The notes under the pieces were generated by a model. The model saw only the letters and a program-made list of their open reading frames with translations, was not told where the DNA came from and did not search any database. DNA of 64,000 nt, taken from a virus (lineage: Duplodnaviria > Caudoviricetes). How positions within the stretch are numbered: the first letter of the stretch is position 1; each line of letters begins with the position of its first letter. Location: positions 1-64,000 of the IMG/VR virus record IMGVR_UViG_3300020044_010179; one strand, 5' to 3'. Both the position numbers and the translations under genes were made by a program. This document shows positions 1 through 64,000 of this stretch, one piece after another.

Positions 1-121
1 AATATCCTGAGTACGTTGATGGTTTAGAACAAACTATTAAAATGATTAAATTTGCTTATTCAATTAATCCTCAATTGATATTTGAAATTGGCACTGAAGA
101 AGCAATTAGACCATTTGAGGC
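1..121. repeat. 121-bp exact duplicate of 1555-1675, probably an assembly chimera at the contig edge
   Basis: Bases 1-121 match 1555-1675 base for base, then the two copies diverge abruptly (tttttt vs gaaaga). Confidence 0.85.
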
Positions 122-668
122 TTTTTTAGATAGATTTGGTCCTGAGTACTTTAATCAAAAGTATAATATTAATGATAAACAGTATAAACCCATGAGTTAT
201 ATACTGGAACAATATAATGTAGATATATTTTATAATAATCCACTTTATACACTATTTCATGGTGATTTACAATTTGATAATATACTTTGGAGTAGTGTAA
301 CAAATAAATTCACATATATTGATTGGAGAGAATCATTTGGTGGATCAATAAAAGGTGGTGATATTTACTACGATCTAGCTAAATTATATGGTGGTACTAT
401 TATTCCATATAATATGATGAAGGAAGAAAATGCTATTGAATTAGTAGAAGGATCTACAGTAATAAAATATGATTATTATATTAGTAAAGATCTACATAAA
501 TTTAAAGAGGATTACAAAGATTGGATTATTGAAAATGGATTTGATTTAAATAAAGTAAAATTAATAACTGCTATAATATTCTTAAATATGTCTCCTCTAC
601 ATGATGAGAAGTTTGCAAAAATGTTATGGTTTAAAGCAATCGAATTACTAAGTGAACACTATAAATAA
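42..668 (+). CDS. APH/choline-kinase-like phosphotransferase, C-terminal part; first 27 aa are chimeric
   Basis: Brenner-type HGDLQFDNIL motif, YIDWR metal-binding motif and GDIYYDLAKL. The N-terminus is copied from the 1257-2225 gene. Confidence 0.7.
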   Translation: MIKFAYSINPQLIFEIGTEEAIRPFEAFLDRFGPEYFNQKYNINDKQYKPMSYILEQYNVDIFYNNPLYTLFHGDLQFDNILWSSVTNKFTYIDWRESFGGSIKGGDIYYDLAKLYGGTIIPYNMMKEENAIELVEGSTVIKYDYYISKDLHKFKEDYKDWIIENGFDLNKVKLITAIIFLNMSPLHDEKFAKMLWFKAIELLSEHYK

Positions 669-1260
669 AGATACAAAAATATATGGCTCGTTTTCCTCTA
701 ATCCGGGGAATAACGGCTGTATATTCTTTAATACTAAATTCCAAGAAAACAGAATAAATGCTATTTATAAATCATTTTATTCAGATAATATTATAACCTC
801 AATTACAGCAGCTAAAATATTAAATTTTTCCGGTTTCGCAGTTAGTATGCCATTTAAAGTAGAAATTTTAAACCATGTCGATAAAATAGATCCAGCTGCC
901 CAAGAAATCGGAGCCGCTAATACTATAATTAATAAAGATGGATATTTAAAAGCCTATAATACTGATTGGGTAGGAGTTAGTAAATTTTTCTTGGATCCCC
1001 CAAAATCTCTTATTATATTAGGTAATGGTGGTTTTAGTAAAGCAGTACAATATGCTTGTAAATCTTTAAATATAAAGTATCAAGTAATAACTAGAAATGA
1101 TTGGGATAAAGTTCCTAATTTAGAAGGTAATATATTTAATGCAACTCCAATTGATGTAAATGTTAAAGGTAATCTTATAGATGGAAGACCTTTTACTGAG
1201 ACTGGTAAGATAATAGCTGCTTTACAAGCTGAAGAACAATATAAAATTTATACTAAATGA
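652..1260 (+). CDS. Compact shikimate-dehydrogenase-like oxidoreductase
   Basis: SMPFK, GAANT, NTDWVG, GNGGFSKA (Rossmann) and NATP motifs of the AroE family. Confidence 0.75.
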   Translation: MNTINKDTKIYGSFSSNPGNNGCIFFNTKFQENRINAIYKSFYSDNIITSITAAKILNFSGFAVSMPFKVEILNHVDKIDPAAQEIGAANTIINKDGYLKAYNTDWVGVSKFFLDPPKSLIILGNGGFSKAVQYACKSLNIKYQVITRNDWDKVPNLEGNIFNATPIDVNVKGNLIDGRPFTETGKIIAALQAEEQYKIYTK

Positions 1261-2225
1261 ATAATATAAAATACTTTATAGGACCAATGTCTAAAAACAT
1301 TGTAGATGCTATAGTTGAATTTTGTAATAACACAGGTAATACTATAGGATTAATCCCATCCCGCCGCCAAGTAGAATGGGATGGAGGTTATGTTAATAGT
1401 TGGACTACCGAAGAATTTAGTAAATATGTCACTACATTACCATTACAACGTGATCATGGTGGTCCTGGACAAGGCAATAATGATGATGATGGATATGAAT
1501 CATTAGCTTATGATGCTAAACATTTACAATTAATCCATATTGATCCTTGGAAAAAATATCCTGAGTACGTTGATGGTTTAGAACAAACTATTAAAATGAT
1601 TAAATTTGCTTATTCAATTAATCCTCAATTGATATTTGAAATTGGCACTGAAGAAGCAATTAGACCATTTGAGGCGAAAGAATTAGATCAATTAGTACTT
1701 GATTTATGGAATGCATTGCCTAAAGAAATATGTAGTAATATAAAATACCTTGTAATACAATCAGGTACATCATTAAAAGGAACTAATCAAACGGGTCATT
1801 ATAATAGTCAACGTTTATTAGATATGATTACTGTTGCTAAAAAACATAATTTAATCTCTAAAGAACATAATGGTGATTATATACCAGTATCAATTATTAA
1901 AGAAAAATTTAATTTAGGGTTAGATTCAATAAATATAGCACCTGAATTTGGCCTTATAGAAACTCAGACGTATATTAATGAAATAGGAAATTCTGATTTA
2001 TTTGATCGATATTGGCAAATATGTTATGATTCTAAAAAATGGGTAAAGTGGGTTAACTCTGAATTTAATCCTTATACCAATAAAAAAGAATTAGTTGAAA
2101 TATGTGGCCATTATGTTTTATCATACCCTGAATTCATTTCAGACATTAAATCACAATTTCCCGATATAGATAAAAAAATAAAAATAAATGTTACAAAAAA
2201 ATTAAATGAATTATATGGATATTAG
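1257..2225 (+). CDS. TIM-barrel sugar-phosphate aldolase/epimerase (GatZ/KbaZ/class II aldolase-like)
   Basis: RDHGGPGQG, HIDPW, EIGTEE, KEHNGDY and NIAPEFG motifs. Confidence 0.55.
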   Translation: MNNIKYFIGPMSKNIVDAIVEFCNNTGNTIGLIPSRRQVEWDGGYVNSWTTEEFSKYVTTLPLQRDHGGPGQGNNDDDGYESLAYDAKHLQLIHIDPWKKYPEYVDGLEQTIKMIKFAYSINPQLIFEIGTEEAIRPFEAKELDQLVLDLWNALPKEICSNIKYLVIQSGTSLKGTNQTGHYNSQRLLDMITVAKKHNLISKEHNGDYIPVSIIKEKFNLGLDSINIAPEFGLIETQTYINEIGNSDLFDRYWQICYDSKKWVKWVNSEFNPYTNKKELVEICGHYVLSYPEFISDIKSQFPDIDKKIKINVTKKLNELYGY

Positions 2226-2574
2226 ACCTAAAACAATATTTTGTGATATTGATGGAACCTTAGTTAAACATGACCCACCTTCTCTTACATCAAAACCGAA
2301 TTATAAAATGGAATTGTTAGAAGGAACTATTGAAAAATTATTAGAGTGGGACAAGAAAGGATATAATATTATACTAACTACAGGTAGGAAAGAAAGTTTA
2401 AGAAAAGTAACTAAGCAACAACTTACAGAAGCAGGTATATTTTATAATTATCTTATAATGGGGATTGGAGGCGGAACTCGTTATCTAATAAATGATAACA
2501 AACCAGAAGGTACAGAATCTGCATTTGCTATTAATTTAAAACGTAATAAGGGAGTCAATGATATTATTTTGTAA
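2206..2574 (+). CDS. Small HAD-family phosphatase
   Basis: FCDIDGTL (motif I), TTGR (motif II) and INDNKP. Confidence 0.8.
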   Translation: MNYMDIRPKTIFCDIDGTLVKHDPPSLTSKPNYKMELLEGTIEKLLEWDKKGYNIILTTGRKESLRKVTKQQLTEAGIFYNYLIMGIGGGTRYLINDNKPEGTESAFAINLKRNKGVNDIIL

Positions 2575-3667
2575 TACATTTATAACGGAAACAAAACCCC
2601 CAATAGGGAAAGGTTTTGTGTTTAGAGAAAATTTAAAATTATTTTCTAACTTTGACATTTTTAAATATTCATTAGCTAGTTTAGCTGTTGCTTATGATTG
2701 GAGTAAAGTTATTTTAAAAATATCTTTAGATGATGTATATAAACATAAGCAAGATGAATTAGAAGAATTTATTAAAAAAGAATTTAAAAATTTTAACTTA
2801 ATATTAAAATGGCAGAGAAATGAATATCAAAACGATTGGAAAAAGGATTATGAATTATTAGATGGTAATTTAATTTGGTATTCTTGCAATCATGATCATA
2901 TATTTTTTGATTCGTCTAAAGATTATTTAGATGAATTAGTTAACGAAATGAAAGATGAAGAATTATGTTCATTAGGATTTTCCCATTTCCCAGAATCTAT
3001 AAGAAATGCTAAATTAGGTAGCGCATCCTACCCTAATGACCCTACAACTTATAAAATACATAACAACTATCTCTCAGTTATAGCTAATTGTTTTGATAGT
3101 ATTCAAATTATAACTAAAGAACTATATCATAAATGGTGGTTTGAAGGTGAGTTTAATCATATTAAATTACCTCGTCCTGATTTTTTTGGAATTTCATTAG
3201 CTGAAATTAAACCGGTACCTCTTCATAAGGTAATAATACCATTAAAAGAGATATGTCGCCATTTTGATGGATACCAACATATAAATCCACCAATAACAAA
3301 CAATCAATGTCCGGCAATTGATATTCCTGATGGATTTTTTAAAAATGATATTAAAATTAGGTATGGTTACGATGATTATAAAGAGGGATGGACTAATATT
3401 AATCCCAAAAATCCTTATTACTATGCTTATAATATAACTGGAACTGATTATAAATTTACATTAGAAGATTTACCACTAGTTTGGAAAAGCAGAATATCTG
3501 TTGTAGATTCAAATCCTGATATAGATGAAGAAGAAATACTTCAATATCGTTTAAAATCCATATTAGAAATGATTTATACTTCTGAATATTATATTGTTGA
3601 TAAGGAAGTTGAAGAAAAAATACTTAATAAATACTTAAAACAATTTAATTACACCATAGATGCTTAA
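2558..3667 (+). CDS. Hypothetical protein, glycosyltransferase-like
   Basis: 369-aa ORF in the glycan island, CNHDHIFFD acidic motif, coupled start and stop. Confidence 0.4.
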   Translation: MILFCNTFITETKPPIGKGFVFRENLKLFSNFDIFKYSLASLAVAYDWSKVILKISLDDVYKHKQDELEEFIKKEFKNFNLILKWQRNEYQNDWKKDYELLDGNLIWYSCNHDHIFFDSSKDYLDELVNEMKDEELCSLGFSHFPESIRNAKLGSASYPNDPTTYKIHNNYLSVIANCFDSIQIITKELYHKWWFEGEFNHIKLPRPDFFGISLAEIKPVPLHKVIIPLKEICRHFDGYQHINPPITNNQCPAIDIPDGFFKNDIKIRYGYDDYKEGWTNINPKNPYYYAYNITGTDYKFTLEDLPLVWKSRISVVDSNPDIDEEEILQYRLKSILEMIYTSEYYIVDKEVEEKILNKYLKQFNYTIDA

Positions 3668-4520
3668 AATATACTCTAATTTTATAGGAGCAGAATCATT
3701 TGAAAATGTTATTCCTAATGATTTAAAAAATAAACCAATTACTATATTTAATGATTATCCTAATATAACCCAAGAACAACTTGAGTTTAATCCATATAAT
3801 ATATTAATGGTAATGGAACCAAACCAATTATTTGGCATCCATAATTGGGCTATCCAGAATGCTCATTTATTTAGCATAGTATTAACATGGGGACAAGATA
3901 TATTAGATAAATGCCCTAATGCTATGTTTTTTCCTTTTGGGATTAGCTGGTTAGATAAAGAATATATAGATAATATAGATAAATTAGAAAAAAAATTTGA
4001 AGTATCATTTTTATGTGGGGGTAAACAAATTATTGAAGGTCATCATTTAAGGCATAGAATATATAAACGTGAAAAAGAAATATTAACCCCCAAACAATGG
4101 CACTATACTCTTCCAGACTATGATTATAATAAAGGAAATCATACCATTATAAAATATGAAGATAAATGTCCTGGTCATGAGAAAAAAAGACTATGGAATA
4201 GTATGTTTTCAATTTGTATTGAAAATTCATCAAATAGAGGATATCACACTGAAAAAATAATTGATGCTTTCTTATCTAAAACAGTTCCTATTTATTGGGG
4301 TTGTCCAAATCTAGAAGAATTAGGATATGATCCTAATGGTTTTATATATTGCAATGATGAAAATGAAATTATTAAAGCTACTAATACATTAACTCCTGAA
4401 GATTATTTTAATCGAAAGAAAGCTATTGATTATAATTATGAATTAGCAAAATATTATGCTGATTTATTTGAAAGATTTAAAGATATTATTAGTGAAATTA
4501 TTAAATTAAATGATATATGA
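3660..4520 (+). CDS. GT10 (alpha-1,3-fucosyltransferase-like) glycosyltransferase
   Basis: FSICIENSSNRGYHTEKIIDAFLSKTVPIYWG matches the GT10 signature. Confidence 0.8.
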   Translation: MLKIYSNFIGAESFENVIPNDLKNKPITIFNDYPNITQEQLEFNPYNILMVMEPNQLFGIHNWAIQNAHLFSIVLTWGQDILDKCPNAMFFPFGISWLDKEYIDNIDKLEKKFEVSFLCGGKQIIEGHHLRHRIYKREKEILTPKQWHYTLPDYDYNKGNHTIIKYEDKCPGHEKKRLWNSMFSICIENSSNRGYHTEKIIDAFLSKTVPIYWGCPNLEELGYDPNGFIYCNDENEIIKATNTLTPEDYFNRKKAIDYNYELAKYYADLFERFKDIISEIIKLNDI

Positions 4521-5428
4521 AAATAGGCTGTTTTATATCTCAGTTCACTTTAGAAGGAGGATCTATTGTAGTTGGAGACGCTACAAAATATAATGACTTA
4601 GCTAAATGTGCTGTAGATAGTTTTAAAAAGTTTAATCCTGAGGTTGAATTACATTATGTTAATGATACTAATTTCATGGAATATTACGAAAAATATTTCC
4701 AAAGTTATGAATTAGTTGACCATATAGGAATTGTTAGATACATGTTAGCATATGATATAATGCTAAAAGAAAAGTATGATAAATTAATTGTTTTAGGTTG
4801 TGATACTATTACATGCTCTAAATTAGATGAATTCATTAATGGTACAGAAGATGTATTAACTACTTTAAACTACCCTTGCCAAGAATCAACTGATTATTTC
4901 ACCACCCCAATATTTGAAATATATCCTGGAGTATATGATCATGGAAATATAAATGCGGATGTTGTTTGTTTTAACAACATAAATGCGTTTAAAAAAGTAA
5001 TTGACCTAGCTACAGAACATTTTACAGTATTTGCTGAACAAGGAGCTTTAAATGAACTAGCATGGGTTGACAAATCATATAGTGTTAAAGTAATAGATTT
5101 CCCCTACCCAACCAGTAATGTATCGTATAATGCTCGATCTAAAGGAGTATTTGGGACAAATATGATTAAAAAAGGAATGTTGGCTAAACATGGTTCTTTA
5201 GATGGTCAACCAAGCCCTATAAGACATTGGTATGTTAAGGATAAAAAATTATATACTCATGATCATAAACAAATAAAATGTTTCCATTATGTTGAAGGAT
5301 TAACTGGTCGCTCTATGGATGAATTTAATGAGATAATGGACGATTTTAAGCACCATTGGTTTAACCAAGAAACTATAAAATTCTTCTCAGAAGAATGTGA
5401 CTGCTCAAAATTTTTTAATTATATTTAA
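4517..5428 (+). CDS. GT-A fold glycosyltransferase-like protein
   Basis: LGCDTIT DxD-like motif, NADVV, EQGALN and a late FHY, resembling GT8-like enzymes. Confidence 0.5.
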   Translation: MKIGCFISQFTLEGGSIVVGDATKYNDLAKCAVDSFKKFNPEVELHYVNDTNFMEYYEKYFQSYELVDHIGIVRYMLAYDIMLKEKYDKLIVLGCDTITCSKLDEFINGTEDVLTTLNYPCQESTDYFTTPIFEIYPGVYDHGNINADVVCFNNINAFKKVIDLATEHFTVFAEQGALNELAWVDKSYSVKVIDFPYPTSNVSYNARSKGVFGTNMIKKGMLAKHGSLDGQPSPIRHWYVKDKKLYTHDHKQIKCFHYVEGLTGRSMDEFNEIMDDFKHHWFNQETIKFFSEECDCSKFFNYI

Positions 5429-5447
5429 CAACAACAACAATAAAAAT

Positions 5448-6371
5448 ATGATATCTTTTGTAACAATAGGAAGAAATGATAATTATGGAGGGAATTTTTT
5501 AAATATTCTTATTAGATCATTAAACCATAATTTAGATGAAATCTCAAAATTAACTAATAATTTTGAGTATATTTTAGTTGATTGGGTTTCTATTAAAGAA
5601 CCTTTATACCAATTAGAAGAATTTAAGAAATTATTAACAACGTATCCTCAATTTAAAATTTATACTGTAGATAAATCTGTAGCTATAAACGAGGATATAT
5701 CAACAGAATTCTTATATGAGTACTATGCTAAAAATGTAGGTATAAGAAAATCACAAGGAGAAATGATATCAGTTTTAAATAGTGATTTACTATTATCTTC
5801 TGATTTAATATCAAATATTATTTCTTTATCTGAGTCATCTGTTATTCCATCTATTTTTAGACCAAGATTTAGTGTAGGAATTAAAGTTGATAGTGATATA
5901 AATGATGTTCAATCTAAACTTGAAGTAATTGGTATTGGAGATATAGGTAAACACATAGACGAAAATTGTAATTTTTCTGGAGAGGGATTTTATGACACCA
6001 AATTTGGGGTTATTGATTTTGAAAATAGAGAAATAGACCCTATGGGAGAGATAGCTAGTGGTGATATAGTAATATCATATAAAGAACATCTTAAGGATTT
6101 AATTAAAGGATATGATGAAATAAATCCCGAACACAGACAAAAAGACAAACGTCAATCTGGAATGGACAGTGAAATAATTTATAATTATGTCTCAAGAAAT
6201 TTGCCTGTTTTTTATTTAGAAAATTTATATTTTCATGTTGAACATTCTAGAAAGGACTTAAACAGAGATAATGTTAGAAACTTAACAATATGGAATAATC
6301 CAGAAGATTGGGGGATGGAAAAATATAAAGTTAACACAATAGACACAAATGTGTATTTAATATTTAATTAA
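5448..6371 (+). CDS. GT2-like glycosyltransferase, paralog of 14007-14885
   Basis: GRNDNYGG, LVDW, AKNVGIRKSQGE and NSD. Start taken as ATG 5448. Confidence 0.65.
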   Translation: MISFVTIGRNDNYGGNFLNILIRSLNHNLDEISKLTNNFEYILVDWVSIKEPLYQLEEFKKLLTTYPQFKIYTVDKSVAINEDISTEFLYEYYAKNVGIRKSQGEMISVLNSDLLLSSDLISNIISLSESSVIPSIFRPRFSVGIKVDSDINDVQSKLEVIGIGDIGKHIDENCNFSGEGFYDTKFGVIDFENREIDPMGEIASGDIVISYKEHLKDLIKGYDEINPEHRQKDKRQSGMDSEIIYNYVSRNLPVFYLENLYFHVEHSRKDLNRDNVRNLTIWNNPEDWGMEKYKVNTIDTNVYLIFN

Positions 6372-6389
6372 TTTAATAAAAAATTTGAT

Positions 6390-7532
6390 ATGAAAAAAGT
6401 ATGGTATGCTCCTAATAAGTTTGAGTCTTATGGAGAAGAAGAAATTAAAGCAGTAGAAGCTTGCCTACGTGACGGATGGTTAGCAGGATTCGGTCCTCGT
6501 TCAATAGAATTTGAAAAGAAGATTGCTAAACGATTCGGCAAAAAGTATGGAGTATTTGTTAATTCAGGCTCTTCAGCTTGTTTATTAGCAATTGCTGCTT
6601 TAGGACTTAAAAAAGGAGCAAAAATTATTACACCATCTTGTACATTTTCAACAACACTAGCACCAATCATTCAATTAGGTTACGAGCCAATATTCTGTGA
6701 TGTAGAATTAACATCTTATGTTCCTTCTGTGCAAAGTATCTTAGATTTAATTACAGAGGACGTTAGAGCTATCATGGTTCCAAATCTTATTGGTAACAAA
6801 CCAGACTGGGATTTACTAAAAAGTGAGTTAGCTCGCATTGGTCGTGAAGACATTATCGTAATTGAAGATTCAGCAGATACAATTACATACACAGAGAGTA
6901 CTGATGTATCAACTACAAGTTTCTATGCTAGTCATATTATCACAGCAGGTGGTACTGGAGGTATGGTTATGTTTAATGACATCAAGCATGTAGAACGAGC
7001 ATTGCAATATAGAGATTGGGGAAGAATGGGAGATAATTCTGAAATTATGGATGATCGTTTTAATCATATAGTAGATGGTATTCCATATGATCACAAATTC
7101 CTTTATGGAGTATTAGGATATAACATGAAGTGTAGTGAAATGAGCGCAGCATTTGGTTTAGTTCAATTAGAGCGATTTGAAGACTATAAACACAAACGCA
7201 GAACAAACTTTGAGCGCTACTTAGAAAATCTTAAAAATATTGAAGAATTAATACTTCCAGATGATAGCGTTGAACCAAACTGGCTAGCTATTCCATTACA
7301 AACAGAAAGACGTTTAGAATTACTAACATTCCTAGAAGAGAATAATATTCAAACTCGAGTAACCTTTGCAGGAAACGTAACACGTCATCCTATATATAGA
7401 GAATATTTACAGGACTTTGAGAATGCAGATGCAATCATGAAGAATGGTTTCCTATTAGGAGCACACCACGGAATGACTGTTGAAGATGTAGATTATGTAT
7501 GTGATAAAATTAAAGAATTTTTTAGTAAATGA
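6390..7532 (+). CDS. DegT/DnrJ-family PLP/PMP enzyme, ColD/RfbH-type 3-dehydratase
   Basis: VNSGSSA, IEDSAD, SFYASHIITAGG (His at the usual Lys position) and GYNMK. Confidence 0.8.
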   Translation: MKKVWYAPNKFESYGEEEIKAVEACLRDGWLAGFGPRSIEFEKKIAKRFGKKYGVFVNSGSSACLLAIAALGLKKGAKIITPSCTFSTTLAPIIQLGYEPIFCDVELTSYVPSVQSILDLITEDVRAIMVPNLIGNKPDWDLLKSELARIGREDIIVIEDSADTITYTESTDVSTTSFYASHIITAGGTGGMVMFNDIKHVERALQYRDWGRMGDNSEIMDDRFNHIVDGIPYDHKFLYGVLGYNMKCSEMSAAFGLVQLERFEDYKHKRRTNFERYLENLKNIEELILPDDSVEPNWLAIPLQTERRLELLTFLEENNIQTRVTFAGNVTRHPIYREYLQDFENADAIMKNGFLLGAHHGMTVEDVDYVCDKIKEFFSK

Positions 7533-8494
7533 AAGTAGTATATGTAACGGGATGCTTAGGATTTATTGGATCCTATGTAACAAGAAAATGTTTAGATAAA
7601 GGATGGTATGTAAAAGGAGTTGATAAAATGACCTATGCCGCCAACAAATATTTACTAACTGAATTTAAAAAATATCCTAATTTTTCATTTGTTCATTGTG
7701 ATATTAATGAATTAAAATTTTTATATGATTGTGATTTTGTAATCAATACAGCAGCAGAAACACACGTTGGTAATTCAATTGCTAGCAGCACTGAATTTGT
7801 TAAATCAAATATTGATGGGGTTCATAATTTACTTGAACTGATCAAAAATCATAGAGGGGAAAATACTCAAAAACCAATCTTACTTCATTTTAGTACAGAT
7901 GAAGTATATGGTGATATCGAAGAAGGAGCACACGATGAGGAGCACTTACTTAAACCAAGTAACCCATACTCAGCTACTAAAGCAGCAGCAGATATGTTAG
8001 TTATGGCTTGGGGTAGAACACATAATATACCTTATATGATTATTCGTCCAACAAATAATTATGGTATTGGACAATATGTAGAAAAATTAATCCCAAAATC
8101 GGTAAAATTATTAAGTTTAGGACGTAAAATTCCACTACATAATAAAGGATTATCTTATAGAAACTGGTTACACGCTGATGATACCGCAGATGCGGTAATT
8201 ACATTAATTGAAAGTGGTAAAATTGGAGAAATATATAATGTAGCAGGAGGTTTTGAACAACAAAATGTTGAAACCGTTAAACAAGTAATAACTGAATTTA
8301 ATCAAGTTAAAAATTGGGAAGATTTCCATGATATAGAACATTATGTTGATTTTTCATATAATCGCCCTGGAGAAGATGTTAGATATGCTTTAGATGATTC
8401 AAAAATTAGATCTTTAGGATGGAAACCAAAAAGCGTGTTTTCTAAAGAAATTTCTCGTATAATTAACCATTACAAAAATAAATTTATATGGTAA
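7529..8494 (+). CDS. NDP-glucose 4,6-dehydratase (RmlB/RfbB-like SDR)
   Basis: TGCLGFIGS, AAETHV, STDEVYG, PSNPYSATKAA and NNYG. Confidence 0.85.
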   Translation: MKVVYVTGCLGFIGSYVTRKCLDKGWYVKGVDKMTYAANKYLLTEFKKYPNFSFVHCDINELKFLYDCDFVINTAAETHVGNSIASSTEFVKSNIDGVHNLLELIKNHRGENTQKPILLHFSTDEVYGDIEEGAHDEEHLLKPSNPYSATKAAADMLVMAWGRTHNIPYMIIRPTNNYGIGQYVEKLIPKSVKLLSLGRKIPLHNKGLSYRNWLHADDTADAVITLIESGKIGEIYNVAGGFEQQNVETVKQVITEFNQVKNWEDFHDIEHYVDFSYNRPGEDVRYALDDSKIRSLGWKPKSVFSKEISRIINHYKNKFIW

Positions 8495-9120
8495 CCATTG
8501 ATAAATTAATAGAATTTGAAACTAGAATAGGAAATCTATTCAATGAAGGTAAAATAGCAGCCCCTATCCACCTATACTCAGGAAATGAAGAATTAATAAT
8601 GGAAATATTCCAAGAAATTGATACTGAAAATGATTGGGTATGTTGCACTTGGAGAAACCACTACCAAGGATTATTAAAAGGAATCCCAGAACAAGTATTA
8701 GAAGATAATATTATATTAGGGAAATCTATGGTAGCAAATTTACCTGAATATAAATTTATCTGTAGTTCAATTGTAGGAGGTATTCCTTCTATAGCAACAG
8801 GTATTGCTTTAGCAAATAAACTTCAAGATAAAAAAGGAAGAGTATGGTGTTGGGTAGGTGATATGAGTGCTGAAACAGGCCATTTTCACGAAGCATATAA
8901 ATATAGTCTTAACCATGAATTACCAATTACATTTATAGTAGAAGACAATAAAAAATCAGTTTGTACTCCAACACCTGATATTTGGGGAAGAGATTTACCT
9001 TATTATTTAGAAAGTAAAGAATATAATGGAGGTATTTTAAAACAACCACATTTATATTATTACCAATATTCAAATACTAAATATCCACACGCAGGTGCTG
9101 GTAAACGAGTTCAATTTTAA
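8488..9120 (+). CDS. ThDP-dependent enzyme, short E1-alpha-like subunit
   Basis: GD...EDN ThDP motif, PIHLYSG and SSIVGG. Confidence 0.8.
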   Translation: MVTIDKLIEFETRIGNLFNEGKIAAPIHLYSGNEELIMEIFQEIDTENDWVCCTWRNHYQGLLKGIPEQVLEDNIILGKSMVANLPEYKFICSSIVGGIPSIATGIALANKLQDKKGRVWCWVGDMSAETGHFHEAYKYSLNHELPITFIVEDNKKSVCTPTPDIWGRDLPYYLESKEYNGGILKQPHLYYYQYSNTKYPHAGAGKRVQF

Positions 9121-9129
9121 TAAAATTAT

Positions 9130-9666
9130 ATGAAATATTTCGAAGAATTACAAAAAGCAATGATTTTGCTAAGTGAGAATCCTTATACATTATTTATAGG
9201 ACAAGCTGTAGAATATGAAGGAACAGGACTTTATGATTCATTATCTCATATCCCAATAGAAAAACGACTTGAATTACCTGTAGCCGAATACTTACAAACA
9301 GGTTTAGCAAATGGAATGGCTATTAATGGAATGATTCCTGTATCAACATATCCAAGATGGAATTTTTTACTTATGGGAGTTGATCAAATTGTAAACCATT
9401 TAGATAAATTTTCTACAATGTCTAATGGTAAATTAGATACTAAAGTTATAATCAGAGTAGCAGTTGGAAGTGAATATCCTGTAGATCCACAATGTCAACA
9501 TAAGGGAAATTTTTCAGATGCATTTAAATCAATGTTACAAAGTATTGAATTAATTGAACTAATCGAACCTGAAGATATAGTTCCTGCATATGAAAAGGCA
9601 TTAAATAGAACAGATGGAAAAAGTACAATTTTAGTTGAATTTGCTGATTACTGTAAAACTAAATAA
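9130..9666 (+). CDS. E1-beta/transketolase pyrimidine-binding-domain protein lacking the C-terminal domain
   Basis: FIGQAV, ELPVAEY (catalytic Glu), DQIVNH and DPQCQH. Only 178 aa. Confidence 0.75.
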   Translation: MKYFEELQKAMILLSENPYTLFIGQAVEYEGTGLYDSLSHIPIEKRLELPVAEYLQTGLANGMAINGMIPVSTYPRWNFLLMGVDQIVNHLDKFSTMSNGKLDTKVIIRVAVGSEYPVDPQCQHKGNFSDAFKSMLQSIELIELIEPEDIVPAYEKALNRTDGKSTILVEFADYCKTK

Positions 9667-10446
9667 ATGAAAATATTAATCACCGGTAAAAATGGTTATG
9701 TTGGAAAAAGTATATATTCTTATTTGTATGCTAAATATGATATAACTATTGTAGGGAGACAAGATTTTGATTTAACTAATTGGAATGAAACCAATAAATG
9801 GTTTAAAGGAAAGCAATTTGATGTAGTTATTCATACTGCTGTAGTGGGGGGAAGTCGTCTTAAAAAAGAAGATAGTTCTATTATTGACCAAAATCTAAAA
9901 ATGCATTATAATCTTCTTGACCAACAAGATAAATACACTAAATTCATTTATTTTGGATCAGGAGCAGAAGTTCATCCAAATACCCCATATGGTTTAAGTA
10001 AGTATATCATCAATCAATCTACTAAAGATAAACCAAATTTTTATAATTTAAGAATATATGGTGTGTTTGATGAAAATGAATGGGAAACTCGTTTTATTAA
10101 AACAAATATTAAACGCTATATTAATAAAGAAGCTATTCAAATATTTGAAGATAAAATGATGGATTTCATTTATATGAAAGATTTAATTACTCTAGTAGAA
10201 CATTACATTAATAATGATGATTTACCTGGAGACATAGATTGTATGTATTTAGGAAATAAATCATATCTTTATGATATTGCTGAAATTATAAATAAATTGG
10301 ATGACTATGAAGTCCCAATTTTAAGTGGAAAAAATGCATCTTCGTATGTTGGTCATTATCATCCGTTGAATTTAGATTTTATTGGATTAGAACAAGGAAT
10401 TAAAGAAACATATAATAAACTAAAAAATGAATATAATAAACTATGA
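9667..10446 (+). CDS. NAD-dependent sugar epimerase/reductase (SDR)
   Basis: ITGKNGYVG, GSGAE, YGLSK (YxxxK) and DFIYMKD. Confidence 0.8.
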   Translation: MKILITGKNGYVGKSIYSYLYAKYDITIVGRQDFDLTNWNETNKWFKGKQFDVVIHTAVVGGSRLKKEDSSIIDQNLKMHYNLLDQQDKYTKFIYFGSGAEVHPNTPYGLSKYIINQSTKDKPNFYNLRIYGVFDENEWETRFIKTNIKRYINKEAIQIFEDKMMDFIYMKDLITLVEHYINNDDLPGDIDCMYLGNKSYLYDIAEIINKLDDYEVPILSGKNASSYVGHYHPLNLDFIGLEQGIKETYNKLKNEYNKL

Positions 10447-10664
10447 AAGATAAATATCCTAACATGAAATCAACAGTTAATACTCAAGGAGAAGTAGTAA
10501 CTCAAATTATACATTTTGTAGGTGGTATTAAAAGAACATATCATGGTATTTTAACATCATCTATAAAACAAGGCCAATTTACTAAATTTAAATGTAACGA
10601 TGGAAGTATGGTAATGATAAATGATGAAAACGTATTATGTATAGAAATTTTTACTGAAAAATAA
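10443..10664 (+). CDS. Hypothetical protein
   Basis: 73-aa ORF overlapping the upstream stop. Confidence 0.5.
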   Translation: MKDKYPNMKSTVNTQGEVVTQIIHFVGGIKRTYHGILTSSIKQGQFTKFKCNDGSMVMINDENVLCIEIFTEK

Positions 10665-10671
10665 AATAATT

Positions 10672-11175
10672 ATGATAATAGGGAATGGTAGTATAGCTAA
10701 AATACTTGAAGATAGAGATGACATAGTATTTTTTGCTTCCGGGGTTAGTAATAGTTCTTGTACAGATGAAAAAGAATATAAACGTGAATTTAATTTACTT
10801 AAATCAATAACTACAGATAATCACATTGTTTATTTTTCTAATTTAGGAATATATTATAAACAAGATAGATATACTCAACACAAACAAGAAGTAGAAGAAT
10901 ATATTAGAGATAATTATAAAAGTTATACTATAGTTAGAATAGAAGTTTGCGAATGGGTAAAAACTCCTAATACTATTTTAAATGTATTTAAACATCAATT
11001 AGCCAAAGGTATCGAACCTAAAATCCAAGATACAACTAGATATGTTTTAAGTTTAAATGAGTTTTTATATTGGATAAAAATGATCCAACCTGGTGTAAGA
11101 AATGAAATGAATATATTAGGTAGAAAATTAAATATAGCTCAAATTGTTGATGAAATTAAACAAGGTAAAATATGA
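10672..11175 (+). CDS. Short atypical SDR/epimerase-like protein
   Basis: MIIGNGSIA, FFASGVSNS and YTQHK. Confidence 0.55.
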   Translation: MIIGNGSIAKILEDRDDIVFFASGVSNSSCTDEKEYKREFNLLKSITTDNHIVYFSNLGIYYKQDRYTQHKQEVEEYIRDNYKSYTIVRIEVCEWVKTPNTILNVFKHQLAKGIEPKIQDTTRYVLSLNEFLYWIKMIQPGVRNEMNILGRKLNIAQIVDEIKQGKI

Positions 11176-12092
11176 CAAAAGTTAAAATATTTTATTTAAT
11201 AATGCCTTGGCAGATTGATTATGCATTGTTATCGTATATCCAATTTAAAAAATCTAAATATTATTTAGATAATGATATAGAAATAACAATTGATACTCAT
11301 TTGAATTTATCTAGTTACTTAATAGACTGGGATAATAGTGAATTACCAAAGGAATTCTTTATAAAAAAGTATAATGATTTAGCGGTTTTACTTAAAGATT
11401 ATAAGCATAATTCTATAATATATGATGGAGATCAAAACTATGGATTGTTAGACATGCAAAAAATATCATATGGTCCCGAGTTTGATTATTATATACCTGT
11501 ATGCCCCGATATATATTTTAGTGAAACTTTAATAGCATCTTTAATATTAGCAGCAAAAAACATTAAAAATAAATATGCAGTAATAACCCCCGAAATTTAT
11601 AAAATGTGGGATAGAACATGGGATGAAATTACTAATGAAAAATATATGAATATCCCTTATAATGATTGGGATAAAGGAGATATTTTTGATATTAGATATG
11701 ATTTAAAAACATCCAAGGATGAATTATCATTATTTCCTGTCTACCACAGCAAATGGGCTATATGGTTTGACATATATAACAAAGCATTTTATGAAGAATT
11801 ATGTCCCGTACAGGATGATTGGACAGGATATGGTCCTTGGGATTGGTATTCTAATATGTTGAGTGAGTATGCTAAATCAAAAGGAGTTGATTTTCAACAA
11901 TATCTTTTAAAAGGCCAAACAATTTTCGAATATCAAACAGGTCCCTTAAAAGAAAGAGATTTTACTAATTATTATAAAGATTTTATAAAAGTTAAAGTAG
12001 GAGCTAAAGAACAAAGAGATAATTTTGAAGCTAAAATGCAAGAATACTTAAATAAGGGAATTCAAATGTTACAAACAAAAAATATAATATGA
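11172..12092 (+). CDS. Hypothetical GT-A-like protein
   Basis: PVCPDIYF acidic motif, GYGPWD and glycan-island context. Confidence 0.4.
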   Translation: MTKVKIFYLIMPWQIDYALLSYIQFKKSKYYLDNDIEITIDTHLNLSSYLIDWDNSELPKEFFIKKYNDLAVLLKDYKHNSIIYDGDQNYGLLDMQKISYGPEFDYYIPVCPDIYFSETLIASLILAAKNIKNKYAVITPEIYKMWDRTWDEITNEKYMNIPYNDWDKGDIFDIRYDLKTSKDELSLFPVYHSKWAIWFDIYNKAFYEELCPVQDDWTGYGPWDWYSNMLSEYAKSKGVDFQQYLLKGQTIFEYQTGPLKERDFTNYYKDFIKVKVGAKEQRDNFEAKMQEYLNKGIQMLQTKNII

Positions 12093-12219
12093 TTAAAGAA
12101 AACCACTCAGGAGAAAATATTGACCAATTAATCCTTTTTTTAAATAAAATAGAAAACCAAAGAACGGTTGGAGAATCAAAATTCCCTTATTATATTAAAC
12201 AATAATTAAAAACACACAA

Positions 12220-13140
12220 ATGAAAAAATTTATAGTAACAACAACAATTAATTCACCAACAATAGCAACTCATAAATTTATTGAAATTGCTAAACGTGAT
12301 AATTGGCACTTTGTAGTTGTAGGTGATACTAAAACACCACACGCTGAGTATGAAAAATTAGACTGTACATACTTACACCCAGACAATCAAGAATTAATGT
12401 ATCCTGAATTAAGTGAGGCTATAGGTTGGAAAACCATTCAACGTCGTAATATTGGATTCGTTTATGCTTATGAACACGGAGCTGAAGTAGTAGCTACTGT
12501 TGATGATGATAATATCCCCTATGATAATTGGGGAACTGATTTATATATTGGTAAGGAAGTTGAAGTTGATTATTACTCACCTGAAATGGATGTATTTGAC
12601 CCATTATCCGTAACTAACTATCCTAATTTATGGCATAGAGGTTATCCAATTGATTATTTACAAAAACGAAATAGAGTTGAGTATAAAGGTAAAAAGAAAA
12701 TTACCCCATTAATTCAAGCAGATTTATGGGATGGTGATCCTGATATTGATGCAATGTGTAGATTGACTCAAAAACCTATTTGTAAATTTAATACTACTGG
12801 ACCATTTGCTGCTGATAAACCATCCCCATTTAATTCACAAAATACATTTATTCATAGAGATGCTTTAAAACATTATGCAGTATGGCCTTATGTAGGTAGA
12901 ATGGATGATATTTGGGGAGGATATTATACCCAAGATATGATTGGCCCTGATAAATTAATTTATAATAGAGCATCAGTCTATCAAGACAGAAATGTTCAAG
13001 ACTTAATTGTTAATTTAGAAAAAGAAATTATTGGATATAGAAATACATTAAATTTTATAATAGAACCATATACTGATAATACATGTATTCCACAGGAAAC
13101 ACAAAAATTCTTAAATATTTACTTTAATCACTTTAAATAA
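12220..13140 (+). CDS. STELLO/DUF288-like glycosyltransferase
   Basis: IVTTTINSPT, VVVGDTKTP, RRNIG, VDDDN, WHRGYP, DPDIDA, FNSQNT and RMDDIW. Confidence 0.75.
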   Translation: MKKFIVTTTINSPTIATHKFIEIAKRDNWHFVVVGDTKTPHAEYEKLDCTYLHPDNQELMYPELSEAIGWKTIQRRNIGFVYAYEHGAEVVATVDDDNIPYDNWGTDLYIGKEVEVDYYSPEMDVFDPLSVTNYPNLWHRGYPIDYLQKRNRVEYKGKKKITPLIQADLWDGDPDIDAMCRLTQKPICKFNTTGPFAADKPSPFNSQNTFIHRDALKHYAVWPYVGRMDDIWGGYYTQDMIGPDKLIYNRASVYQDRNVQDLIVNLEKEIIGYRNTLNFIIEPYTDNTCIPQETQKFLNIYFNHFK

Positions 13141-13144
13141 AAAA

Positions 13145-14002
13145 ATGCAAAGTCAGTTCAACACATTAGTAAAAACACATCATATTGCTGAAATGGCTCC
13201 TTTATTTAGCTATTTTGATGAAATAAAATATGGTAATCTTAACTATGATGCCATATGGAAATGGTCAGGTATATTAGATGCCTTTTATAAAATATATGGT
13301 GAAATTCCCGAATTTGATCAATGTATAGATATTGGGGGTGGGTTGTCTCCTATCCATTTAATAATGTCTAATTATGGAAAAGTAAAAAATGTTGATGATT
13401 GCTCCCATACAGGAGGTAAATTTTCCGGTTGGTTTCCAATAGAAGAAAACAATGTATTTTATGAAGAATCCCCTGGATTTGAGTACAATAAAGAAAACAT
13501 TGAATACATCAATTCAGACTTTATTAAATACATTCAAACAGTACCAGATAATTCAATTGATTTATATGTTGATGGTTGTTCCTTAATCCACGTAGGTCCT
13601 TGCGCTAACCATAGTTTTCATGATGGTGTTAGCGAAGTAGCTTACCATATGAATAGAACATTAAAACCAGGAGGGCATTTTATTTCTACTTGTGACATTT
13701 ATAATCCTAAATTAAAAGAAAGCTACCCAGGACTATTAAGAAATGATGGTGTTACTTACCCAGAAGCTTTATTTAAAGTCTACAGTGATTCAGGGTTAGT
13801 ACCTGTAGATGAATGTGATTATGAAGTAGAAGAATTTTATAAAAACTACAATAATAGAATTATTCCTACAGCCGATGCTCCATTCCACAAAAGATTAAAC
13901 CCTTCATTCTCTCAAAATAAAAATTTACCAGATTACCATGCTTTTAGCCAAATCCAAGATTTTCCAATGTTAATAGCTAGATTTGTATTTAAAAAACCTT
14001 AA
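13145..14002 (+). CDS. Class I SAM-dependent methyltransferase
   Basis: IDIGGG motif I and LKPGGHF post-II motif. Confidence 0.7.
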   Translation: MQSQFNTLVKTHHIAEMAPLFSYFDEIKYGNLNYDAIWKWSGILDAFYKIYGEIPEFDQCIDIGGGLSPIHLIMSNYGKVKNVDDCSHTGGKFSGWFPIEENNVFYEESPGFEYNKENIEYINSDFIKYIQTVPDNSIDLYVDGCSLIHVGPCANHSFHDGVSEVAYHMNRTLKPGGHFISTCDIYNPKLKESYPGLLRNDGVTYPEALFKVYSDSGLVPVDECDYEVEEFYKNYNNRIIPTADAPFHKRLNPSFSQNKNLPDYHAFSQIQDFPMLIARFVFKKP

Positions 14003-14006
14003 TAAA

Positions 14007-14885
14007 ATGAAAATATCAGCAGTTATAATTTCCCGAAACGACAACTACGGAGGTTACTTAAACGAAAGGGCAACTTATGCTCTTAACTCAGCAATTAATA
14101 CTTACGATGAAGTAATTTATGTAGATTGGAATTCACCTGAATATAGTTTACTTTATGATATTAAAGATAATTTACAATTAAAAGGAAATTTAAAACACTT
14201 TGTTATTACACCTGAAGTAGCTTCAATACTAACAAATAATGACCCTCAAGCTCAAAAATGTTGTGAAGTATTAGCTCGTAATATTGGTATTAGAAGAGCA
14301 ACAGGTGATTTTATTATTTCTACTAATATTGATATTATTCACCCTAAACGAGAAGATGTTGAAAAAGTAATTAATGATAGTGATAATAACACAATGATTA
14401 CTTTAAGTAGAAGAGAAACAACATGGGATATAATTAAAGAATTTCATGGTGGTGAATTAAAATACAACGAGTGGGATAAGCTTAGAGATTACATTTATAT
14501 TAACTCTGAAGAACGTAAACATGAAGAAAAAACAGTATCTAGTGATGATTATAGTATTATCAATTGTTGTGGTGATTTTCAATTAGCTCCTAAACATGTT
14601 TGGGATAGTATTCGTGGATTTGAAGAAGAATTAATATATCCTTTATTTGCTGATACTAATGTTCAAAAGAAATCAATAATGCATGGACATGGTTTAAAAG
14701 CAATTTACAACCCCCCTATGTTTCATATTAATCATGGATCTAAAGGATGGGGTGGTGGGGGAATCGCTGATGGGATTAATAAAAAATCAAATGATCAATA
14801 TAGAGCAGTAGTTCATCAACAATTAACAGAAAATACAGATTCATGGGGTTTTGGAGATACCGAAATTGAATTTGAAATCATTTAA
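14007..14885 (+). CDS. GT2-like glycosyltransferase, paralog of 5448-6371
   Basis: SRNDNYGG, YVDW, ARNIGIRRATGD, TNID and GDFQL. Start taken as ATG 14007. Confidence 0.65.
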   Translation: MKISAVIISRNDNYGGYLNERATYALNSAINTYDEVIYVDWNSPEYSLLYDIKDNLQLKGNLKHFVITPEVASILTNNDPQAQKCCEVLARNIGIRRATGDFIISTNIDIIHPKREDVEKVINDSDNNTMITLSRRETTWDIIKEFHGGELKYNEWDKLRDYIYINSEERKHEEKTVSSDDYSIINCCGDFQLAPKHVWDSIRGFEEELIYPLFADTNVQKKSIMHGHGLKAIYNPPMFHINHGSKGWGGGGIADGINKKSNDQYRAVVHQQLTENTDSWGFGDTEIEFEII

Positions 14886-14909
14886 AAGCTTGCTAACACA
14901 CCACACCCA

Positions 14910-15086
14910 ATGAGCCTATATATATACTATAACAAACACGATAAAACTAAAGAACCTCACGGTAAATTTGAGGCTATTGATTTAGAGGATGCTATTTTGG
15001 TAGCTTCCCACATCAAAAACATGAATATACAAGATTTTTTAACAGTATTTAAAGTAGAAGAATGGAAGAGACGTTCAAAAAACTAA
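14910..15086 (+). CDS. Small hypothetical protein (58 aa, not in the ORF track)
   Basis: ATG 14910 to TAA 15086 fills the gap between genes. Confidence 0.45.
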   Translation: MSLYIYYNKHDKTKEPHGKFEAIDLEDAILVASHIKNMNIQDFLTVFKVEEWKRRSKN

Positions 15087-15445
15087 GTGAATTAATTGGA
15101 AAAGGCGGTAAGATAGAAGAGAGTGAAAAATCAATTAAACGCAAAAAGGAAAAATTCTTTTTAGATATAATTTCAATTTTGTGTGAAATTGAGGCATACC
15201 AAAAAATATCTGAAAGTGTAGGAATAAGCCTGGTTAAATATGAGGATTTACATTTTCAAATAATTGAAGGATTGCTTGAAAAACAATATGGAGAACTAGA
15301 GAAAAACATAATTATATGGTGGGTATTTGAAAGCTTAAAAGAAAATGGTGAAGTTTACCCTTTAGTTTCAGAAGATGGAGTCAGACACATAATTAATACA
15401 CCTTTACAATTATACAAATTTTTAAAAAGATACGATGGAAAATAG
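15062..15445 (+). CDS. Hypothetical protein
   Basis: 127-aa ORF with coupled overlaps. Confidence 0.6.
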   Translation: MEETFKKLSELIGKGGKIEESEKSIKRKKEKFFLDIISILCEIEAYQKISESVGISLVKYEDLHFQIIEGLLEKQYGELEKNIIIWWVFESLKENGEVYPLVSEDGVRHIINTPLQLYKFLKRYDGK

Positions 15446-15734
15446 AATATGCATTAAATGTAAAGAGACAATAAATCCCTTAAGAATAAAGGCATTGCCA
15501 ACAGCAAAAACATGTGTTGAATGTTCAACTACTGGAGCAAAACGAGGAGTACCAATGATGTTTGGTGAAAAAGACCACACGTGGACAGACATTGTTTTAA
15601 TGGAACCTGAACAGTACGATGTGTATGAAAAGCACCAACAAAATTACTTTAAGGATTCTAAAGTTGAGATGCTTGATTTTGAAAAAGAAGATGCTAAAAA
15701 CGAAGAGGATATTGACTTTGACAATATAATGTAA
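15435..15734 (+). CDS. DksA/TraR-type C4 zinc-finger protein
   Basis: CIKCKETINPLRIKALPTAKTCVEC matches the DksA C4 finger; acidic tail. Confidence 0.75.
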   Translation: MENRICIKCKETINPLRIKALPTAKTCVECSTTGAKRGVPMMFGEKDHTWTDIVLMEPEQYDVYEKHQQNYFKDSKVEMLDFEKEDAKNEEDIDFDNIM

Positions 15735-15736
15735 AA

Positions 15737-16390
15737 ATGGCTCACGCAAAACCTATATCAAAAGAGGATGTACTGAGGGCAATGAAACAAACCCGCTCTG
15801 TTTTATCAGCGGCACGGTACTTAAATTGTTCCTACCAGCATTTAAAGCCGTTTATGAAGGCATATAAAGATGAGGAAACAGGTTTGTCTTTATTTGATTT
15901 ACATAAAAATCAATGTGGAAAAGGTATTCCAAAATTTATGAGCAATCATCCATTTGGAAGAAAACAACCCGCCATTGAGGATATTGTAAATGGAACAGCA
16001 GATGCTTCGTCCTTTTCACCAGATAAACTAAAGTTTAGGATGGTGGAGGCCGGATATATGATAGAGGAATGTTATTGGTGTGGGTTTAATGAAAAAAGAG
16101 AGGTTGATGGAAAAATTCCTGTAATTATGTTTTTTAAAGATGGGAATAAGCACAATTTTAGAGATGGTAACCCACAATTATCGTGTTATAACTGCTATTT
16201 TATACGTTTAGGCAACGTTTTTACTGAGCGAGACATGGAGTCTATGGAAGGCCATCAGACCGTTTATAAAACCACGGAAATGATTGATTTTAAATTGGAT
16301 GATTACCATATGAGAAAACTGGAGGAGTTAGGGGGAAATGAAAGTAGAGTTGAAACTGACCCATATGCTTTAGTTTCAAGGAAAAAGTAA
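15737..16390 (+). CDS. HTH plus degenerate HNH-fold Zn-binding protein
   Basis: N-terminal SVLSAARYLNCSY (HTH-like), CYWC...CYNC Zn ligands and a KDGN..N HNH scaffold. Confidence 0.6.
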   Translation: MAHAKPISKEDVLRAMKQTRSVLSAARYLNCSYQHLKPFMKAYKDEETGLSLFDLHKNQCGKGIPKFMSNHPFGRKQPAIEDIVNGTADASSFSPDKLKFRMVEAGYMIEECYWCGFNEKREVDGKIPVIMFFKDGNKHNFRDGNPQLSCYNCYFIRLGNVFTERDMESMEGHQTVYKTTEMIDFKLDDYHMRKLEELGGNESRVETDPYALVSRKK

Positions 16391-16689
16391 TATTTATGAT
16401 CAAAATATTATGTCTAAATCTAAAAAAGAAGGTAAACCTAAAAGAAACAGTGTAAATCTTGCTAAGAGATTAAAGCACATTGAAAACAACGATGCAATAA
16501 TAAGTAAATTGAAGGAAAATATTCATCATTAAGTGAAAAAGAAAAAACATAATAAGTTAATAAAAGACTACGATAAACAAAAACGTCGTCACCTTGAGAA
16601 ACTAGCAACAAAAATGCTAGAAAACGATGAGAAGATTAATAAATTAAAAGGAAAAAATATTAATACGGACTTTTTAAACTTATTTTAAA

Positions 16690-17004
16690 ATGGTAACAGA
16701 AATTAGTGTATTTGATAGTGAGGAATTTGAGGAATTGATTTCACAACGTGATTTGAGAATATCAAAGGCACTTGTAGAAACTATCTTAAAGAACTTAAAA
16801 GGTAGAAAAAGACACCTACACGCCCTTACAGTATTGGTAGAGCAAGATCAAACAATATATGATATAACAGTGGATAGAAATGATTTTATCACCACTTTAG
16901 AACAGAACCTTCCAGTATATGAAAAAAATGAACTGTATGAAGGATGTGCTGAAATAGTTACTGCTGTAAAATTTTTAAAAGGCAAGGATATTAAAAAGAA
17001 ATAA
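16690..17004 (+). CDS. Hypothetical protein with C-terminal UVR-like motif
   Basis: ELYEGCAEI. Confidence 0.5.
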   Translation: MVTEISVFDSEEFEELISQRDLRISKALVETILKNLKGRKRHLHALTVLVEQDQTIYDITVDRNDFITTLEQNLPVYEKNELYEGCAEIVTAVKFLKGKDIKKK

Positions 17005-17058
17005 AAGGGAATTGGATTTACAAAAGAATTTTTGTATATTTCATCTAAAAGAAAGGTT

Positions 17059-17502
17059 ATGTTAAGTGAGTTAACGTTAGAATATGAAGATGGAACAAGG
17101 GTAGTAAAAGTGGTACCAAAAAGTGAATCCACAATTTACCCCCAAAGAGACAATATTAAACATTGCACTCATAGATCTTTCAAATACGAGGTATCAAAAC
17201 ACCCTTATTTATGTGTTGCTATTGTAAAAATGGGAGAGGAATATAGAATTATGCCTGAAGGTATTAATTGTATTCCTGAAACTGAATTAAGTGATGTTTT
17301 GGTAATAGATAATTTACCTAAAGTTGTTGAAAAGCCTAAACAGGAAAATAAATGGATGTTTGAATCCTCAAGTGGAGATGGCTTTTATCAAGTAAGAGAG
17401 AATATGGGTAAATTAAAATGTAGTTGTCCTGGATCGTGGAGAGCATTTGATAAAAGATGTAAACATATTAAAGAAGTAGAAAAAGAGTTAAATATAAAAT
17501 AA
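17059..17502 (+). CDS. SWIM zinc-finger protein
   Basis: CSCPGSWRAFDKRCKH (CxC...CxH). Start taken as ATG 17059, behind a promoter motif. Confidence 0.7.
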   Translation: MLSELTLEYEDGTRVVKVVPKSESTIYPQRDNIKHCTHRSFKYEVSKHPYLCVAIVKMGEEYRIMPEGINCIPETELSDVLVIDNLPKVVEKPKQENKWMFESSSGDGFYQVRENMGKLKCSCPGSWRAFDKRCKHIKEVEKELNIK

Positions 17503-17604
17503 AAATATGAGTAAAAATTCAGCAAAACAAAACACAGAGCAGTTCCAAAGTTGGTTAAGTTGGTTAAACTATATCACTAGAAAACAAGCTAAAAAGTAAA
17601 TTTT

Positions 17605-17676
17605 GGTCCTATCGACTATCGGTTAGGTCGTCAGGTTTTCATCCTGGAAAGCGGGGTTCGATTCCCCGTAGGACTA
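17605..17676 (+). tRNA. tRNA-Glu(UUC)
   Basis: Acceptor GGTCCTA/TAGGACT, anticodon loop TT-TTC-AT and T-arm CGGGG-TTCGATT-CCCCG. Confidence 0.9.
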
Positions 17677-17762
17677 CAACAGCCTGTACCCTTGAGAAAC
17701 TCGTATTTAAAGATAAGCAGGTTGGCTTCGAAATAAAGGGGTATTAGAATAAGAAGCAATAT

Positions 17763-17866
17763 AGTCAGGTGGCGGAATGGTAGACGCTAAAATAATGGGT
17801 AAACAGCGTGCCATTGGGGTAGAACCAAGAAAGTTACGCATACAGGTTCGAATCCTGTCCTGACCA
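17763..17866 (+). ncRNA. tRNA-like element with Leu-type D-arm and an expanded, non-canonical anticodon/variable region
   Basis: AGTCAGG/CCTGACC acceptor, GCGGAATGGTAGACGC D-arm and ACAGG-TTCGAAT-CCTGT T-arm, with no 7-nt anticodon loop. Confidence 0.65.
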
Positions 17867-17940
17867 CAAAAAAACGTTGGTGGAAACACTAAAGAGCATA
17901 ATGATATCAGCTCCAGCAGGTTAAGCGTGCCCTGCAATAT

Positions 17941-18010
17941 AGTCAGATGGCGTGTTGGCATACGCACCCGATCATAAGGGAGATAATGGGTTCGATTCCT
18001 AATCTGACTA
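17941..18010 (+). tRNA. Degenerate tRNA-like element (CAT in loop; Met/Ile-like pseudo-tRNA)
   Basis: AGTCAGA/TCTGACT acceptor, GCGT/ACGC D-stem, only a 3-bp CCC/GGG anticodon stem and a mismatched T-stem. Confidence 0.55.
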
Positions 18011-18069
18011 CGCAAAAAACATTGAACTGAGTTTCCTTGCCGCAAGGTGGGTTTTACAAGTTCAACTAT

Positions 18070-18143
18070 GCGTCTGTAGCTCCAATTGGTAGAGCATCGG
18101 ATTCCAAATCCGAGTGTTAGTGGTTCAAATCCATTCAGGCGTG
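18070..18143 (+). tRNA. tRNA-Trp(CCA)
   Basis: GCGTCTG/CAGGCGT acceptor, GCTC/GAGC D-stem, TCGGA-TTCCAAA-TCCGA anticodon arm and TTCAAAT T-loop. Confidence 0.9.
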
Positions 18144-18183
18144 CAAGTGCAAGAGTTCTTTGACATATAAAAATTTAAAAAAC

Positions 18184-18567
18184 ATGATAGAAATCACATC
18201 ATATGTTTTAGGTATGCTTACGATTACAGCAGTATTATTATTGATTGCTTTAGTTGTAGGTATGGTTAAGATAAGCAAATTAGAAAAAAAAATAAGTGAA
18301 CATCAAAAACAATTCGATATTGTATATGAAAATATGAGCCGCAGTGAAGAATATCTTCGTCGATTGCTTGAAGATACTCATCGCGATATCAATATGGTTG
18401 AAAAAACAATAATGAATCAAGTTCAACAAATTGATCAAGAACATCACAAAATAGAAGATGAAATTCATCGAGAAATTGATCAAACAAAATCCTATATTGA
18501 TTCTCGAATCGATAAGGTAGTATTACAAGGTTCTCTTGTGGGATCAAAAGAATTAATTAAAGGATAA
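18184..18567 (+). CDS. Membrane-anchored coiled-coil protein
   Basis: N-terminal hydrophobic helix followed by heptad-rich sequence. Confidence 0.6.
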   Translation: MIEITSYVLGMLTITAVLLLIALVVGMVKISKLEKKISEHQKQFDIVYENMSRSEEYLRRLLEDTHRDINMVEKTIMNQVQQIDQEHHKIEDEIHREIDQTKSYIDSRIDKVVLQGSLVGSKELIKG

Positions 18568-18597
18568 ACTAACCGTTAAAAACTCTTGTACTTTTAT

Positions 18598-18626
18598 TTG
18601 GCTTTTAAAATTTTTTTTCGTATATT
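18598..18626 (+). promoter_or_regulatory. Sigma70-like promoter TTGGCT-N17-TATATT
   Basis: The same 17-bp spacing recurs at 12168, 17012 and 37667 ahead of gene starts. Confidence 0.65.
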
Positions 18627-18649
18627 CCATTATAAAAAAGGAAAAACCA

Positions 18650-19360
18650 ATGAAAATTACATTAATCTCTGATACACATTCAAAGTATAAGCAATTGGAT
18701 GGAGATCTACCTGGAGGCGAGATATTGATCCATGCCGGTGATTTCATGAACTCAGGTTATGTTAAAACAGAGGCAACTGAATTTTTTGATTGGTTTGATG
18801 CAATAGACAATTACGATACAAAAGTACTTATTGCAGGCAATCATGACCGAATCATGGAAAATGATCCTGAATGGGCTCAAGGTATCTTAACTGGATATAA
18901 AACAATTGAATATTTACAAGATGAAGATTTAACACTATACTATGACGGACACAATGGAGATTTTCCAGAAGACAATGTTCACATATATGGTTCACCTTGG
19001 CAACCTGCATTTTACAATTGGGCTTTCAATTTACCACGAAATAGTGAGGAAATGAAAGCAAAGTGGGATGCTATCCCAACTAACACAGATATCTTAATTA
19101 CACATGGGCCTCCATTTGGCTACCAAGATATACCAGGTGGACAGAGCATACGAGTTGGATGTGAAATGTTACGTTATCGAGTAGATGAACTCAAACCAAA
19201 AATTCATGTGTTTGGTCATATACATGGAGCAAATGGATATTACTTTAATGGACATACACATTTCTTTAATGCTTCTGTTTTAAACGAGCGATACAATTAT
19301 ACAAATAAACCATTTACTTTTGAATGGAATCAAGCAACAAATGAAATAAAATGGCTATGA
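18650..19360 (+). CDS. Calcineurin-like metallophosphoesterase (MPPED-like)
   Basis: SDTH, HAGD, AGNHD, THGPP and HVFGHIH. Confidence 0.9.
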   Translation: MKITLISDTHSKYKQLDGDLPGGEILIHAGDFMNSGYVKTEATEFFDWFDAIDNYDTKVLIAGNHDRIMENDPEWAQGILTGYKTIEYLQDEDLTLYYDGHNGDFPEDNVHIYGSPWQPAFYNWAFNLPRNSEEMKAKWDAIPTNTDILITHGPPFGYQDIPGGQSIRVGCEMLRYRVDELKPKIHVFGHIHGANGYYFNGHTHFFNASVLNERYNYTNKPFTFEWNQATNEIKWL

Positions 19361-19734
19361 AAATAAATCAAGATAAAGTACCATTAACATTAGATACTAG
19401 TGGTAATCTACACATGGATCAACTAGAAGATTTAGCAGAGCTACTAACCCAAGGTAAACCTAATTGGAAGCTCGTTAGAGAAGGAGATGGATTAACCAAA
19501 CATTCAGTAGACATATGTTGGATTGAGTGGAATGAAGACGGTACCTTTAAAGAAAAGCACGATACATTTGCGATTGGTCGTTCATTACTTATGTCACCAT
19601 TTAATCAATTTTTTACATGGCAAACAACTCCAATAACAAAGATTATTACTAGACGGCCGACTGCTGATATATTTTATGTTAAATTTGAAACAGAAAATAG
19701 TGTTTATAGATTAATTAAACTAAAAAATAATTAG
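19351..19734 (+). CDS. Hypothetical protein
   Basis: 127-aa ORF with coupled start. Confidence 0.55.
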   Translation: MAMKINQDKVPLTLDTSGNLHMDQLEDLAELLTQGKPNWKLVREGDGLTKHSVDICWIEWNEDGTFKEKHDTFAIGRSLLMSPFNQFFTWQTTPITKIITRRPTADIFYVKFETENSVYRLIKLKNN

Positions 19735-19739
19735 AAAAT

Positions 19740-19979
19740 ATGGGAAAAATAATATTGGAGTTTGACTCTATTGAAGAACAAGATGATGCAAGAATGGCAT
19801 TAGATGGTATTAAATGGAAAGTAGCTATGTGGGAATTAGACCAATTACTTCGAAGTGTAACAAAATATGGTACTTTTGATGGTAGAGAAGCTACAGCAGC
19901 AGAACAAGACATGGCTTTTAAAGTAAGAGACTCTATCAGAGATATATTAAATGAATCCAATTTAAACTTAGATGATTAA
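19740..19979 (+). CDS. Hypothetical protein
   Basis: 79-aa ORF in the operon. Confidence 0.55.
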   Translation: MGKIILEFDSIEEQDDARMALDGIKWKVAMWELDQLLRSVTKYGTFDGREATAAEQDMAFKVRDSIRDILNESNLNLDD

Positions 19980-20184
19980 ATAGTTATGAACAAATGGTAT
20001 AATTATGGGAAGTGGAGACATCCTGAAAAACGTAAAGAACTAATGAAAAATATGAATAAAGAACAAGCAAAAGACGAGTTAATCAAAGTATTGTACTCTC
20101 AAGTAGTAGATCTAACCATGATGTCCAAAATTGAATTGGGAGATGATGTGATAGCAGAAATTAAACGACTAAACGAGATTATCA

Positions 20185-21243
20185 ATGGATAACCTAGATA
20201 AACAATATATAGCTTTACTCCAAGATATATTAGATTACGGAGTTGAAAAACAAGACCGAACAGGTACAGGAACTAAAAGTATTTTTGGTTATACCATTCG
20301 TCATAATATGAAAGATGGTTTTCCATTGCTTACAACTAAGAAGATGCCATTCAGACTTATCGCAACAGAATTACTATGGTTCCTTCGTGGTGATACAAAC
20401 ATTAAGTTCCTGGTTGACAATAATTGTCATATTTGGGATGGTGATGCTTATAAGAATTATAAATTAAAACATAATTTTCAAATTAACCAAGGTATTGAGA
20501 TTTTATCACAAGAAGAATTCATCAACAAAATCAAAACAGATGATGAGTTTGCTAAGAAGTGGGGTGAATTAGGACCAATTTATGGTAAGCAATGGAGAGA
20601 TTGGGGAAGTAAAAAAAGATACGGTGACTATGAACCCCCAATGTATGGTGGTATAGACCAAATCGCAAACCTAATCAACGACCTTAAAACAAACCCAGAC
20701 TCAAGACGATTAATGGTTTCAGCTTGGAATGTAGGTGAATTGGACCAAATGGTTCTTCCACCTTGTCATTATGAATTTCAAGTTTATACAAGAGAGTTGA
20801 GTTTGGAAGAAAGATATGTAATGTATATTAAAAAATTAGACCATACTATGGTTCCATTAGATATTAAAGTTCCTAATATTCATCAATATTTTACTGAACA
20901 TAATATACCAACCAGAGCAATCTCTTTAATGTGGAATCAACGCTCAGCAGATACATTCTTAGGTTTACCATTCAATATCGCATCTTATGGACTACTACTT
21001 GAAATCATTGCTAAAGCAGTTAATATGGTACCCGATGAATTGATTGGTAATTTAGGTGATACACATTTGTATTTGGATCACATGGAACAAGCAAAAGAAC
21101 AGATTGGTAGAACATCATTTGAATTACCAACAGTAAAATTATCTGATAGAATTGTTAATGATATTTCGGAATATACTTTGGATGATATTATTTTAGAAAA
21201 CTATCAAGCACACCCACATATTAAAGCACAATTATCAAATTAA
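20185..21243 (+). CDS. thyA: Thymidylate synthase
   Basis: DRTGTGT, ELLWFLRG, GPIYGKQWR, SRRLMVSAWN, LPPCH, QRSADTFLGLPFN and GDTHLY. Confidence 0.97.
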   Translation: MDNLDKQYIALLQDILDYGVEKQDRTGTGTKSIFGYTIRHNMKDGFPLLTTKKMPFRLIATELLWFLRGDTNIKFLVDNNCHIWDGDAYKNYKLKHNFQINQGIEILSQEEFINKIKTDDEFAKKWGELGPIYGKQWRDWGSKKRYGDYEPPMYGGIDQIANLINDLKTNPDSRRLMVSAWNVGELDQMVLPPCHYEFQVYTRELSLEERYVMYIKKLDHTMVPLDIKVPNIHQYFTEHNIPTRAISLMWNQRSADTFLGLPFNIASYGLLLEIIAKAVNMVPDELIGNLGDTHLYLDHMEQAKEQIGRTSFELPTVKLSDRIVNDISEYTLDDIILENYQAHPHIKAQLSN

Positions 21244-21354
21244 AATTTATAAAAACAATGAAAAATATGAATAAAACAATATATCACTCAATCTTACATT
21301 TACTAGCGGGAATTACAATAGGTTATTTAATGTTTTCATAAAATTTAAAACAAT

Positions 21355-22317
21355 ATGTTTCAAGATACTAAAGGAAGACTACCTGAAAAGAAAATAGTAA
21401 CAGTAGTTGTTTATAGAAAACCTACTGGAAAAAAATATTATCTATTAACAACGGAAGATTCAATAATTACTATATTGAATCCATCTAAACGTAAACCTCT
21501 TTTACCCGATAATTTTGAAATAATTGATATAGGAATGGGAGAATCGTACATTGAAAAATATAAAAAATTATACAAAATAAAATGAAACCAGTATACATGC
21601 ATGGAGAAAACGCCTACATTATTGTAGGGCAAAAACCTGTTAATCATTTTGCTAAAACATTTGGAGACCACCCCAATATGGAGTATGTTCAAATGTATAT
21701 GAATTGGTTAAAATGTGATCACGTGTTGAACAATCAAACACATTTTCTGTTTTGTGAAACAATAAAAGAAGCTGAATTAATAGAGGAAAATTAAAAATAT
21801 GATATCACCACAATCAATCCGAAAAGGAGTTACAATTAAATTTGACAATGTAGAAGTAGATAAAGCTACTATCATTAAAGCAAGTGAAGAATGGAAGGAA
21901 AGCCATGAAATTCTATTTAAAAAACTACTTAAACAAGGTGGTTCATTTAAAATCAACGGTGTTTTAGTTGAAGTTAAACCTACAGACAAAATGTTAACAT
22001 CTCGTGGTGAACAAGATGGTGGTGTGATTCAAGTTGATGCTTTTGCAAGATTTTAAGGACTAGATTTCTTAAAATATCTTTCGTATATTCCCATTAAATA
22101 AAAGGGAATGAAATCAATATTAAATAAAAAATTAAGAGGCAAACCTGAACCGGAATTCATTATATTAAATGAACACGCTCAGGTTTACTGTGGCTTAAAA
22201 GGCGGCTATCCTCAATTTACCGATGACTTTAATGAAGCTAGATCCATTGAAAGAGATGAACAGCTAAAAACGATTCAACGAGGGACTTTATTTAAATTAG
22301 AAAAAATACTTTTATAG
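21355..22317 (+). CDS. Four small hypothetical ORFs (21355-21585, 21582-21794, 21799-22056, 22108-22317)
   Basis: Consecutive co-oriented ORFs with tight spacing; no motifs recognised. Confidence 0.55.
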
Positions 22318-22379
22318 AGGGAATAAGAGATTTGAAAAGGAATTCGTATATTATAGTATAAATTTAAAAAAAGAAAGAT

Positions 22380-22553
22380 ATGTTTTGGTTTTTATTCGTG
22401 ATCGTGTTATTATTTATTGGGTTTCTTTACAACGCTTTAGAATACCTACAGAAAATGTTTGAAGAGCTACGTGAACCAGATACTAGACATATAGGAGTTG
22501 GTAGATTGATTTCTGTTGTAATTGTATTCATAGCATTAGCAATGATTTTTTAA
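22380..22553 (+). CDS. Small two-TM membrane protein (57 aa, not in the ORF track)
   Basis: MFWFLFVIVLLFIGFLY...LISVVIVFIALAMIF, behind its own cassette. Confidence 0.55.
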   Translation: MFWFLFVIVLLFIGFLYNALEYLQKMFEELREPDTRHIGVGRLISVVIVFIALAMIF

Positions 22554-22619
22554 ATAAAGGAATAAGAGATATAAAATAGAATTCGTATATTGAAGTATAA
22601 ATTAAAAAAAGAAAAAGTT

Positions 22620-23429
22620 ATGAAAATTCAAAAAAGAGAAATGAAAACAGAGCGCAGAGGTCGTCCAAAAAAACAAGTTGAAATTGCAACATTCGATTCA
22701 ACTCAAGTAAAATTACTTAGAGGTAATGATTTATCATTTAATGAATCATTGTTTGTTCCTTTAAAAACGAATACTGAAATTGATTTAATTTTATCTACTG
22801 ATGGTGGATTAATGCCAGGCATAAGCATAATGATTGCAGGAGGGCCAGGTTCAGGTAAATCAACGTTAGTGTTAGATATGTTATCTAAATTTACAATGCA
22901 AGGTTTAAAATGTTTGCTAGTACAAGGCGAAATGGATCAGATAGGTCATTACAAATACTGTCGAAGAATGCCTTCATTTGGTTGTATTCAAACATTGTTT
23001 TTAAAAGATCATATGGATGATATCAAAGAAACAGTTGAACATGTATTTAATTTAGGATACGATGTAATAGGAATTGATTCAATTGCTGAAATTTTAGATA
23101 TGTATAAAGATCAAAACGGAGGTACATCAAAACAAGCTGAATCTTGGTTTTTGAAGTTACAAGATGAAACGAAAAAAGGCGGTAACGCACAAGGATATTA
23201 TACATCGTTCATCAACATCCAACAAATGACTAAATCAGATGAATTTGCAGGATCAAACCGATTAAAACACATGATGGAAGCATTTTGCAAAGTTGAACGT
23301 AGTAAAGATGGATTAGAGCGTTCATTGCACTTTGAAAAGAATCGTGATTGCGACAAGGATTTTAAAGTGTTTTTTTCAATATATAAGGAAGGAGTACATT
23401 ACTCGTTTGAACTAGAAAAAGAAGATTAA
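22620..23429 (+). CDS. RecA-fold ATPase (RadA/Sms-like) with N-terminal AT-hook-like motif
   Basis: Walker A GGPGSGKST, Walker B IGIDS, GSNRLKHM resembling RadA GPxxLEH, and N-terminal RRGRPKK. Confidence 0.7.
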   Translation: MKIQKREMKTERRGRPKKQVEIATFDSTQVKLLRGNDLSFNESLFVPLKTNTEIDLILSTDGGLMPGISIMIAGGPGSGKSTLVLDMLSKFTMQGLKCLLVQGEMDQIGHYKYCRRMPSFGCIQTLFLKDHMDDIKETVEHVFNLGYDVIGIDSIAEILDMYKDQNGGTSKQAESWFLKLQDETKKGGNAQGYYTSFINIQQMTKSDEFAGSNRLKHMMEAFCKVERSKDGLERSLHFEKNRDCDKDFKVFFSIYKEGVHYSFELEKED

Positions 23430-23619
23430 TCAAGGAATAGGGAGAGCAATCTCCCTTTCGTATATTCAATTAAATAAAAAAGGAAAACTATGAGCTGTTC
23501 AGGAGGAAAATCAACTAAAAAAGGCGGTTACAATAAAGCAGATAATTTAAAAAAACCAACCGGATACACCGTTGATAAAAAAGGAAATGTTAAACCAAAA
23601 TACAATTAAATAAAAAACT

Positions 23620-24363
23620 ATGAAATACAAATTTATTCCAGTCGATAACGACTTAAACAAAGCAATTGCATTTGCTAATTCGCTTGATCAAAACAATGTT
23701 ATTAATGTTCAAAAAATTAAACAAAAGGAATTTTATATTCCAACACTAGATGTAATTACAAAATTACAAGATAGTGGATGGCATTTAAAAGGCGTTGCTG
23801 AACAAAGAGGAAAAAATAGGAAAATATCAAATAACTTTATTCAACTACAACATCCTGATTTTGCAATACAAAACAGTCAAGGTAAAAACGAAGCATTTAC
23901 TTCAATTACACTATCAAATAGTTGTAACGGATCATCTCCACTACAAATGGATTTAGGAACGTATCGTTTAGTATGCAGCAATGGAGCAATTGCGTTTGAC
24001 GGATTTGAACAAAATAAAATTAAACATACTGAAGTTAATTATAGAGATTTAGATCGTTTAGTTGCATCAATGAATGTTAGAGCAAGTAAATTATTAACTG
24101 ATGTAAATGAAATGAAACATACAGGACTATCAATTGAAGATATGCGAAAATTAGCTCGCAACGCAGCTAGTTTAAGATATAGTAATTTAGATGAAATAAA
24201 CATTGATGATTTATTTGCAGTTAGTAGAGTAGAGGATGAAAGTAATGATTTATGGACTGTATTCAACAGAATTCAAGAAAACCTAACACATGATATTACA
24301 AACATGAAGGAAGATATCAAATTGAATCAACAACTGTTTGCATTAGCTGAAACATTTGCTTAA
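23620..24363 (+). CDS. DUF932/DUF945-family protein, paralog 1
   Basis: IPTLDVITKL, LSNSCNGS, GTYRLVCSNG and DLWTVFNRIQE. Confidence 0.75.
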   Translation: MKYKFIPVDNDLNKAIAFANSLDQNNVINVQKIKQKEFYIPTLDVITKLQDSGWHLKGVAEQRGKNRKISNNFIQLQHPDFAIQNSQGKNEAFTSITLSNSCNGSSPLQMDLGTYRLVCSNGAIAFDGFEQNKIKHTEVNYRDLDRLVASMNVRASKLLTDVNEMKHTGLSIEDMRKLARNAASLRYSNLDEINIDDLFAVSRVEDESNDLWTVFNRIQENLTHDITNMKEDIKLNQQLFALAETFA

Positions 24364-24417
24364 GGAATATTTTATGTAAAAAAGTTTTCGTATATTGAAG
24401 TATATAAAAAGAGAAAT

Positions 24418-24609
24418 ATGAATTTACATCCAGTTATACAAGAAAGCCAATTACCACAGGAAACTAAAGAATTCCTCCAATATCTATTGGAGGATGAATT
24501 TAACAGTGATTTTAATTTATTGCTAGAAAACATGATGGAACATGCTGTGGGTGATGAAGAATATGAATTAGCAGCAGAAATTAGAGATTATTTAAAAAAA
24601 TACAAATGA
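24418..24609 (+). CDS. Small UVR-domain-like protein
   Basis: AVGDEEYELAAEIRD matches the UvrB/C motif. Confidence 0.6.
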   Translation: MNLHPVIQESQLPQETKEFLQYLLEDEFNSDFNLLLENMMEHAVGDEEYELAAEIRDYLKKYK

Positions 24610-25250
24610 CAGAAAAAGAAATACAATTACTCGGTTTTAAACGAGAAGATATGAATGATGGAGATTATTCTGGATATTACTATGCCTATAGAATAGCAAA
24701 TGGATTTGAATTCCTATCAAATGCAAACGATGAAATAGGAGAAGGTGAGGAATGGTTTGTTGAATTTTTTAATTCAGACCCACAGATCCGTTTCGATGAA
24801 TTTGGTGAAGTGCAAACATTGATTAATTTGATTGAAAAAAAAGTAGTAAAAAGGGAAGTGAAGGTATAAAATAAATTTCGTATATTAAAGTAAATAAAAG
24901 AAAAAATAAAAGTTATGGCTAAGAAAGAGAAAAATGTGATTGAAAGAAAGTTTATGAATATCAAAACGAAGTTTAAATCGGGTGATTTTGATATAGTGGA
25001 AATGGATGGTTTAACGTGTGATTTAATCGCTCATTTAGCCCAACTAACATTAAACGGAGTAACTGAAGTTGAAGGTGTTCCAATTGATCTATACAAAGAT
25101 AGAACTTGGTGGATTGTAGAAAACATTGGACTATTGCCTGAATATAGAGGACCTAAAGATGAAGAAGAAGAGGGTGAAATTGTAGATGATTACTACTCAA
25201 ATGACGATGAAATTGAAGTAGAAATAGACGACAGCAAATTTTACCGGTAA
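24606..25250 (+). CDS. Two acidic hypothetical proteins (24606-24869, 24915-25250)
   Basis: Co-oriented ORFs; the second has its own promoter cassette. Confidence 0.55.
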
Positions 25251-25359
25251 ATTAATTTTAAAAGTAATGTACAGGAAATTAGGAGATTTAAAAAAGTTTT
25301 CGTATATTATAGTATAAGAAAAAGGATAAATAAGTTATAAATTAAAAAAAGAAAAAGTT

Positions 25360-26172
25360 ATGTTAGATTTAAGCAATCAAGAGTTTTTAAGTACAGAAGA
25401 AATTAAGCAACGCGCTTCATCAATCTTCTCAACAACAGCAGCACCTACGGTGTCCGACAAGTTCACGCACATTCCAACGTTTAAAGTAATTGAGGATATG
25501 GCAAAATTAGGTTGGGATGTAGTAGATGCTAAACAAGTTAAAGCACGTAAAGAGGAAACACGTGGTTTCCAAAAACACCTAGTAGTATTTCGTAACAACG
25601 ATGTAGTAATTAATGGAGCAGACGGAGATACAGTTTTTCCACAAATCCTATTAACAAATTCCAACGATGGAAAAAATGCATTTACATTCACAGCAGGTTT
25701 GTTTCGAATGGTATGTGAAAATGGTTTAGTTATTTCAACTGAGCAATTCAATGATGTTAAAATGCGTCACATGGGATACACGTTTGAGGAATTGCAAGGT
25801 CAAATCAAAGAGATGGTTGAATTGTTACCATTAACTGTTGAATCAATGAATAAAATGAAAGCAATTGAATTGAACGAAGATCAAACCAAAGCATTAGCTA
25901 AAAAAGCATTATCAACACGTTTCACAGAAGAGCAAGTTGAAGCATTTAAAATTGATATTGACAAATTACTAGAGCCAACACGACCTGAGGATAAAGGAAA
26001 CGATTTATGGTCAGTGTTTAACGTAATACAAGAAAAAATATTAGATGGTGATTTCACATACATAACAGGTGCTAAATCAAGAAAAGCACGTAAAGTGAAA
26101 AATTTCAAACAAGATATGGAAATTAACCAAAAATTATTTGCAATGGCCGCTGAATATACAGTTGCGGCCTAA
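25360..26172 (+). CDS. DUF932/DUF945-family protein, paralog 2
   Basis: HIPTFKVIE, LTNSNDGKN, GLFRMVCENGL and DLWSVFNVIQE. Confidence 0.8.
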   Translation: MLDLSNQEFLSTEEIKQRASSIFSTTAAPTVSDKFTHIPTFKVIEDMAKLGWDVVDAKQVKARKEETRGFQKHLVVFRNNDVVINGADGDTVFPQILLTNSNDGKNAFTFTAGLFRMVCENGLVISTEQFNDVKMRHMGYTFEELQGQIKEMVELLPLTVESMNKMKAIELNEDQTKALAKKALSTRFTEEQVEAFKIDIDKLLEPTRPEDKGNDLWSVFNVIQEKILDGDFTYITGAKSRKARKVKNFKQDMEINQKLFAMAAEYTVAA

Positions 26173-26181
26173 GCAACACAA

Positions 26182-26260
26182 AAGTAGATGACCATGAATA
26201 TGAAACCAAATAAACTAAAAGCGCCCACAGTGGTACATGGATCAGGCGCTTTATCTACTT
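26182..26260 (+). ncRNA. Candidate pseudoknotted RNA element
   Basis: AAGTAGAT/ATCTACTT encloses the crossed helices GACCATG/CATGG(A)TC and AAAGCGCC/GGCGCTTT. Confidence 0.55.
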
Positions 26261-26263
26261 GTT

Positions 26264-26336
26264 AGTCAGGTGTACTTAAATGGAAAAGTACCTAACGCTT
26301 AATTAGGAAATGCAGGTTCGATTCCTGTCCTGACTA
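26264..26336 (+). tRNA. tRNA-Lys(CUU)-like, non-canonical
   Basis: AGTCAGG/CCTGACT acceptor, CCTAA-CGCTTAA-TTAGG arm (G33 instead of U33) and GCAGG-TTCGATT-CCTGT. Confidence 0.65.
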
Positions 26337-26365
26337 CAAAACTGCTTCATAACCAGTTTTCTTTC

Positions 26366-26395
26366 CCCACCTGATGCGGGTTCGGTGGGTTTTTT
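26366..26395 (+). terminator. Intrinsic terminator
   Basis: CCCACC...GGTGGG stem followed by TTTTTT. Confidence 0.7.
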
Positions 26396-26452
26396 AAATA
26401 AAGGAATAGTTGAAGCAAAAGAAATTTCGTATATTATAGTATAAAAAGGAAA

Positions 26453-27145
26453 ATGAAAGAAAATAAAAGTTTAGAATTAGGTACAATTTTATTTTTAATA
26501 TTTTTAGTATTAAAATTAACAAACAACATTAGTTGGTCGTGGTGGTGGGTAACAGCCCCATTATGGATTCCAATTGCATCCATTATTTTAATAGTGGGGA
26601 TTGCAGTATTAATTGGATTATTTTTTTACTTAAAAAAATGAATAACGTAACACCGAGAGTCAGAATACACAAAAATATCAATGAACTAATTGGACGTATA
26701 GCAAATAGTAATTGCTTTTCTACAATGAGAGGAAAATTCATTTATATTAAAGACGATCGATGTTATTTTGAAATGGTAGCAAACGATGTTTACCCAAAAT
26801 ATAATTATTGTGCTGGTAAAATAGAGTATTTACTTGATCACATGGTAGCAACAATGAAATTTGAAGAAGATGAAAGCATTTAACGCAGAAAATGATAAAG
26901 AATTTGGAATAGAAAGATTTTCAATGAAATTTGGCAATGGAAATGCTATTTCTGTTGTATTTGGAAAAGGAACATATTCCGATCAAGGAGAGACAACAGC
27001 TGAAGTAGCAGCTTGGAATAGTAAGGGTGATTGGATGTTATTTCAAAATGAAAAATGGATTACACTAGAGCAAGACCACGACGTTATGCCCAGATGCACA
27101 CCTGGGGAAGTTGCTGAAATGATATTTACTTTAAGTAAACTTTAG
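26453..27145 (+). CDS. Three small ORFs: two-TM protein 26453-26641, 26638-26883 and 26861-27145
   Basis: Coupled starts and stops behind the cassette at 26426; WSWWWV TM motif in the first. Confidence 0.6.
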
Positions 27146-27208
27146 TGAAGGACAAGGATTATTGAAAGAGAATTCGTATATTATAGTATAAATAAAAAAA
27201 TAAAGGTT

Positions 27209-27970
27209 ATGAAAGACACAGAAAATTTTAAAGATCCGAATCAATTGGATCTATTTGCAGGCATTGTATTAACTGTAGAACAGCAAAGTCAAGTTAATCG
27301 CAATATTGATAACATAAACCAAAGTACTAATTGGCAAAGAAATAAAGTACAACAAATTGAACAGTTGCTTGTTGAAGCAGGTTTTAAAAAGGGAATTGAT
27401 TTCGAAAACACATTCAAATCATCCCTAGAAACAAGAAATATTAAAATAGGATACGGAAGTGGACAATTTGAAACAGAGGTTACAGCTGAATTTCATTCAG
27501 GTGATGTTGTGTTGAAAGGTTTAAGATTTTTTGATGGTAAATTAACAAATACTACATTTAATATTGATATTGATAACGATAAAGTTCAATGCTATACAGT
27601 TCAAGGTCACTCTCGTTATATTAAACCTAAAACATTACTTGAAAAACTTAATCAACACAATGAATGTCAAAAAGATCGTTTAAAAGATTTTCAAAATAAA
27701 ACAAATTTAAAACAAATTATAGTTGAAAAATATACCAAACTATACCCAAATGCTACAATAACAGTTAAAAGTGATTGGACAAAATATAGCGGCTCGTTTG
27801 AAGTTATTGAAGTTAAATTTGAATCAGGAAGTTACATTCAGTTTAGATTAGATACATACAACAATAAAGAATATATATACAAGAAACACGATGCTGAGTT
27901 TGATAATTTAAATTCAGAGGAATTGTTAAATAGATTTTCAAAACAAATAAAAAAGGAAGCTCTCAATTAA
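27209..27970 (+). CDS. Hypothetical early protein
   Basis: 253-aa ORF behind a cassette. Confidence 0.65.
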   Translation: MKDTENFKDPNQLDLFAGIVLTVEQQSQVNRNIDNINQSTNWQRNKVQQIEQLLVEAGFKKGIDFENTFKSSLETRNIKIGYGSGQFETEVTAEFHSGDVVLKGLRFFDGKLTNTTFNIDIDNDKVQCYTVQGHSRYIKPKTLLEKLNQHNECQKDRLKDFQNKTNLKQIIVEKYTKLYPNATITVKSDWTKYSGSFEVIEVKFESGSYIQFRLDTYNNKEYIYKKHDAEFDNLNSEELLNRFSKQIKKEALN

Positions 27971-28423
27971 GAGAGCTTTCGTATATTACAGTAAATAAAA
28001 AAGAAAGTTATGAAAGAAAATAGATTATCAAACAACAATTATGGGGTATTTTGTATTGCCGCTCAATTAGAACAAAACAATAGAGAATTAGATGTTTTAT
28101 GGGACAAAGCACTTAAACTGTATGATGAATTTCAAAATAGTAAATTTAATAATCCCGAAGAATCGGAATTGGAATGTATCAATGAATTTTTAAATAAAAA
28201 ATAAAGAAATGACAGAATTTGAAGAAAACAATCCAGAACAGTTAAAATTATTTTTAACCAAGTTAAATGAATTAGTAGATGAATTCCCCCCAAACATTTA
28301 TTTGTTAAATGGTGTATCAAGAGGATTTCAAACCATTGCAATTGCTATTTTAGATGAATTAAATAAGGACAAAGAAATTTAAAAAAGATTTCGTATATTA
28401 ATCGTATAAAAAGAAAAAAAGTT

Positions 28424-29269
28424 ATGAAAAAAAAGAATTTATTTCAAGCAGTAAAAACATTTGTCAATGACACACCAAGAGGTGAAACATTTACAACAAA
28501 AGAATTAATTGCAAGTGTAGGTAATCAAGAAGATTCAACACAGTGGAAAAGATGGAATAATAATCCAAATTATAGAACACACACATACAAGGCCTATTTA
28601 AAACGAACCGGATTTTTATCTAATCCAAAATATGGTGTATGGGAAGTTAAAAAACACATACCTGGTTTTGTTAATTTAGGTACAATTGAGTTTTTGGTTG
28701 GATATAAAAATTATAAGAATAAATACAATGGCTTAACTGAACAGCAAATAAAAGATAAAATAGAGGAATTCAATAAAAAACGAAATTGTGTTTGTGGAGA
28801 GTGTATTGGCTACATTGATGGAGAAACAACACAACAATTACTAGAGAATATTGGAATGGAAGGTCAAATGTTACGTCAATTAATTATGTCTCAGCCAATA
28901 AATGAAGTAAAATATTTAATAGAGGAACGAGAAGATTTAGAAAAAGTTCGTATATTGAATGAAATAAAAAAAGAAAAAGTTATGAAATTTGATTTTGAAA
29001 AAGGTAAACAGGAATTATTAGAATATTTTGAAATGGAATATTCACAAGCAACAATGTATTCACTAGATTATATTAAGTCATGTGATGATATGGATGATGT
29101 TGAAAGTGAAGTAAAATCGTTCAATTCCTTTAAGGAAGAACATAGTAAAAGGTTTACAAGAATCAATCGTGCCTCAACACTATCGTTAATATTTGAAGCG
29201 TTAGATGATACTAGTTTAGAGGATGACGATGAAAGAATTTTATCATTTTTTATTGAAGGACTACAATGA
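28424..29269 (+). CDS. Hypothetical protein; reads in frame through an internal cassette, with a second start at 28981
   Basis: Internal TTCGTATATT at 28947 and AAAAAGTT-ATG at 28981. Confidence 0.6.
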   Translation: MKKKNLFQAVKTFVNDTPRGETFTTKELIASVGNQEDSTQWKRWNNNPNYRTHTYKAYLKRTGFLSNPKYGVWEVKKHIPGFVNLGTIEFLVGYKNYKNKYNGLTEQQIKDKIEEFNKKRNCVCGECIGYIDGETTQQLLENIGMEGQMLRQLIMSQPINEVKYLIEEREDLEKVRILNEIKKEKVMKFDFEKGKQELLEYFEMEYSQATMYSLDYIKSCDDMDDVESEVKSFNSFKEEHSKRFTRINRASTLSLIFEALDDTSLEDDDERILSFFIEGLQ

Positions 29270-29380
29270 GAAAGTCAGCTAAACAACAAGTAGAGGAAAT
29301 CGAAATGGCAAGATTTGAAATGTATATGACATTGTTCTTGCTCAATTTAGGAATAGAAACAACAAATTAAATAAAATAAA

Positions 29381-29803
29381 ATGGGAAGTGTATTAGATTA
29401 TATTGAATGCCCGAATTGCAAATTAGAGGCAATGGATGACTTTTATTACAAAACAGGAGAGGAATATGTAAACTGTGGTAACTGTGGATACCATTACTCA
29501 GCAACAATTAAAAATAGAGAAAAACGATTGGATCTATTAACTGATAAAGATTGGAAAATTACTGAATTGAAAAAACCATACGGGTCATATAGAATAAAAT
29601 CATATGATGGAGTTGGGTATTTAGGAGGTTCGTTATCAAATAAAAAAGAATTTATTGAATTGAAAACGAATTGCGAAACTGATACAAATATAGAGACTTT
29701 AACAGTTAGTCGTTTTTTAAATGGTAAAATTAAATTTGAAACAGTAATTGATAATGGGCCTAAAGTAGATGGAGCTGGTTTTACAGTTGAAGATAGGGAA
29801 TAG
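29381..29803 (+). CDS. Zn-ribbon protein
   Basis: CPNC...CGNCGY. Confidence 0.65.
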   Translation: MGSVLDYIECPNCKLEAMDDFYYKTGEEYVNCGNCGYHYSATIKNREKRLDLLTDKDWKITELKKPYGSYRIKSYDGVGYLGGSLSNKKEFIELKTNCETDTNIETLTVSRFLNGKIKFETVIDNGPKVDGAGFTVEDRE

Positions 29804-29853
29804 AAGATATAAAAGAAATTTCGTATATTAAGGTATAAATAAAGAAAGAAATT

Positions 29854-32800
29854 ATGTCAGAAGTTAAATTAGAAAAAGTTACATTTGAGTTCACTCAAGA
29901 AGAACATTGTTGTTCAAGTGATATGGATGGAATAGAGTTACTTACAATTGAATGCACATCAGATTTGGGCATTACAAATACAGAAGGAGCATATTTTGTT
30001 TTGAAAACAGAACAATGGGCCATTAATGACATTGATGAGTTAAAACTATTATTTGACAAAATTGAACAAGCTATAAACATAGTAAAATAGAGAAGCTATG
30101 ACAGAAAAGGAATTAAGAGAAACATGGGAAAAATATCAATCCACAGCACATCCAGAAGACATGATGTCGTATGTTGAATTTTTAAGTGAACAAGGAATAG
30201 AATTAGAAGATTAATTTTCGTATATTACAGTATAAATAAAAAAAGAAAAATTATGTCAACAAGATCAAGAATAGGAATTGAAAACCAAGACGGAACAACT
30301 ACATCAATTTATTGCCATTTTGATGGCATGATAGATGGTGTTGGAGCAGTATTACAGAAACACTACACTAATCGTTCAAAAGTAGAACAATTAATAGCAT
30401 TAGGGAGTATTTCATACATAGCAGAAAATGTAAATCCAACAGGTGAACATAGCTTTGCTCAACCTGAAAAAGGTGTTGTAGTTGCCTATCACCGTGATAG
30501 AGGTGAACCATTTGATCAGCAAATAAATCAAAGTGTTCCTAACCTATTTAATTGTATCTATCAATCATGTGAAGAATTAATATATTGCTTTACTAAAGAT
30601 AACATTTGGTTAGTTTCAGATCTTCGTGTACATCGTAGTCCAGTAGTTGATTTAAAAGTAGCAATTGAGGAAGGGCTTTAACAAAAGCTCTTTCGTATAT
30701 TATAGTATAAATAAAGGTTATGAAAAAGAAAGATATTATTGAATTATTACAAAACAAAGAAGCAGTAGCTTATTTAGATCTACAACAGTACAACGACAAT
30801 TTTGGTGCTGATCATCGATACACAACACTATCAAGACGAACATGGGGTGTTTTAGTAGAAATAATGGCAGAAATGAAAATCAAACCAAACATGGAATTAG
30901 AAGCAAATAAACAAGCTCAAGAAATGGTTTTAGACAGATATAAAAGAGAATATCTACAAAGATGAAACAAGGTGACAAAGTAAAATGCATATCATACTCA
31001 GGTGTTTGGACGTTGGTGTGGTATAAAGAAGGCGACACAACGTGTGCTATTCAAAATGAAACCCGACGTTACGTTGTTAAAACATCTACTTTAACCTTAG
31101 TAAAGGAATAAGAGATACAAAAGAGAATTCGTATATTACAGTATAAATAAATTTAAAAAAAGAAAAAAGTTATGAAAATTACAAGCAAAACATTAATGGT
31201 AGGCTTCCAAACAGAAGTAAAATTAGGCAATAATGATGCAATTGAGTTAACATTAATACATCAGGCATATATTAGTAGAGATAAGCTAGGTGGATTATCT
31301 GTTGATTTAGATTTAGGTATAGATATTGATAATGTAAAATTTCTAGGAATAGATATTGAATCGGATTATACATCATTTAAACAATTCAAAGCACAACTAT
31401 TAGAATTAGGAATTGATTTGAATAAATTAATTGAAGAAAAAGAAGCAGAGTTAATTACTAATGGAATAGAAAACGAATTAAAATTATTATTTAGAAATAA
31501 CGAATTATAGTAAAGGACGAAGGAGCATAAGCTCCTTTTCGTATATTACAGTATAAATAAATTTAAAAAAAGAAAAAAGTTATGAAAAAAGAAAATTTAA
31601 TTGAACAATTAAACGCAGCAAAGGCATTATCATCACAAGTTGATATTGATAAAGTAATTGAATTGATTAAGCAAATCGAAACAGGAGGACTTACAGCAGA
31701 ACTAGCTGAGGAGATTGCAGATCAGATCGAAAGATCATTGGATAACAATTCATTGAATGATTTGGTTGATTGTGATAGTGCAGAATTTGAAATAAACTAT
31801 GATAACCGAGTTGAATTGATAGCCGCGGATGTTAATGTGTCAGGAATCATGGATCATGTTACTGCCTGCTTAGACAAGTTTATCCAGAAGGAAGAAAAAG
31901 ATTTACAAGTTGAAGCATATAATGAAAACTTTGGATCAGAACAAAATGAAGATTAATAAAATAAGTAAAGGAAGCCCTCAATTAAGAGGGCTTTCGTATA
32001 TTAAAGTATAAATAAAGAAATTAATATAAATTTAAAAAAAGAAAAAAGTTATGACAAAGTTAAATGGATTTGAATCACATGCAATTATTACAGGATTAGA
32101 AATTTATAAAAATACATTAAAGCAAGAAATAGCAAATGCAGAAGCAGCTGGTAAAAGGCCGTTTATGACACAAGGATTTGTTGATATGCAAATTGACGAA
32201 GTGATTGGTAAAATCAAACTAATGACTAAGAAAGATAGATTTGCTGTTACCAACCGCAATTAAACTATCCTAAATATATAAATTATGGAAGATCTACAAA
32301 CCTATTTAAAGGAACTTGTTAATGAAGGCATTATACAAAATGATGTAAAGGACGAGATATTGTTTTTGGTAAAAAAGCTAATTAAGGAATAAGCTTATTA
32401 AATTAAATTTCGTATATTACAGTATAAATAAAGAAAATAAAAGAAAAAGTTATGAGCAAATTCAAAGAATTAAGATTAAACGCACCTAAATTAACTATTA
32501 AAGAAGGAGCAAGGGAAGTAATATTCAAAACAATATCATGTATGTGTGATAATGTTGGACATTTAAGATTTAAGAAAAACAGTGATGGTGATTTTAAACT
32601 AGATGGTAACGGATTTGCAGTATCAAATTGGCAAATGAAAAATGAAAAATATGAAATTGAATGGACCGCAGATGAAGGTGGATGGGATAAAGTGATAAGA
32701 ATGATTAACTCAGGCACATCAGCAATCGAATCAGTAATAAGTAGATAATAAATAAAAAGAAAAATTATGTTTAAAACAATTAAATTGACATCATTTCACA

Positions 32801-33402
32801 CCAAAACACCTATCTACATAAATGTGGAAATGATAGGAGACTTATCAGAGGTAGAAGAAAAAGACTTTAACCGTGAGCCAAAAAAATACACCAGTATAGG
32901 ACACCTAACACATAACAATGGTGGATTTAAAGTAATTGAAAGTGTAGAGGAAGTATTTAAAAGAATCAAAGCAGAGGAATAAGCTATTTAAAAGATATTT
33001 CGTATATTATAGCATAAATAAAGAAAATAAAAAGATATGTATAGTTTAGATTGTAGTTATTACACAGCAGAATTTGAGACATTAGATGAATTAATAGAGG
33101 CTGTAATGTATAGTGGAATGGATCCAAGTTACGAGGTAACATTTAATGGAGAAGGCATTGGGGAACAAATAAGTGATTATTTAATGTATTAAAAAGAAAG
33201 CATGAAACAAACAGCAGTAGAATGGTTGATAGAAATATTTAAAATTACCAATGTTAAATTATCACATCATACATTAATTATTGAACAAGCTAAAGAAATG
33301 GAGAAAGAGCAGATAAAAAATGCCTGGTTAAATTCATTAACTAAAGGTGATTACAATTCATCAGAAGAATACTATAACGAAACATTTAATAAAAAAACAT
33401 GA
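29854..33402 (+). CDS. Run of small cassette-headed hypothetical ORFs (29854, 30253, 30720, 31172, 31582, 32051, 32452, 32767, 33202 and shorter ones)
   Basis: Each begins just after a TTCGTATATT cassette or a coupled stop. 30253-30681 (MSTRSRIG..YCHFDG) resembles a widespread phage hypothetical family. Confidence 0.6.
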
Positions 33403-33859
33403 AAGAAGGATTAGAGAGATTATTAAAAGAAACTATAAAAATGATAGAGGAGATTAGAGAAATACCTAACGGAGATTATAAAACAGGATATATCCAGGCA
33501 TTACTAAATACAAAATCATTATTAGAATATGAACTAGCTATAGTGGAAAATTAAATGAATAAACGTGTATAAAACGCAAAACATTAATTAACATAGGGAC
33601 TATCAAAATTAAGGAGATTATCGTATATTAACGTATAAAAAGAGATTAACGTATGACAAGTAGATCAACATGGGGAACGAAGATTATCAACAGGGATATT
33701 ATTAGAATGAAAATCGTTAATGGTATGTGGAAAATGGGAAACGCAATGGATATTGTAAGGAATTGTTGGGGATAACCCTTCCATGCAGCAGCCACGCACC
33801 TTTACATGTCTTTCCAAAAGTATATACAAAACTTGTGAACATAACGTGAACATAGTGGA

Positions 33860-33936
33860 AAAAAATTAAAAGAATGTTAAAAAGAAATTAAAAAAATATT
33901 AAAAAAAATTGGGATACCTGGGATATTTCGTATCTT
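33860..33936 (+). promoter_or_regulatory. Promoter variant (TTCGTATCTT) with phased A-tracts upstream
   Basis: A-tracts end in TT at 33866, 33877, 33888, 33899 and 33909 (11,11,11,10-bp period); -10-like TATCTT at 33931. Confidence 0.65.
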
Positions 33937-33942
33937 ACCATA

Positions 33943-34185
33943 TGTATTAATGAGTACGATGGTATCTCCCGCAATGGAAATAGAAACGGGCAACGCAACA
34001 GCTTTAGGACACAGAAAGGCGCCACTTAGTAAACAAAACGCAGTAGAAACATCAGTATTCGTGTGTGAATGAGTATGTAAGGCGATCATTGAAAACTTCA
34101 CACCGCGATTATAGCCAAACGTGGCGCTTGGATTATAAAGTAAAAAAGCTTGCACAAGAGATGTAGGCTATCGTTCTGCTTAAGG
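33943..34185 (+). ncRNA. Candidate multi-stem non-coding RNA of about 240 nt
   Basis: Nested helices AGCTTT/AAAGCT, AGGCGCCAC/GTGGCGCTT and GTGTGAA/TTCACAC, plus pseudoknot ATAGCC/GGCTAT. GC-richer than the flanks. Confidence 0.55.
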
Positions 34186-35022
34186 ACTAAGTTTATTAAA
34201 TGAGAATTCGTATATTATAGCATAAATAAGAAAAATATAAACTATGAATGAATTAACTGATGAACGTTATGATGTAATTGATAAACTTGCTATTGAAAGT
34301 GAATTAATAGAGTTTTTCAATTCAGTTGAAAAAATACAAAACACATTAATGAAGAATAACATTGAAGCAAAAGAACAATATGAATATCTATTGACTTTGA
34401 TGATTAATCAGTGTTAAGGAATAAGTAAAACAAATTATAATTCGTATATTATATTATAAATAAAGAGACATATGATAAATTGGACAGAAGAGCAATTGAA
34501 AGAAAAAATGAAAGAATATATCACTAAAGCAGATGATACTAGTAATGGATATCATGATAGAGATGTATTTAGAAGAATGTATTACTATTACAAGTCATTA
34601 TTAATGGATAAACAAAATGAAAACAATTGAAGTAACTATTCAGGAAATACAAGCCGCAACACGTCCAAACGTGTATAGGAATAGAAAAAAATACACTAGA
34701 AAAGATAAATACAGGAATAAGAGTATTGAAAATTAATTCGTATATTTCAGTATAAATAAATAAAGAAACATATGAAAAAAGTTGTAGTTATATTAAAAAA
34801 TCGTTTTACAGAATTAAACGAAGAATTGTTTTTATTAGAAAATAAAACAATAGTAAATCAAGAAACATTTGAAGAAATTTGCGAACAGAATTATTTTATA
34901 AATTCGGATGTGATGGCATGTTTTTATAAGAGTTGGTTTGGGAATAAGTAAATCAAATTATAGTTCGTATATTGTAGTATAAATAAAGAAAATAAATAAT
35001 TAAATTAAAAAAAGAAAAAGTT

Positions 35023-35343
35023 ATGAAAAGTGAAGTTAAAAGTGTAAAATTAGGACGTCCTGTAAATGTAAACAGTGTAAGACAAATTCGTTTAAATGAA
35101 CTAGAGTTAAAACGTAGTAACGGAGAGTTAAAACGAGGACGTCCAGTAGTTGAAAATAGTGAACGTCAATTAAGACTAGCTAAACAAGCAGAAAATAAAG
35201 CAAACGGTATAGGTCAAGGACGTCCAGTTAATTTGAACAGTGCAAGACAGATACGATTAGCGGAATTGGAAGCAAAGCGTGAATTAGGAATATGTTTTAG
35301 AGGCCGTCCAAAGCAAATTAAAGGTGATGAGTTAGCTGCATAA
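35023..35343 (+). CDS. Basic GRP-repeat (AT-hook-like) protein
   Basis: Three GRPVxxNSxRQxRL repeats plus RGRPK. Confidence 0.7.
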   Translation: MKSEVKSVKLGRPVNVNSVRQIRLNELELKRSNGELKRGRPVVENSERQLRLAKQAENKANGIGQGRPVNLNSARQIRLAELEAKRELGICFRGRPKQIKGDELAA

Positions 35344-35517
35344 GCTAACTTTACCTATTCAATCAATTAATTAATTTAAAAAAAAAGTAAATGACAAAAG
35401 TAATTTTCGTGACTTGGGGTGTGATGTTGAGTTCAGTATTAATGTATGGTGTGATTGTGGGAATAGTAAATTTGATATTAAGTTCGTATATTGGTGTATA
35501 ATTAAAAAATATAAGTT

Positions 35518-35788
35518 ATGATAGGAACAATTGTTTATGTAAGTTTGTTATTGAATGTAGTATTAATTTTAAAAGTAATAAGCAAATGATAGGTGTAGGA
35601 GTATGTATTGGTTTAGCAATGTTGTTAACGGGATTTAAGTTAATTTTAATGAGTTTATTTTCATGAGTAAGAAAGAAATTGATGCGTTGTTGATGATGGC
35701 GTTTTTACTAGAGCAAGAATTGGCTTGTGAGATTGTGTATGCACCTCACTACCTGAAATTTGAACACTCGATCATATGGGCTAATTAA
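35518..35788 (+). CDS. Three translationally coupled micro-ORFs (35518-35589, 35586-35666, 35663-35788); the first two are single-TM-like
   Basis: ATGA overlaps; MIGTIVYVSLLLNVVLILKVISK and MIGVGVCIGLAMLLTGFKLILMSLFS. Confidence 0.5.
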
Positions 35789-36001
35789 TGGAAATAGAGA
35801 TCATAACTCAGGTTCGTATATTGTGGTATAATTAAAAATGATAAGATATGAAATTTAGAATTCAAAGTAGTTACGGTCAACATTTAAAAGATTTGATCAA
35901 AGCATTCAATGGTGGTTTAATCTCATTTGACGAGATGTGTGAGTTGAACCAGTACACAATTGATAAGGTAAACATTGGTATAATAAGTAAAAAATAAAGA
36001 C

Positions 36002-36597
36002 ATGACAGCTGTAGAATTTGGATTAGCATATATTGGATTTGAGGGGTTTGGTAAGATCAAGGATATTAATTTTGCGGATGAATTATGGGGTGAGGAGATC
36101 AGTGATGGTCTTACCATTCGAGGTATTGATTTTGAGGATGGTCTGGTTAATTTAGGCACATTGGTAGAATATCCATGTGGTGGGGAGTGTTGTGGAACAT
36201 ATTGGGAGGCTGAGGAGTATAATTTAGACCAATTGGCAAGTAAAGGTCACTTAGGTAAATTGATTGATATGATGGATGATATATTAACGGTTAAAACGGG
36301 AATATAATTATTAAGATCTGATTCGTATATTGTGGTATAAATAAGATAAGACATATGATGAAAAAAGTAGACATGATTAAAACGATTCAATTGGCAGAAG
36401 CAAGAGCTTGGTTAGTACTTAAAGAATCTCAAGTAACACTTGGTAAAGATAATCCCGTAACTCAAGAGCTTAAAGAACGGTGGATGACACTTAAATGTCT
36501 AATGGGATCTTTAGATATAGACTCAGATGTTGAGTTGGCAGAATCAAAAGCCGCGCTTCAACTTATATTAGATAACTATAAAAGTACAATGTACTAG
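36002..36597 (+). CDS. Two hypothetical proteins (36002-36307, 36355-36597)
   Basis: Co-oriented ORFs; the second is behind the cassette at 36322. Confidence 0.55.
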
Positions 36598-36618
36598 AAG
36601 TACGATATAGAATCGGTG

Positions 36619-36640
36619 GCTCGCGGTTGGCGGGCTTTCG
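36619..36640 (+). terminator. Hairpin GCTCGC-GGTTG-GCGGGC-TTTCG
   Basis: 6-bp stem plus TTT, flanked by the direct repeat TCGGTGGCT. Confidence 0.45.
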
Positions 36641-36819
36641 GTGGCTATGAGAATGGATGAATTTATAAAGCAGAACAGAGACCGGATCTATAATATAGAC
36701 GGTAACCTAGATGAGGGTGATATCTCAGTTATGGGAGATGATATGGTGTTAACCTTTTACTATTTTAAAGATGGTGTGCTGGTAGGATCCAAACGCAACA
36801 CCCCACCATGGTAAGACCC

Positions 36820-36980
36820 TGGTATAAGGATGGCGGGCGGTACGGCGTATGGCGGTATATATATGGGCGTAATATGGTCGTATGGCCCCACGCGCGCCGG
36901 TGTCAATATGGCGCGTGGTGTGGTGGTCCGCGAATTATATGGCTTCACTCATCGACTACAACTCTTCACCCATCGACATT
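36820..36980. repeat. GC-rich element with six TATGG repeats, an 8-bp inverted repeat and two 14-bp direct repeats
   Basis: TATGG at 36848, 36862, 36873, 36881, 36907 and 36938; CCACGCGC/GCGCGTGG; CTTCAC(T/C)CATCGAC at 36943 and 36964. Confidence 0.75.
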
Positions 36981-37313
36981 GTATATCCTTATATATTAAA
37001 ATAAAGCATCCCCACAATGTATCCCAAATTTCAAAAGCGATAAAAAATGCAAAAATCCAAAAATTCCAAATCTTTCTTTTCAAAAAAAATGCGTGTCTAT
37101 AACAAGATATATATGTATATTAAACGAATACCATGATATACAGAATAATTAAAATACCATTTTATCTTACATTAGGCTATATTGGAATCCTACTTTGTGG
37201 AGGAATGTCTATAATTGAAATGTTTAAACACATTTTTCAATACACTAAAGAAGTAAAAATTAAATCTAACAAATCAGACCAGTTTTATTACTAATATATT
37301 TATAATAAAATAA

Positions 37314-37658
37314 ATGGCATCTTACACATACACCCAGTTATACGGATCAGGATCAATTGGTGAAAATTTTACAATTAATGTTCAAAAAACATTTACTTTT
37401 ACAAACCCAAGTGGTTCCTCATATTTTACTATGGAAACTATTCCCTCCTCTAGTGGTTTTTTTGAAGCCAGTTCCCCTAAAAACTTTAGTGGCTCATATG
37501 TAGTTTCAGAATCAATGGGACTAGTTACTTCCTCTTATATAGCTAGTATTGTTGTACAGCCAGGTACCCAAGTATTTAAATTTACTCCAGCAATCACTGT
37601 TACAGGCACTACTTACTACTTAAGAGGCACAGGAGCATATTCTCTTATCATTACTTAA
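37314..37658 (+). CDS. Ser/Thr/Gly-rich putative virion protein
   Basis: Preceded by ATATTTAT (37296); composition like the structural genes downstream. Confidence 0.5.
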   Translation: MASYTYTQLYGSGSIGENFTINVQKTFTFTNPSGSSYFTMETIPSSSGFFEASSPKNFSGSYVVSESMGLVTSSYIASIVVQPGTQVFKFTPAITVTGTTYYLRGTGAYSLIIT

Positions 37659-37726
37659 ATAGATCCTTGGCTCTCTAATCCTTTATTCGTATATTAATTG
37701 TATAAAAATAATTAAAAATAAAGGTC

Positions 37727-37972
37727 ATGAAAGAAGAAAAAATTAAATCACTCAAACAAGAAATTAAAAGCCATTTATTTCCATTAATTTTAAATAGTGG
37801 AATGGCTATTGCTCAAATATTGCTCCTCATTGGATTTAGCAATAGTTGGGAAACATTAATGATATGTGGATCATCATTAATGGTATTTGGATTTGGACTA
37901 ACCGCTACAATCCATGCCCTAGAGATCTCAGATATTAAAAAATCACTAAAATCATATACCGATGGAAAATAA
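37727..37972 (+). CDS. Two-TM membrane protein
   Basis: Two hydrophobic segments; TTGGCT-N17-TATATT promoter upstream. Confidence 0.6.
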   Translation: MKEEKIKSLKQEIKSHLFPLILNSGMAIAQILLLIGFSNSWETLMICGSSLMVFGFGLTATIHALEISDIKKSLKSYTDGK

Positions 37973-38198
37973 AGCATATAAACCCTCAAAAAAGTTAACA
38001 ACCGCAGATGGTACTATAATGTACACGTTTGATGGTAAACTACACAATTGGGAAGGACCCGCTCTTATACCTGAGGGTAATAACCGTAAACGGGAATATT
38101 ATATAAATGGAATCAAATATACGGAGGAGAAGTGGAAAGAAATGTTACAAAGCAGAGAAGGCTTACCATGGTATAAAGGTTCCGGAGCTAGATTTTAA
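37962..38198 (+). CDS. Hypothetical protein with LHxxxGPA phage repeat motif
   Basis: GKLHNWEGPALI...EYYING. Confidence 0.6.
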   Translation: MENKAYKPSKKLTTADGTIMYTFDGKLHNWEGPALIPEGNNRKREYYINGIKYTEEKWKEMLQSREGLPWYKGSGARF

Positions 38199-38201
38199 GT
38201 T

Positions 38202-38654
38202 ATGGAACGTTTAACTGAAGAAGAAGCTAAAGAATTTATTCCTTGTTCGGAAGATTACTCAAATAACCCCCCTGCATATTTTACTATTAAAACATCAAGT
38301 GATGGTTGGGACGAATTAACGTATTACACGTGTAAAAAACGAGGTCTATTCGTTGGACGCGAGGGTGATGAATGGGTTTATATCTTATCTAATCCCGCAA
38401 TTCCTAATATGGTTAAAATAGGTTATACCTCAAAATCCCCACTTGAGAGAGCACATCAAATTTCACGTGGGACGGGTGTGCCCTTGGGGTTTGAAGTTGA
38501 GTGGGCTTATAAGTGTTATAAAGGAGAGCGCATAGAAAAAGAAGTTCACAAGTATTTTAAAAAGCAAATGGTTAACACCCAAAAAGAATTTTTTCGAGTT
38601 ACCCTAGAGGAAGCTAAAAATATTATTGAAAAAATAGGAAAAAAATACATTTAA
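38202..38654 (+). CDS. T5orf172/MUG113-type GIY-YIG domain protein
   Basis: WVYILSNPAIPNMVKIGYT, EKEVHK and EFF. Confidence 0.75.
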   Translation: MERLTEEEAKEFIPCSEDYSNNPPAYFTIKTSSDGWDELTYYTCKKRGLFVGREGDEWVYILSNPAIPNMVKIGYTSKSPLERAHQISRGTGVPLGFEVEWAYKCYKGERIEKEVHKYFKKQMVNTQKEFFRVTLEEAKNIIEKIGKKYI

Positions 38655-38722
38655 TATTTATTTATGATTAATCAACATATTAACACGTGGATTTAATTTT
38701 AAAATAATATATACATATAAGT

Positions 38723-39163
38723 ATGTCAATTAATGGAATATTTGCTATGTTTGGGTTTCCTGATGATGGAACAGATAAAGAAACTGGAAAGATTTTAGAT
38801 GATATAAGTGAATATAAGGATTCTCCTCATTTTAAACTTGGTATGTTTAAAAAATTAATCATGAATGGTACTGTATTTAAAAAGCAGGTTTTGAAATTCT
38901 TTTCTAAATCTGATCCTGAATTAGATATGAAAGGGGTTGATGACGCTGGAGAATATATGATGTATACAAGAGCATATTATTGGATTCAAAGTTGTAAAGT
39001 TAAAAATAAAGAATGGAAACTTGCTTTAAGTAATTATGCAAATGATGAGTTTCTTGTTGCGGTAAAATTGTCTATTAATTACTTTGAAAGTACCGAAGAG
39101 TATGAAAAATGTGCTTTTCTTAAAAAAATACAAGATTTTATTGAAAAATGCTTGGCTAAGTAA
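38723..39163 (+). CDS. Hypothetical protein with C-terminal UVR-like motif
   Basis: FESTEEYEKCAFL. Confidence 0.55.
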   Translation: MSINGIFAMFGFPDDGTDKETGKILDDISEYKDSPHFKLGMFKKLIMNGTVFKKQVLKFFSKSDPELDMKGVDDAGEYMMYTRAYYWIQSCKVKNKEWKLALSNYANDEFLVAVKLSINYFESTEEYEKCAFLKKIQDFIEKCLAK

Positions 39164-39437
39164 AAGAAAGTTATTACCTTTAATCATATTTTGATTTTAA
39201 AATGGTTGAAATATATAGATAAAAATTAAATAATCAAATCAAATAAAATAAAATGAAAAATAAAGAATTATTATTGAGACGGATGGAGTCTATTGAAAAC
39301 CGATTAAAAGTTTTAAGAAATGCTTTGAACGAAAGAGATCTTGAAAAAGCAAAATTAGTATTACAAGAAGTATTAGAATTGAGAGAAGACGCTCAATCAA
39401 TTGTTGAAAGAGAAAATTAATAAATTAAATAAAAGTT

Positions 39438-40232
39438 ATGAATCTAACCCCAGAACAAATCCAAGAAAATTGGAGTGAATTAATGGATTATATTGAAAAA
39501 TATATTTCCGAACCACGTAAAGAAAATATTCTATCATTTTATGATCAATATTCAGAACGTTTGATGTTAATGCCTGCTGCGCATAAAAAAGAATACCATA
39601 ACGCTTTCCCCGGAGGATATGTAGAACATGTTTTACGCGTTATTCGATGTGCTATTAAACAGGCTACATTATGGGAAGAAGAAGGATGTGACATGTCTAC
39701 TTTTACAACTGAAGAATTAGTATTTTCAGCACTGAATCATGATTTAGGTAAAATGGGGAGTGAAGATGAAGATTCTTATATACCCCAGACAGATAATTGG
39801 AGACGTGAAAAATTAGGAGAGGATTATATGTTCAATACTAAAGTTCCATTTGCTTCAGTTCCAGATAGAGGTTTATTTCTACTTCAATCACATGGTATAT
39901 CTTATACATTTAACGAGATGATTGCTATCCAAACTCACGATGGTTTATATGATAAAGCAAATGAGAAATATTTAATGCCTTATATGCCAGAACAAAAACC
40001 AAGAACTTCATTACCTTTTATCCTACATCAGGCCGATTTAATGGCAGCACGTATCGAATTTGAACGTGAGTGGTTACCTAAATTAAAAGAAGGTAAAAAG
40101 TCCGGGGATAAGCAAAATACTAATTTTACATTGGGGAATAAACCAAACATGTCTAAAAAATTATCAACCAAAACCAAAGCTTTAGGTTCATTTAAAAGTG
40201 AAGGTTTAAAAAATATATTTAACAGCTTATGA
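39438..40232 (+). CDS. HD-domain phosphohydrolase
   Basis: YHNAFPGGYVEH, LNHDLGK, THDG and HQAD. Confidence 0.85.
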   Translation: MNLTPEQIQENWSELMDYIEKYISEPRKENILSFYDQYSERLMLMPAAHKKEYHNAFPGGYVEHVLRVIRCAIKQATLWEEEGCDMSTFTTEELVFSALNHDLGKMGSEDEDSYIPQTDNWRREKLGEDYMFNTKVPFASVPDRGLFLLQSHGISYTFNEMIAIQTHDGLYDKANEKYLMPYMPEQKPRTSLPFILHQADLMAARIEFEREWLPKLKEGKKSGDKQNTNFTLGNKPNMSKKLSTKTKALGSFKSEGLKNIFNSL

Positions 40233-40507
40233 TAGTTATATTATGCATTTTAGCAACATTAGTAGTAATTCTAGGATTTACTACTTTTAATTTACTTAAA
40301 AAAAATGAAAAGCAAGAAGACATACTTGCGGGTTATCTAACGTATTTAGATAATTTATCTCGAACCATTGAAATCTCTGGTAAGAAATTAAAAGAGTTAG
40401 ACCGTGGTGGAGTTTTTGAAAAAGACGATGAAGTTGGGGTTATATTTCAATCAATACTTAAAGTACAAGAAATCCTCAATGAATTTAATCTTAGAAAAAC
40501 AAACTAA
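40229..40507 (+). CDS. Membrane-anchored small protein
   Basis: N-terminal TM helix. Confidence 0.6.
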   Translation: MIVILCILATLVVILGFTTFNLLKKNEKQEDILAGYLTYLDNLSRTIEISGKKLKELDRGGVFEKDDEVGVIFQSILKVQEILNEFNLRKTN

Positions 40508-41216
40508 AGTGTCTCCAAAAAAGAAAGTAAGCAAAAATTACTTTACACAAGAGACAGAAGACGCTATTGTATTATACAATAATACCTCTGATTCAGTAAT
40601 CCGGAGTAGTATATATGAAGAAAAAATACACTATGCGTTTTTTAAACTTACTCAAAATATTATTCATACATTTAAATTCTATCATACTGAGGTAGATAAT
40701 CTAGAACATTTACAACATGAAATCATTGTATTCTTACTTTCAAAAATTCATTTGTTTGATCCAAGAAAAGGGGCTAAAGCATATTCTTACTTTGGCACTA
40801 TTGTTAAACGTTGGTGTATTTTATACAACGATAAAAACTACAAAAGTAAAGTTAAAAAGGTTTCTACGGATGAATTAGAAAAAGACGATACCCATTCATA
40901 TACATTAGATCAATCATCTTCAAATGATCGTTTATCTAATTTTATGGATGAATACGTTGAATTCATTAGTTTAAACATATATAAAACCTTCCCTAAACCT
41001 TATGATGCTAAGATTGCAGATGCAATTTTAGAGCTGTTTCGTAAACGAGAGGGAATTGACATCTTTAATAAAAAAGCACTTTACATCTATATACATGAGA
41101 TGGTCCCAGATGCTAAAACTCCTAAAATTACTAAAATAGCAACATCTTTATACGGAATATTTAAGAAAAATTATTTGTTTTATTTAGAACAAGGATATAC
41201 AAATTTTAAACTTTAG
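40404..41216 (+). CDS. Sigma-factor-like protein, candidate late sigma (real start probably 40479 or 40509)
   Basis: FDPRKGAKAYSYFGTIVKR resembles sigma region 2.3-2.4; it sits directly ahead of the structural block. Confidence 0.65.
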   Translation: MVEFLKKTMKLGLYFNQYLKYKKSSMNLILEKQTKVSPKKKVSKNYFTQETEDAIVLYNNTSDSVIRSSIYEEKIHYAFFKLTQNIIHTFKFYHTEVDNLEHLQHEIIVFLLSKIHLFDPRKGAKAYSYFGTIVKRWCILYNDKNYKSKVKKVSTDELEKDDTHSYTLDQSSSNDRLSNFMDEYVEFISLNIYKTFPKPYDAKIADAILELFRKREGIDIFNKKALYIYIHEMVPDAKTPKITKIATSLYGIFKKNYLFYLEQGYTNFKL

Positions 41217-41249
41217 TATTTTTCCATATTTATACCCAAAAATATTCAT

Positions 41250-41588
41250 ATGAATAATTTAGAATCTAACATTTGGGGTAAGAAAAAATTTTCTGATCTC
41301 TTAAAAGAAATTTACGATAACCAAAAGAAAAAAGAAGCTCAAATTTCTGCACTTATTGGTGAATTAAAACCATTAATTAACGATATTGGTGATGCTACCT
41401 TAATTGTTCCATTAATTAAAGAATATATGGAATTAGGTATTAAAAATGATGAGCAACTAATTAAAATGGTTAACATAGCTCAACGTGCCCTATCTTCCGG
41501 AAAATCAGAGGAGGAATCTTTTGGTATGACTGATGATGAAAAAGCACAATTATTATCTGAAGTTAAAAAATTTAATCCTAAGGACTAA
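41250..41588 (+). CDS. Hypothetical helical protein
   Basis: 112-aa ORF after ATATTTAT (41226). Confidence 0.6.
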   Translation: MNNLESNIWGKKKFSDLLKEIYDNQKKKEAQISALIGELKPLINDIGDATLIVPLIKEYMELGIKNDEQLIKMVNIAQRALSSGKSEEESFGMTDDEKAQLLSEVKKFNPKD

Positions 41589-42859
41589 TGGGGATGAAAT
41601 TTGGTTTAGTAGGTTCAACTAGCGGAGCTGGTTCTTCTAAACAAAACAATAATCTTGAAAATAAAATTTCAAATGCTCAAGGAAAAGTAGTTGCGGCTAG
41701 GGTAATAGATATTGTTTTAGATGAAAACCATAAATACTATGAACTTGTAGGCCAATGGAATGGAATAGGAGCTATATTTTATGAAATTGTAAATAAATCT
41801 GGTACTAAATCATACCCAAATTTTGCATTACCTTATGATTCCCAATTAAAAACTTATCCATTAATAAATGAAATAGTTTTATTAATTTCTTTACCAAACC
41901 AATCTATGGGATTGGTATCATCAAATGAATCATATTTTTATATGAGTCCATTAGGTATTTGGAATCACCCCCACCACGATGCATATCCAAATGTATTAGA
42001 TGGAATAAACGATCAAGAACAAACACGAGACTACCCAACTACTACCTCAGGAAGTGTTAGAAGAGTTACAGATGGTAGTACAGAAATAGATTTAAATAGT
42101 TCCAATCCATCACAAAACACTTTTGTTGAAAAAGTAAACATCCATCCATTACTGCCTTTTATGGGAGATTCTTTATTAGAAGGAAGACATGGCCAGAGCT
42201 TACGTTTTGGAAGTACAGCTAAGTCTAAAAGCGAAAAGAAAAATAATTGGTCTGACTCCGGTACAAACGGGGATCCTATTACTATTTTAAAAAATGGACA
42301 ACCTTCTAAAGTAAGTGATGAGGGTTGGATTCCTATAACAGAAAATATAAATGATGATTTATCATCTATTTATTTAACTTCTACCCAAAAACTCCCTTAT
42401 AACTTATCTATTGAAAAACCAGAAAAATGGATTAAATCCCCAACTTTTCCCGGACAATATATCCTTCCTCAAATTTTATTAAATTCTAATCAAATATCAA
42501 TAAATTCTAAAGAGGATAGTATATTATTAAGTTCTAAAAAATCAATAGGTTTAACTTGTGAGGATGAAATAAACTTAACAGGAAATAATACAATATTAGA
42601 TACTACTAATTTATATTTAGGATCTAAAAGAGCTACTGAATCTGTATTATTAGGAGATAAAACAATAAATACTTTAAAACAAATCACATCACTTTTAAAA
42701 AGTATTACTAATGTTTTACAACTAGATCAAATGTATCCTGCTGGTATTCCTGTCCCTAATGGCCCCTTAAATGTAGTATCTTTAACTGCTACCCAAACAT
42801 TAGCTACAATTGAAGCTAGTCTAGATAGTTTAGCATCTAAAAAAGTAAAAGTAGAATGA
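41588..42859 (+). CDS. Baseplate hub/spike protein (gp5/VgrG-like)
   Basis: N-terminal OB-like YPLINEIV, EGRHGQSLRFGS and C-terminal beta-repeat region; upstream of gp25- and gp6-like genes. Confidence 0.5.
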   Translation: MGMKFGLVGSTSGAGSSKQNNNLENKISNAQGKVVAARVIDIVLDENHKYYELVGQWNGIGAIFYEIVNKSGTKSYPNFALPYDSQLKTYPLINEIVLLISLPNQSMGLVSSNESYFYMSPLGIWNHPHHDAYPNVLDGINDQEQTRDYPTTTSGSVRRVTDGSTEIDLNSSNPSQNTFVEKVNIHPLLPFMGDSLLEGRHGQSLRFGSTAKSKSEKKNNWSDSGTNGDPITILKNGQPSKVSDEGWIPITENINDDLSSIYLTSTQKLPYNLSIEKPEKWIKSPTFPGQYILPQILLNSNQISINSKEDSILLSSKKSIGLTCEDEINLTGNNTILDTTNLYLGSKRATESVLLGDKTINTLKQITSLLKSITNVLQLDQMYPAGIPVPNGPLNVVSLTATQTLATIEASLDSLASKKVKVE

Positions 42860-44115
42860 CACCAGAAAATTCTTCAGATAATATTAATTTAACACCTATA
42901 TCTTCCCCTACTGAAATAGACTATTCAATAGAAGGAACAGTTGTTGATTCAACAAATCCCAACAAAACAATCCCAGGAGCAAAAATATCTACTAACGATC
43001 AAAACCAAACCACTTCAAAAATTAATGGGCAATTTATCCTTAAAGGAAAAACAACCTCAGATAAAAAAATAAGTATTTCTGTTAGTTTAAAAGGATATAC
43101 CCCTCAAAATTTTACTCCATATTTTGGAGACGGTACTATTAAATCTAATTTAGGAGTAATCCAACTTCAATTAATTCAAAAAAGTTTAGATCAAGATAAA
43201 ATAGATTCTAGTTTATTAACAGATAGTCAAATTAACAGTTTGACTAAATCTATAAAATCACCATCATCTTTTTTTCAAAAAAAATTAACAACTTCTATAA
43301 TTAATGTTAAAAGTCGTTTAATCCCTTTAATATTAACTTTAATTGCGGGATTTGGAGTTACTCAAGTTAATAAATTAATAGCTAAAGGGACAACTAAAAT
43401 TTCTGATATACAAAATCAAATTACATGTCCTACTCAAGCAGAATTAGCTAGAATTATTTCCCGTAAAAATAGATTAGTAAAACAATTAAATAGACTTCTT
43501 AAAGTAATCCAATCTACTGAAAAATTTATTAATTCAATTAAAAAATTTATTGATATTGTATCAAAAACTATTTTAGGTTTAGATATAGCTTCATTAGCCT
43601 TACCTTCTTCAATCCCCCCAGGTATTGGTATCCCGGTTGGTATTATTAATAAACCAGGAGATGTAATCAATTTATTAAAAAATCAAATAAAAGGTGAACA
43701 AGGAAAAATAGATAATTTAGTTTCCCCCTTAACTTTACTTAAATCAGTATTATCTCAAGCACTTCAATATTTAAAACTTTTAGATGATTTAGTACAACAC
43801 TGTTATCAAGAAAATAATAATCAAGATAATAATCAAGATAATAATCAAGAACAAATTTCTGCAGAATTAACAGCAATTACCACAGACGAATCAAATCAAG
43901 AATCCCCCGTAGTTACAGATGTAAATGGATTTACAATGGGTGTTGAAACTGAATCACAAATATCAACATTATCTGTAAAACGTAGAAGAGCTATAGCTAC
44001 AAATAAACAAGGTGTAGTAATGTTAACAGGAGAATGGTCATTTAGTTCAATTGATCAAATACTAATAGATGAACTTGTATTTTATATTCAAACAAATGAT
44101 TTAAGAGCAGATTAA
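42856..44115 (+). CDS. Virion-associated protein with N-terminal carboxypeptidase-regulatory-like (Ig/CnaB) domain and a helical region
   Basis: IEGTVVD...IPGAKI...GQFIL...GY. Confidence 0.5.
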   Translation: MTPENSSDNINLTPISSPTEIDYSIEGTVVDSTNPNKTIPGAKISTNDQNQTTSKINGQFILKGKTTSDKKISISVSLKGYTPQNFTPYFGDGTIKSNLGVIQLQLIQKSLDQDKIDSSLLTDSQINSLTKSIKSPSSFFQKKLTTSIINVKSRLIPLILTLIAGFGVTQVNKLIAKGTTKISDIQNQITCPTQAELARIISRKNRLVKQLNRLLKVIQSTEKFINSIKKFIDIVSKTILGLDIASLALPSSIPPGIGIPVGIINKPGDVINLLKNQIKGEQGKIDNLVSPLTLLKSVLSQALQYLKLLDDLVQHCYQENNNQDNNQDNNQEQISAELTAITTDESNQESPVVTDVNGFTMGVETESQISTLSVKRRRAIATNKQGVVMLTGEWSFSSIDQILIDELVFYIQTNDLRAD

Positions 44116-44133
44116 CCCTATATTTATAAACAT

Positions 44134-44478
44134 ATGAAAAGTACAGATTTTAAAAAATTAATTAAAGAAGCCGTAAAGGAAGCAATTCAAGAAGAATTAA
44201 AGGATATTTTATTGGAAGCAGTAAAATCCCCTAAACAAATATTAAGAGAATCATATTCACCAACATCCCCCTCTCAACCTGCAGTTAATCCATCTTATGC
44301 ACCACCCCCAATAGATTTTAGGTCAAAATATGCTGAGGTATTAGGAGAAACAGCTTTAAGTTTTACCTCCCAAAACGCTCAATCTTTTACCCCACAAATG
44401 GGTGATCCAGTAAACGGAAGTTTAGGAGCTGGAGAATTAGGTATGGATCAAATAATGGGTCTTTTAAATAGTAAATAA
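44134..44478 (+). CDS. Hypothetical late protein
   Basis: MKSTDFKKLIKEAVKEAIQEE, after ATATTTAT (44120). Confidence 0.55.
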   Translation: MKSTDFKKLIKEAVKEAIQEELKDILLEAVKSPKQILRESYSPTSPSQPAVNPSYAPPPIDFRSKYAEVLGETALSFTSQNAQSFTPQMGDPVNGSLGAGELGMDQIMGLLNSK

Positions 44479-44882
44479 TGGCATTTAATCCACAATTAAT
44501 AAATCCAATTGATTTAAATCCAAATCTTGCAGTTGGAGTAAATATTCCATTTAGTGGACCTTCTGTTTTTACCCCAAATTATTTAACTTCTCAAGCTATA
44601 AAAAACAATTTAATCAACTATTTTTTAACTAATCCTGGAGAAAGACCATTAAATCCTACTTTTGGAGGAGGTTTAAGAGCCTTTATTTTCCAACAAATTT
44701 CAGAAAATTCGCTAGATGGATTAAAAGAAAATGTAAGTTTAAAATTAGAAACATATTTCCCAAATGTTATAATTAACTCATTAGATGTACTTAAAAGAGA
44801 TGATGAAAATTCAGTAGTAGTTCAATTGAAATATTCTATTGCTAATTCTAATATCAATGATAACTTAACTTTTCAATTTTAA
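44478..44882 (+). CDS. Baseplate wedge protein, gp25-like
   Basis: KNNLINYFLTNPGERPLNPTFGGGL. Confidence 0.85.
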   Translation: MAFNPQLINPIDLNPNLAVGVNIPFSGPSVFTPNYLTSQAIKNNLINYFLTNPGERPLNPTFGGGLRAFIFQQISENSLDGLKENVSLKLETYFPNVIINSLDVLKRDDENSVVVQLKYSIANSNINDNLTFQF

Positions 44883-44885
44883 AAA

Positions 44886-46733
44886 ATGGCTAAAACTAAT
44901 AAAGATATAAAATATATTAATCGGGATTTTGAATCCTTTAGATCAAGATTAATAGAATTTTCTCAAACATATTTCCCCTCAACATATAATGACTTTTCAT
45001 CAACCTCACCAGGTATGATGTTTATGGAACAATCTTCTTATGTGGGAGATGTTTTAAGTTTCTATTTAGATAACCAATTTCAAGAAACATTTATTCAATA
45101 TGCTCAACAAACAAATAATGTATTTGAATTAGCATATATGTTTGGTTATAGACCAAAAACTACAGGGGTTGCCCAAACAAATGTTGACTTTTATCAACAA
45201 TTACCTTCAATTAATGATGGCACTGGTAATTATGTTCCTGACTATAGTTATGCTATTACAATTAATGAAAATACTACTATTACTTCCCAAAACGGTTCTT
45301 CATTTATCACCCAGGATAAAATTGATTTTTCTGTTTCAAGTTCATTAGATCCAACAGAAGTTTCCGTATATCAAATATCTGGAAATATACCACAATATTT
45401 TCTTTTAAAAAAGAGCAGAAATGCTATTTCATCTACTATTAACACAACCAGTTTTAGTTTTGGAGCACCTCAACAATTTGCAACAATAAACATACAAGCT
45501 AACAATATTGTAAAAATATTAGACATTACTGATTCTGATGGTAATATATGGTATGAAGTAGATCATTTAGGACAAGAAATGGTATTTGATTCAATAAAAA
45601 ATACTAACATTAATGATCCAAATAAAATAGATAATACTCCATTTTTATTAAAATTAAAAAAAGTTGCAAGAAGATTTGCTACTAGATTTACATCTTTATC
45701 AAATTTACAAATCCAATTTGGAGCGGGTTCACCAAGTGATACAACTGAAGAAATTACTCCAAACCCCAATAATGTAGGTATTGGTTTACCCTTTAAAAAA
45801 GATAAATTAACTACAGCATTTTCTCCACTTAACTTTTTATATACTGGAACATATGGAATTTCACCGGCTAACACAACATTAACAGTTAGATATCTAACGG
45901 GTGGTGGAGTAAATTCAAACATTACTGCAAATTCTTTAACTAATTTAAATACAGGTAATACTAGATTTAACAACTCTAATTTAAATGCAACAACCGCAAA
46001 TTATATATTTGCATCACTTTCAACATCAAACCCAATAGCTGCAACTGGTGGAAGAGGAGGAGATACATTAGAGGAAATACGCCAAAATACACTAGCACTA
46101 GTTGCTTCCCAAAAACGCTCAGTTACCGCAGATGATTATTTAGTTAGAGCTTTAAGTATGCCCTCTGAATATGGAGCGGTTTCAAAAGCATATATTGAAC
46201 AACCTAAATTAACAGATAATCAAGTATCAACAATTGAAACTTTAAGTTTATATGTTTTATCTTTAAATTCTTCTGGGCAATTAGATTATGCTAATACAAC
46301 TTTAAAAAATAATTTAAGAACCTATTTATCTCAATATAGAATGATTGGGGATAATATAGAAATTAGAGATGCATATATTATCAATATTGGAGTAAATTTT
46401 GAAATTGTAGTATTACCTGAATATAATAATAATGAAGTTTTATTGTCTTGCATATCATCAATACAATCATATTTTTTACTTGATAAATGGCAATTAAATC
46501 AACCAATTATGATACGAGATTTATATATTTTGCTTGATAAAATTAAAGGCGTCCAAACAATAAAAACTATATCTGTTGTAAATAAAGCAGGAACTTCAAC
46601 GGGATATTCACAATATGCTTACGATATAGAGGGAGCTACACAAAACCAAGTAATTTATCCTTCATTAGACCCTAGCATATTTGAATTAAAATACCCTAAC
46701 CAAGATATAAAAGGTAAAGTAGTTCCTTTATAA
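44886..46733 (+). CDS. Baseplate wedge protein, gp6/baseplate-J-like
   Basis: DFESFRSRLIEFSQTYFP..YNDFS, QIQFGAG, ATGGRGGDTLEEIR and RSVTADDY. Confidence 0.85.
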   Translation: MAKTNKDIKYINRDFESFRSRLIEFSQTYFPSTYNDFSSTSPGMMFMEQSSYVGDVLSFYLDNQFQETFIQYAQQTNNVFELAYMFGYRPKTTGVAQTNVDFYQQLPSINDGTGNYVPDYSYAITINENTTITSQNGSSFITQDKIDFSVSSSLDPTEVSVYQISGNIPQYFLLKKSRNAISSTINTTSFSFGAPQQFATINIQANNIVKILDITDSDGNIWYEVDHLGQEMVFDSIKNTNINDPNKIDNTPFLLKLKKVARRFATRFTSLSNLQIQFGAGSPSDTTEEITPNPNNVGIGLPFKKDKLTTAFSPLNFLYTGTYGISPANTTLTVRYLTGGGVNSNITANSLTNLNTGNTRFNNSNLNATTANYIFASLSTSNPIAATGGRGGDTLEEIRQNTLALVASQKRSVTADDYLVRALSMPSEYGAVSKAYIEQPKLTDNQVSTIETLSLYVLSLNSSGQLDYANTTLKNNLRTYLSQYRMIGDNIEIRDAYIINIGVNFEIVVLPEYNNNEVLLSCISSIQSYFLLDKWQLNQPIMIRDLYILLDKIKGVQTIKTISVVNKAGTSTGYSQYAYDIEGATQNQVIYPSLDPSIFELKYPNQDIKGKVVPL

Positions 46734-46759
46734 TGCTATATTTATAATAAAATATATTA

Positions 46760-47872
46760 ATGGCTGTATATAAAATCTTCCCTACCCAAGACGCTACCTT
46801 ATATTCTGTATACCCTACTATGAATACAGGGTTAGATGCTATCTTAGAAGCCTCTAACAAATTAGATATTAGTGGAAACCCAGATGTAGCTAGATATTTA
46901 GTAAAATTTGATACAGCTGAAATCATAGATATTATTAGTAATAAAATATCTGGAAACACATATGATGTATATTTTAAAAATTTTATAGCAGAAGCTCAAG
47001 GAATTAATTTAGATACTTCTTTAGAAATATTACCTGTTGCTCAAAATTGGAATAACGGAACAGGATATACTTTAGATTCTCCAATCGTTGAAGATGGCTC
47101 ATCATGGTCATACTCTAATTATAGTGGATCTAATCCTTGGAGTATGTCAGGTATTGGATTTACAGGTTCATATAATTCAACGTATTCTCCCCAAGGTGGT
47201 GGTAATTGGTTTACAGGATCTAATTTTATTGCATCTCAATCTTTTGAATTACGTAGTGAAAAAGATATTGAAGTAAGTGTAAAAAATACAGTTACTGCTT
47301 GGTCAAGTTCACTAATCCCTAATTATGGATTTATAGTAAAATTAACTGGATCACAAGAATTTAATTCAAGTCAATATATTCAACCTCAATTTAAATACTA
47401 TAGTGTTGATACAAATACAATTTACCCCCCATGCTTAGAATTTAGATGGAGAGATTATCAATCTGTATTAACAGGATCAGCTACTAGTAGTATAGTAACC
47501 ACTTCAGACATTAAAATGTCTCTTTCTCAAAATTCTGGTATATTTTATCCAACAAGTATAAATAAATTTAACCTAAATGTAAGTCCTTTATACCCAAATC
47601 GTACATATCAAACGTCTTCATTATTTACTAATTTAAATTATTTACCTACTTCTTCATATTATGCCATAAAAGACTTGGCTACCAATGAATTTGTTGTTAA
47701 CTTCGATAATCAATATACCCAAATTAGTTCCAATTCAACAGGAAACTATTTTAGTGTTTATATGAGTGGCCTTGAACCAGAAAGATATTATAAAATTTTA
47801 ATTAAAACTATAATTAATGGTTCAACATTAATATTTGATGATAATTATTATTTTAAAGTTATAAACGGATGA
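46760..47872 (+). CDS. Putative virion structural protein
   Basis: IFPTQDATLYS...NTG.D, NYGFIVK and TIYPPCLEFRW; after ATATTTAT (46738). Confidence 0.55.
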   Translation: MAVYKIFPTQDATLYSVYPTMNTGLDAILEASNKLDISGNPDVARYLVKFDTAEIIDIISNKISGNTYDVYFKNFIAEAQGINLDTSLEILPVAQNWNNGTGYTLDSPIVEDGSSWSYSNYSGSNPWSMSGIGFTGSYNSTYSPQGGGNWFTGSNFIASQSFELRSEKDIEVSVKNTVTAWSSSLIPNYGFIVKLTGSQEFNSSQYIQPQFKYYSVDTNTIYPPCLEFRWRDYQSVLTGSATSSIVTTSDIKMSLSQNSGIFYPTSINKFNLNVSPLYPNRTYQTSSLFTNLNYLPTSSYYAIKDLATNEFVVNFDNQYTQISSNSTGNYFSVYMSGLEPERYYKILIKTIINGSTLIFDDNYYFKVING

Positions 47873-48231
47873 GTGAAAATATAAAATTTAATAAACAAGT
47901 ATATGATAAAGGACAGTACACTAAAGTAATAAATACATCCTTCACTCAATTAGGAGTTCAACCAATCCAAGAAACAATTAACAATCAACCTACTACAGAT
48001 CAATTTTTTAGTATGTATAATGATTTATTTTATGATATTCCTGAATTAGGTGAAATTAATTCACATGAATATTTAATTACAAAAAGCAGTGAATATATTA
48101 ATTTTGATGCTAATCAAGAAGAAATAGAAGCTTTACAAGAAGAAATTGCTCAATTAAGAGAAGAATTACTTGATGCTCAAAAACAAAATATAGAATTACA
48201 AACAGGAACAACCATATCTACCCCACAATAA
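47869..48231 (+). CDS. Coiled-coil structural-region protein
   Basis: EIEALQEEIAQLREEL. Confidence 0.55.
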   Translation: MSENIKFNKQVYDKGQYTKVINTSFTQLGVQPIQETINNQPTTDQFFSMYNDLFYDIPELGEINSHEYLITKSSEYINFDANQEEIEALQEEIAQLREELLDAQKQNIELQTGTTISTPQ

Positions 48232-51200
48232 TGGCTGCAGAAATTACTCAAATAGATACTCAAGATTTTACTTCTCAAACATATGGGGGGAGTGATACAT
48301 CTTTACTTTCTCAATTTGAAATTAATACATCTTTAACATCAAGTAGTTATATTGAATATTTTATATACGATAATAATCAAAATTTACTCTCAACAGATTA
48401 TTCATTCTCAGAATACACAGTATTAAATAATGGTCAATCTGCGGGAACTGACAATTCTTTATCCCAAATAGAAATAGACCCTGAAAAATCACTTATTAAT
48501 TCAGGATATGATCAAGGTGAATATATTACATATTTTAATATTTTAAATAAACAAATTGGTTCTGAATTACAACAGCTCTATATTACTGAAATATCATCTG
48601 ATAGAACTGAAATTAGATTAGATAGTACTTCTTTAACTGAAATTGATATAGTTGAACAAACTAATATTTTTATACAAGAACGAGAAAATAGTCCATATTT
48701 TCTAGATTTTTATTTAAATTTTGGAGATAATAATTTATTTATATCTAATAATATTTCATTAGATAATCAAGATCCAACTAACCCAACAGTATTAATTAAA
48801 TTATATGAACCCCTTTCGGATGAATTTGATATAAATTCTACATTGTGGGTTGTAACTGTTGTAGAAGAACCGGTAGCTTACAAAGTTACCTTTGAAGATA
48901 TACCTATAGTATTTACAGATACTACTAGTATTGGGGGACCTAATTTTAATTTAGATTTAAAAGATCAAGTTAACAATTCATCATTAGAGTTATCATATGC
49001 TGATTTAGTTTTAACATCTTTAACTAGTTCTGCGAATCAACTAAATAGTTTACTTGAGGAAAAAGAAATAGACATAAATGTTGATTACTCAGACTTTTCT
49101 AATTTTATTCACTTTAGTTCAGTTCAATCAAGAATTGAAAATTTTTATTATAAAGTTGGTTTAATAGAAAGTTATTCATCTTCTATTGCAATTTTAAATA
49201 ATACTACAAATAATAACCCAAGTGCTAGTAAAGCTATATATGAATCTAAAATAAATAACATTATAACTAATTTTGATGGCTATGATTATTATTTATATTA
49301 TTCTAGTGAGTCTTTAGCTTACCCAAAAACTAATTCAACCCTACCATATACATTATATTCTTCTACAAGCCCAACAGTTTTAACTTGGTTAGGAAGTGCT
49401 GATGAAAATAATGCATATTATGGTGGAATACTCCTCTCAGCCTCTATCTACGATAATTTAAACCAAAATAATTTATTTTATACTATTCCAGAATATTTAA
49501 GGGAAGATCCTGCAAATGATCCATATCAATTATTTATTGAAATGGTAGGACAACATTACGATAATATTTGGATATATTATAAAGATGTTACTCAAAAATA
49601 CAATGCGGACAACCGTTTAGAAAATGGTATTTCAAAAGATATAGTAGCGGATGCTATTAGGGATTTTGGAATTAAATTATATCAAAATAATTTTTCAAAT
49701 GAGGATTTATACACAGCATTTTTAGGTTTAACACCTGGAGGTGGTTTATTTCCATTTCCAAATATAACCGGATCTTTACCTACCCCTAGTGGATACGAGT
49801 ATATTAACACAAAAATATCTGCTTCAAATGATTATTTACCGTTGGATGACGTTAATAAATCGTTATATAAACGCATATACCATAATTTACCATACCTATT
49901 GCAAACAAAAGGTACATTGCCTGGTTTGCGTGCACTTATTACTTCATATGGTATTCCTGATACAATATTAAGGATTAATGAATATGGTGGAAAAGATAAA
50001 ACAAATACAAATGATTGGGATTATTGGCAAAATGAATTTAATTACGCTCATAAACAAAATGGATTTGAAACTCTTAATATCCCTTGGGTTTTAAATTCAA
50101 GGTGGGGATCAACTTCAAATGTACCTGAAACAGTAATGTTTAGATTTAAAACTAATAATTTACTTACTTCATCCCCTCCTCCCCTCCAATCTCCTTTAAT
50201 TTCAAGCACACTAGATAAATTCAGAATAAACCTTACATACACAGGATCAGCATATACTTCTGGTTCTTACAGTGGTTCAATTATTGATCCATATTACCAA
50301 TATGCCCGTTTAGATTTTATTCCTAATGAGTACCCTTACCCTGATTCCAGTGCTAGTATTTTTTTACCCTTTTTTAATAATGATTGGTGGTCAGTAATGG
50401 TCACAAAAACTGGAACTGGATTATCAACTAATTTCCAATTATATGCAGGAAATAAAATATATGGTGGTGGTGAAAATGGAACCTCTATTGGTTTTTTTGC
50501 CTCATCCTCTATTATAGGGGAGGACACTTTATGGATTTCCCCTCTCGATGTATTCTTTCAATTATCTGGATCTTTTCAAGAAATTAGATATTATAATAAA
50601 CCCATAAGTGAAAGTGTATTTAAAGACTATGTAATGAATCCTTCCTCAATTGAAGGAAACTCTTTAAATTCTGGAGCAGACCAATTAGCATTTAGATTAC
50701 CTTTAGGAGGAGAATTATATACAGGATCAAATTCAATTCATCCAAAAGTTACGGGTTCATGGATTACTACATCTTCTTTTGCCTCTAACAATACTGCTTC
50801 TTTTAGTTCAACACCTACATTTGTAAAAAATACAGAATATTTTTATTACGATCAACCAATAGCAGGAATTAAAAATGCAATTGCTGATAAAATTAGAGTT
50901 GAAAATAATGTAATCCCGGGTGGAGATGTATTATCACCATTCATGTCTTTATCTCAACAAGCTAATATATCTCAAAGTTATACAGCAAACACAAATTTAC
51001 TTGAGGTAGCATTTTCACCACAAGATGAAGTAAATGATGATATTAATTCCTCTCTTGGATATTTTAATATAGGAGAATATATTGGAGACCCAAGACTACG
51101 TTCTTCCTCAGCTGAATCATATCCATCTTTAGATGCTTTAAGAGATTCATATTTTCAAAAATATACTAAAAATTATAATTTAGTTGATTTTGTTCGTTTA

Positions 51201-54200
51201 ATTAAATTTTTTGACAATTCATTATTTAAAATGATAAAAGATTTTGTACCTGCTCGTACAAGTCTTGCTTCTGGAATTGTAATTAAACAACATATTTTAG
51301 AAAGAAATAAATATCCTCAACCACAAGTTGATACTAATTCTACTATAGCATATTATACTAGTGGATCTACAAAAAATAAACCACTTACATTTCAAGATAT
51401 ATCCGTTTCTGGTACATTATTACCACAATGGAACGACTATAATGCGGGTACAGTAGAAAACTTTGATGGAGGTACTGCAGGAGTATTTGAAATGTTTAAT
51501 GGGACCGCTTTTGCTCCATCCGGCTCTAATATATTTAATTTAACACAAAGTTGGAGTGAATTAATCCAAAATGCTTCTGGATCTGTAAATGTAATTCATA
51601 ATTCACAAGATGAATTTTACAATGGTGAATTTGATGGCTCAGTTTTAACAGTTACTACTCAAAGTTTACATGCACCCTTTCCAATTGAGAATATAGATTT
51701 TAGCTATACTCCCGTAATATATGCACCTAATTTATACAGTGGAAATACATTTATAAATCCTGTACTCCTTAATGATTACGATAGTGAAAATTACCAATTG
51801 ACCCAAGATCAATTTTTAAATAATCTTACAGTACCTGCTCAAGGAGAAATTTTACTTTTAGATAATTTTAGAATAAAAAGTCCTCCATACACACCATCAC
51901 CATTTGCTTATGTAAAAATTCATAAAATAGATAATAATAATACTAACAATAATATTGCTCTAGGACAAGCTACTAAATTATTTATTCAATTTACTCTATC
52001 GAATAATTATAAATTAATAGGAGATATTGTAGGAGTAACAGAATACCCAACATACTATTTATATAAAGTTCAAAAATTAGATTTTATTTATTTTAATGAA
52101 GCTAATAATTATATTAAAAATTATAAGGTTTCTGCTTCTTTTACTTCTTCTATTTTTCAATTTGCTACAGGTTCTGAAAACATAACAACTCTTTTTCCTT
52201 ACCAACCTTCTCCTGCAAATACTAACATATTCACCCAATTTAATACTTCCTCAGGCACCTATACCTCTCCAGGAACCCCTAATGTACGTCTTAGTATTAC
52301 TGCTTCTATTACAACAAGTGGATCAGCTTTAAGTATTTGGACTCTTCAAACAAACGGAGTTTCTTTACTAGATGGAAATTCCCCAGGAAGTTCTCAAATT
52401 ATACAACCAGCAGGTTCAAATGTAACAAGAACTCTTTCCGGATCATTTTTTGCTTTAGATGGTGACAATATCCAGTTAGTAGGTTATAGAGATTATACTG
52501 GATTCTCTCAAATAGTAAAATCAGGCAGCTTTTTAGTTACACAAAGTTCAAATTGGTCAATAAGTACTAGTCCAACATCATCAGTATCGTGTTCCCTTAT
52601 AATTGAACCTTATATTACCGACCCCAATTTTTATAACAGCAATAATAATGCTCTTTTAAATAGCGTTAATGATCAAAGAGAAAATTCTTTTGCTCTAGAT
52701 GTAGATTATGGATATGGAATAACTCCAATTAACTTTGGTTTATTAATTTCCGGAACAGCAGCCCCATCTACTGTACCTGATTCAAATTATACCTCTAAAA
52801 AATCTACTCTTTTAAAATATGATGGTTCAAAATCAACCTCACAACTTTTAAATCAATGGACCCAAGAAGATACAGGAACATATGGTAAATTACCTACAGT
52901 AGAAAGTCTAAAAACATATATAGCATATTGTGATGGGATTAATGGATGGCCACCAGAGCATGAAAATGCATCAGCAATGAATGTTTTGTATTTAATTAAA
53001 GCTGATGGTACTGTAGTTATTCCAAATACTTCAAAAGATTCACTATCAATAATGCAACAAACATTTCAAACTGGTGAAAGAGTATTTATTAGTACAAAAA
53101 ATGGATCTACATCCCCACTTGATCCTTATAGAACTGTTATTAGAGGAGGATCCCACATTGAACCTATTTTATATACTCAATATGGTCAACTTCCTGGTGT
53201 AAATTTTAATACTACTATGAGTTTTGAAGATATAGCTCTTGCCCCTGGTGGAGCTACAGCAAATTACGCTGCTTTATATAAACCCTCATCATCTTTAGGT
53301 ATCACACCAAATACCGAAACAATAGTCCCACTTAATATTGTATTATATGGAGCGGCAATTGGAACATTAAATTCATATGATGTTACTTCTGCATGTGTGC
53401 AAGATGGTGTTGATTTAACTTTTATTCTAACACCTAAAGTTGTATTGTCATATGGTTCTGGAAGTCTTGGTGGAACAGGAACGGCACCTAGCAATATAAA
53501 TATTATATTTAATTTATATAAAAATTCAATAACTTCAAATAACACATTATCAACAAATACGTTTGGACCATATACTTTTCAAAATGGACAATATGCTCAA
53601 GGTACATATGTTGCTAACCCAACCGAACTTACTTTTCCTCCCCTAACCTACACTCTCTTATCAGCTAATCTAAATACTAGTGATAAAATTTTTGCAACTG
53701 TAAAAATTACTCATAACGTGTCAAGTACTCAGTATATTAATTTTTTTCATTCTTTAAGTAATTCTCCCTTACAAGTTTCCCAATACCCAATATTTACAGC
53801 ACCCGTAACATCTTCAGGATATAATAAAATTTGGGGATATGGAAATAAAACTACTTATCCATATATAATTACCTCTTCTAATACTACTTTAGTTCAATTA
53901 TATGGAAATCCTAATGTTAGAGCAAAATCTATTACAGGATCGGGTTTTAATACAATCCAATCCCCTTGGAAAATAAATTATGGAGATGAATTTAAATTTG
54001 AAGGTAGAGAAGATTGGTCATATATGGTAAAAAATATATATGCTCCTGCAGAAAGTGGATCTGGAAGAATATTTCAAACAGGATCTATTGAAGTTCATTT
54101 TAATGCAAACTTACCAGTTTCAGCATCTTCTAGTGTATTTAATTTAGATCATTTTTTAATCCGTAGGTATGTTGATGATGCTGCACAAAATATTATAACA

Positions 54201-54323
54201 GGATTTAGACCTCCTAGTTCGCAAGGTCCTTATCTTATAAAACCTGAATTTGTAGTTCCTGAATTAAATAAATCAATAGATGAAATTATATTAGATCTTA
54301 CGCAAAAAGGTTTGATTACATAA
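48231..54323 (+). CDS. 2030-aa baseplate/tail protein (gp7/P2 gpI-like core plus a long Ser/Thr-rich region)
   Basis: YHNLPYLLQTKGTLPGLRALITSYG resembles the wedge KGT motif; it lies in the baseplate block. Confidence 0.55.
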   Translation: MAAEITQIDTQDFTSQTYGGSDTSLLSQFEINTSLTSSSYIEYFIYDNNQNLLSTDYSFSEYTVLNNGQSAGTDNSLSQIEIDPEKSLINSGYDQGEYITYFNILNKQIGSELQQLYITEISSDRTEIRLDSTSLTEIDIVEQTNIFIQERENSPYFLDFYLNFGDNNLFISNNISLDNQDPTNPTVLIKLYEPLSDEFDINSTLWVVTVVEEPVAYKVTFEDIPIVFTDTTSIGGPNFNLDLKDQVNNSSLELSYADLVLTSLTSSANQLNSLLEEKEIDINVDYSDFSNFIHFSSVQSRIENFYYKVGLIESYSSSIAILNNTTNNNPSASKAIYESKINNIITNFDGYDYYLYYSSESLAYPKTNSTLPYTLYSSTSPTVLTWLGSADENNAYYGGILLSASIYDNLNQNNLFYTIPEYLREDPANDPYQLFIEMVGQHYDNIWIYYKDVTQKYNADNRLENGISKDIVADAIRDFGIKLYQNNFSNEDLYTAFLGLTPGGGLFPFPNITGSLPTPSGYEYINTKISASNDYLPLDDVNKSLYKRIYHNLPYLLQTKGTLPGLRALITSYGIPDTILRINEYGGKDKTNTNDWDYWQNEFNYAHKQNGFETLNIPWVLNSRWGSTSNVPETVMFRFKTNNLLTSSPPPLQSPLISSTLDKFRINLTYTGSAYTSGSYSGSIIDPYYQYARLDFIPNEYPYPDSSASIFLPFFNNDWWSVMVTKTGTGLSTNFQLYAGNKIYGGGENGTSIGFFASSSIIGEDTLWISPLDVFFQLSGSFQEIRYYNKPISESVFKDYVMNPSSIEGNSLNSGADQLAFRLPLGGELYTGSNSIHPKVTGSWITTSSFASNNTASFSSTPTFVKNTEYFYYDQPIAGIKNAIADKIRVENNVIPGGDVLSPFMSLSQQANISQSYTANTNLLEVAFSPQDEVNDDINSSLGYFNIGEYIGDPRLRSSSAESYPSLDALRDSYFQKYTKNYNLVDFVRLIKFFDNSLFKMIKDFVPARTSLASGIVIKQHILERNKYPQPQVDTNSTIAYYTSGSTKNKPLTFQDISVSGTLLPQWNDYNAGTVENFDGGTAGVFEMFNGTAFAPSGSNIFNLTQSWSELIQNASGSVNVIHNSQDEFYNGEFDGSVLTVTTQSLHAPFPIENIDFSYTPVIYAPNLYSGNTFINPVLLNDYDSENYQLTQDQFLNNLTVPAQGEILLLDNFRIKSPPYTPSPFAYVKIHKIDNNNTNNNIALGQATKLFIQFTLSNNYKLIGDIVGVTEYPTYYLYKVQKLDFIYFNEANNYIKNYKVSASFTSSIFQFATGSENITTLFPYQPSPANTNIFTQFNTSSGTYTSPGTPNVRLSITASITTSGSALSIWTLQTNGVSLLDGNSPGSSQIIQPAGSNVTRTLSGSFFALDGDNIQLVGYRDYTGFSQIVKSGSFLVTQSSNWSISTSPTSSVSCSLIIEPYITDPNFYNSNNNALLNSVNDQRENSFALDVDYGYGITPINFGLLISGTAAPSTVPDSNYTSKKSTLLKYDGSKSTSQLLNQWTQEDTGTYGKLPTVESLKTYIAYCDGINGWPPEHENASAMNVLYLIKADGTVVIPNTSKDSLSIMQQTFQTGERVFISTKNGSTSPLDPYRTVIRGGSHIEPILYTQYGQLPGVNFNTTMSFEDIALAPGGATANYAALYKPSSSLGITPNTETIVPLNIVLYGAAIGTLNSYDVTSACVQDGVDLTFILTPKVVLSYGSGSLGGTGTAPSNINIIFNLYKNSITSNNTLSTNTFGPYTFQNGQYAQGTYVANPTELTFPPLTYTLLSANLNTSDKIFATVKITHNVSSTQYINFFHSLSNSPLQVSQYPIFTAPVTSSGYNKIWGYGNKTTYPYIITSSNTTLVQLYGNPNVRAKSITGSGFNTIQSPWKINYGDEFKFEGREDWSYMVKNIYAPAESGSGRIFQTGSIEVHFNANLPVSASSSVFNLDHFLIRRYVDDAAQNIITGFRPPSSQGPYLIKPEFVVPELNKSIDEIILDLTQKGLIT

Positions 54324-54359
54324 TATTTATTAGTATAATAGAATATATAACACAACAAT

Positions 54360-55025
54360 ATGGGATATTTAAATAATAGCGTCGTTACAGTAGATGCAAT
54401 TTTAACAACAAAAGGAAGAGAACTTTTAGCAAAAAATGATGGCTCTTTTCGAATTACACAATTTGCTTTTGCAGATGATGAAATAGATTATACTTTATAT
54501 AACCCAACACATCCCTCTGGATCTGCATTTTATGGAGAAGCTATTCAAAATATGCCTTTACTTGAGGCTTTTCCTCAAGAAACCCAAATTATGAAATATA
54601 AATTAGCTACTTTACCTCGTGGAACAGCTAAATTACCAGTTTTAAATTTAGGATATTCAGCTATTACTTTAGTTCAAGGTGCTTCTTTAGCTATTACCCC
54701 ACAAACTTTAAATTATTTAGGCAATGCTCAAGCATATGAAACTAGTGGATATTCGGCTACAATTTCTGATGTTAGATTAATGAGTACATTTACGGGGATT
54801 GGAATTAATACAACAGCTGCACAAACATCAAATGCACCTATTACAACAACTTTAGGAACTAATGTTTCTCAAACTGTAATTGGTTCTCAAATTAATTTAA
54901 GAGCAACAACAGTAAATACTTTATTTGGTTCTAACACTCAACTTTCCGCTACATTAACTGTTGTAGGTTTAGATAGTGGAGCTCGTTTAACCATCCCTAT
55001 TTTAATTAATAAAACAATAGTTTAA
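54360..55025 (+). CDS. Structural protein, tail-collar (DUF3751-like) fold
   Basis: ILTTKGRELLAK...ITQFAFADD. Confidence 0.5.
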   Translation: MGYLNNSVVTVDAILTTKGRELLAKNDGSFRITQFAFADDEIDYTLYNPTHPSGSAFYGEAIQNMPLLEAFPQETQIMKYKLATLPRGTAKLPVLNLGYSAITLVQGASLAITPQTLNYLGNAQAYETSGYSATISDVRLMSTFTGIGINTTAAQTSNAPITTTLGTNVSQTVIGSQINLRATTVNTLFGSNTQLSATLTVVGLDSGARLTIPILINKTIV

Positions 55026-55035
55026 ATTATAAAAT

Positions 55036-56049
55036 ATGTCATTTAAAAGATTAGACCCTGAAGATTTTTTAGTTAGTTCAGATTCAATTGTTAATACTCT
55101 GTGGTCAACAGATACACCAACTTTAACTACTTTTTTTACTTCCTCTATTCAGGCTGGATCTTCTACAGGTAATTATTACTATAGTGTTTATCAAACTGGA
55201 TCTACACTTTCAAATGCTGCTGTGCAATTTGATATAGCATATGCTGATTCAAAAGGAAGTGGAAGTGTATTATATAATAATGCTGTTCCTGGAGTATCTC
55301 CTACAAAAACTATATATGGTCAATATCGTTCTATGATTTTAGAGGATGAAAATTCATCTTTTACTTTTGGAAAAGGAACTAATATTTATACAACTACTAA
55401 TTTTTGGGTAATAAATTTTGAAAGAGCAAGATATAAACAATCTTTATTCCCTGGATCTTTAAATTTAAAACTTTCTGGATCTAATGGAATCATAAATCTT
55501 ACAGATGACTCAGTAGATAATCCTGTATCCCAATTCTTAGGTTCAACTAGAGTATATCAATTAATTTCTGGCTCTAATGGAACAGCAGGAACTTTAGCAA
55601 ATAGTGGATATGTAGCCGGATCTGGTTCATATGGTTTAGTATTCCCTGATTTAGGGACCATATTAATTAACCCAACAGCTGTATCTCAATCAATTAGAGT
55701 ATCCCCAAGTAGATCAAATAATTCAGATGGTTTAAATAACCAAAAATTATTTTCAGCTATTGATTTAGGTGATTCATTTACAATCAACTCCCAAGAAACA
55801 CTTACTTCAGACTATGTTTTTGTTAGAGCACGTAATAGTGAATTTAACTACTCTGAAAACCCATCATTTATTTCTGGTTCAACAGGTGAGATAATTTATG
55901 ATGATTTTATTAATGCTCCCCAAGTTTATCTTACTACTATTGGAATGTATAACGATAGTAATGAATTAGTAGCGGTAGCTAAAATGTCAAGACCATTATT
56001 AAAAGATTTTACAAAAGAAGCTTTAGTTAGAGTAAAATTAGATTTTTAG
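55036..56049 (+). CDS. Structural protein with collar-like C-terminus
   Basis: VYLTTIGMYNDSNELVAVAK. Confidence 0.55.
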   Translation: MSFKRLDPEDFLVSSDSIVNTLWSTDTPTLTTFFTSSIQAGSSTGNYYYSVYQTGSTLSNAAVQFDIAYADSKGSGSVLYNNAVPGVSPTKTIYGQYRSMILEDENSSFTFGKGTNIYTTTNFWVINFERARYKQSLFPGSLNLKLSGSNGIINLTDDSVDNPVSQFLGSTRVYQLISGSNGTAGTLANSGYVAGSGSYGLVFPDLGTILINPTAVSQSIRVSPSRSNNSDGLNNQKLFSAIDLGDSFTINSQETLTSDYVFVRARNSEFNYSENPSFISGSTGEIIYDDFINAPQVYLTTIGMYNDSNELVAVAKMSRPLLKDFTKEALVRVKLDF

Positions 56050-56054
56050 AATGA

Positions 56055-56996
56055 ATGAGCATATTCAAACCATTTATAACTTCTGATGTTATTGTTTCTC
56101 CTTTTAAGGTAAATAAATCATTTACTTTTACAGGAAACGAGCTTACCGGCTCAAATGTACAAATCGATAGATTTCTTGGAAAAAATATTACAGCATCTTT
56201 ATGGGTATCTGGTTCAAACAATACTGGGTATATTACAACCCAATCAAGTCAATTAGTATATCGTTCTATTAAAGAACTTTATTACTCTAATTATATTGGA
56301 GGAGATAATGGAGCCCCGGCAGCAACGGCTTCCTTTAATAATGATGGAACAATAACAGGTCTTGCTTATACTCCAAATTACTATAACTATTTATCAAATA
56401 CTTTAACTGCTAGCAGGTATTTTCCTACAGGATCGAATGAAATAGTTACTGTAATATCTATCCCTTCAAATTTATTTGGTGAATACCTAAACCCAGGAAC
56501 CATTTCACTTACCTCAGCTAGTTTAAATCTATATGATGATGGATTAGGTAATTTAATCTCGGCATCAAAAAAAGTAGGAGATGTTATTTATGAACATGGA
56601 ATAATTACTATAACTAATAGCGGTACAACACCATATAGTTCAATTTTACCTAATAATTTTTATAGTGGTTCATTAACTTGCTCATTTGAAAGTACAGTCA
56701 CTATATATGAAACCCAATATAAATGCACTATTAGAGAAAATGAATTTAATTTTTCAAATAACCCATCATTAACTTCAGGATCAACAGCTATAAGCAATGA
56801 TAGTGGCAGTTCATTCCCTCAACCAGGAAGTGGAAAATTAAATGATAACGTAACAGGTTCATATTTTTCTCCATATATTACAACTGTTGGATTATACAAC
56901 AACAATAAAGAATTAATAGCGGTAGCAAAACTTGCTCAACCATTACCTGTATCCTCTGTTACAGACACCTCAATATTAATAAACTTTGATTTTTAA
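56055..56996 (+). CDS. Structural protein, paralogous to 55036-56049 at the C-terminus
   Basis: PYITTVGLYNNNKELIAVAK. Confidence 0.55.
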   Translation: MSIFKPFITSDVIVSPFKVNKSFTFTGNELTGSNVQIDRFLGKNITASLWVSGSNNTGYITTQSSQLVYRSIKELYYSNYIGGDNGAPAATASFNNDGTITGLAYTPNYYNYLSNTLTASRYFPTGSNEIVTVISIPSNLFGEYLNPGTISLTSASLNLYDDGLGNLISASKKVGDVIYEHGIITITNSGTTPYSSILPNNFYSGSLTCSFESTVTIYETQYKCTIRENEFNFSNNPSLTSGSTAISNDSGSSFPQPGSGKLNDNVTGSYFSPYITTVGLYNNNKELIAVAKLAQPLPVSSVTDTSILINFDF

Positions 56997-57001
56997 AATT
57001 T

Positions 57002-57460
57002 ATGTCAAAATGGTTTTACAACGATAAATGGATAGAATCCATTGAAGATTTTCCCCAAGGAACCTATGGTTTTATTTATATTTCTGTTCATATACCAACC
57101 GGTAAATCTTATTTAGGTAAAAAATCTTTATACCACAATGTAAAGAAAAAACTAGGTAAAAAAGAATTAGCTGAACAACCTGTAACTAGAGGAAGAACAT
57201 CTACTACAAAACAAATTATAAAAGAATCTGACTGGAAAACATACTATGGATCAGCAAAACCTATACTTGAACTTATAAAATTAGGAAAACAAAAAGATTT
57301 TGATCGTAAAATTTTATGTATTGTTCCAAACAAAAAACTATTGACATATTATGAATGCAAATATTTGTTTCAATTAGGTGTTTTAGAAAATCCAAACGAT
57401 TGGATAAATGATAATATTTTAGGAAAGTTTTTTCGAAAAGACTTTGTTCCCCAAGATTAA
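57002..57460 (+). CDS. GIY-YIG (Seg-like) nuclease-domain protein
   Basis: YGFIY...TGKSYLGKK, YYGS and YYE...N. Confidence 0.7.
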   Translation: MSKWFYNDKWIESIEDFPQGTYGFIYISVHIPTGKSYLGKKSLYHNVKKKLGKKELAEQPVTRGRTSTTKQIIKESDWKTYYGSAKPILELIKLGKQKDFDRKILCIVPNKKLLTYYECKYLFQLGVLENPNDWINDNILGKFFRKDFVPQD

Positions 57461-57462
57461 TA

Positions 57463-58407
57463 TTGTATCTTACATTTATGGTAAATGAATTACTAGTTAA
57501 TTTAGTTAATTCTGTTCTAGGAGCAGGCAAACGTACTGCAAGAGGAAATCAATCTTATACTTGTCCTTTTTGTCATCACCACAAACCCAAACTTGAAGTT
57601 AATTTTACTGAAAATAAAGATGGTATAAATCAATGGGCTTGTTGGACGTGTAGTAAAAAAGGAAAATCAATAAAAAGTCTTTTTAATCAAATTAAAGTTG
57701 ATGCTAATCACTTTCATGAATTAAGTAAATTAGTTAAAAATGTATCTTTACACAATATAGGTGAATCAACCTTTACCACATTAGAATTACCAAAAGAATT
57801 TAAAACATTTACAAATAATAAGGATATTGTAGCAAGACATGCTTGGTCTTATCTTAAAAAAAGAAACATAACCCAACAGGATATCTTAAAGTACAACATT
57901 GGCTACTGCAATTCAGGCCAATATAATAATATGATAGTTATACCGTCATATGATAGCACCGGTAAATTAAATTATTTTACCGCTAGATCATTTGAGCCAA
58001 ATCCTTACACCAAGTACCGCAACCCGGAAACGTCTCGCGATATTATACCGTTAGAATTGTTTATTAATTGGGATTTACCTATTATATTATGTGAAGGACC
58101 ATTTGATGCTATGGCAATAAAACGAAATGCGGTTCCATTATTTGGAAAAAATATTCAACCTAGTTTAATGAAAAAATTAGTTGAATCAAAAGTACAAAAA
58201 ATATATATTGCTTTAGATAACGATGCTATAAAGCAAGCACTTAGATTTTGTGAACAACTATTAGATGTTGGAAAGGAAGTTTATTTAGTAGAATTACAAG
58301 GGAAAGACCCTAGTGAATTAGGTTTTGAAAATTTTACAAAACTAATACAAACAGTGTCTCCATTAACACAATATAAACTTATGGAGAAGAAACTATCAAC
58401 TATATGA
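57463..58407 (+). CDS. DNA primase (Zn finger plus TOPRIM)
   Basis: CPFCHHH...CWTC, LCEGPFDA and ALDNDA. Confidence 0.85.
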   Translation: MYLTFMVNELLVNLVNSVLGAGKRTARGNQSYTCPFCHHHKPKLEVNFTENKDGINQWACWTCSKKGKSIKSLFNQIKVDANHFHELSKLVKNVSLHNIGESTFTTLELPKEFKTFTNNKDIVARHAWSYLKKRNITQQDILKYNIGYCNSGQYNNMIVIPSYDSTGKLNYFTARSFEPNPYTKYRNPETSRDIIPLELFINWDLPIILCEGPFDAMAIKRNAVPLFGKNIQPSLMKKLVESKVQKIYIALDNDAIKQALRFCEQLLDVGKEVYLVELQGKDPSELGFENFTKLIQTVSPLTQYKLMEKKLSTI

Positions 58408-59177
58408 CAAAAAGAAACATTAAAAGATCTTACAATAGAATTTTAGAAATTTCAGAAGATGCAAAACAAATAACATTACCCGATTCAAGATATTATCGTA
58501 GAAATGGTAAATATTACCCTTCTATTACATATGTTTTAAGTTATTATCCAAAAGGTAAATTTTTTGAAAATTGGCTTAAACAAGTAGGATTTGCTTCAGA
58601 ACACATTGTTAAAAAAGCAGGTGAAGAAGGTACTCAAGTGCATGAAATGATTGAAGAGTACTTAAACGGAAAAGAACTTAACTTTTTGTCCCCAAGTGGA
58701 ACTCCATTATTTAATCCAGATGTATGGCAAATGTTTTTACGTTTTGTAGATTTTTGGGAGGAATATAAACCAACATTAATTGAAGCTGAAGTACATTTAT
58801 TTTCAGATGAAATAAAAGTAGCAGGTACTTGTGACATGGTTTGCGAAATTAATGGTGAAATTTGGATTATTGACTTTAAAACATCAAATCACTTACAAAC
58901 AACATATGATTTACAAACGGCAATTTATGGTAAATGCTATGAAGAATGTTTTGGTAAAAAAGCAGATCGTTATGGGATTTTATGGTTAAAATCAAGCAAA
59001 CGTAAAAGTGCTAAAGATAAAATGCAAGGTAAAGGATGGGAAATGTATGAATCATCTCGTACACAAGAGGAAAATATTGATATTTTCTTAACAGTTAAAA
59101 AATTATTTGATTTAGAAAACCCAACCCACTCACCAATATTTACTGAATTTAAAACTAGTGTTAAGCGAGAGTTGTAA
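58404..59177 (+). CDS. PD-(D/E)XK exonuclease
   Basis: YPSITYVL, GTQVHE, AGTCD, IIDFKTS and QTAIY. Confidence 0.85.
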   Translation: MTKRNIKRSYNRILEISEDAKQITLPDSRYYRRNGKYYPSITYVLSYYPKGKFFENWLKQVGFASEHIVKKAGEEGTQVHEMIEEYLNGKELNFLSPSGTPLFNPDVWQMFLRFVDFWEEYKPTLIEAEVHLFSDEIKVAGTCDMVCEINGEIWIIDFKTSNHLQTTYDLQTAIYGKCYEECFGKKADRYGILWLKSSKRKSAKDKMQGKGWEMYESSRTQEENIDIFLTVKKLFDLENPTHSPIFTEFKTSVKREL

Positions 59178-59188
59178 TATGTATAATT

Positions 59189-59989
59189 ATGATAAGTCTT
59201 ATTCAGTTATTGAAGGAAGTGCAAGATAGTCCTAAAGCTATTATATTAGCAGGAGCACCAGGATCTGGAAAAGGAACTATTCTAAGAGATTTAAACTTAA
59301 GTAAATTTAAAATTCTTAACATTGATAATACTATAGCAGCTTTATCAAAACAAGATCAATTTACACTAGACCAAAAAACAGCAGATTCCGAAGATAGAAG
59401 TAAATTTATGTCAGCAATGCAAACTGCTGCAAAACAATTAAAAACCCAAGATTTACCTCAAACTATATTAAATAAAGAATCATTTATTTTAGATGGTACT
59501 GCTTCATCTCCAAACCAAACATTAAAATTAAAATCCCAACTTGAAGAAGCGGGATATGAAGTGATGATGTTATATGTTTATACTGATTTAGAAACATCCT
59601 TAAAACGCAATGAAGAACGATTCGAAAAATCAGGTGGAGAAGATAGAAGTTTACTTCCTGGTGCGGTGTTAGGAACATGGCTTATGGTAGCTAAAAATTT
59701 TCCTTTATATCAACAATTATTTGGTAATAATTTTGTATCTGTATCCAATACAGGTAATGAAGAAACATTAAAAGATATTGAACAAATTATCCAAAAGTAT
59801 GTTACTCCATTTGATCCAAAAGATCCAAAACAAAAAACTGAAAAAGAACAAGAAAAATCTAATAAATTAAAAGAAAAATTAAATATAGAAATTCAAAATT
59901 TCCTTGATTCTAATCTAGCTCAAAATATTATAAACTCCTCTGTTTCTAAAGAAGAAGCTCAATCTAAAATAAATGAATTCATTAGTTAA
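59189..59989 (+). CDS. P-loop kinase (zeta-toxin/AAA_33-like)
   Basis: GAPGSGKG, FILDGT and SLKRNEER. Confidence 0.75.
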   Translation: MISLIQLLKEVQDSPKAIILAGAPGSGKGTILRDLNLSKFKILNIDNTIAALSKQDQFTLDQKTADSEDRSKFMSAMQTAAKQLKTQDLPQTILNKESFILDGTASSPNQTLKLKSQLEEAGYEVMMLYVYTDLETSLKRNEERFEKSGGEDRSLLPGAVLGTWLMVAKNFPLYQQLFGNNFVSVSNTGNEETLKDIEQIIQKYVTPFDPKDPKQKTEKEQEKSNKLKEKLNIEIQNFLDSNLAQNIINSSVSKEEAQSKINEFIS

Positions 59990-62027
59990 ATCACTTATAT
60001 TTCCACTTTTAGAATCTGAACAAAAAGGTGTTGCTTTAATCCCTGGTGGTTTTAAACCCCCAACTATAGGACATTTTGTATTAGTTAATGAAGTAGCACA
60101 AAATCCAAATTTTGATAAAGTAATTGTTTTAATAGGTCATAAAGTAAGAGATGGTGTAACTAAAGAAGAAAGTCTAGCAATATGGGATATCTATAAAAAA
60201 TATCTTCCCTCTAACGTTGAAATTAAAATTTCAGATAACTCTTCACCTATTGCAGATGTTAGCTCACTTATAAAAAACAATCCAGACACATACTTCTACC
60301 CAGTAGTGGGTATTAGAGGTGAAATGGATTTAGGTGATATAAAACGATTTGATAGTTTAGAAGGTAAATATCCTAACTTTAAAACAATAGTAATTAAAAC
60401 AGAAGAAGGTGAAGATCGAGTTAGTGGAACAAACACTAGAGCTGCTTTAATTAGTGGGGAAAAAGATAAATTTCAATCATATCTTCCAACTGAACTATCA
60501 CAGGAAGAAAAAGATGGAGTTTGGTCTATTTTAACTAAAACACCACTTAATGAAATAAAGTATGCTGAACCTAGCAAATTTGATTATCCAAAACAATTAA
60601 AATCACTTACCGAATTTATGTTAGATAAGGGAATGAATATTCGTCCTTTACCTAAAGTAAAATTTATAGAAGATGATGTTGAAAACGCTAGGAATTTTTT
60701 CGGTAAAACGGCGTATTACGACCCAAATCAACGCGTTATAGTACTTTATACAATGGATCGTCATCCAAAAGACATCATGCGTTCATTTGCGCACGAAATG
60801 ATTCACCACATGCAAAACTGTGAAAATCGTTTAGGTAATATTGCAACTCAAGATACAAATGAGGATGGAGATTTACCTAAAATTGAAAGAGAAGCATACG
60901 AAAAAGGTAATATGACTTTCCGAAATTGGACAGATACAATAACTGAATGGATTGTTGATACTTCAAAATATAATTATACTCCAAAGCTTTCAAATAAAAT
61001 ATTTTCTCAATTACATGAATTAAAAGTAAATGAAATATCTCTCAACCCAAATAATGCTGTTGAAATATATGGTGATTTATTTAGTGGGGAATTTAAAGTA
61101 GGAAATATTGAATATATTTACTCAATTAAAAATATTCCTAGCCCTTATAAAGATGAAGAGTTATTTTATAATATACAATTTGATGAAAAAAATAATAATG
61201 AATCTTCAAATGAACCTACAAGAAATGCTAGAGAAAATTATATAAAAATATTATCAACAATGTATAAAATTTTATTAGATTTTGTTGAACAAGAAAAACC
61301 AGAATATATAGGAATATCAAGTTTAGATAAAAGTGGATATGGAAATATCTACAATAATTTAACTAAAACCAATACACTCCCCGGATACTCAAGAAAAGAT
61401 GCAGGTTTAGATTTTGTATCTAAATCAGGAGAAAAAGGTAAATTTATAGTATTAAAAAAATCTATTATTGATATAACTGAATCTATTGTAGGAGATAGGA
61501 TTGAATGTGATAATTGTGATTGGAGTTGGCCAATAAAAGATGGTGGAAATGATTTATATGTTTGTCATAAATGTGGACATGATAATACACCTAAACAACT
61601 AAACGAGGAAGAAGAAGATGATGATGGTACTTTATTATATAAAAGCATATTTAAACCAGATATAAACATATTAGTTGCTTTTAAAAATTACGAAAATTAT
61701 AAAATTTTAAAACCTTTATTTAATAAATATGGATATGGTTTTTACTCCCCAGAAGATAAAATAATAATTCTTAATGGTGAACGTTTTATAAATTCTAATT
61801 TAGATTTTAAGGATTTAAAATTTGTTGAAGCACACGAAATAACACATTTACTTTTAGGACATACAGGACCATATTCTGAAGAAGATGAAATGGATGCTGA
61901 TTTAGGAGCATATATTTTATTAAAAAATAAAAAGTTATCAACAGATAGACTTGTAAACGAATTTGAAAATAGACATGGTGTCCCATTTACTGAAGAATTA
62001 CTTGAACGAGTAAAAAATAGGTTGTAA
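59973..62027 (+). CDS. Multidomain protein: cytidylyltransferase-like, zincin HExxH, unknown domain, Zn ribbon, second HExxH
   Basis: PGGFKPPTIGH and VSGT (NTase); AHEMIHH; CDNC..CHKC; AHEITH. Confidence 0.75.
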   Translation: MNSLVKSLIFPLLESEQKGVALIPGGFKPPTIGHFVLVNEVAQNPNFDKVIVLIGHKVRDGVTKEESLAIWDIYKKYLPSNVEIKISDNSSPIADVSSLIKNNPDTYFYPVVGIRGEMDLGDIKRFDSLEGKYPNFKTIVIKTEEGEDRVSGTNTRAALISGEKDKFQSYLPTELSQEEKDGVWSILTKTPLNEIKYAEPSKFDYPKQLKSLTEFMLDKGMNIRPLPKVKFIEDDVENARNFFGKTAYYDPNQRVIVLYTMDRHPKDIMRSFAHEMIHHMQNCENRLGNIATQDTNEDGDLPKIEREAYEKGNMTFRNWTDTITEWIVDTSKYNYTPKLSNKIFSQLHELKVNEISLNPNNAVEIYGDLFSGEFKVGNIEYIYSIKNIPSPYKDEELFYNIQFDEKNNNESSNEPTRNARENYIKILSTMYKILLDFVEQEKPEYIGISSLDKSGYGNIYNNLTKTNTLPGYSRKDAGLDFVSKSGEKGKFIVLKKSIIDITESIVGDRIECDNCDWSWPIKDGGNDLYVCHKCGHDNTPKQLNEEEEDDDGTLLYKSIFKPDINILVAFKNYENYKILKPLFNKYGYGFYSPEDKIIILNGERFINSNLDFKDLKFVEAHEITHLLLGHTGPYSEEDEMDADLGAYILLKNKKLSTDRLVNEFENRHGVPFTEELLERVKNRL

Positions 62028-62045
62028 ATTTATTAAAATTAATAC

Positions 62046-62609
62046 ATGAAAAAAATACCAACTTTACTTGACTTATACGAGGCAATCAAACCATACACTA
62101 TATATTGTGATATGGATGGTGTGCTTTGCGATTTTGATCAAGGATATGAAAAGCTAACAGGAGAATCTACGGATGAAGCTAACGCTAAAGGTAAATCTTA
62201 TTTTTGGAAACTTTTTAGAGAAAGCGTTGGAAAAAATGAAAAAGATTTTTGGTCTAATTTACCATGGCAACCCGGAGGAGAAGAACTTTGGAATTACATT
62301 AAATCTTCTTCCCCAAATATCCTATCAGCTCCCGCAGTAGATTTTAATTTACCTCAAGACCAACAATTAAATCCAGAATTTAATCAAGCTATTCAAGGTA
62401 AAAAAGAATGGATTTCTAAACATCTTAATGGTGTAAATAAAGAAATATTTGTTCCTGCTCCTCAAAAATCAACATTTGCAACATCAAAGCATATACTTAT
62501 AGACGATATGCAAAAAAATATAGATGCTTGGAAGGCAGCTGGGGGTAAAGCAATTTTACATACTTCTGCTCCAAAAACAATAGAAGCTCTTAAAAAATAC
62601 GATTTATAA
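62046..62609 (+). CDS. HAD 5'(3')-nucleotidase-like protein
   Basis: YCDMDGVLCDF, ILSAP, GKKEW and LIDD. Confidence 0.8.
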   Translation: MKKIPTLLDLYEAIKPYTIYCDMDGVLCDFDQGYEKLTGESTDEANAKGKSYFWKLFRESVGKNEKDFWSNLPWQPGGEELWNYIKSSSPNILSAPAVDFNLPQDQQLNPEFNQAIQGKKEWISKHLNGVNKEIFVPAPQKSTFATSKHILIDDMQKNIDAWKAAGGKAILHTSAPKTIEALKKYDL

Positions 62610-63182
62610 ATGTCAGATTCAGTTTTAAAAAAAGAATTCCAAAAAAGAGACGTTGAACGTTTACGTAACCTTGTTAAAGGTAAATATGGAGACAGAACAA
62701 CTGTTGGAATAGGTTATAGTAAAACTCCTGAAGAAGAACATAAAGAAGGTGACATTTGGAAATCAGATGGTAAAGAATGGACTATCAAAGATGGTTTAAA
62801 AGAAAATATTACTAAATTGGATAAATTTAAAAATTTATCTATTCCTATATTTTGTCCAAAATGTAAACAAAACATGGACAAGCAATTAGACATACACTAT
62901 TTTAAATCTTATGGTGAATGTTTAGATTGTAGAGCTACAACAGAAACCCAACTAAAAATATCTGGAAAGTGGGAAAATTATGTAAATCAAACATTTAATA
63001 AAGAAATTGATCTTCATGTAGAAGATTATAAAAGTTTCATAGATAATAAGTTGTCAGAAAGTAATAATAGCTTTGTAACAGAAGCTGGTGATGTACAAAA
63101 ATGGGTCGGTGGGATTGATAAAGATCGTGCATTAAAGGCTATGGAAGAATCTATTAATTATTTAAATTCACTTAAAAAATGA
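62610..63182 (+). CDS. Hypothetical protein with Zn finger
   Basis: CPKC...CLDC and HKEGDIW. Confidence 0.6.
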   Translation: MSDSVLKKEFQKRDVERLRNLVKGKYGDRTTVGIGYSKTPEEEHKEGDIWKSDGKEWTIKDGLKENITKLDKFKNLSIPIFCPKCKQNMDKQLDIHYFKSYGECLDCRATTETQLKISGKWENYVNQTFNKEIDLHVEDYKSFIDNKLSESNNSFVTEAGDVQKWVGGIDKDRALKAMEESINYLNSLKK

Positions 63183-63799
63183 CAACAACTGTATTTACAA
63201 CAATTTTAGTAGCATTAATAACTGCTGTATTAGGTCCTATTATAGTAGCTTGGTTTAAACTAAAAATGGAAAAAAAATCCCAAAATACTTTAATGTTTGA
63301 TGCTCTTGAAACTTCAACTTTAGTAGATAATCAACTTGAAATCGTATTAGAGGAACTAGAATGTGATAGAGTATGGATTGCTCAATTCCATAACGGAGGC
63401 CATTTTTACCCTACAGGTAAATCTATCCAAAAATTTTCTATATTTTACGAAAAATGTACCCCTGAAACTCCAAACATACAAGGCACATTTCAAAATATTC
63501 CTGTATCTTTATTTCCTAGAGTACTTTCTAAAGTATATAAAGACAATGAATTGTATGTTTCTGATATAAACAATGCTGAAGATAGTTATGGGTTAGAATT
63601 TTTTACTAACCAATGTGGTACTAAAGCATCTTGCATAGTGGGCTTACACAGTTTAGATGACCATTTAATAGGAATAATGGGGATATCATTTAAAGAACCA
63701 CATCAGTTAGAAAAAGAAAAATGGATATTCCTTAGACAAAAAGTAGGAGTTATAGGAACATTACTTTCTGAATATTTATACGCGACAACTAAAAAATAA
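63179..63799 (+). CDS. N-terminal TM plus GAF-like domain; holin-T-like candidate
   Basis: Hydrophobic residues 5-26; LECDRVWIAQFHNG and LIGIMGI GAF-like strands. Confidence 0.5.
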   Translation: MTTTVFTTILVALITAVLGPIIVAWFKLKMEKKSQNTLMFDALETSTLVDNQLEIVLEELECDRVWIAQFHNGGHFYPTGKSIQKFSIFYEKCTPETPNIQGTFQNIPVSLFPRVLSKVYKDNELYVSDINNAEDSYGLEFFTNQCGTKASCIVGLHSLDDHLIGIMGISFKEPHQLEKEKWIFLRQKVGVIGTLLSEYLYATTKK

Positions 63800-63817
63800 T
63801 TTAATATTTATTATAAA

Positions 63818-64000
63818 ATGAAAGATACTTTTGACTTAACAAAATTTTTAAAAGAAAATAAATCTCTTGAAAATTTAAATCCAACCTTTAAATCTCTTAA
63901 TGAAAATAAGCATATAAAAGATAAAATCAAAGAAATGATTTTAGCTGAATTAGATCCTGCAGGTGATATAAATATTAACTCAACCCCAAAAGATGATCCC
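63818..64000 (+). CDS. Partial late protein running off the window
   Basis: ATG 63818 after ATATTTAT (63804); MKDTFDLTKFLKE. Confidence 0.5.
   Translation, partial: MKDTFDLTKFLKENKSLENLNPTFKSLNENKHIKDKIKEMILAELDPAGDININSTPKDDP

Follow-up and report, generated by a model that had tools for sequence, protein, structure and literature searches.

It is well known that phage tRNA islands can contain non-coding RNAs, and that orphan RNAs, including species 1 and 2 of T4, GOLLD and ROOL, lie hidden in them. The T4 species 1 and 2 RNAs (rnaC, rnaD), like the tRNA-like stable RNAs of T5, are stable small RNAs of phage tRNA clusters; we know of no established function for species 1 and 2, GOLLD or ROOL. 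Trimming of tRNA transcripts by RNase P and RNase Z is established tRNA biology and, in the case of MALAT1, an ENE-type element is coupled to a tRNA-like unit that is cut by RNase P. The ENE triple helices of KSHV PAN and MALAT1, together with the triplex pseudoknots of SAM-II and telomerase RNA, provide a comparison for one of the elements described here (motif C). GOLLD and ROOL form homo-oligomers via kissing loops (PMC12286853), and the theta ribozymes, which are HDV-like and come from gut phages, are located within 5 nt of phage tRNA 3' ends (PMC10879173).

Our analyses concern a tRNA island at 17.6-18.15 kb of a 64,000-nt stretch of DNA (the window), part of a 75.7-kb IMG/VR virus record (47% complete) from an uncultured lake phage. 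The original prediction for this locus was that each gap between its four tRNA-shaped units folds, and that the tRNA-like units may be RNase P/RNase Z processing marks through which small structured RNAs are freed from a single transcript. Our results indicate that the three gaps hold three different motifs, A, B and C, and we consider it likely that these are genuine excised structured RNAs of a mosaic phage tRNA island. The island would then comprise two working tRNAs (Glu, Trp), two tRNA-Leu-derived shells and three single-copy small RNA genes.

Layout of the island and its tRNA-derived shells

The island and its surroundings are organized as follows, the slots, i.e. spacers A, B and C, being the gaps between the four tRNA-shaped units:

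17059-17502, plus strand, small-protein gene upstream of the tRNA island
17507-17599, plus strand, 30-codon ORF (MSKNSAKQN...) immediately 5' of the tRNA island
17605-17677, plus strand, canonical tRNA-Glu(UUC) (ARAGORN; Rfam tRNA, 54 bits)
17678-17762, plus strand, spacer A, motif A (covariation; homologues in 21 IMG/VR loci plus L069)
17763-17866, plus strand, tRNA-like unit 2, 104 nt (Rfam tRNA, 33.4 bits; alignment)
17867-17940, plus strand, spacer B, motif B (homologues; P3 covariation; palindromic loops; dimer energy)
17941-18011, plus strand, tRNA-like unit 3, 70 nt (ARAGORN, only in relaxed mode, -ps90)
18012-18069, plus strand, spacer C, motif C (homologues; covariation; covariance model)
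18070-18144, plus strand, canonical tRNA-Trp(CCA) (ARAGORN; Rfam tRNA, 58.4 bits)
18184-18567, plus strand, membrane-protein-like ORF downstream of the tRNA island

The plus-strand genes around the island are densely packed and open under table 11 (standard code), and the alternative-code or suppressor-tRNA reading was therefore dropped. The DNA of the 30-codon ORF is 73-75% identical to that at the same position in L009, L014, L015 and L016. The phage's own promoter unit (GGAATAAGAG, ~15 nt, TTCGTATATT, 5 nt, GTATAAAT) is repeated at 22-36 kb and occurs before the flanking genes, at ~17000-17050 and 18598-18645; these last two copies bracket the transcription unit that holds the island. A search for this unit found no copy within 17600-18150. 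The string AGAAUAAG in the loop of motif A resembles the promoter box GGAATAAG; it was rejected as a promoter because the second box is absent after it. The sole terminator-like site in the island is a weak hairpin inside motif C.

With no promoter inside the island and only this weak terminator-like hairpin, the natural route of expression would be co-transcription with subsequent trimming by RNase P and RNase Z, and read-through transcription from the upstream genes would supply the transcript. Every tRNA and tRNA-like unit would have its 5' end matured by RNase P and would be cut at the discriminator by RNase Z or an equivalent enzyme; the RNAs in the slots would thereby be set free, each ~55-85 nt long and with precise ends. 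The 3' end of tRNA-Glu (17677) defines where motif A begins, and an RNase P cut at the 5' end of tRNA-Trp would set the 3' end of motif C. The abutment of the spacers on tRNA ends and the lack of an internal promoter thus support, at the level of sequence, the predicted role of the tRNA and tRNA-like units as RNase P/Z release marks. Genes for a CCA-adding enzyme, RtcB and an RNA ligase were sought in the 75.7-kb record, which is 47% complete, and none was found.

Unit 2 combines acceptor, D and T arms of the tRNA-Leu type with a 54-nt two-hairpin insert, which replaces the anticodon and variable arms; its Rfam match has 45 nt where the tRNA model has 17, and its 1-72 pair is A.C. Unit 3 has the same acceptor stem as unit 2, a weakened T stem, and an anticodon stem of 3 bp whose odd loop, of 6 or 8 nt, contains CAU. 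It gave no Rfam tRNA match at E<=10 and, judged by its sequence, is not a credible decoder; its fold z-score is -2.38. Both units retain the 7-bp acceptor stem, the D arm and the T arm with GGTTCGA-type loop of a tRNA, but lack its 5-bp anticodon stem and 7-nt loop (U33, anticodon, purine 37).

Units 2 and 3 are members of a scaffold family of tRNA-Leu-type shells, of which we identified ~65 distinct members on ~50 viral contigs, with up to 6 per contig (in the window at 17763-17866, 17941-18011 and 26264-26336; also in L039, L041, L066 and others). The ends of the scaffold are near-invariant, with ~26 nt of AGTCAGGTGGCGGAATGGTAGACGC-like sequence at the 5' end and ~27 nt (ACAGGTTCGAATCCTGTCCTGACTA) at the 3' end, and its middle is hypervariable, ranging from 10 to >100 nt. 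The inserts are mutually unrelated, which also counters an intron reading of unit 2; this reading was rejected, the tRNA-Thr with a 10-nt 'intron' called by ARAGORN being forced and containing mismatches. All members of the family keep the discriminator A and the LeuRS-type D arm, and the shells might therefore still be charged, or at least processed.

Structure and recurrence of motifs A, B and C

The window alone provides weak evidence for folded spacers. Against dinucleotide shuffles, the plus-strand fold z-scores were -1.13 (A), -1.81 (B) and -1.25 (C), i.e. not beyond chance, with -0.26, -0.83 and +0.14, respectively, on the minus strand; the spacer stems contain G.U pairs. The strings quoted in the original prediction are all present where it placed them, and MFE folds reproduced its hairpins in spacers A and B and its outer stem in spacer C; the inner hairpin that it drew in spacer C (CCTTG-CCG-CAAGG) gave way to a different conserved register with a GCAA loop. 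The 8-mer AGCGTGCC, reported as recurring in loops, does occur at 17805 and 17924, its only positions in the window, but at 17805 it lies in a stem of unit 2, where the L055 homologue reads AGTGTGCC with a compensating ACAC. With a stem in unit 2 and the pseudoknot part of a loop in motif B as its two settings, AGCGTGCC was rejected as a shared functional loop motif, and its sharing is probably a coincidence.

The proposed search for covariation in homologues found covarying helices in all three motifs, and it is because of this that we regard the spacer structures as real. The weak window z-scores, and the resemblance of the P3 stem of motif B to a T arm with an enlarged loop, could be taken to mean that the hairpins arose by chance or are decaying, functionless remnants of tRNA genes. 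We regard this reading as extremely improbable, given that dozens of distinct homologues share invariant cores and have stems that covary, in a setting where the neighbouring protein is no more than 45-65% identical.

The homologues were obtained in two ways. The protein encoded upstream of the island recruited 26 related viral loci, many of which have a tRNA island at the same place, and blastn revealed that the spacers, not the tRNAs alone, recur in them; the large families of A, B and C come from pattern scans of IMG/VR. No Rfam 15 family lies on A, B or C, whether at gathering thresholds or at E<=10 (cmscan of 17400-18400), the only matches being to tRNA or being tRNA-derived chance matches, and blastn of each spacer against 50,697 records of GenBank phages gave chance matches only. 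A YrlA/Ro candidate was discarded, there being only a 26-bit chance match in a relative and no TROVE gene in the record. The motif B pattern matched 73 viral-contig stretches, those examined carrying the P3 hairpin. A scan of cellular genomes, which covered B alone, gave 33 matches across 185,579 prokaryote species (one genome each), of which one is genuine, on a phage-like contig with 8 tRNAs; by this sequence criterion, motif B is therefore virus-specific. The families A, B and C, together with the DIS-like loop and linked pseudoknot of B, are absent from Rfam 15 and from the literature searched; they may already feature in the set of 8,495 unnamed candidates listed by Fremin et al. 2023 (PMC10690425).

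Motif A was found on ~23 uncultured phage contigs (IMG/VR); in the window its elements, all on the plus strand, are:

17680-17686 with 17718-17724, P1
17687-17693 (UACCCUU) with 17737-17743 (AGGGGUA), pseudoknot
17694-17702, hairpin GAG-AAA-CUC
17725-17729 with 17753-17757, P4

The consensus reads NNCCUG, UACCCUU, GAG-AAA-CUC, GUAU, an optional variable hairpin, GAUAAG and CAGGNN in the 5' part, followed by a 3' hairpin with the conserved loop GAWAUAAARGGGUA..AGAAUAA, for which UACCCUU is a potential pairing partner; the window copy is without the variable extra hairpin that its relatives have before GAUAAG. An alignment of 11 distinct sequences has 93.9% of its cells paired, with two-sided changes at the outer P1 pairs and at all 5 P4 pairs, and a covariation score of 0.248 versus 0.099 in shuffles (0/500 reach 0.248). 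The pseudoknot bases are invariant except for one change of U.G to U-A. The excised piece would thus consist of two helices locked by a 7-bp loop pseudoknot. In seven contigs motif A lies 3 nt 3' of a tRNA-Cys and 2 nt 5' of a tRNA-Pro; elsewhere it lies 5' of an initiator-like tRNA, and in another phage group it is free-standing, without tRNAs, before an apparent start codon. The free-standing form indicates that motif A needs no tRNAs and, in that phage group, it could be a cis-regulatory leader.

Motif B, which ranges from 53 to 88 nt, was found on >80 uncultured phage contigs (IMG/VR); its elements in the window, all on the plus strand, are:

17868-17874, A7 tract
17874-17877 (ACGU) with 17925-17928 (GCGU), pseudoknot
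17877-17882 with 17887-17892, P1
17894-17897 with 17910-17913, P2
17902-17909, 8-nt palindrome UGAUAUCA in the P2 loop
17916-17920 with 17931-17935, P3

The consensus runs from a tRNA 3' end through C, A7, UCG(N), an optional P1 hairpin and the P2 hairpin to P3 (GCAGG-UUAAGCGAUAU-CCUGC). P3 is paired in 100% of 64 distinct sequences, with 3/5 of its pairs changed on both sides (GCAGG/CCUGC, GUAGG/CCUAC, ACAGG/CCUGU, GUGGG/CCCAC), and P1 and P2 vary freely in sequence with the hairpin form kept. The leader is CAAAAAAAUCG in most copies and CAAAAAAACG in the variant found in the window. Its AUCG(C) is matched by a complementary GCGAU within the loop of P3 and, in the minority form to which the window copy belongs, every ACG(U/C)-leader variant carries the loop GCGU. 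This linked loss of one whole base pair, in leader and loop together, supports a leader-to-loop pseudoknot.

The P2 loop of motif B contains a self-complementary run of at least 6 nt in 27/45 distinct hairpins, compared with a mean of 3.65 and a maximum of 11 for shuffled loops in 2000 trials, and a run of at least 4 nt in 37/45 (null mean 15.9), counts which take in related sequences and one doubtful P2 assignment (L104). The loops hold 14 different palindromes, mostly of the form AA-(6 nt)-A. Maintenance of self-complementarity while the loop sequence varies is the signature of an intermolecular kissing loop, and suggests that motif B forms kissing dimers; in cofolding, the predicted homodimer has an energy of -42.8 versus 2 x -16.1 kcal/mol, i.e. 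it is 10.6 kcal/mol more stable. The excised piece would have the leader-to-loop pseudoknot and probably pairs with a second B via the P2 loop. P3 (e.g. 17916-17935; GCAGG/ACAGG stem) resembles the scaffold T arm, ACAGG-UUCGAAU-CCUGU, with four additional loop bases, a likeness which raises the possibility that motif B derives from a tRNA whose acceptor stem has been lost.

Motif C was found on ~75 uncultured phage contigs (IMG/VR); its elements in the window, all on the plus strand, are:

18011-18021, invariant leader CGCAAAAAACA, which starts at the last base of unit 3 as called by ARAGORN (discriminator A at 18010)
18014-18019, A6 tract
18022-18027 with 18060-18065, P1
18028-18034 and 18052-18059, U-rich internal loop
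18035-18037 with 18049-18051, plus 18039-18041 with 18046-18048, P2 with GCAA loop

The consensus consists of a tRNA 3' end, the leader, P1 (5-7 bp), NGAGUUU, CCU and a small internal loop in the 5' part, and a variable hairpin, GGG, UUUUANAA and the P1 3' strand in the 3' part. In 52 distinct sequences 91% of cells are paired, and the covariation score of 0.489 compares with 0.261 in shuffles (0/500 reach 0.489) and <=0.150 in slid controls. All six P1 pairs change on both sides. The three pairs of lower P2 (C18035-G18051, C18036-G18050 and U18037.G18049, followed by the small internal loop) are 100% paired; the U.G pair becomes C-G or G-C in four sequences, and a C-to-U change at the second C is always linked with a G-to-A change in the GGG run (4 sequences). 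Upper P2 is formed by C18041-G18046 and, in the window, also by C18040-G18047 and G18039.U18048, with GCAA closing the hairpin. For P2, register A (a continuous helix) was less well supported than register B and was rejected. With the covariance model (R1), each of 58 loci proved to have exactly one copy; two weak matches considered as divergent copies were false, both being within coding sequence.

Even in a scan anchored only on the upstream tRNA-like end and the leader, no variation was seen in the A6 tract, GAGUUU or UUUUA. GAGUUU and UUUUANAA flank C-G, A6 is invariant in the 52 sequences, and the A6 tract could dock in the U-rich loop, the bases involved all being invariant. In the excised piece, the A6 tract would lie 5' of a hairpin whose U-rich internal loop is invariant; the polarity of the tract would allow it to base-pair with the 3' U run while the 5' U run joins as a third strand. 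Such an arrangement would have H-type pseudoknot geometry, with a 2-nt linker across the 6-7 bp of P1 and a 4-nt ANAA return, and the 5' end would be hidden by docking. A T-run follows motif C in several phages, where the motif could double as a terminator.

The closest relative is L069 (reverse strand 445-1245, compared with window 17678-18144). All three spacers match there at 97-100% identity, but other members of the scaffold family take the place of the intervening tRNA-like units, tRNA-Glu is missing, and an extra 96-nt module (motif D) is inserted. The pattern of near-identical spacers with replaced units and an inserted module, together with the HNH endonuclease-like ORF that adjoins the array just upstream, might indicate that the spacers matter mainly as DNA, i.e. 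as identical junctions for recombination between co-infecting phages, by which tRNA and tRNA-like cassettes would be shuffled. However, compensatory changes preserve the RNA helices as the sequences drift, RNA is also indicated by the G.U pairs and by the better folding of the plus strand, and four unrelated pseudoknotted spacer types exceed the needs of recombination. Recombination at conserved sequence is, moreover, an expected side effect and no alternative to RNA function; we thus consider a primarily DNA-level role very unlikely, and prefer the reading of A, B and C as excised RNAs.

Two further observations concern L069. Its island is not adjacent to a homologue of the 17059-17502 gene. 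Motif D, which has the consensus GUGUUGUUCCCUUGAGAAAGGAA ... ACAACACAGAGG(N)CUUCUC(N)CCUCAA, is a fourth recurrent slot motif, present in L069, L010 (1773-1860), L015 (1950-2150), L056, L066 (6558-6640) and L074 (43-135), and absent from the window.

Slots in tRNA arrays and possible roles of their RNAs

Motifs B and C almost always begin close to the end of one tRNA and frequently stop just short of another. For motif C, the 3' end of an upstream tRNA or tRNA-like unit is 0-1 nt away in 31/40 distinct copies, and the 5' end of a downstream tRNA 0-3 nt away in 19/40; for motif B, the upstream tRNA or tRNA-like end is 0-4 nt away in 27/37 copies and the downstream one 0-7 nt in 26/37. The flanking tRNAs vary among phages (Pro/Lys, Ser/Leu, Arg/Gly, Lys/Val, Tyr/Ile and others), and each motif is single-copy per contig, even in arrays of 20-30 tRNAs. 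The tRNA-tRNA gaps in the viral loci analysed are bimodal, 163/454 being <10 nt and most of the others at least 50 nt, which implies that the arrays have 'slots', each motif filling one slot once; this arrangement favours separate RNA genes over general processing aids. Many further slots may hold RNAs that have not been catalogued.

An alternative is that the spacers act purely in cis on the tRNA precursor, in its maturation or protection, and are then discarded; they could be self-cleaving or nuclease-blocking trailers or leaders, including a new ribozyme, theta-ribozyme-like elements or exonuclease-resistant knots; help of this kind for neighbouring tRNAs has been proposed for the theta ribozymes. 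Motifs B and C start 0-4 nt past the discriminator with invariant leaders (CGCAAAAAACA in C; CAAAAAAAUCG/CAAAAAAACG in B), as expected from the position of HDV-like and theta ribozymes, which provide a precedent (PMC10879173); the very strong conservation of their cores is reminiscent of small ribozymes; and both folds engage the 5' leader in a pseudoknot, the P1/P2 order of motif C giving a crossing topology similar to that of the HDV fold. However, no Rfam 15 ribozyme family, HDV included, matches the window, even at E<=10, and HDV-like threading of B and C reveals a partly similar topology without the catalytic features. Motif C lacks a conserved L3 (the would-be L3 is its variable loop), P1.1, the cleavage-site G.U and the catalytic C of J4/2, a position (A-N-A-A) at which any base is found. 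There is, furthermore, one copy of each motif per array, most tRNAs of which adjoin with gaps of 4-6 nt and evidently need none; the partner tRNAs vary freely; and motif A also exists without tRNAs. On balance we consider a purely cis-acting role unlikely.

If, as we prefer, the spacers are excised RNAs, a trans-acting role in infection may be proposed by analogy with that assumed for other tRNA-island non-coding RNAs, candidate roles being that of a protein or RNA sponge, or of a self-assembling particle as in GOLLD and ROOL. It may even be that the products of such islands are mini-RNAs that assemble with themselves, resist nucleases and have a dedicated role in infection, with B as a DIS-like homodimer locked by its leader-to-loop pseudoknot and C as an ENE-like triplex whose U-rich loop clamps the A6 tract, i.e. 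small relatives of the GOLLD and ROOL cages; we put forward this more specific proposal tentatively, as a possibility that we hold with clearly less confidence than excision itself.

Comparison with known RNAs

Like the T4 species 1 and 2 and T5 RNAs, motifs A, B and C are non-tRNA small RNAs in a tRNA cluster; co-transcription and excision are known for the former, and we infer them here. The spacers have no sequence similarity to rnaC, rnaD or the T5 RNAs (blastn, GenBank phages), and differ from them in comprising three pseudoknotted motifs of 55-85 nt, each common to many uncultured phages.

GOLLD (RF02032) and ROOL (RF03087) are likewise phage non-coding RNAs typical of tRNA islands, and neither has an Rfam match in the window. 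Related arrays do hold them, along with Rfam freshwater-1, tmRNA and a group I intron: ROOL (L093, 6757-7393) and GOLLD (L124, 10958-11331) each share an array with motif A or B. The presence of freshwater-1, ROOL and GOLLD in islands with the scaffold family or with motif A or B ties the small motifs to the large island RNAs. The palindromic P2 loop of motif B suggests self-assembly by kissing loops, as with GOLLD and ROOL. However, those RNAs are 570-800+ nt in length and form 8- to 14-mer cages, whereas motif B is far smaller and has one self-complementary loop, such that at most a dimer is expected.

Freshwater-1 (RF02979) is similarly a small orphan motif of lake metagenomes, and is located in the homologous island of L015 (1435-1496, 74.5 bits); its sequence and fold are different from those of A, B and C, and it is absent from the window.

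With respect to dimerization, the HIV-1 DIS is a close parallel: both it and motif B have a loop of ~9 nt with a 6-nt self-complementary run flanked by adenines (purine-flanked in motif B), and in both the palindrome differs between lineages and stays self-complementary. The DIS is of unrelated origin and context, and dimerization of motif B is predicted. With respect to triplex formation, motif C resembles the ENE in having a U-rich internal loop on both strands, G-C closure, and a nearby invariant A6 tract of suitable polarity for putative U.A-U triples; it differs in that its A tract lies 5' of the hairpin, with a 2-nt joint and H-type pseudoknot geometry, and in its shorter loops (3 and 4 U).

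The three motifs are short, well delimited and strongly supported, and thus easy to synthesise and test, providing a tractable handle on the roles of island RNAs. They also make testable predictions, i.e. a dimerizing loop with specificity that varies between phages, a linked pair deletion that marks a pseudoknot, and the pairing of an A tract with a U-rich loop. If excision occurs as we infer, these islands are a natural use of tRNA-processing sites to free other RNAs with exact ends, the same trick as that employed in engineered tRNA-guide-RNA arrays.

What the first reader, a model, noticed from the sequence alone, without database searches (positions are those of the whole stretch)
33860..34185. 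Candidate novel phage ncRNA (about 240 nt) under a curved-DNA promoter
Seen: five helically phased A-tracts, then TTCG-TATCTT (33927-33936), then a GC-richer stretch with only a 40-codon ORF. Nested helices are GCA..AGCTTT/AAAGCTTGC (33995-34005/34145-34153), AGGCGCCAC/GTGGCGCTT (34017/34121) and TCGTGTGTGAA/TTCACAC-CGCGA (34059-34069/34097-34108). Further pairings are AATGA/TCATT and CCCG/CGGG, with crossing pairs ATAGCC/GGCTAT (34111/34166) and ACATC/GATGT (34049/34160). It ends at the next cassette. It does not match tRNA, tmRNA or RNase P cores that I recognise. Inference: an abundant early structured RNA, for example a sponge, RNAP mimic or anti-defence decoy.
Basis: partly seen in the sequence, partly recalled or inferred. 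Interest (0 to 1): 0.8.

Follow-up and report, generated by a model that had tools for sequence, protein, structure and literature searches.

The report
New structured RNA family in phages

Summary
Window 33909-34181 (+) is a promoter plus a non-coding RNA gene of about 240 nt. It lies in the early-gene cassette array of a roughly 170-kb AT-rich myophage whose nearest cultured relative is Flavobacterium phage immuto.

I collected 52 distinct homologues from viral and metagenome contigs, 130 to 265 nt long. They share:
- a sigma-70-like promoter with an A-rich upstream tract;
- a long-range closing helix P1;
- an inner helix Pc, found only in the longer forms;
- a short helix P2 that holds a nearly invariant 23-27 nt apical loop;
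- an exchangeable insertion domain;
- an A-rich linker and a 3' hairpin P3.

P1, Pc, P2 and P3 all show compensatory changes well above the shuffled and slid controls. A U.G pair in 38 of 40 sequences fixes the + strand as the RNA strand. No reading frame is conserved. Rfam 15 and ARAGORN find nothing at the locus.

Three others are not conserved. One holds only in one clade. One crossing pairing (34111/34166) has some support as an alternative to P3. Folding energy is no better than shuffles (z = +0.24).

Expression could not be tested and the function is unknown. My best guess is a stable trans-acting RNA recognised through its invariant loop. This scan had already flagged the same stretch and a homologous locus in another genome.

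The parts
33859..33908 (+). A-rich upstream tract with roughly phased A-runs (UP-element-like, possibly curved DNA)
   Evidence: Read directly. An A-rich block just upstream of the -35-like box is conserved across 51 homologue upstream regions. Several other clades carry ATTAAAA-type repeats about 11 bp apart.
33909..33936 (+). Sigma-70-like promoter: -35-like TTGGGA (33909-33914), a 16-nt spacer, and -10-like TATCTT (33931-33936, within the cassette-type core TTCGTATCTT)
   Evidence: Homologues keep TTGGAA or TTGTCA, 16-18 nt, then TATMTT. The core is related to the repeated cassette core. Promoter activity was not tested.
33940..33949 (+). Invariant ATATGTAT block spanning the predicted transcription start (about 33942-33944)
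   Evidence: It is invariant in all 40 aligned homologues. The start site is inferred only from its distance to the -10 box.
33950..33961 (+). P1 5' strand. It pairs with 34050-34062, or alternatively locally (33952-33957 with 33962-33967).
   Evidence: Duplex table. Cognate partners beat non-cognate partners: 0 of 20000 permutations reached the observed sum. L269 carries a strand-swapped variant. Both pairings covary in the longer forms.
33965..33972 (+). Pc 5' strand, pairing with 34040-34047 (6 of 8 pairs in the window)
   Evidence: Alignment A4 columns 25-27 with 97-99 are 90.7% paired. All three pairs show double changes, for example AU:8 and GC:8.
33989..33994 (+). P2 5' strand, pairing with 34018-34023 (four Watson-Crick pairs plus two mismatches in the window)
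   Evidence: 4 of 5 pairs show double changes (AU:26/CG:14; GC:22/AU:11/CG:6). More than 12 different helix sequences are listed.
33995..34017 (+). Apical loop of 23 nt, nearly invariant across the family apart from a central variable block of 4-5 nt
   Evidence: Invariant positions; listing. Also retained in the divergent homologue of complete genome G009.
34018..34023 (+). P2 3' strand
34040..34047 (+). Pc 3' strand
34050..34062 (+). P1 3' strand (A34054 bulged)
34063..34134 (+). Variable insertion domain, absent from the short forms. It contains the clade-specific hairpin 34063-34069/34097-34103 and the block AUAGCC (34111-34116), which can pair with 34166-34171.
   Evidence: Alignment A3. 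The hairpin holds in the window and L197 clades, with an AA/UU to GG/CC exchange. The module also occurs behind a different 5' domain in L253.
34135..34146 (+). A-rich single-stranded linker
   Evidence: An A-rich stretch precedes P3 in all homologues.
34147..34169 (+). P3 3' hairpin (34147-34154 pairs with 34162-34169; loop 34155-34161)
   Evidence: Present in all 52 unique homologues. Five of 7 pairs have double changes and none is broken. The U.G pair in 38 of 40 sequences shows that the + strand is the RNA strand.
34170..34181 (+). Conserved 3' tail ending in CUGCU, directly followed by the next cassette (upstream box at 34182, core at 34207)
   Evidence: CTG is invariant. In several relatives the tail abuts the next cassette core or the next start codon. 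No terminator-like site was found.

Best explanation
Shown: window 33909-34181 is a promoter plus a gene for a structured non-coding RNA of a previously uncatalogued family. It is read on the + strand and present once per genome in a family of roughly 166-180 kb myophages.

The RNA is one long irregular hairpin. Helix P1 closes the 5' end, Pc is an optional inner helix, and a structured internal loop leads to the short helix P2. P2 presents a 23-27 nt loop that hardly changes while everything around it does. An exchangeable insertion domain, an A-rich linker and the 3' hairpin P3 follow.

Inferred: it is made early from its own strong sigma-70-like promoter. It accumulates as a stable RNA whose ends are protected by P1 and P3. 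It acts in trans: the invariant apical loop, together with the conserved internal loop, is the surface recognised by a conserved partner. That partner is more likely a protein (decoy or scaffold) than an RNA. The competing pairings in the longer forms may let the RNA switch conformation. These are the 5' strand pairing locally or distally, and AUAGCC against P3.
For: Homologues:
- 52 distinct homologues were recovered.
- Two further divergent homologues were found.

Covariation:
- P2 plus P3 are 91% paired. Nine of 13 pairs have double changes. The covariation score is 0.405 against 0.151 in shuffles (0 of 500 as high) and at most 0.10 when slid.
- For P1, cognate partners beat non-cognate partners in 20 representatives (0 of 20000 permutations), and one clade has the strands swapped.
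- The inner three pairs of Pc are 91% paired and all show double changes.

Strand and coding:
- The strand is fixed by U.G and G.U pairs.
- No ORF is conserved.
- Nothing changes under other genetic codes.

Other:
- The promoter-like -35/-10 boxes with a 16-18 nt spacer and an A-rich upstream tract are conserved.
- The RNA is single copy in three complete genomes.
- The locus is about 98% identical to its two closest relatives, while the neighbouring DNA is about 87-93% identical.
- There is no Rfam match in the window or in 14 relatives' loci, and no tRNA or tmRNA at the locus.
Against:
- Thermodynamic stability is no better than shuffles.
- No terminator follows P3. A discrete RNA would therefore need processing, or it is simply the 5' part of a longer transcript.
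- In two lineages (L187, L297) no promoter cassette separates the RNA from the next start codon, which fits a cis-acting leader.
- The RNA is dispensable. It is absent from phage immuto and from relatives that keep the rest of the non-coding region.
- No partner is identified.
- If the host is a Bacteroidota, as the nearest cultured relative suggests, a sigma-70-type promoter would not be the expected host promoter type. That last point rests on my own knowledge, not on a tool result.
Confidence: 0.45

Rival explanations
1. It is a cis-acting leader. The structured RNA is the 5' part of an early transcript and controls what lies downstream. It would do so by modifying RNA polymerase for read-through (as phage HK022 put RNA does) or by a ligand- or factor-dependent switch between alternative pairings.
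For: - The RNA sits directly behind a promoter, and no terminator follows it.
- In L187 and L297 the next start codon follows the 3' tail without a promoter cassette. In several others the tail abuts the next cassette core.
- There are two pairs of mutually exclusive, covarying pairings: the 5' strand pairing locally or distally, and AUAGCC against the P3 3' arm.
Against: - The downstream gene differs between lineages: a 57-aa gene in the window, a 63-aa gene in L197 and the 39-aa basic protein elsewhere.
- In most lineages a separate cassette-type promoter core lies between the RNA and that gene.
- No terminator-like site was found within 33000-35000 that read-through would act on.
- There is no resemblance to any Rfam riboswitch or leader.
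Confidence: 0.2
2. It is an origin-associated RNA. The roughly 700-bp non-coding region would be a replication origin or another iteron-controlled element, and the transcript would prime or regulate initiation there, as with ColE1 RNA II or the phage T4 oriF/oriG transcripts.
For: - Relatives carry about 17 same-orientation copies of a 9-bp iteron around a conserved core that contains the palindrome GTATATAC, just upstream of the RNA.
- Phage immuto has about 24 iterons of another sequence, and the same palindrome, at the syntenic place.
Against: - The RNA is missing from immuto and from relatives that keep the core and the iterons. The element therefore works without it.
- The iteron consensus of relative L197 is not enriched in the window (16 matches against 19 expected).
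- There is no GC-skew switch at the locus.
- An invariant hairpin loop with covarying stems is not what a simple R-loop primer needs.
Confidence: 0.1
3. It is an antisense regulator. The invariant loop would base-pair with a conserved target RNA, as the phage P4 CI and P1 C4 immunity RNAs do.
For: - A long, conserved, exposed loop on a stable stem is the usual design of antisense RNAs (my own knowledge).
- A single-stranded A-rich linker and a 3' hairpin are present.
Against: - No site complementary to the loop, allowing up to 3 mismatches, exists in the window or in the five records searched, two of them complete genomes. Only the gene itself and three-mismatch hits consistent with chance were found.
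- Host targets could not be searched, because the host is unknown.
Confidence: 0.12
4. It is not an RNA gene at all. It would be a small protein gene, or DNA that looks conserved only because of recent recombination.
For: - A 40-codon ORF (33950-34072) and a 92-codon minus-strand ORF exist in the window.
- The early region is mosaic, and some protein genes there are as conserved as this locus.
Against: - Both ORFs are frameshifted in relatives that are 92-93% identical over this region.
- 41 of 52 homologues have no ATG ORF of 30 or more codons across the conserved loop.
- Four helices keep pairing through double changes.
Confidence: 0.03

Closest known systems
HK022 put RNA (cis-acting processive antitermination element)
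   Same: Both are promoter-proximal structured RNAs in a phage early region, with conserved unpaired nucleotides on stems that vary.
   Different: put is about 70 nt with two stem-loops and works only in cis on terminators downstream. Here the RNA is 130-265 nt with a different architecture. No terminators were found downstream, and usually a new promoter cassette follows. The comparison rests on my own knowledge of put; no put model matched in Rfam.
Phage P4 CI RNA and P1/P7 C4 RNA (immunity antisense RNAs)
   Same: Both are small stable phage-encoded regulatory RNAs that expose a conserved loop.
   Different: Those RNAs have complementary target sites in their own genomes. None exists here in the records searched. 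They are also processed from longer transcripts of temperate elements, whereas these genomes look like large myoviruses with T4-type baseplate genes.
Phage T4 species 1 and 2 stable RNAs
   Same: Both are stable small RNAs of unknown function in large myophages.
   Different: The T4 RNAs lie in the tRNA cluster and are cut from the tRNA precursor (my own knowledge). This RNA has its own promoter and lies 7.6 kb or more from the window's tRNA genes (17.6-18.1 kb and 26.3 kb).
6S RNA, including the Flavobacteria-specific 6S-Flavo
   Same: Both are RNAs of roughly 150-250 nt built as one long irregular hairpin, and both could be abundant.
   Different: The defining large central bubble between long stems is not present. 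The conserved part here is an apical loop. No 6S model matched, even at E-values up to 10.
ColE1 RNA II and phage T4 oriF/oriG primer transcripts
   Same: Both are non-coding transcripts that start beside an iteron-rich or AT-rich element.
   Different: This RNA is optional next to that element, and its conservation is concentrated in a hairpin loop.
Orphan phage-associated Rfam motifs (GOLLD, ROOL, HEARO and similar)
   Same: All are structured RNAs of unknown function known only from comparative sequence analysis, often in phages.
   Different: No sequence or structure match to any of the 4227 Rfam 15 models.

Membership tests
Any Rfam 15 family | A covariance-model match at or near the gathering score | tested here: not met
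   Nothing at the locus at gathering thresholds. At E-values up to 10 there is only a spurious A-rich hit at 20 bits against a cut-off of 70. No match at the RNA locus in 14 relatives' loci, only a chance sR42 hit elsewhere in L273 and two tRNAs 1.4-2 kb away.
tRNA / tmRNA | A cloverleaf or tmRNA core detectable by ARAGORN or RF00005 | tested here: not met
   The window's tRNAs lie only at 17605-18144 and 26264-26337.
Small protein-coding gene | A reading frame kept open and in register across homologues | tested here: not met
   One-base indels occur in relatives 92-93% identical over this region. Only 11 of 52 homologues have an ATG ORF of 30 or more codons across the conserved loop. Other genetic codes give none.
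Structured non-coding RNA (generic) | Helices maintained through compensatory changes beyond the controls | tested here: met
   P2 plus P3. P1. Pc.
Structured non-coding RNA (generic) | Evidence of transcription with defined ends | not testable with these tools
Sigma-70-type promoter | -35-like and -10-like hexamers 16-18 bp apart, conserved in position | tested here: met
   TTGGGA, 16 nt, TATCTT in the window. Homologues have TTGGAA or TTGTCA, 16-18 nt, TATMTT. The generic scan did not list it, because its hexamers fall below that scan's match threshold. Activity was not tested.
Terminator-ended bacterial sRNA | A GC-rich hairpin followed by a U-run at the 3' end | tested here: not met
   No terminator-like site in 33000-35000. 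P3 is followed by a conserved tail that is not U-rich.
P4 CI / P1 C4-type antisense RNA | Complementary target site or sites in the same phage genome | tested here: not met
   only the gene itself, plus three-mismatch hits consistent with chance.
Iteron-type replication origin | An array of same-orientation repeats beside an AT-rich or palindromic core | tested here: inconclusive
   Clear in L197 and in phage immuto. In the window the L197 iteron is not enriched, and only short degenerate repeats can be seen. There is no GC-skew switch at the locus.

The most novel reading that the evidence does not exclude
This would be the founding member of a new class of modular phage RNAs. A strongly expressed early RNA presents an invariant 23-27 nt loop that captures a conserved host factor, acting as a decoy or hijacking scaffold. 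Exchangeable peripheral domains and competing pairings would tune or switch that activity.
Probability: 0.3. Interest if true: 0.8.

Novelty: categorically new. Interest (0 to 1): 0.62.

Why it matters
Very few structured RNAs encoded by phages have a known role. Large environmental myophages related to Flavobacterium phages are essentially unexplored for RNA genes.

This family offers:
- dozens of natural variants;
- a clear core of three covarying helices (P1, P2, P3), plus a fourth (Pc) in the longer forms;
- an invariant loop that points to a specific conserved partner;
- natural short forms of about 130 nt that suit biochemistry and structure work.

The locus also shows module shuffling at the RNA level, since the same insertion domain occurs behind different 5' domains. 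It sits beside an iteron-rich element that may be the origin of these phages. If the partner turns out to be a host factor, this would be a new way for a phage to take over or evade its host.

The new-class label applies to the sequence and structure family only. Whether the function is new cannot be said yet.

Tried and rejected
- A blastn search of the phage collection found nothing.
A degenerate DNA pattern was used instead.
- RNAalifold on the MAFFT alignment found only P3. The other helices had to be found by anchoring on the conserved loop and by duplex tests.
- A crude all-against-all column scan was too noisy to reveal further pairs.
- A genome-contig scan for promoter plus loop gave no hit in 185,579 species genomes, so there is no host or prophage copy and no host clue.
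- No antisense targets of the loop were found.
- Alternative genetic codes gave no ORF.
- Pfam and PHROGs gave nothing significant for the flanking small proteins, only one sub-threshold WW-domain hit for the 106-aa protein.
- GC skew gave no origin signal.
- An obligate RNA-protein pair with the 39-aa basic protein is rejected. Complete genomes G006 and G009 have the RNA but not the protein, and phage immuto has the protein but not the RNA.
- A helix pairing the 3' tail with the apical loop was considered. Both partners are nearly invariant, so it cannot be tested.
- No covariance model was built. The collections that matter cannot be searched with one.

Full report
**Setting.** The window is the first 64 kb of a 75.7-kb IMG/VR viral contig judged 47% complete. 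All large ORFs are on the + strand. A baseplate-wedge protein marks a myovirus. The best match in the phage collection is Flavobacterium phage vB_FspM_immuto (160 kb), at 46% amino-acid identity to window 39438-40232 and with the same gene order. More than 400 viral contigs carry a homologue of that protein. They include complete genomes of 166 kb (with terminal repeats), 174 kb and 180 kb. Between 18.6 and 37.7 kb, about 32 small genes are each preceded by one repeated unit: an upstream GGAAT box, the core TTCGTATATT and an A-rich leader. The finding lies inside this array.

**Checking the observation.**
- The stretch 33776-34243 has no credible gene. The 40-codon + strand ORF and the 92-codon - strand ORF both suffer one-base indels in two relatives that are 92-93% identical over this region. 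Codes 4, TAG=Q and TAA=Q open nothing.
- GC rises to 39% against about 27% nearby.
- The fold is not unusually stable on either strand: z = +0.24 on the + strand and +0.49 on the - strand.
- Rfam and ARAGORN find nothing at the locus.

**Homologues.** Close relatives came from a flanking protein. More distant ones came from a downstream conserved protein. Further ones came from DNA patterns for an upstream conserved motif, for the neighbouring 39-aa protein gene, and for promoter plus loop in metagenome contigs. This gave 78 loci and 52 distinct sequences. A loop-only scan added two divergent members, one of them in the complete genome G009. The RNA is single copy in three complete genomes. 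It is absent from phage immuto and from relatives that keep the rest of the non-coding region. No copy exists in 185,579 prokaryote species genomes.

**Structure supported by covariation.**
- P3 (34147-34154 with 34162-34169) is present in all 52 sequences, in at least six sequence versions.
- P2 (33989-33994 with 34018-34023) occurs in more than a dozen versions. It encloses a loop of 23-27 nt that is nearly invariant apart from a central block of 4-5 nt.
- Together, on 40 sequences, P2 and P3 are 91% paired. Nine of 13 pairs have double changes. The covariation score is 0.405 against 0.151 in shuffles (0 of 500 as high) and at most 0.10 in slid controls.
- A U.G pair in 38 of 40 sequences would be a C.A mismatch on the other strand. 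The RNA is therefore the + strand.
- P1 joins the first nucleotides after the promoter (33950-33961) to 34050-34062. Its sequence differs between clades, and in one clade the two strands are swapped.
- Each 5' strand pairs better with its own partner than with those of other clades. Mean duplex energy is -7.0 against -5.4 kcal/mol, and 0 of 20000 permutations reached the observed sum.
- In the medium and long forms the same 5' strand can also pair with a nearby copy of the 3' strand (33962-33967). An inner helix Pc (33965-33972 with 34040-34047) appears in these forms. All of these covary.
- The two sides of the internal loop between P1 and P2 change together as modules. In one type they form a 4-bp helix. 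In another they read GAA opposite AGUA, which resembles a loop-E motif. The loop-E reading comes from my own knowledge.
- Between P1 and the A-rich linker, the long forms carry an insertion domain of about 70-110 nt in at least two unrelated versions. One version also occurs behind a different 5' domain in L253.

Tested on the same alignment:
- The outer helix (33995-34005 with 34145-34153) uses the invariant loop and the 5' arm of P3. It shows no double change and breaks whenever P3 varies.
- 34017/34121 is 56% paired.
- CCCG/CGGG is 44% paired.
- ACATC/GATGT is 48% paired. ACAUC instead belongs to P1.
- 34059-34069 with 34097-34108 holds within the window and L197 clades, with one AA/UU to GG/CC exchange.
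- ATAGCC/GGCTAT is 86-93% paired in 15 long forms, with AACC/GGUU and GGCC/GGCC variants. It overlaps the 3' arm of P3, so it can only be an alternative to P3.

**Promoter.** In 51 upstream regions a -35-like box (TTGGAA, TTGGGA or TTGTCA) lies 16-18 nt from a -10-like TATMTT. This sits inside a variant of the cassette core and is preceded by an A-rich tract. In several clades that tract consists of repeats about 11 bp apart. The invariant ATATGTAT block lies where transcription should start. This agrees with P1 beginning at 33950. No terminator follows. The conserved tail ending in CUGCU runs into the next cassette, or in two lineages into the next start codon.

**Context.**
- Upstream lies a conserved motif around the palindrome GTATATAC (33812-33829). 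In relatives it is followed by a GC-rich hairpin and surrounded by about 17 same-orientation iterons.
- Phage immuto has about 24 iterons of another sequence, and the same palindrome, at the syntenic site.
- On the - strand, the conserved motif contains a TAnnTTTG-like box, the Bacteroidota -7 promoter box (from my own knowledge). It is followed by a partly conserved His-rich micro-ORF.
- Downstream, most relatives have a 39-aa basic protein (window 34617-34736). Its distribution does not match that of the RNA.
- The loop has no complementary site in the phage genomes searched.
- GC skew does not switch here.

**Interpretation.**
- That this is a structured RNA gene of a new family is well supported, at about 0.85.
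- How it works is inference. I favour a stable trans-acting RNA recognised through its invariant loop (0.45 for the whole statement).
- Behind that come a cis-acting leader (0.2), an antisense regulator of a host target (0.12) and an origin-linked RNA (0.1).
- Expression data would decide most of this and could not be obtained.

Noticed in passing
window 33560-33860; L197:1630-2070; L330:1150-1750: Upstream of the RNA lies a conserved core around the palindrome GTATATAC (window 33812-33829). In relatives it is flanked by about 17 same-orientation 9-bp iterons. In Flavobacterium phage immuto it is flanked by about 24 iterons of a different sequence, spaced about 11 bp apart. This is a candidate replication origin or iteron-controlled regulatory region. 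The window itself has only degenerate repeats.
   Followed up: partly
window 33665-33784 (-): A partly conserved minus-strand micro-ORF of 32-41 aa, rich in His, starts at the conserved CCAT. It lies about 30 nt downstream of a TAnnTTTG-like box in the reverse complement of the conserved motif. The start codon is missing in some relatives, so coding is uncertain. The + strand 40-aa ORF at 33653-33775 is not conserved in L197.
   Followed up: partly
L155:1360-1405; also L232 and L237: In relatives without the RNA, or upstream of it, the same ATATGTAT promoter block drives a 14-aa Gly/Cys-rich micro-ORF. It is conserved through several synonymous changes and may be leaderless.
   Followed up: no
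window 34617-34736; L257:5230-5640: The 39-aa basic protein is widespread, including in contigs of about 290 kb. There it is preceded by a tRNA and then by an unrelated long hairpin ending in a U-run. It is also present in immuto. No Pfam or PHROG family matches it.
   Followed up: partly
L253 (reverse strand, about 200-450 nt after the conserved motif): The same promoter block and the same insertion-domain module as in the long forms occur here, but behind a completely different 5' domain that lacks the invariant loop. RNA modules appear to be shuffled between loci.
   Followed up: no
window 18617-37697: About 32 copies of a promoter/leader cassette (GGAAT box, TTCGTATATT core, A-rich leader) each head one small gene. 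The genes between them differ between close relatives, so the array is mosaic. For example, window genes 34244-34630 are missing at this place in L002.
   Followed up: partly
window 17763-17866: Rfam calls a 104-nt tRNA here (33.4 bits) that ARAGORN does not report. It is probably a tRNA-like gene with a long insert.
   Followed up: no
window 35023-35343; L197:2664-2987: A 106-aa protein made of three to four repeats of a basic GRPVN...RQ.R motif is conserved downstream in several relatives and duplicated in some. No significant family match, only a sub-threshold Pfam WW_1 hit.
   Followed up: no
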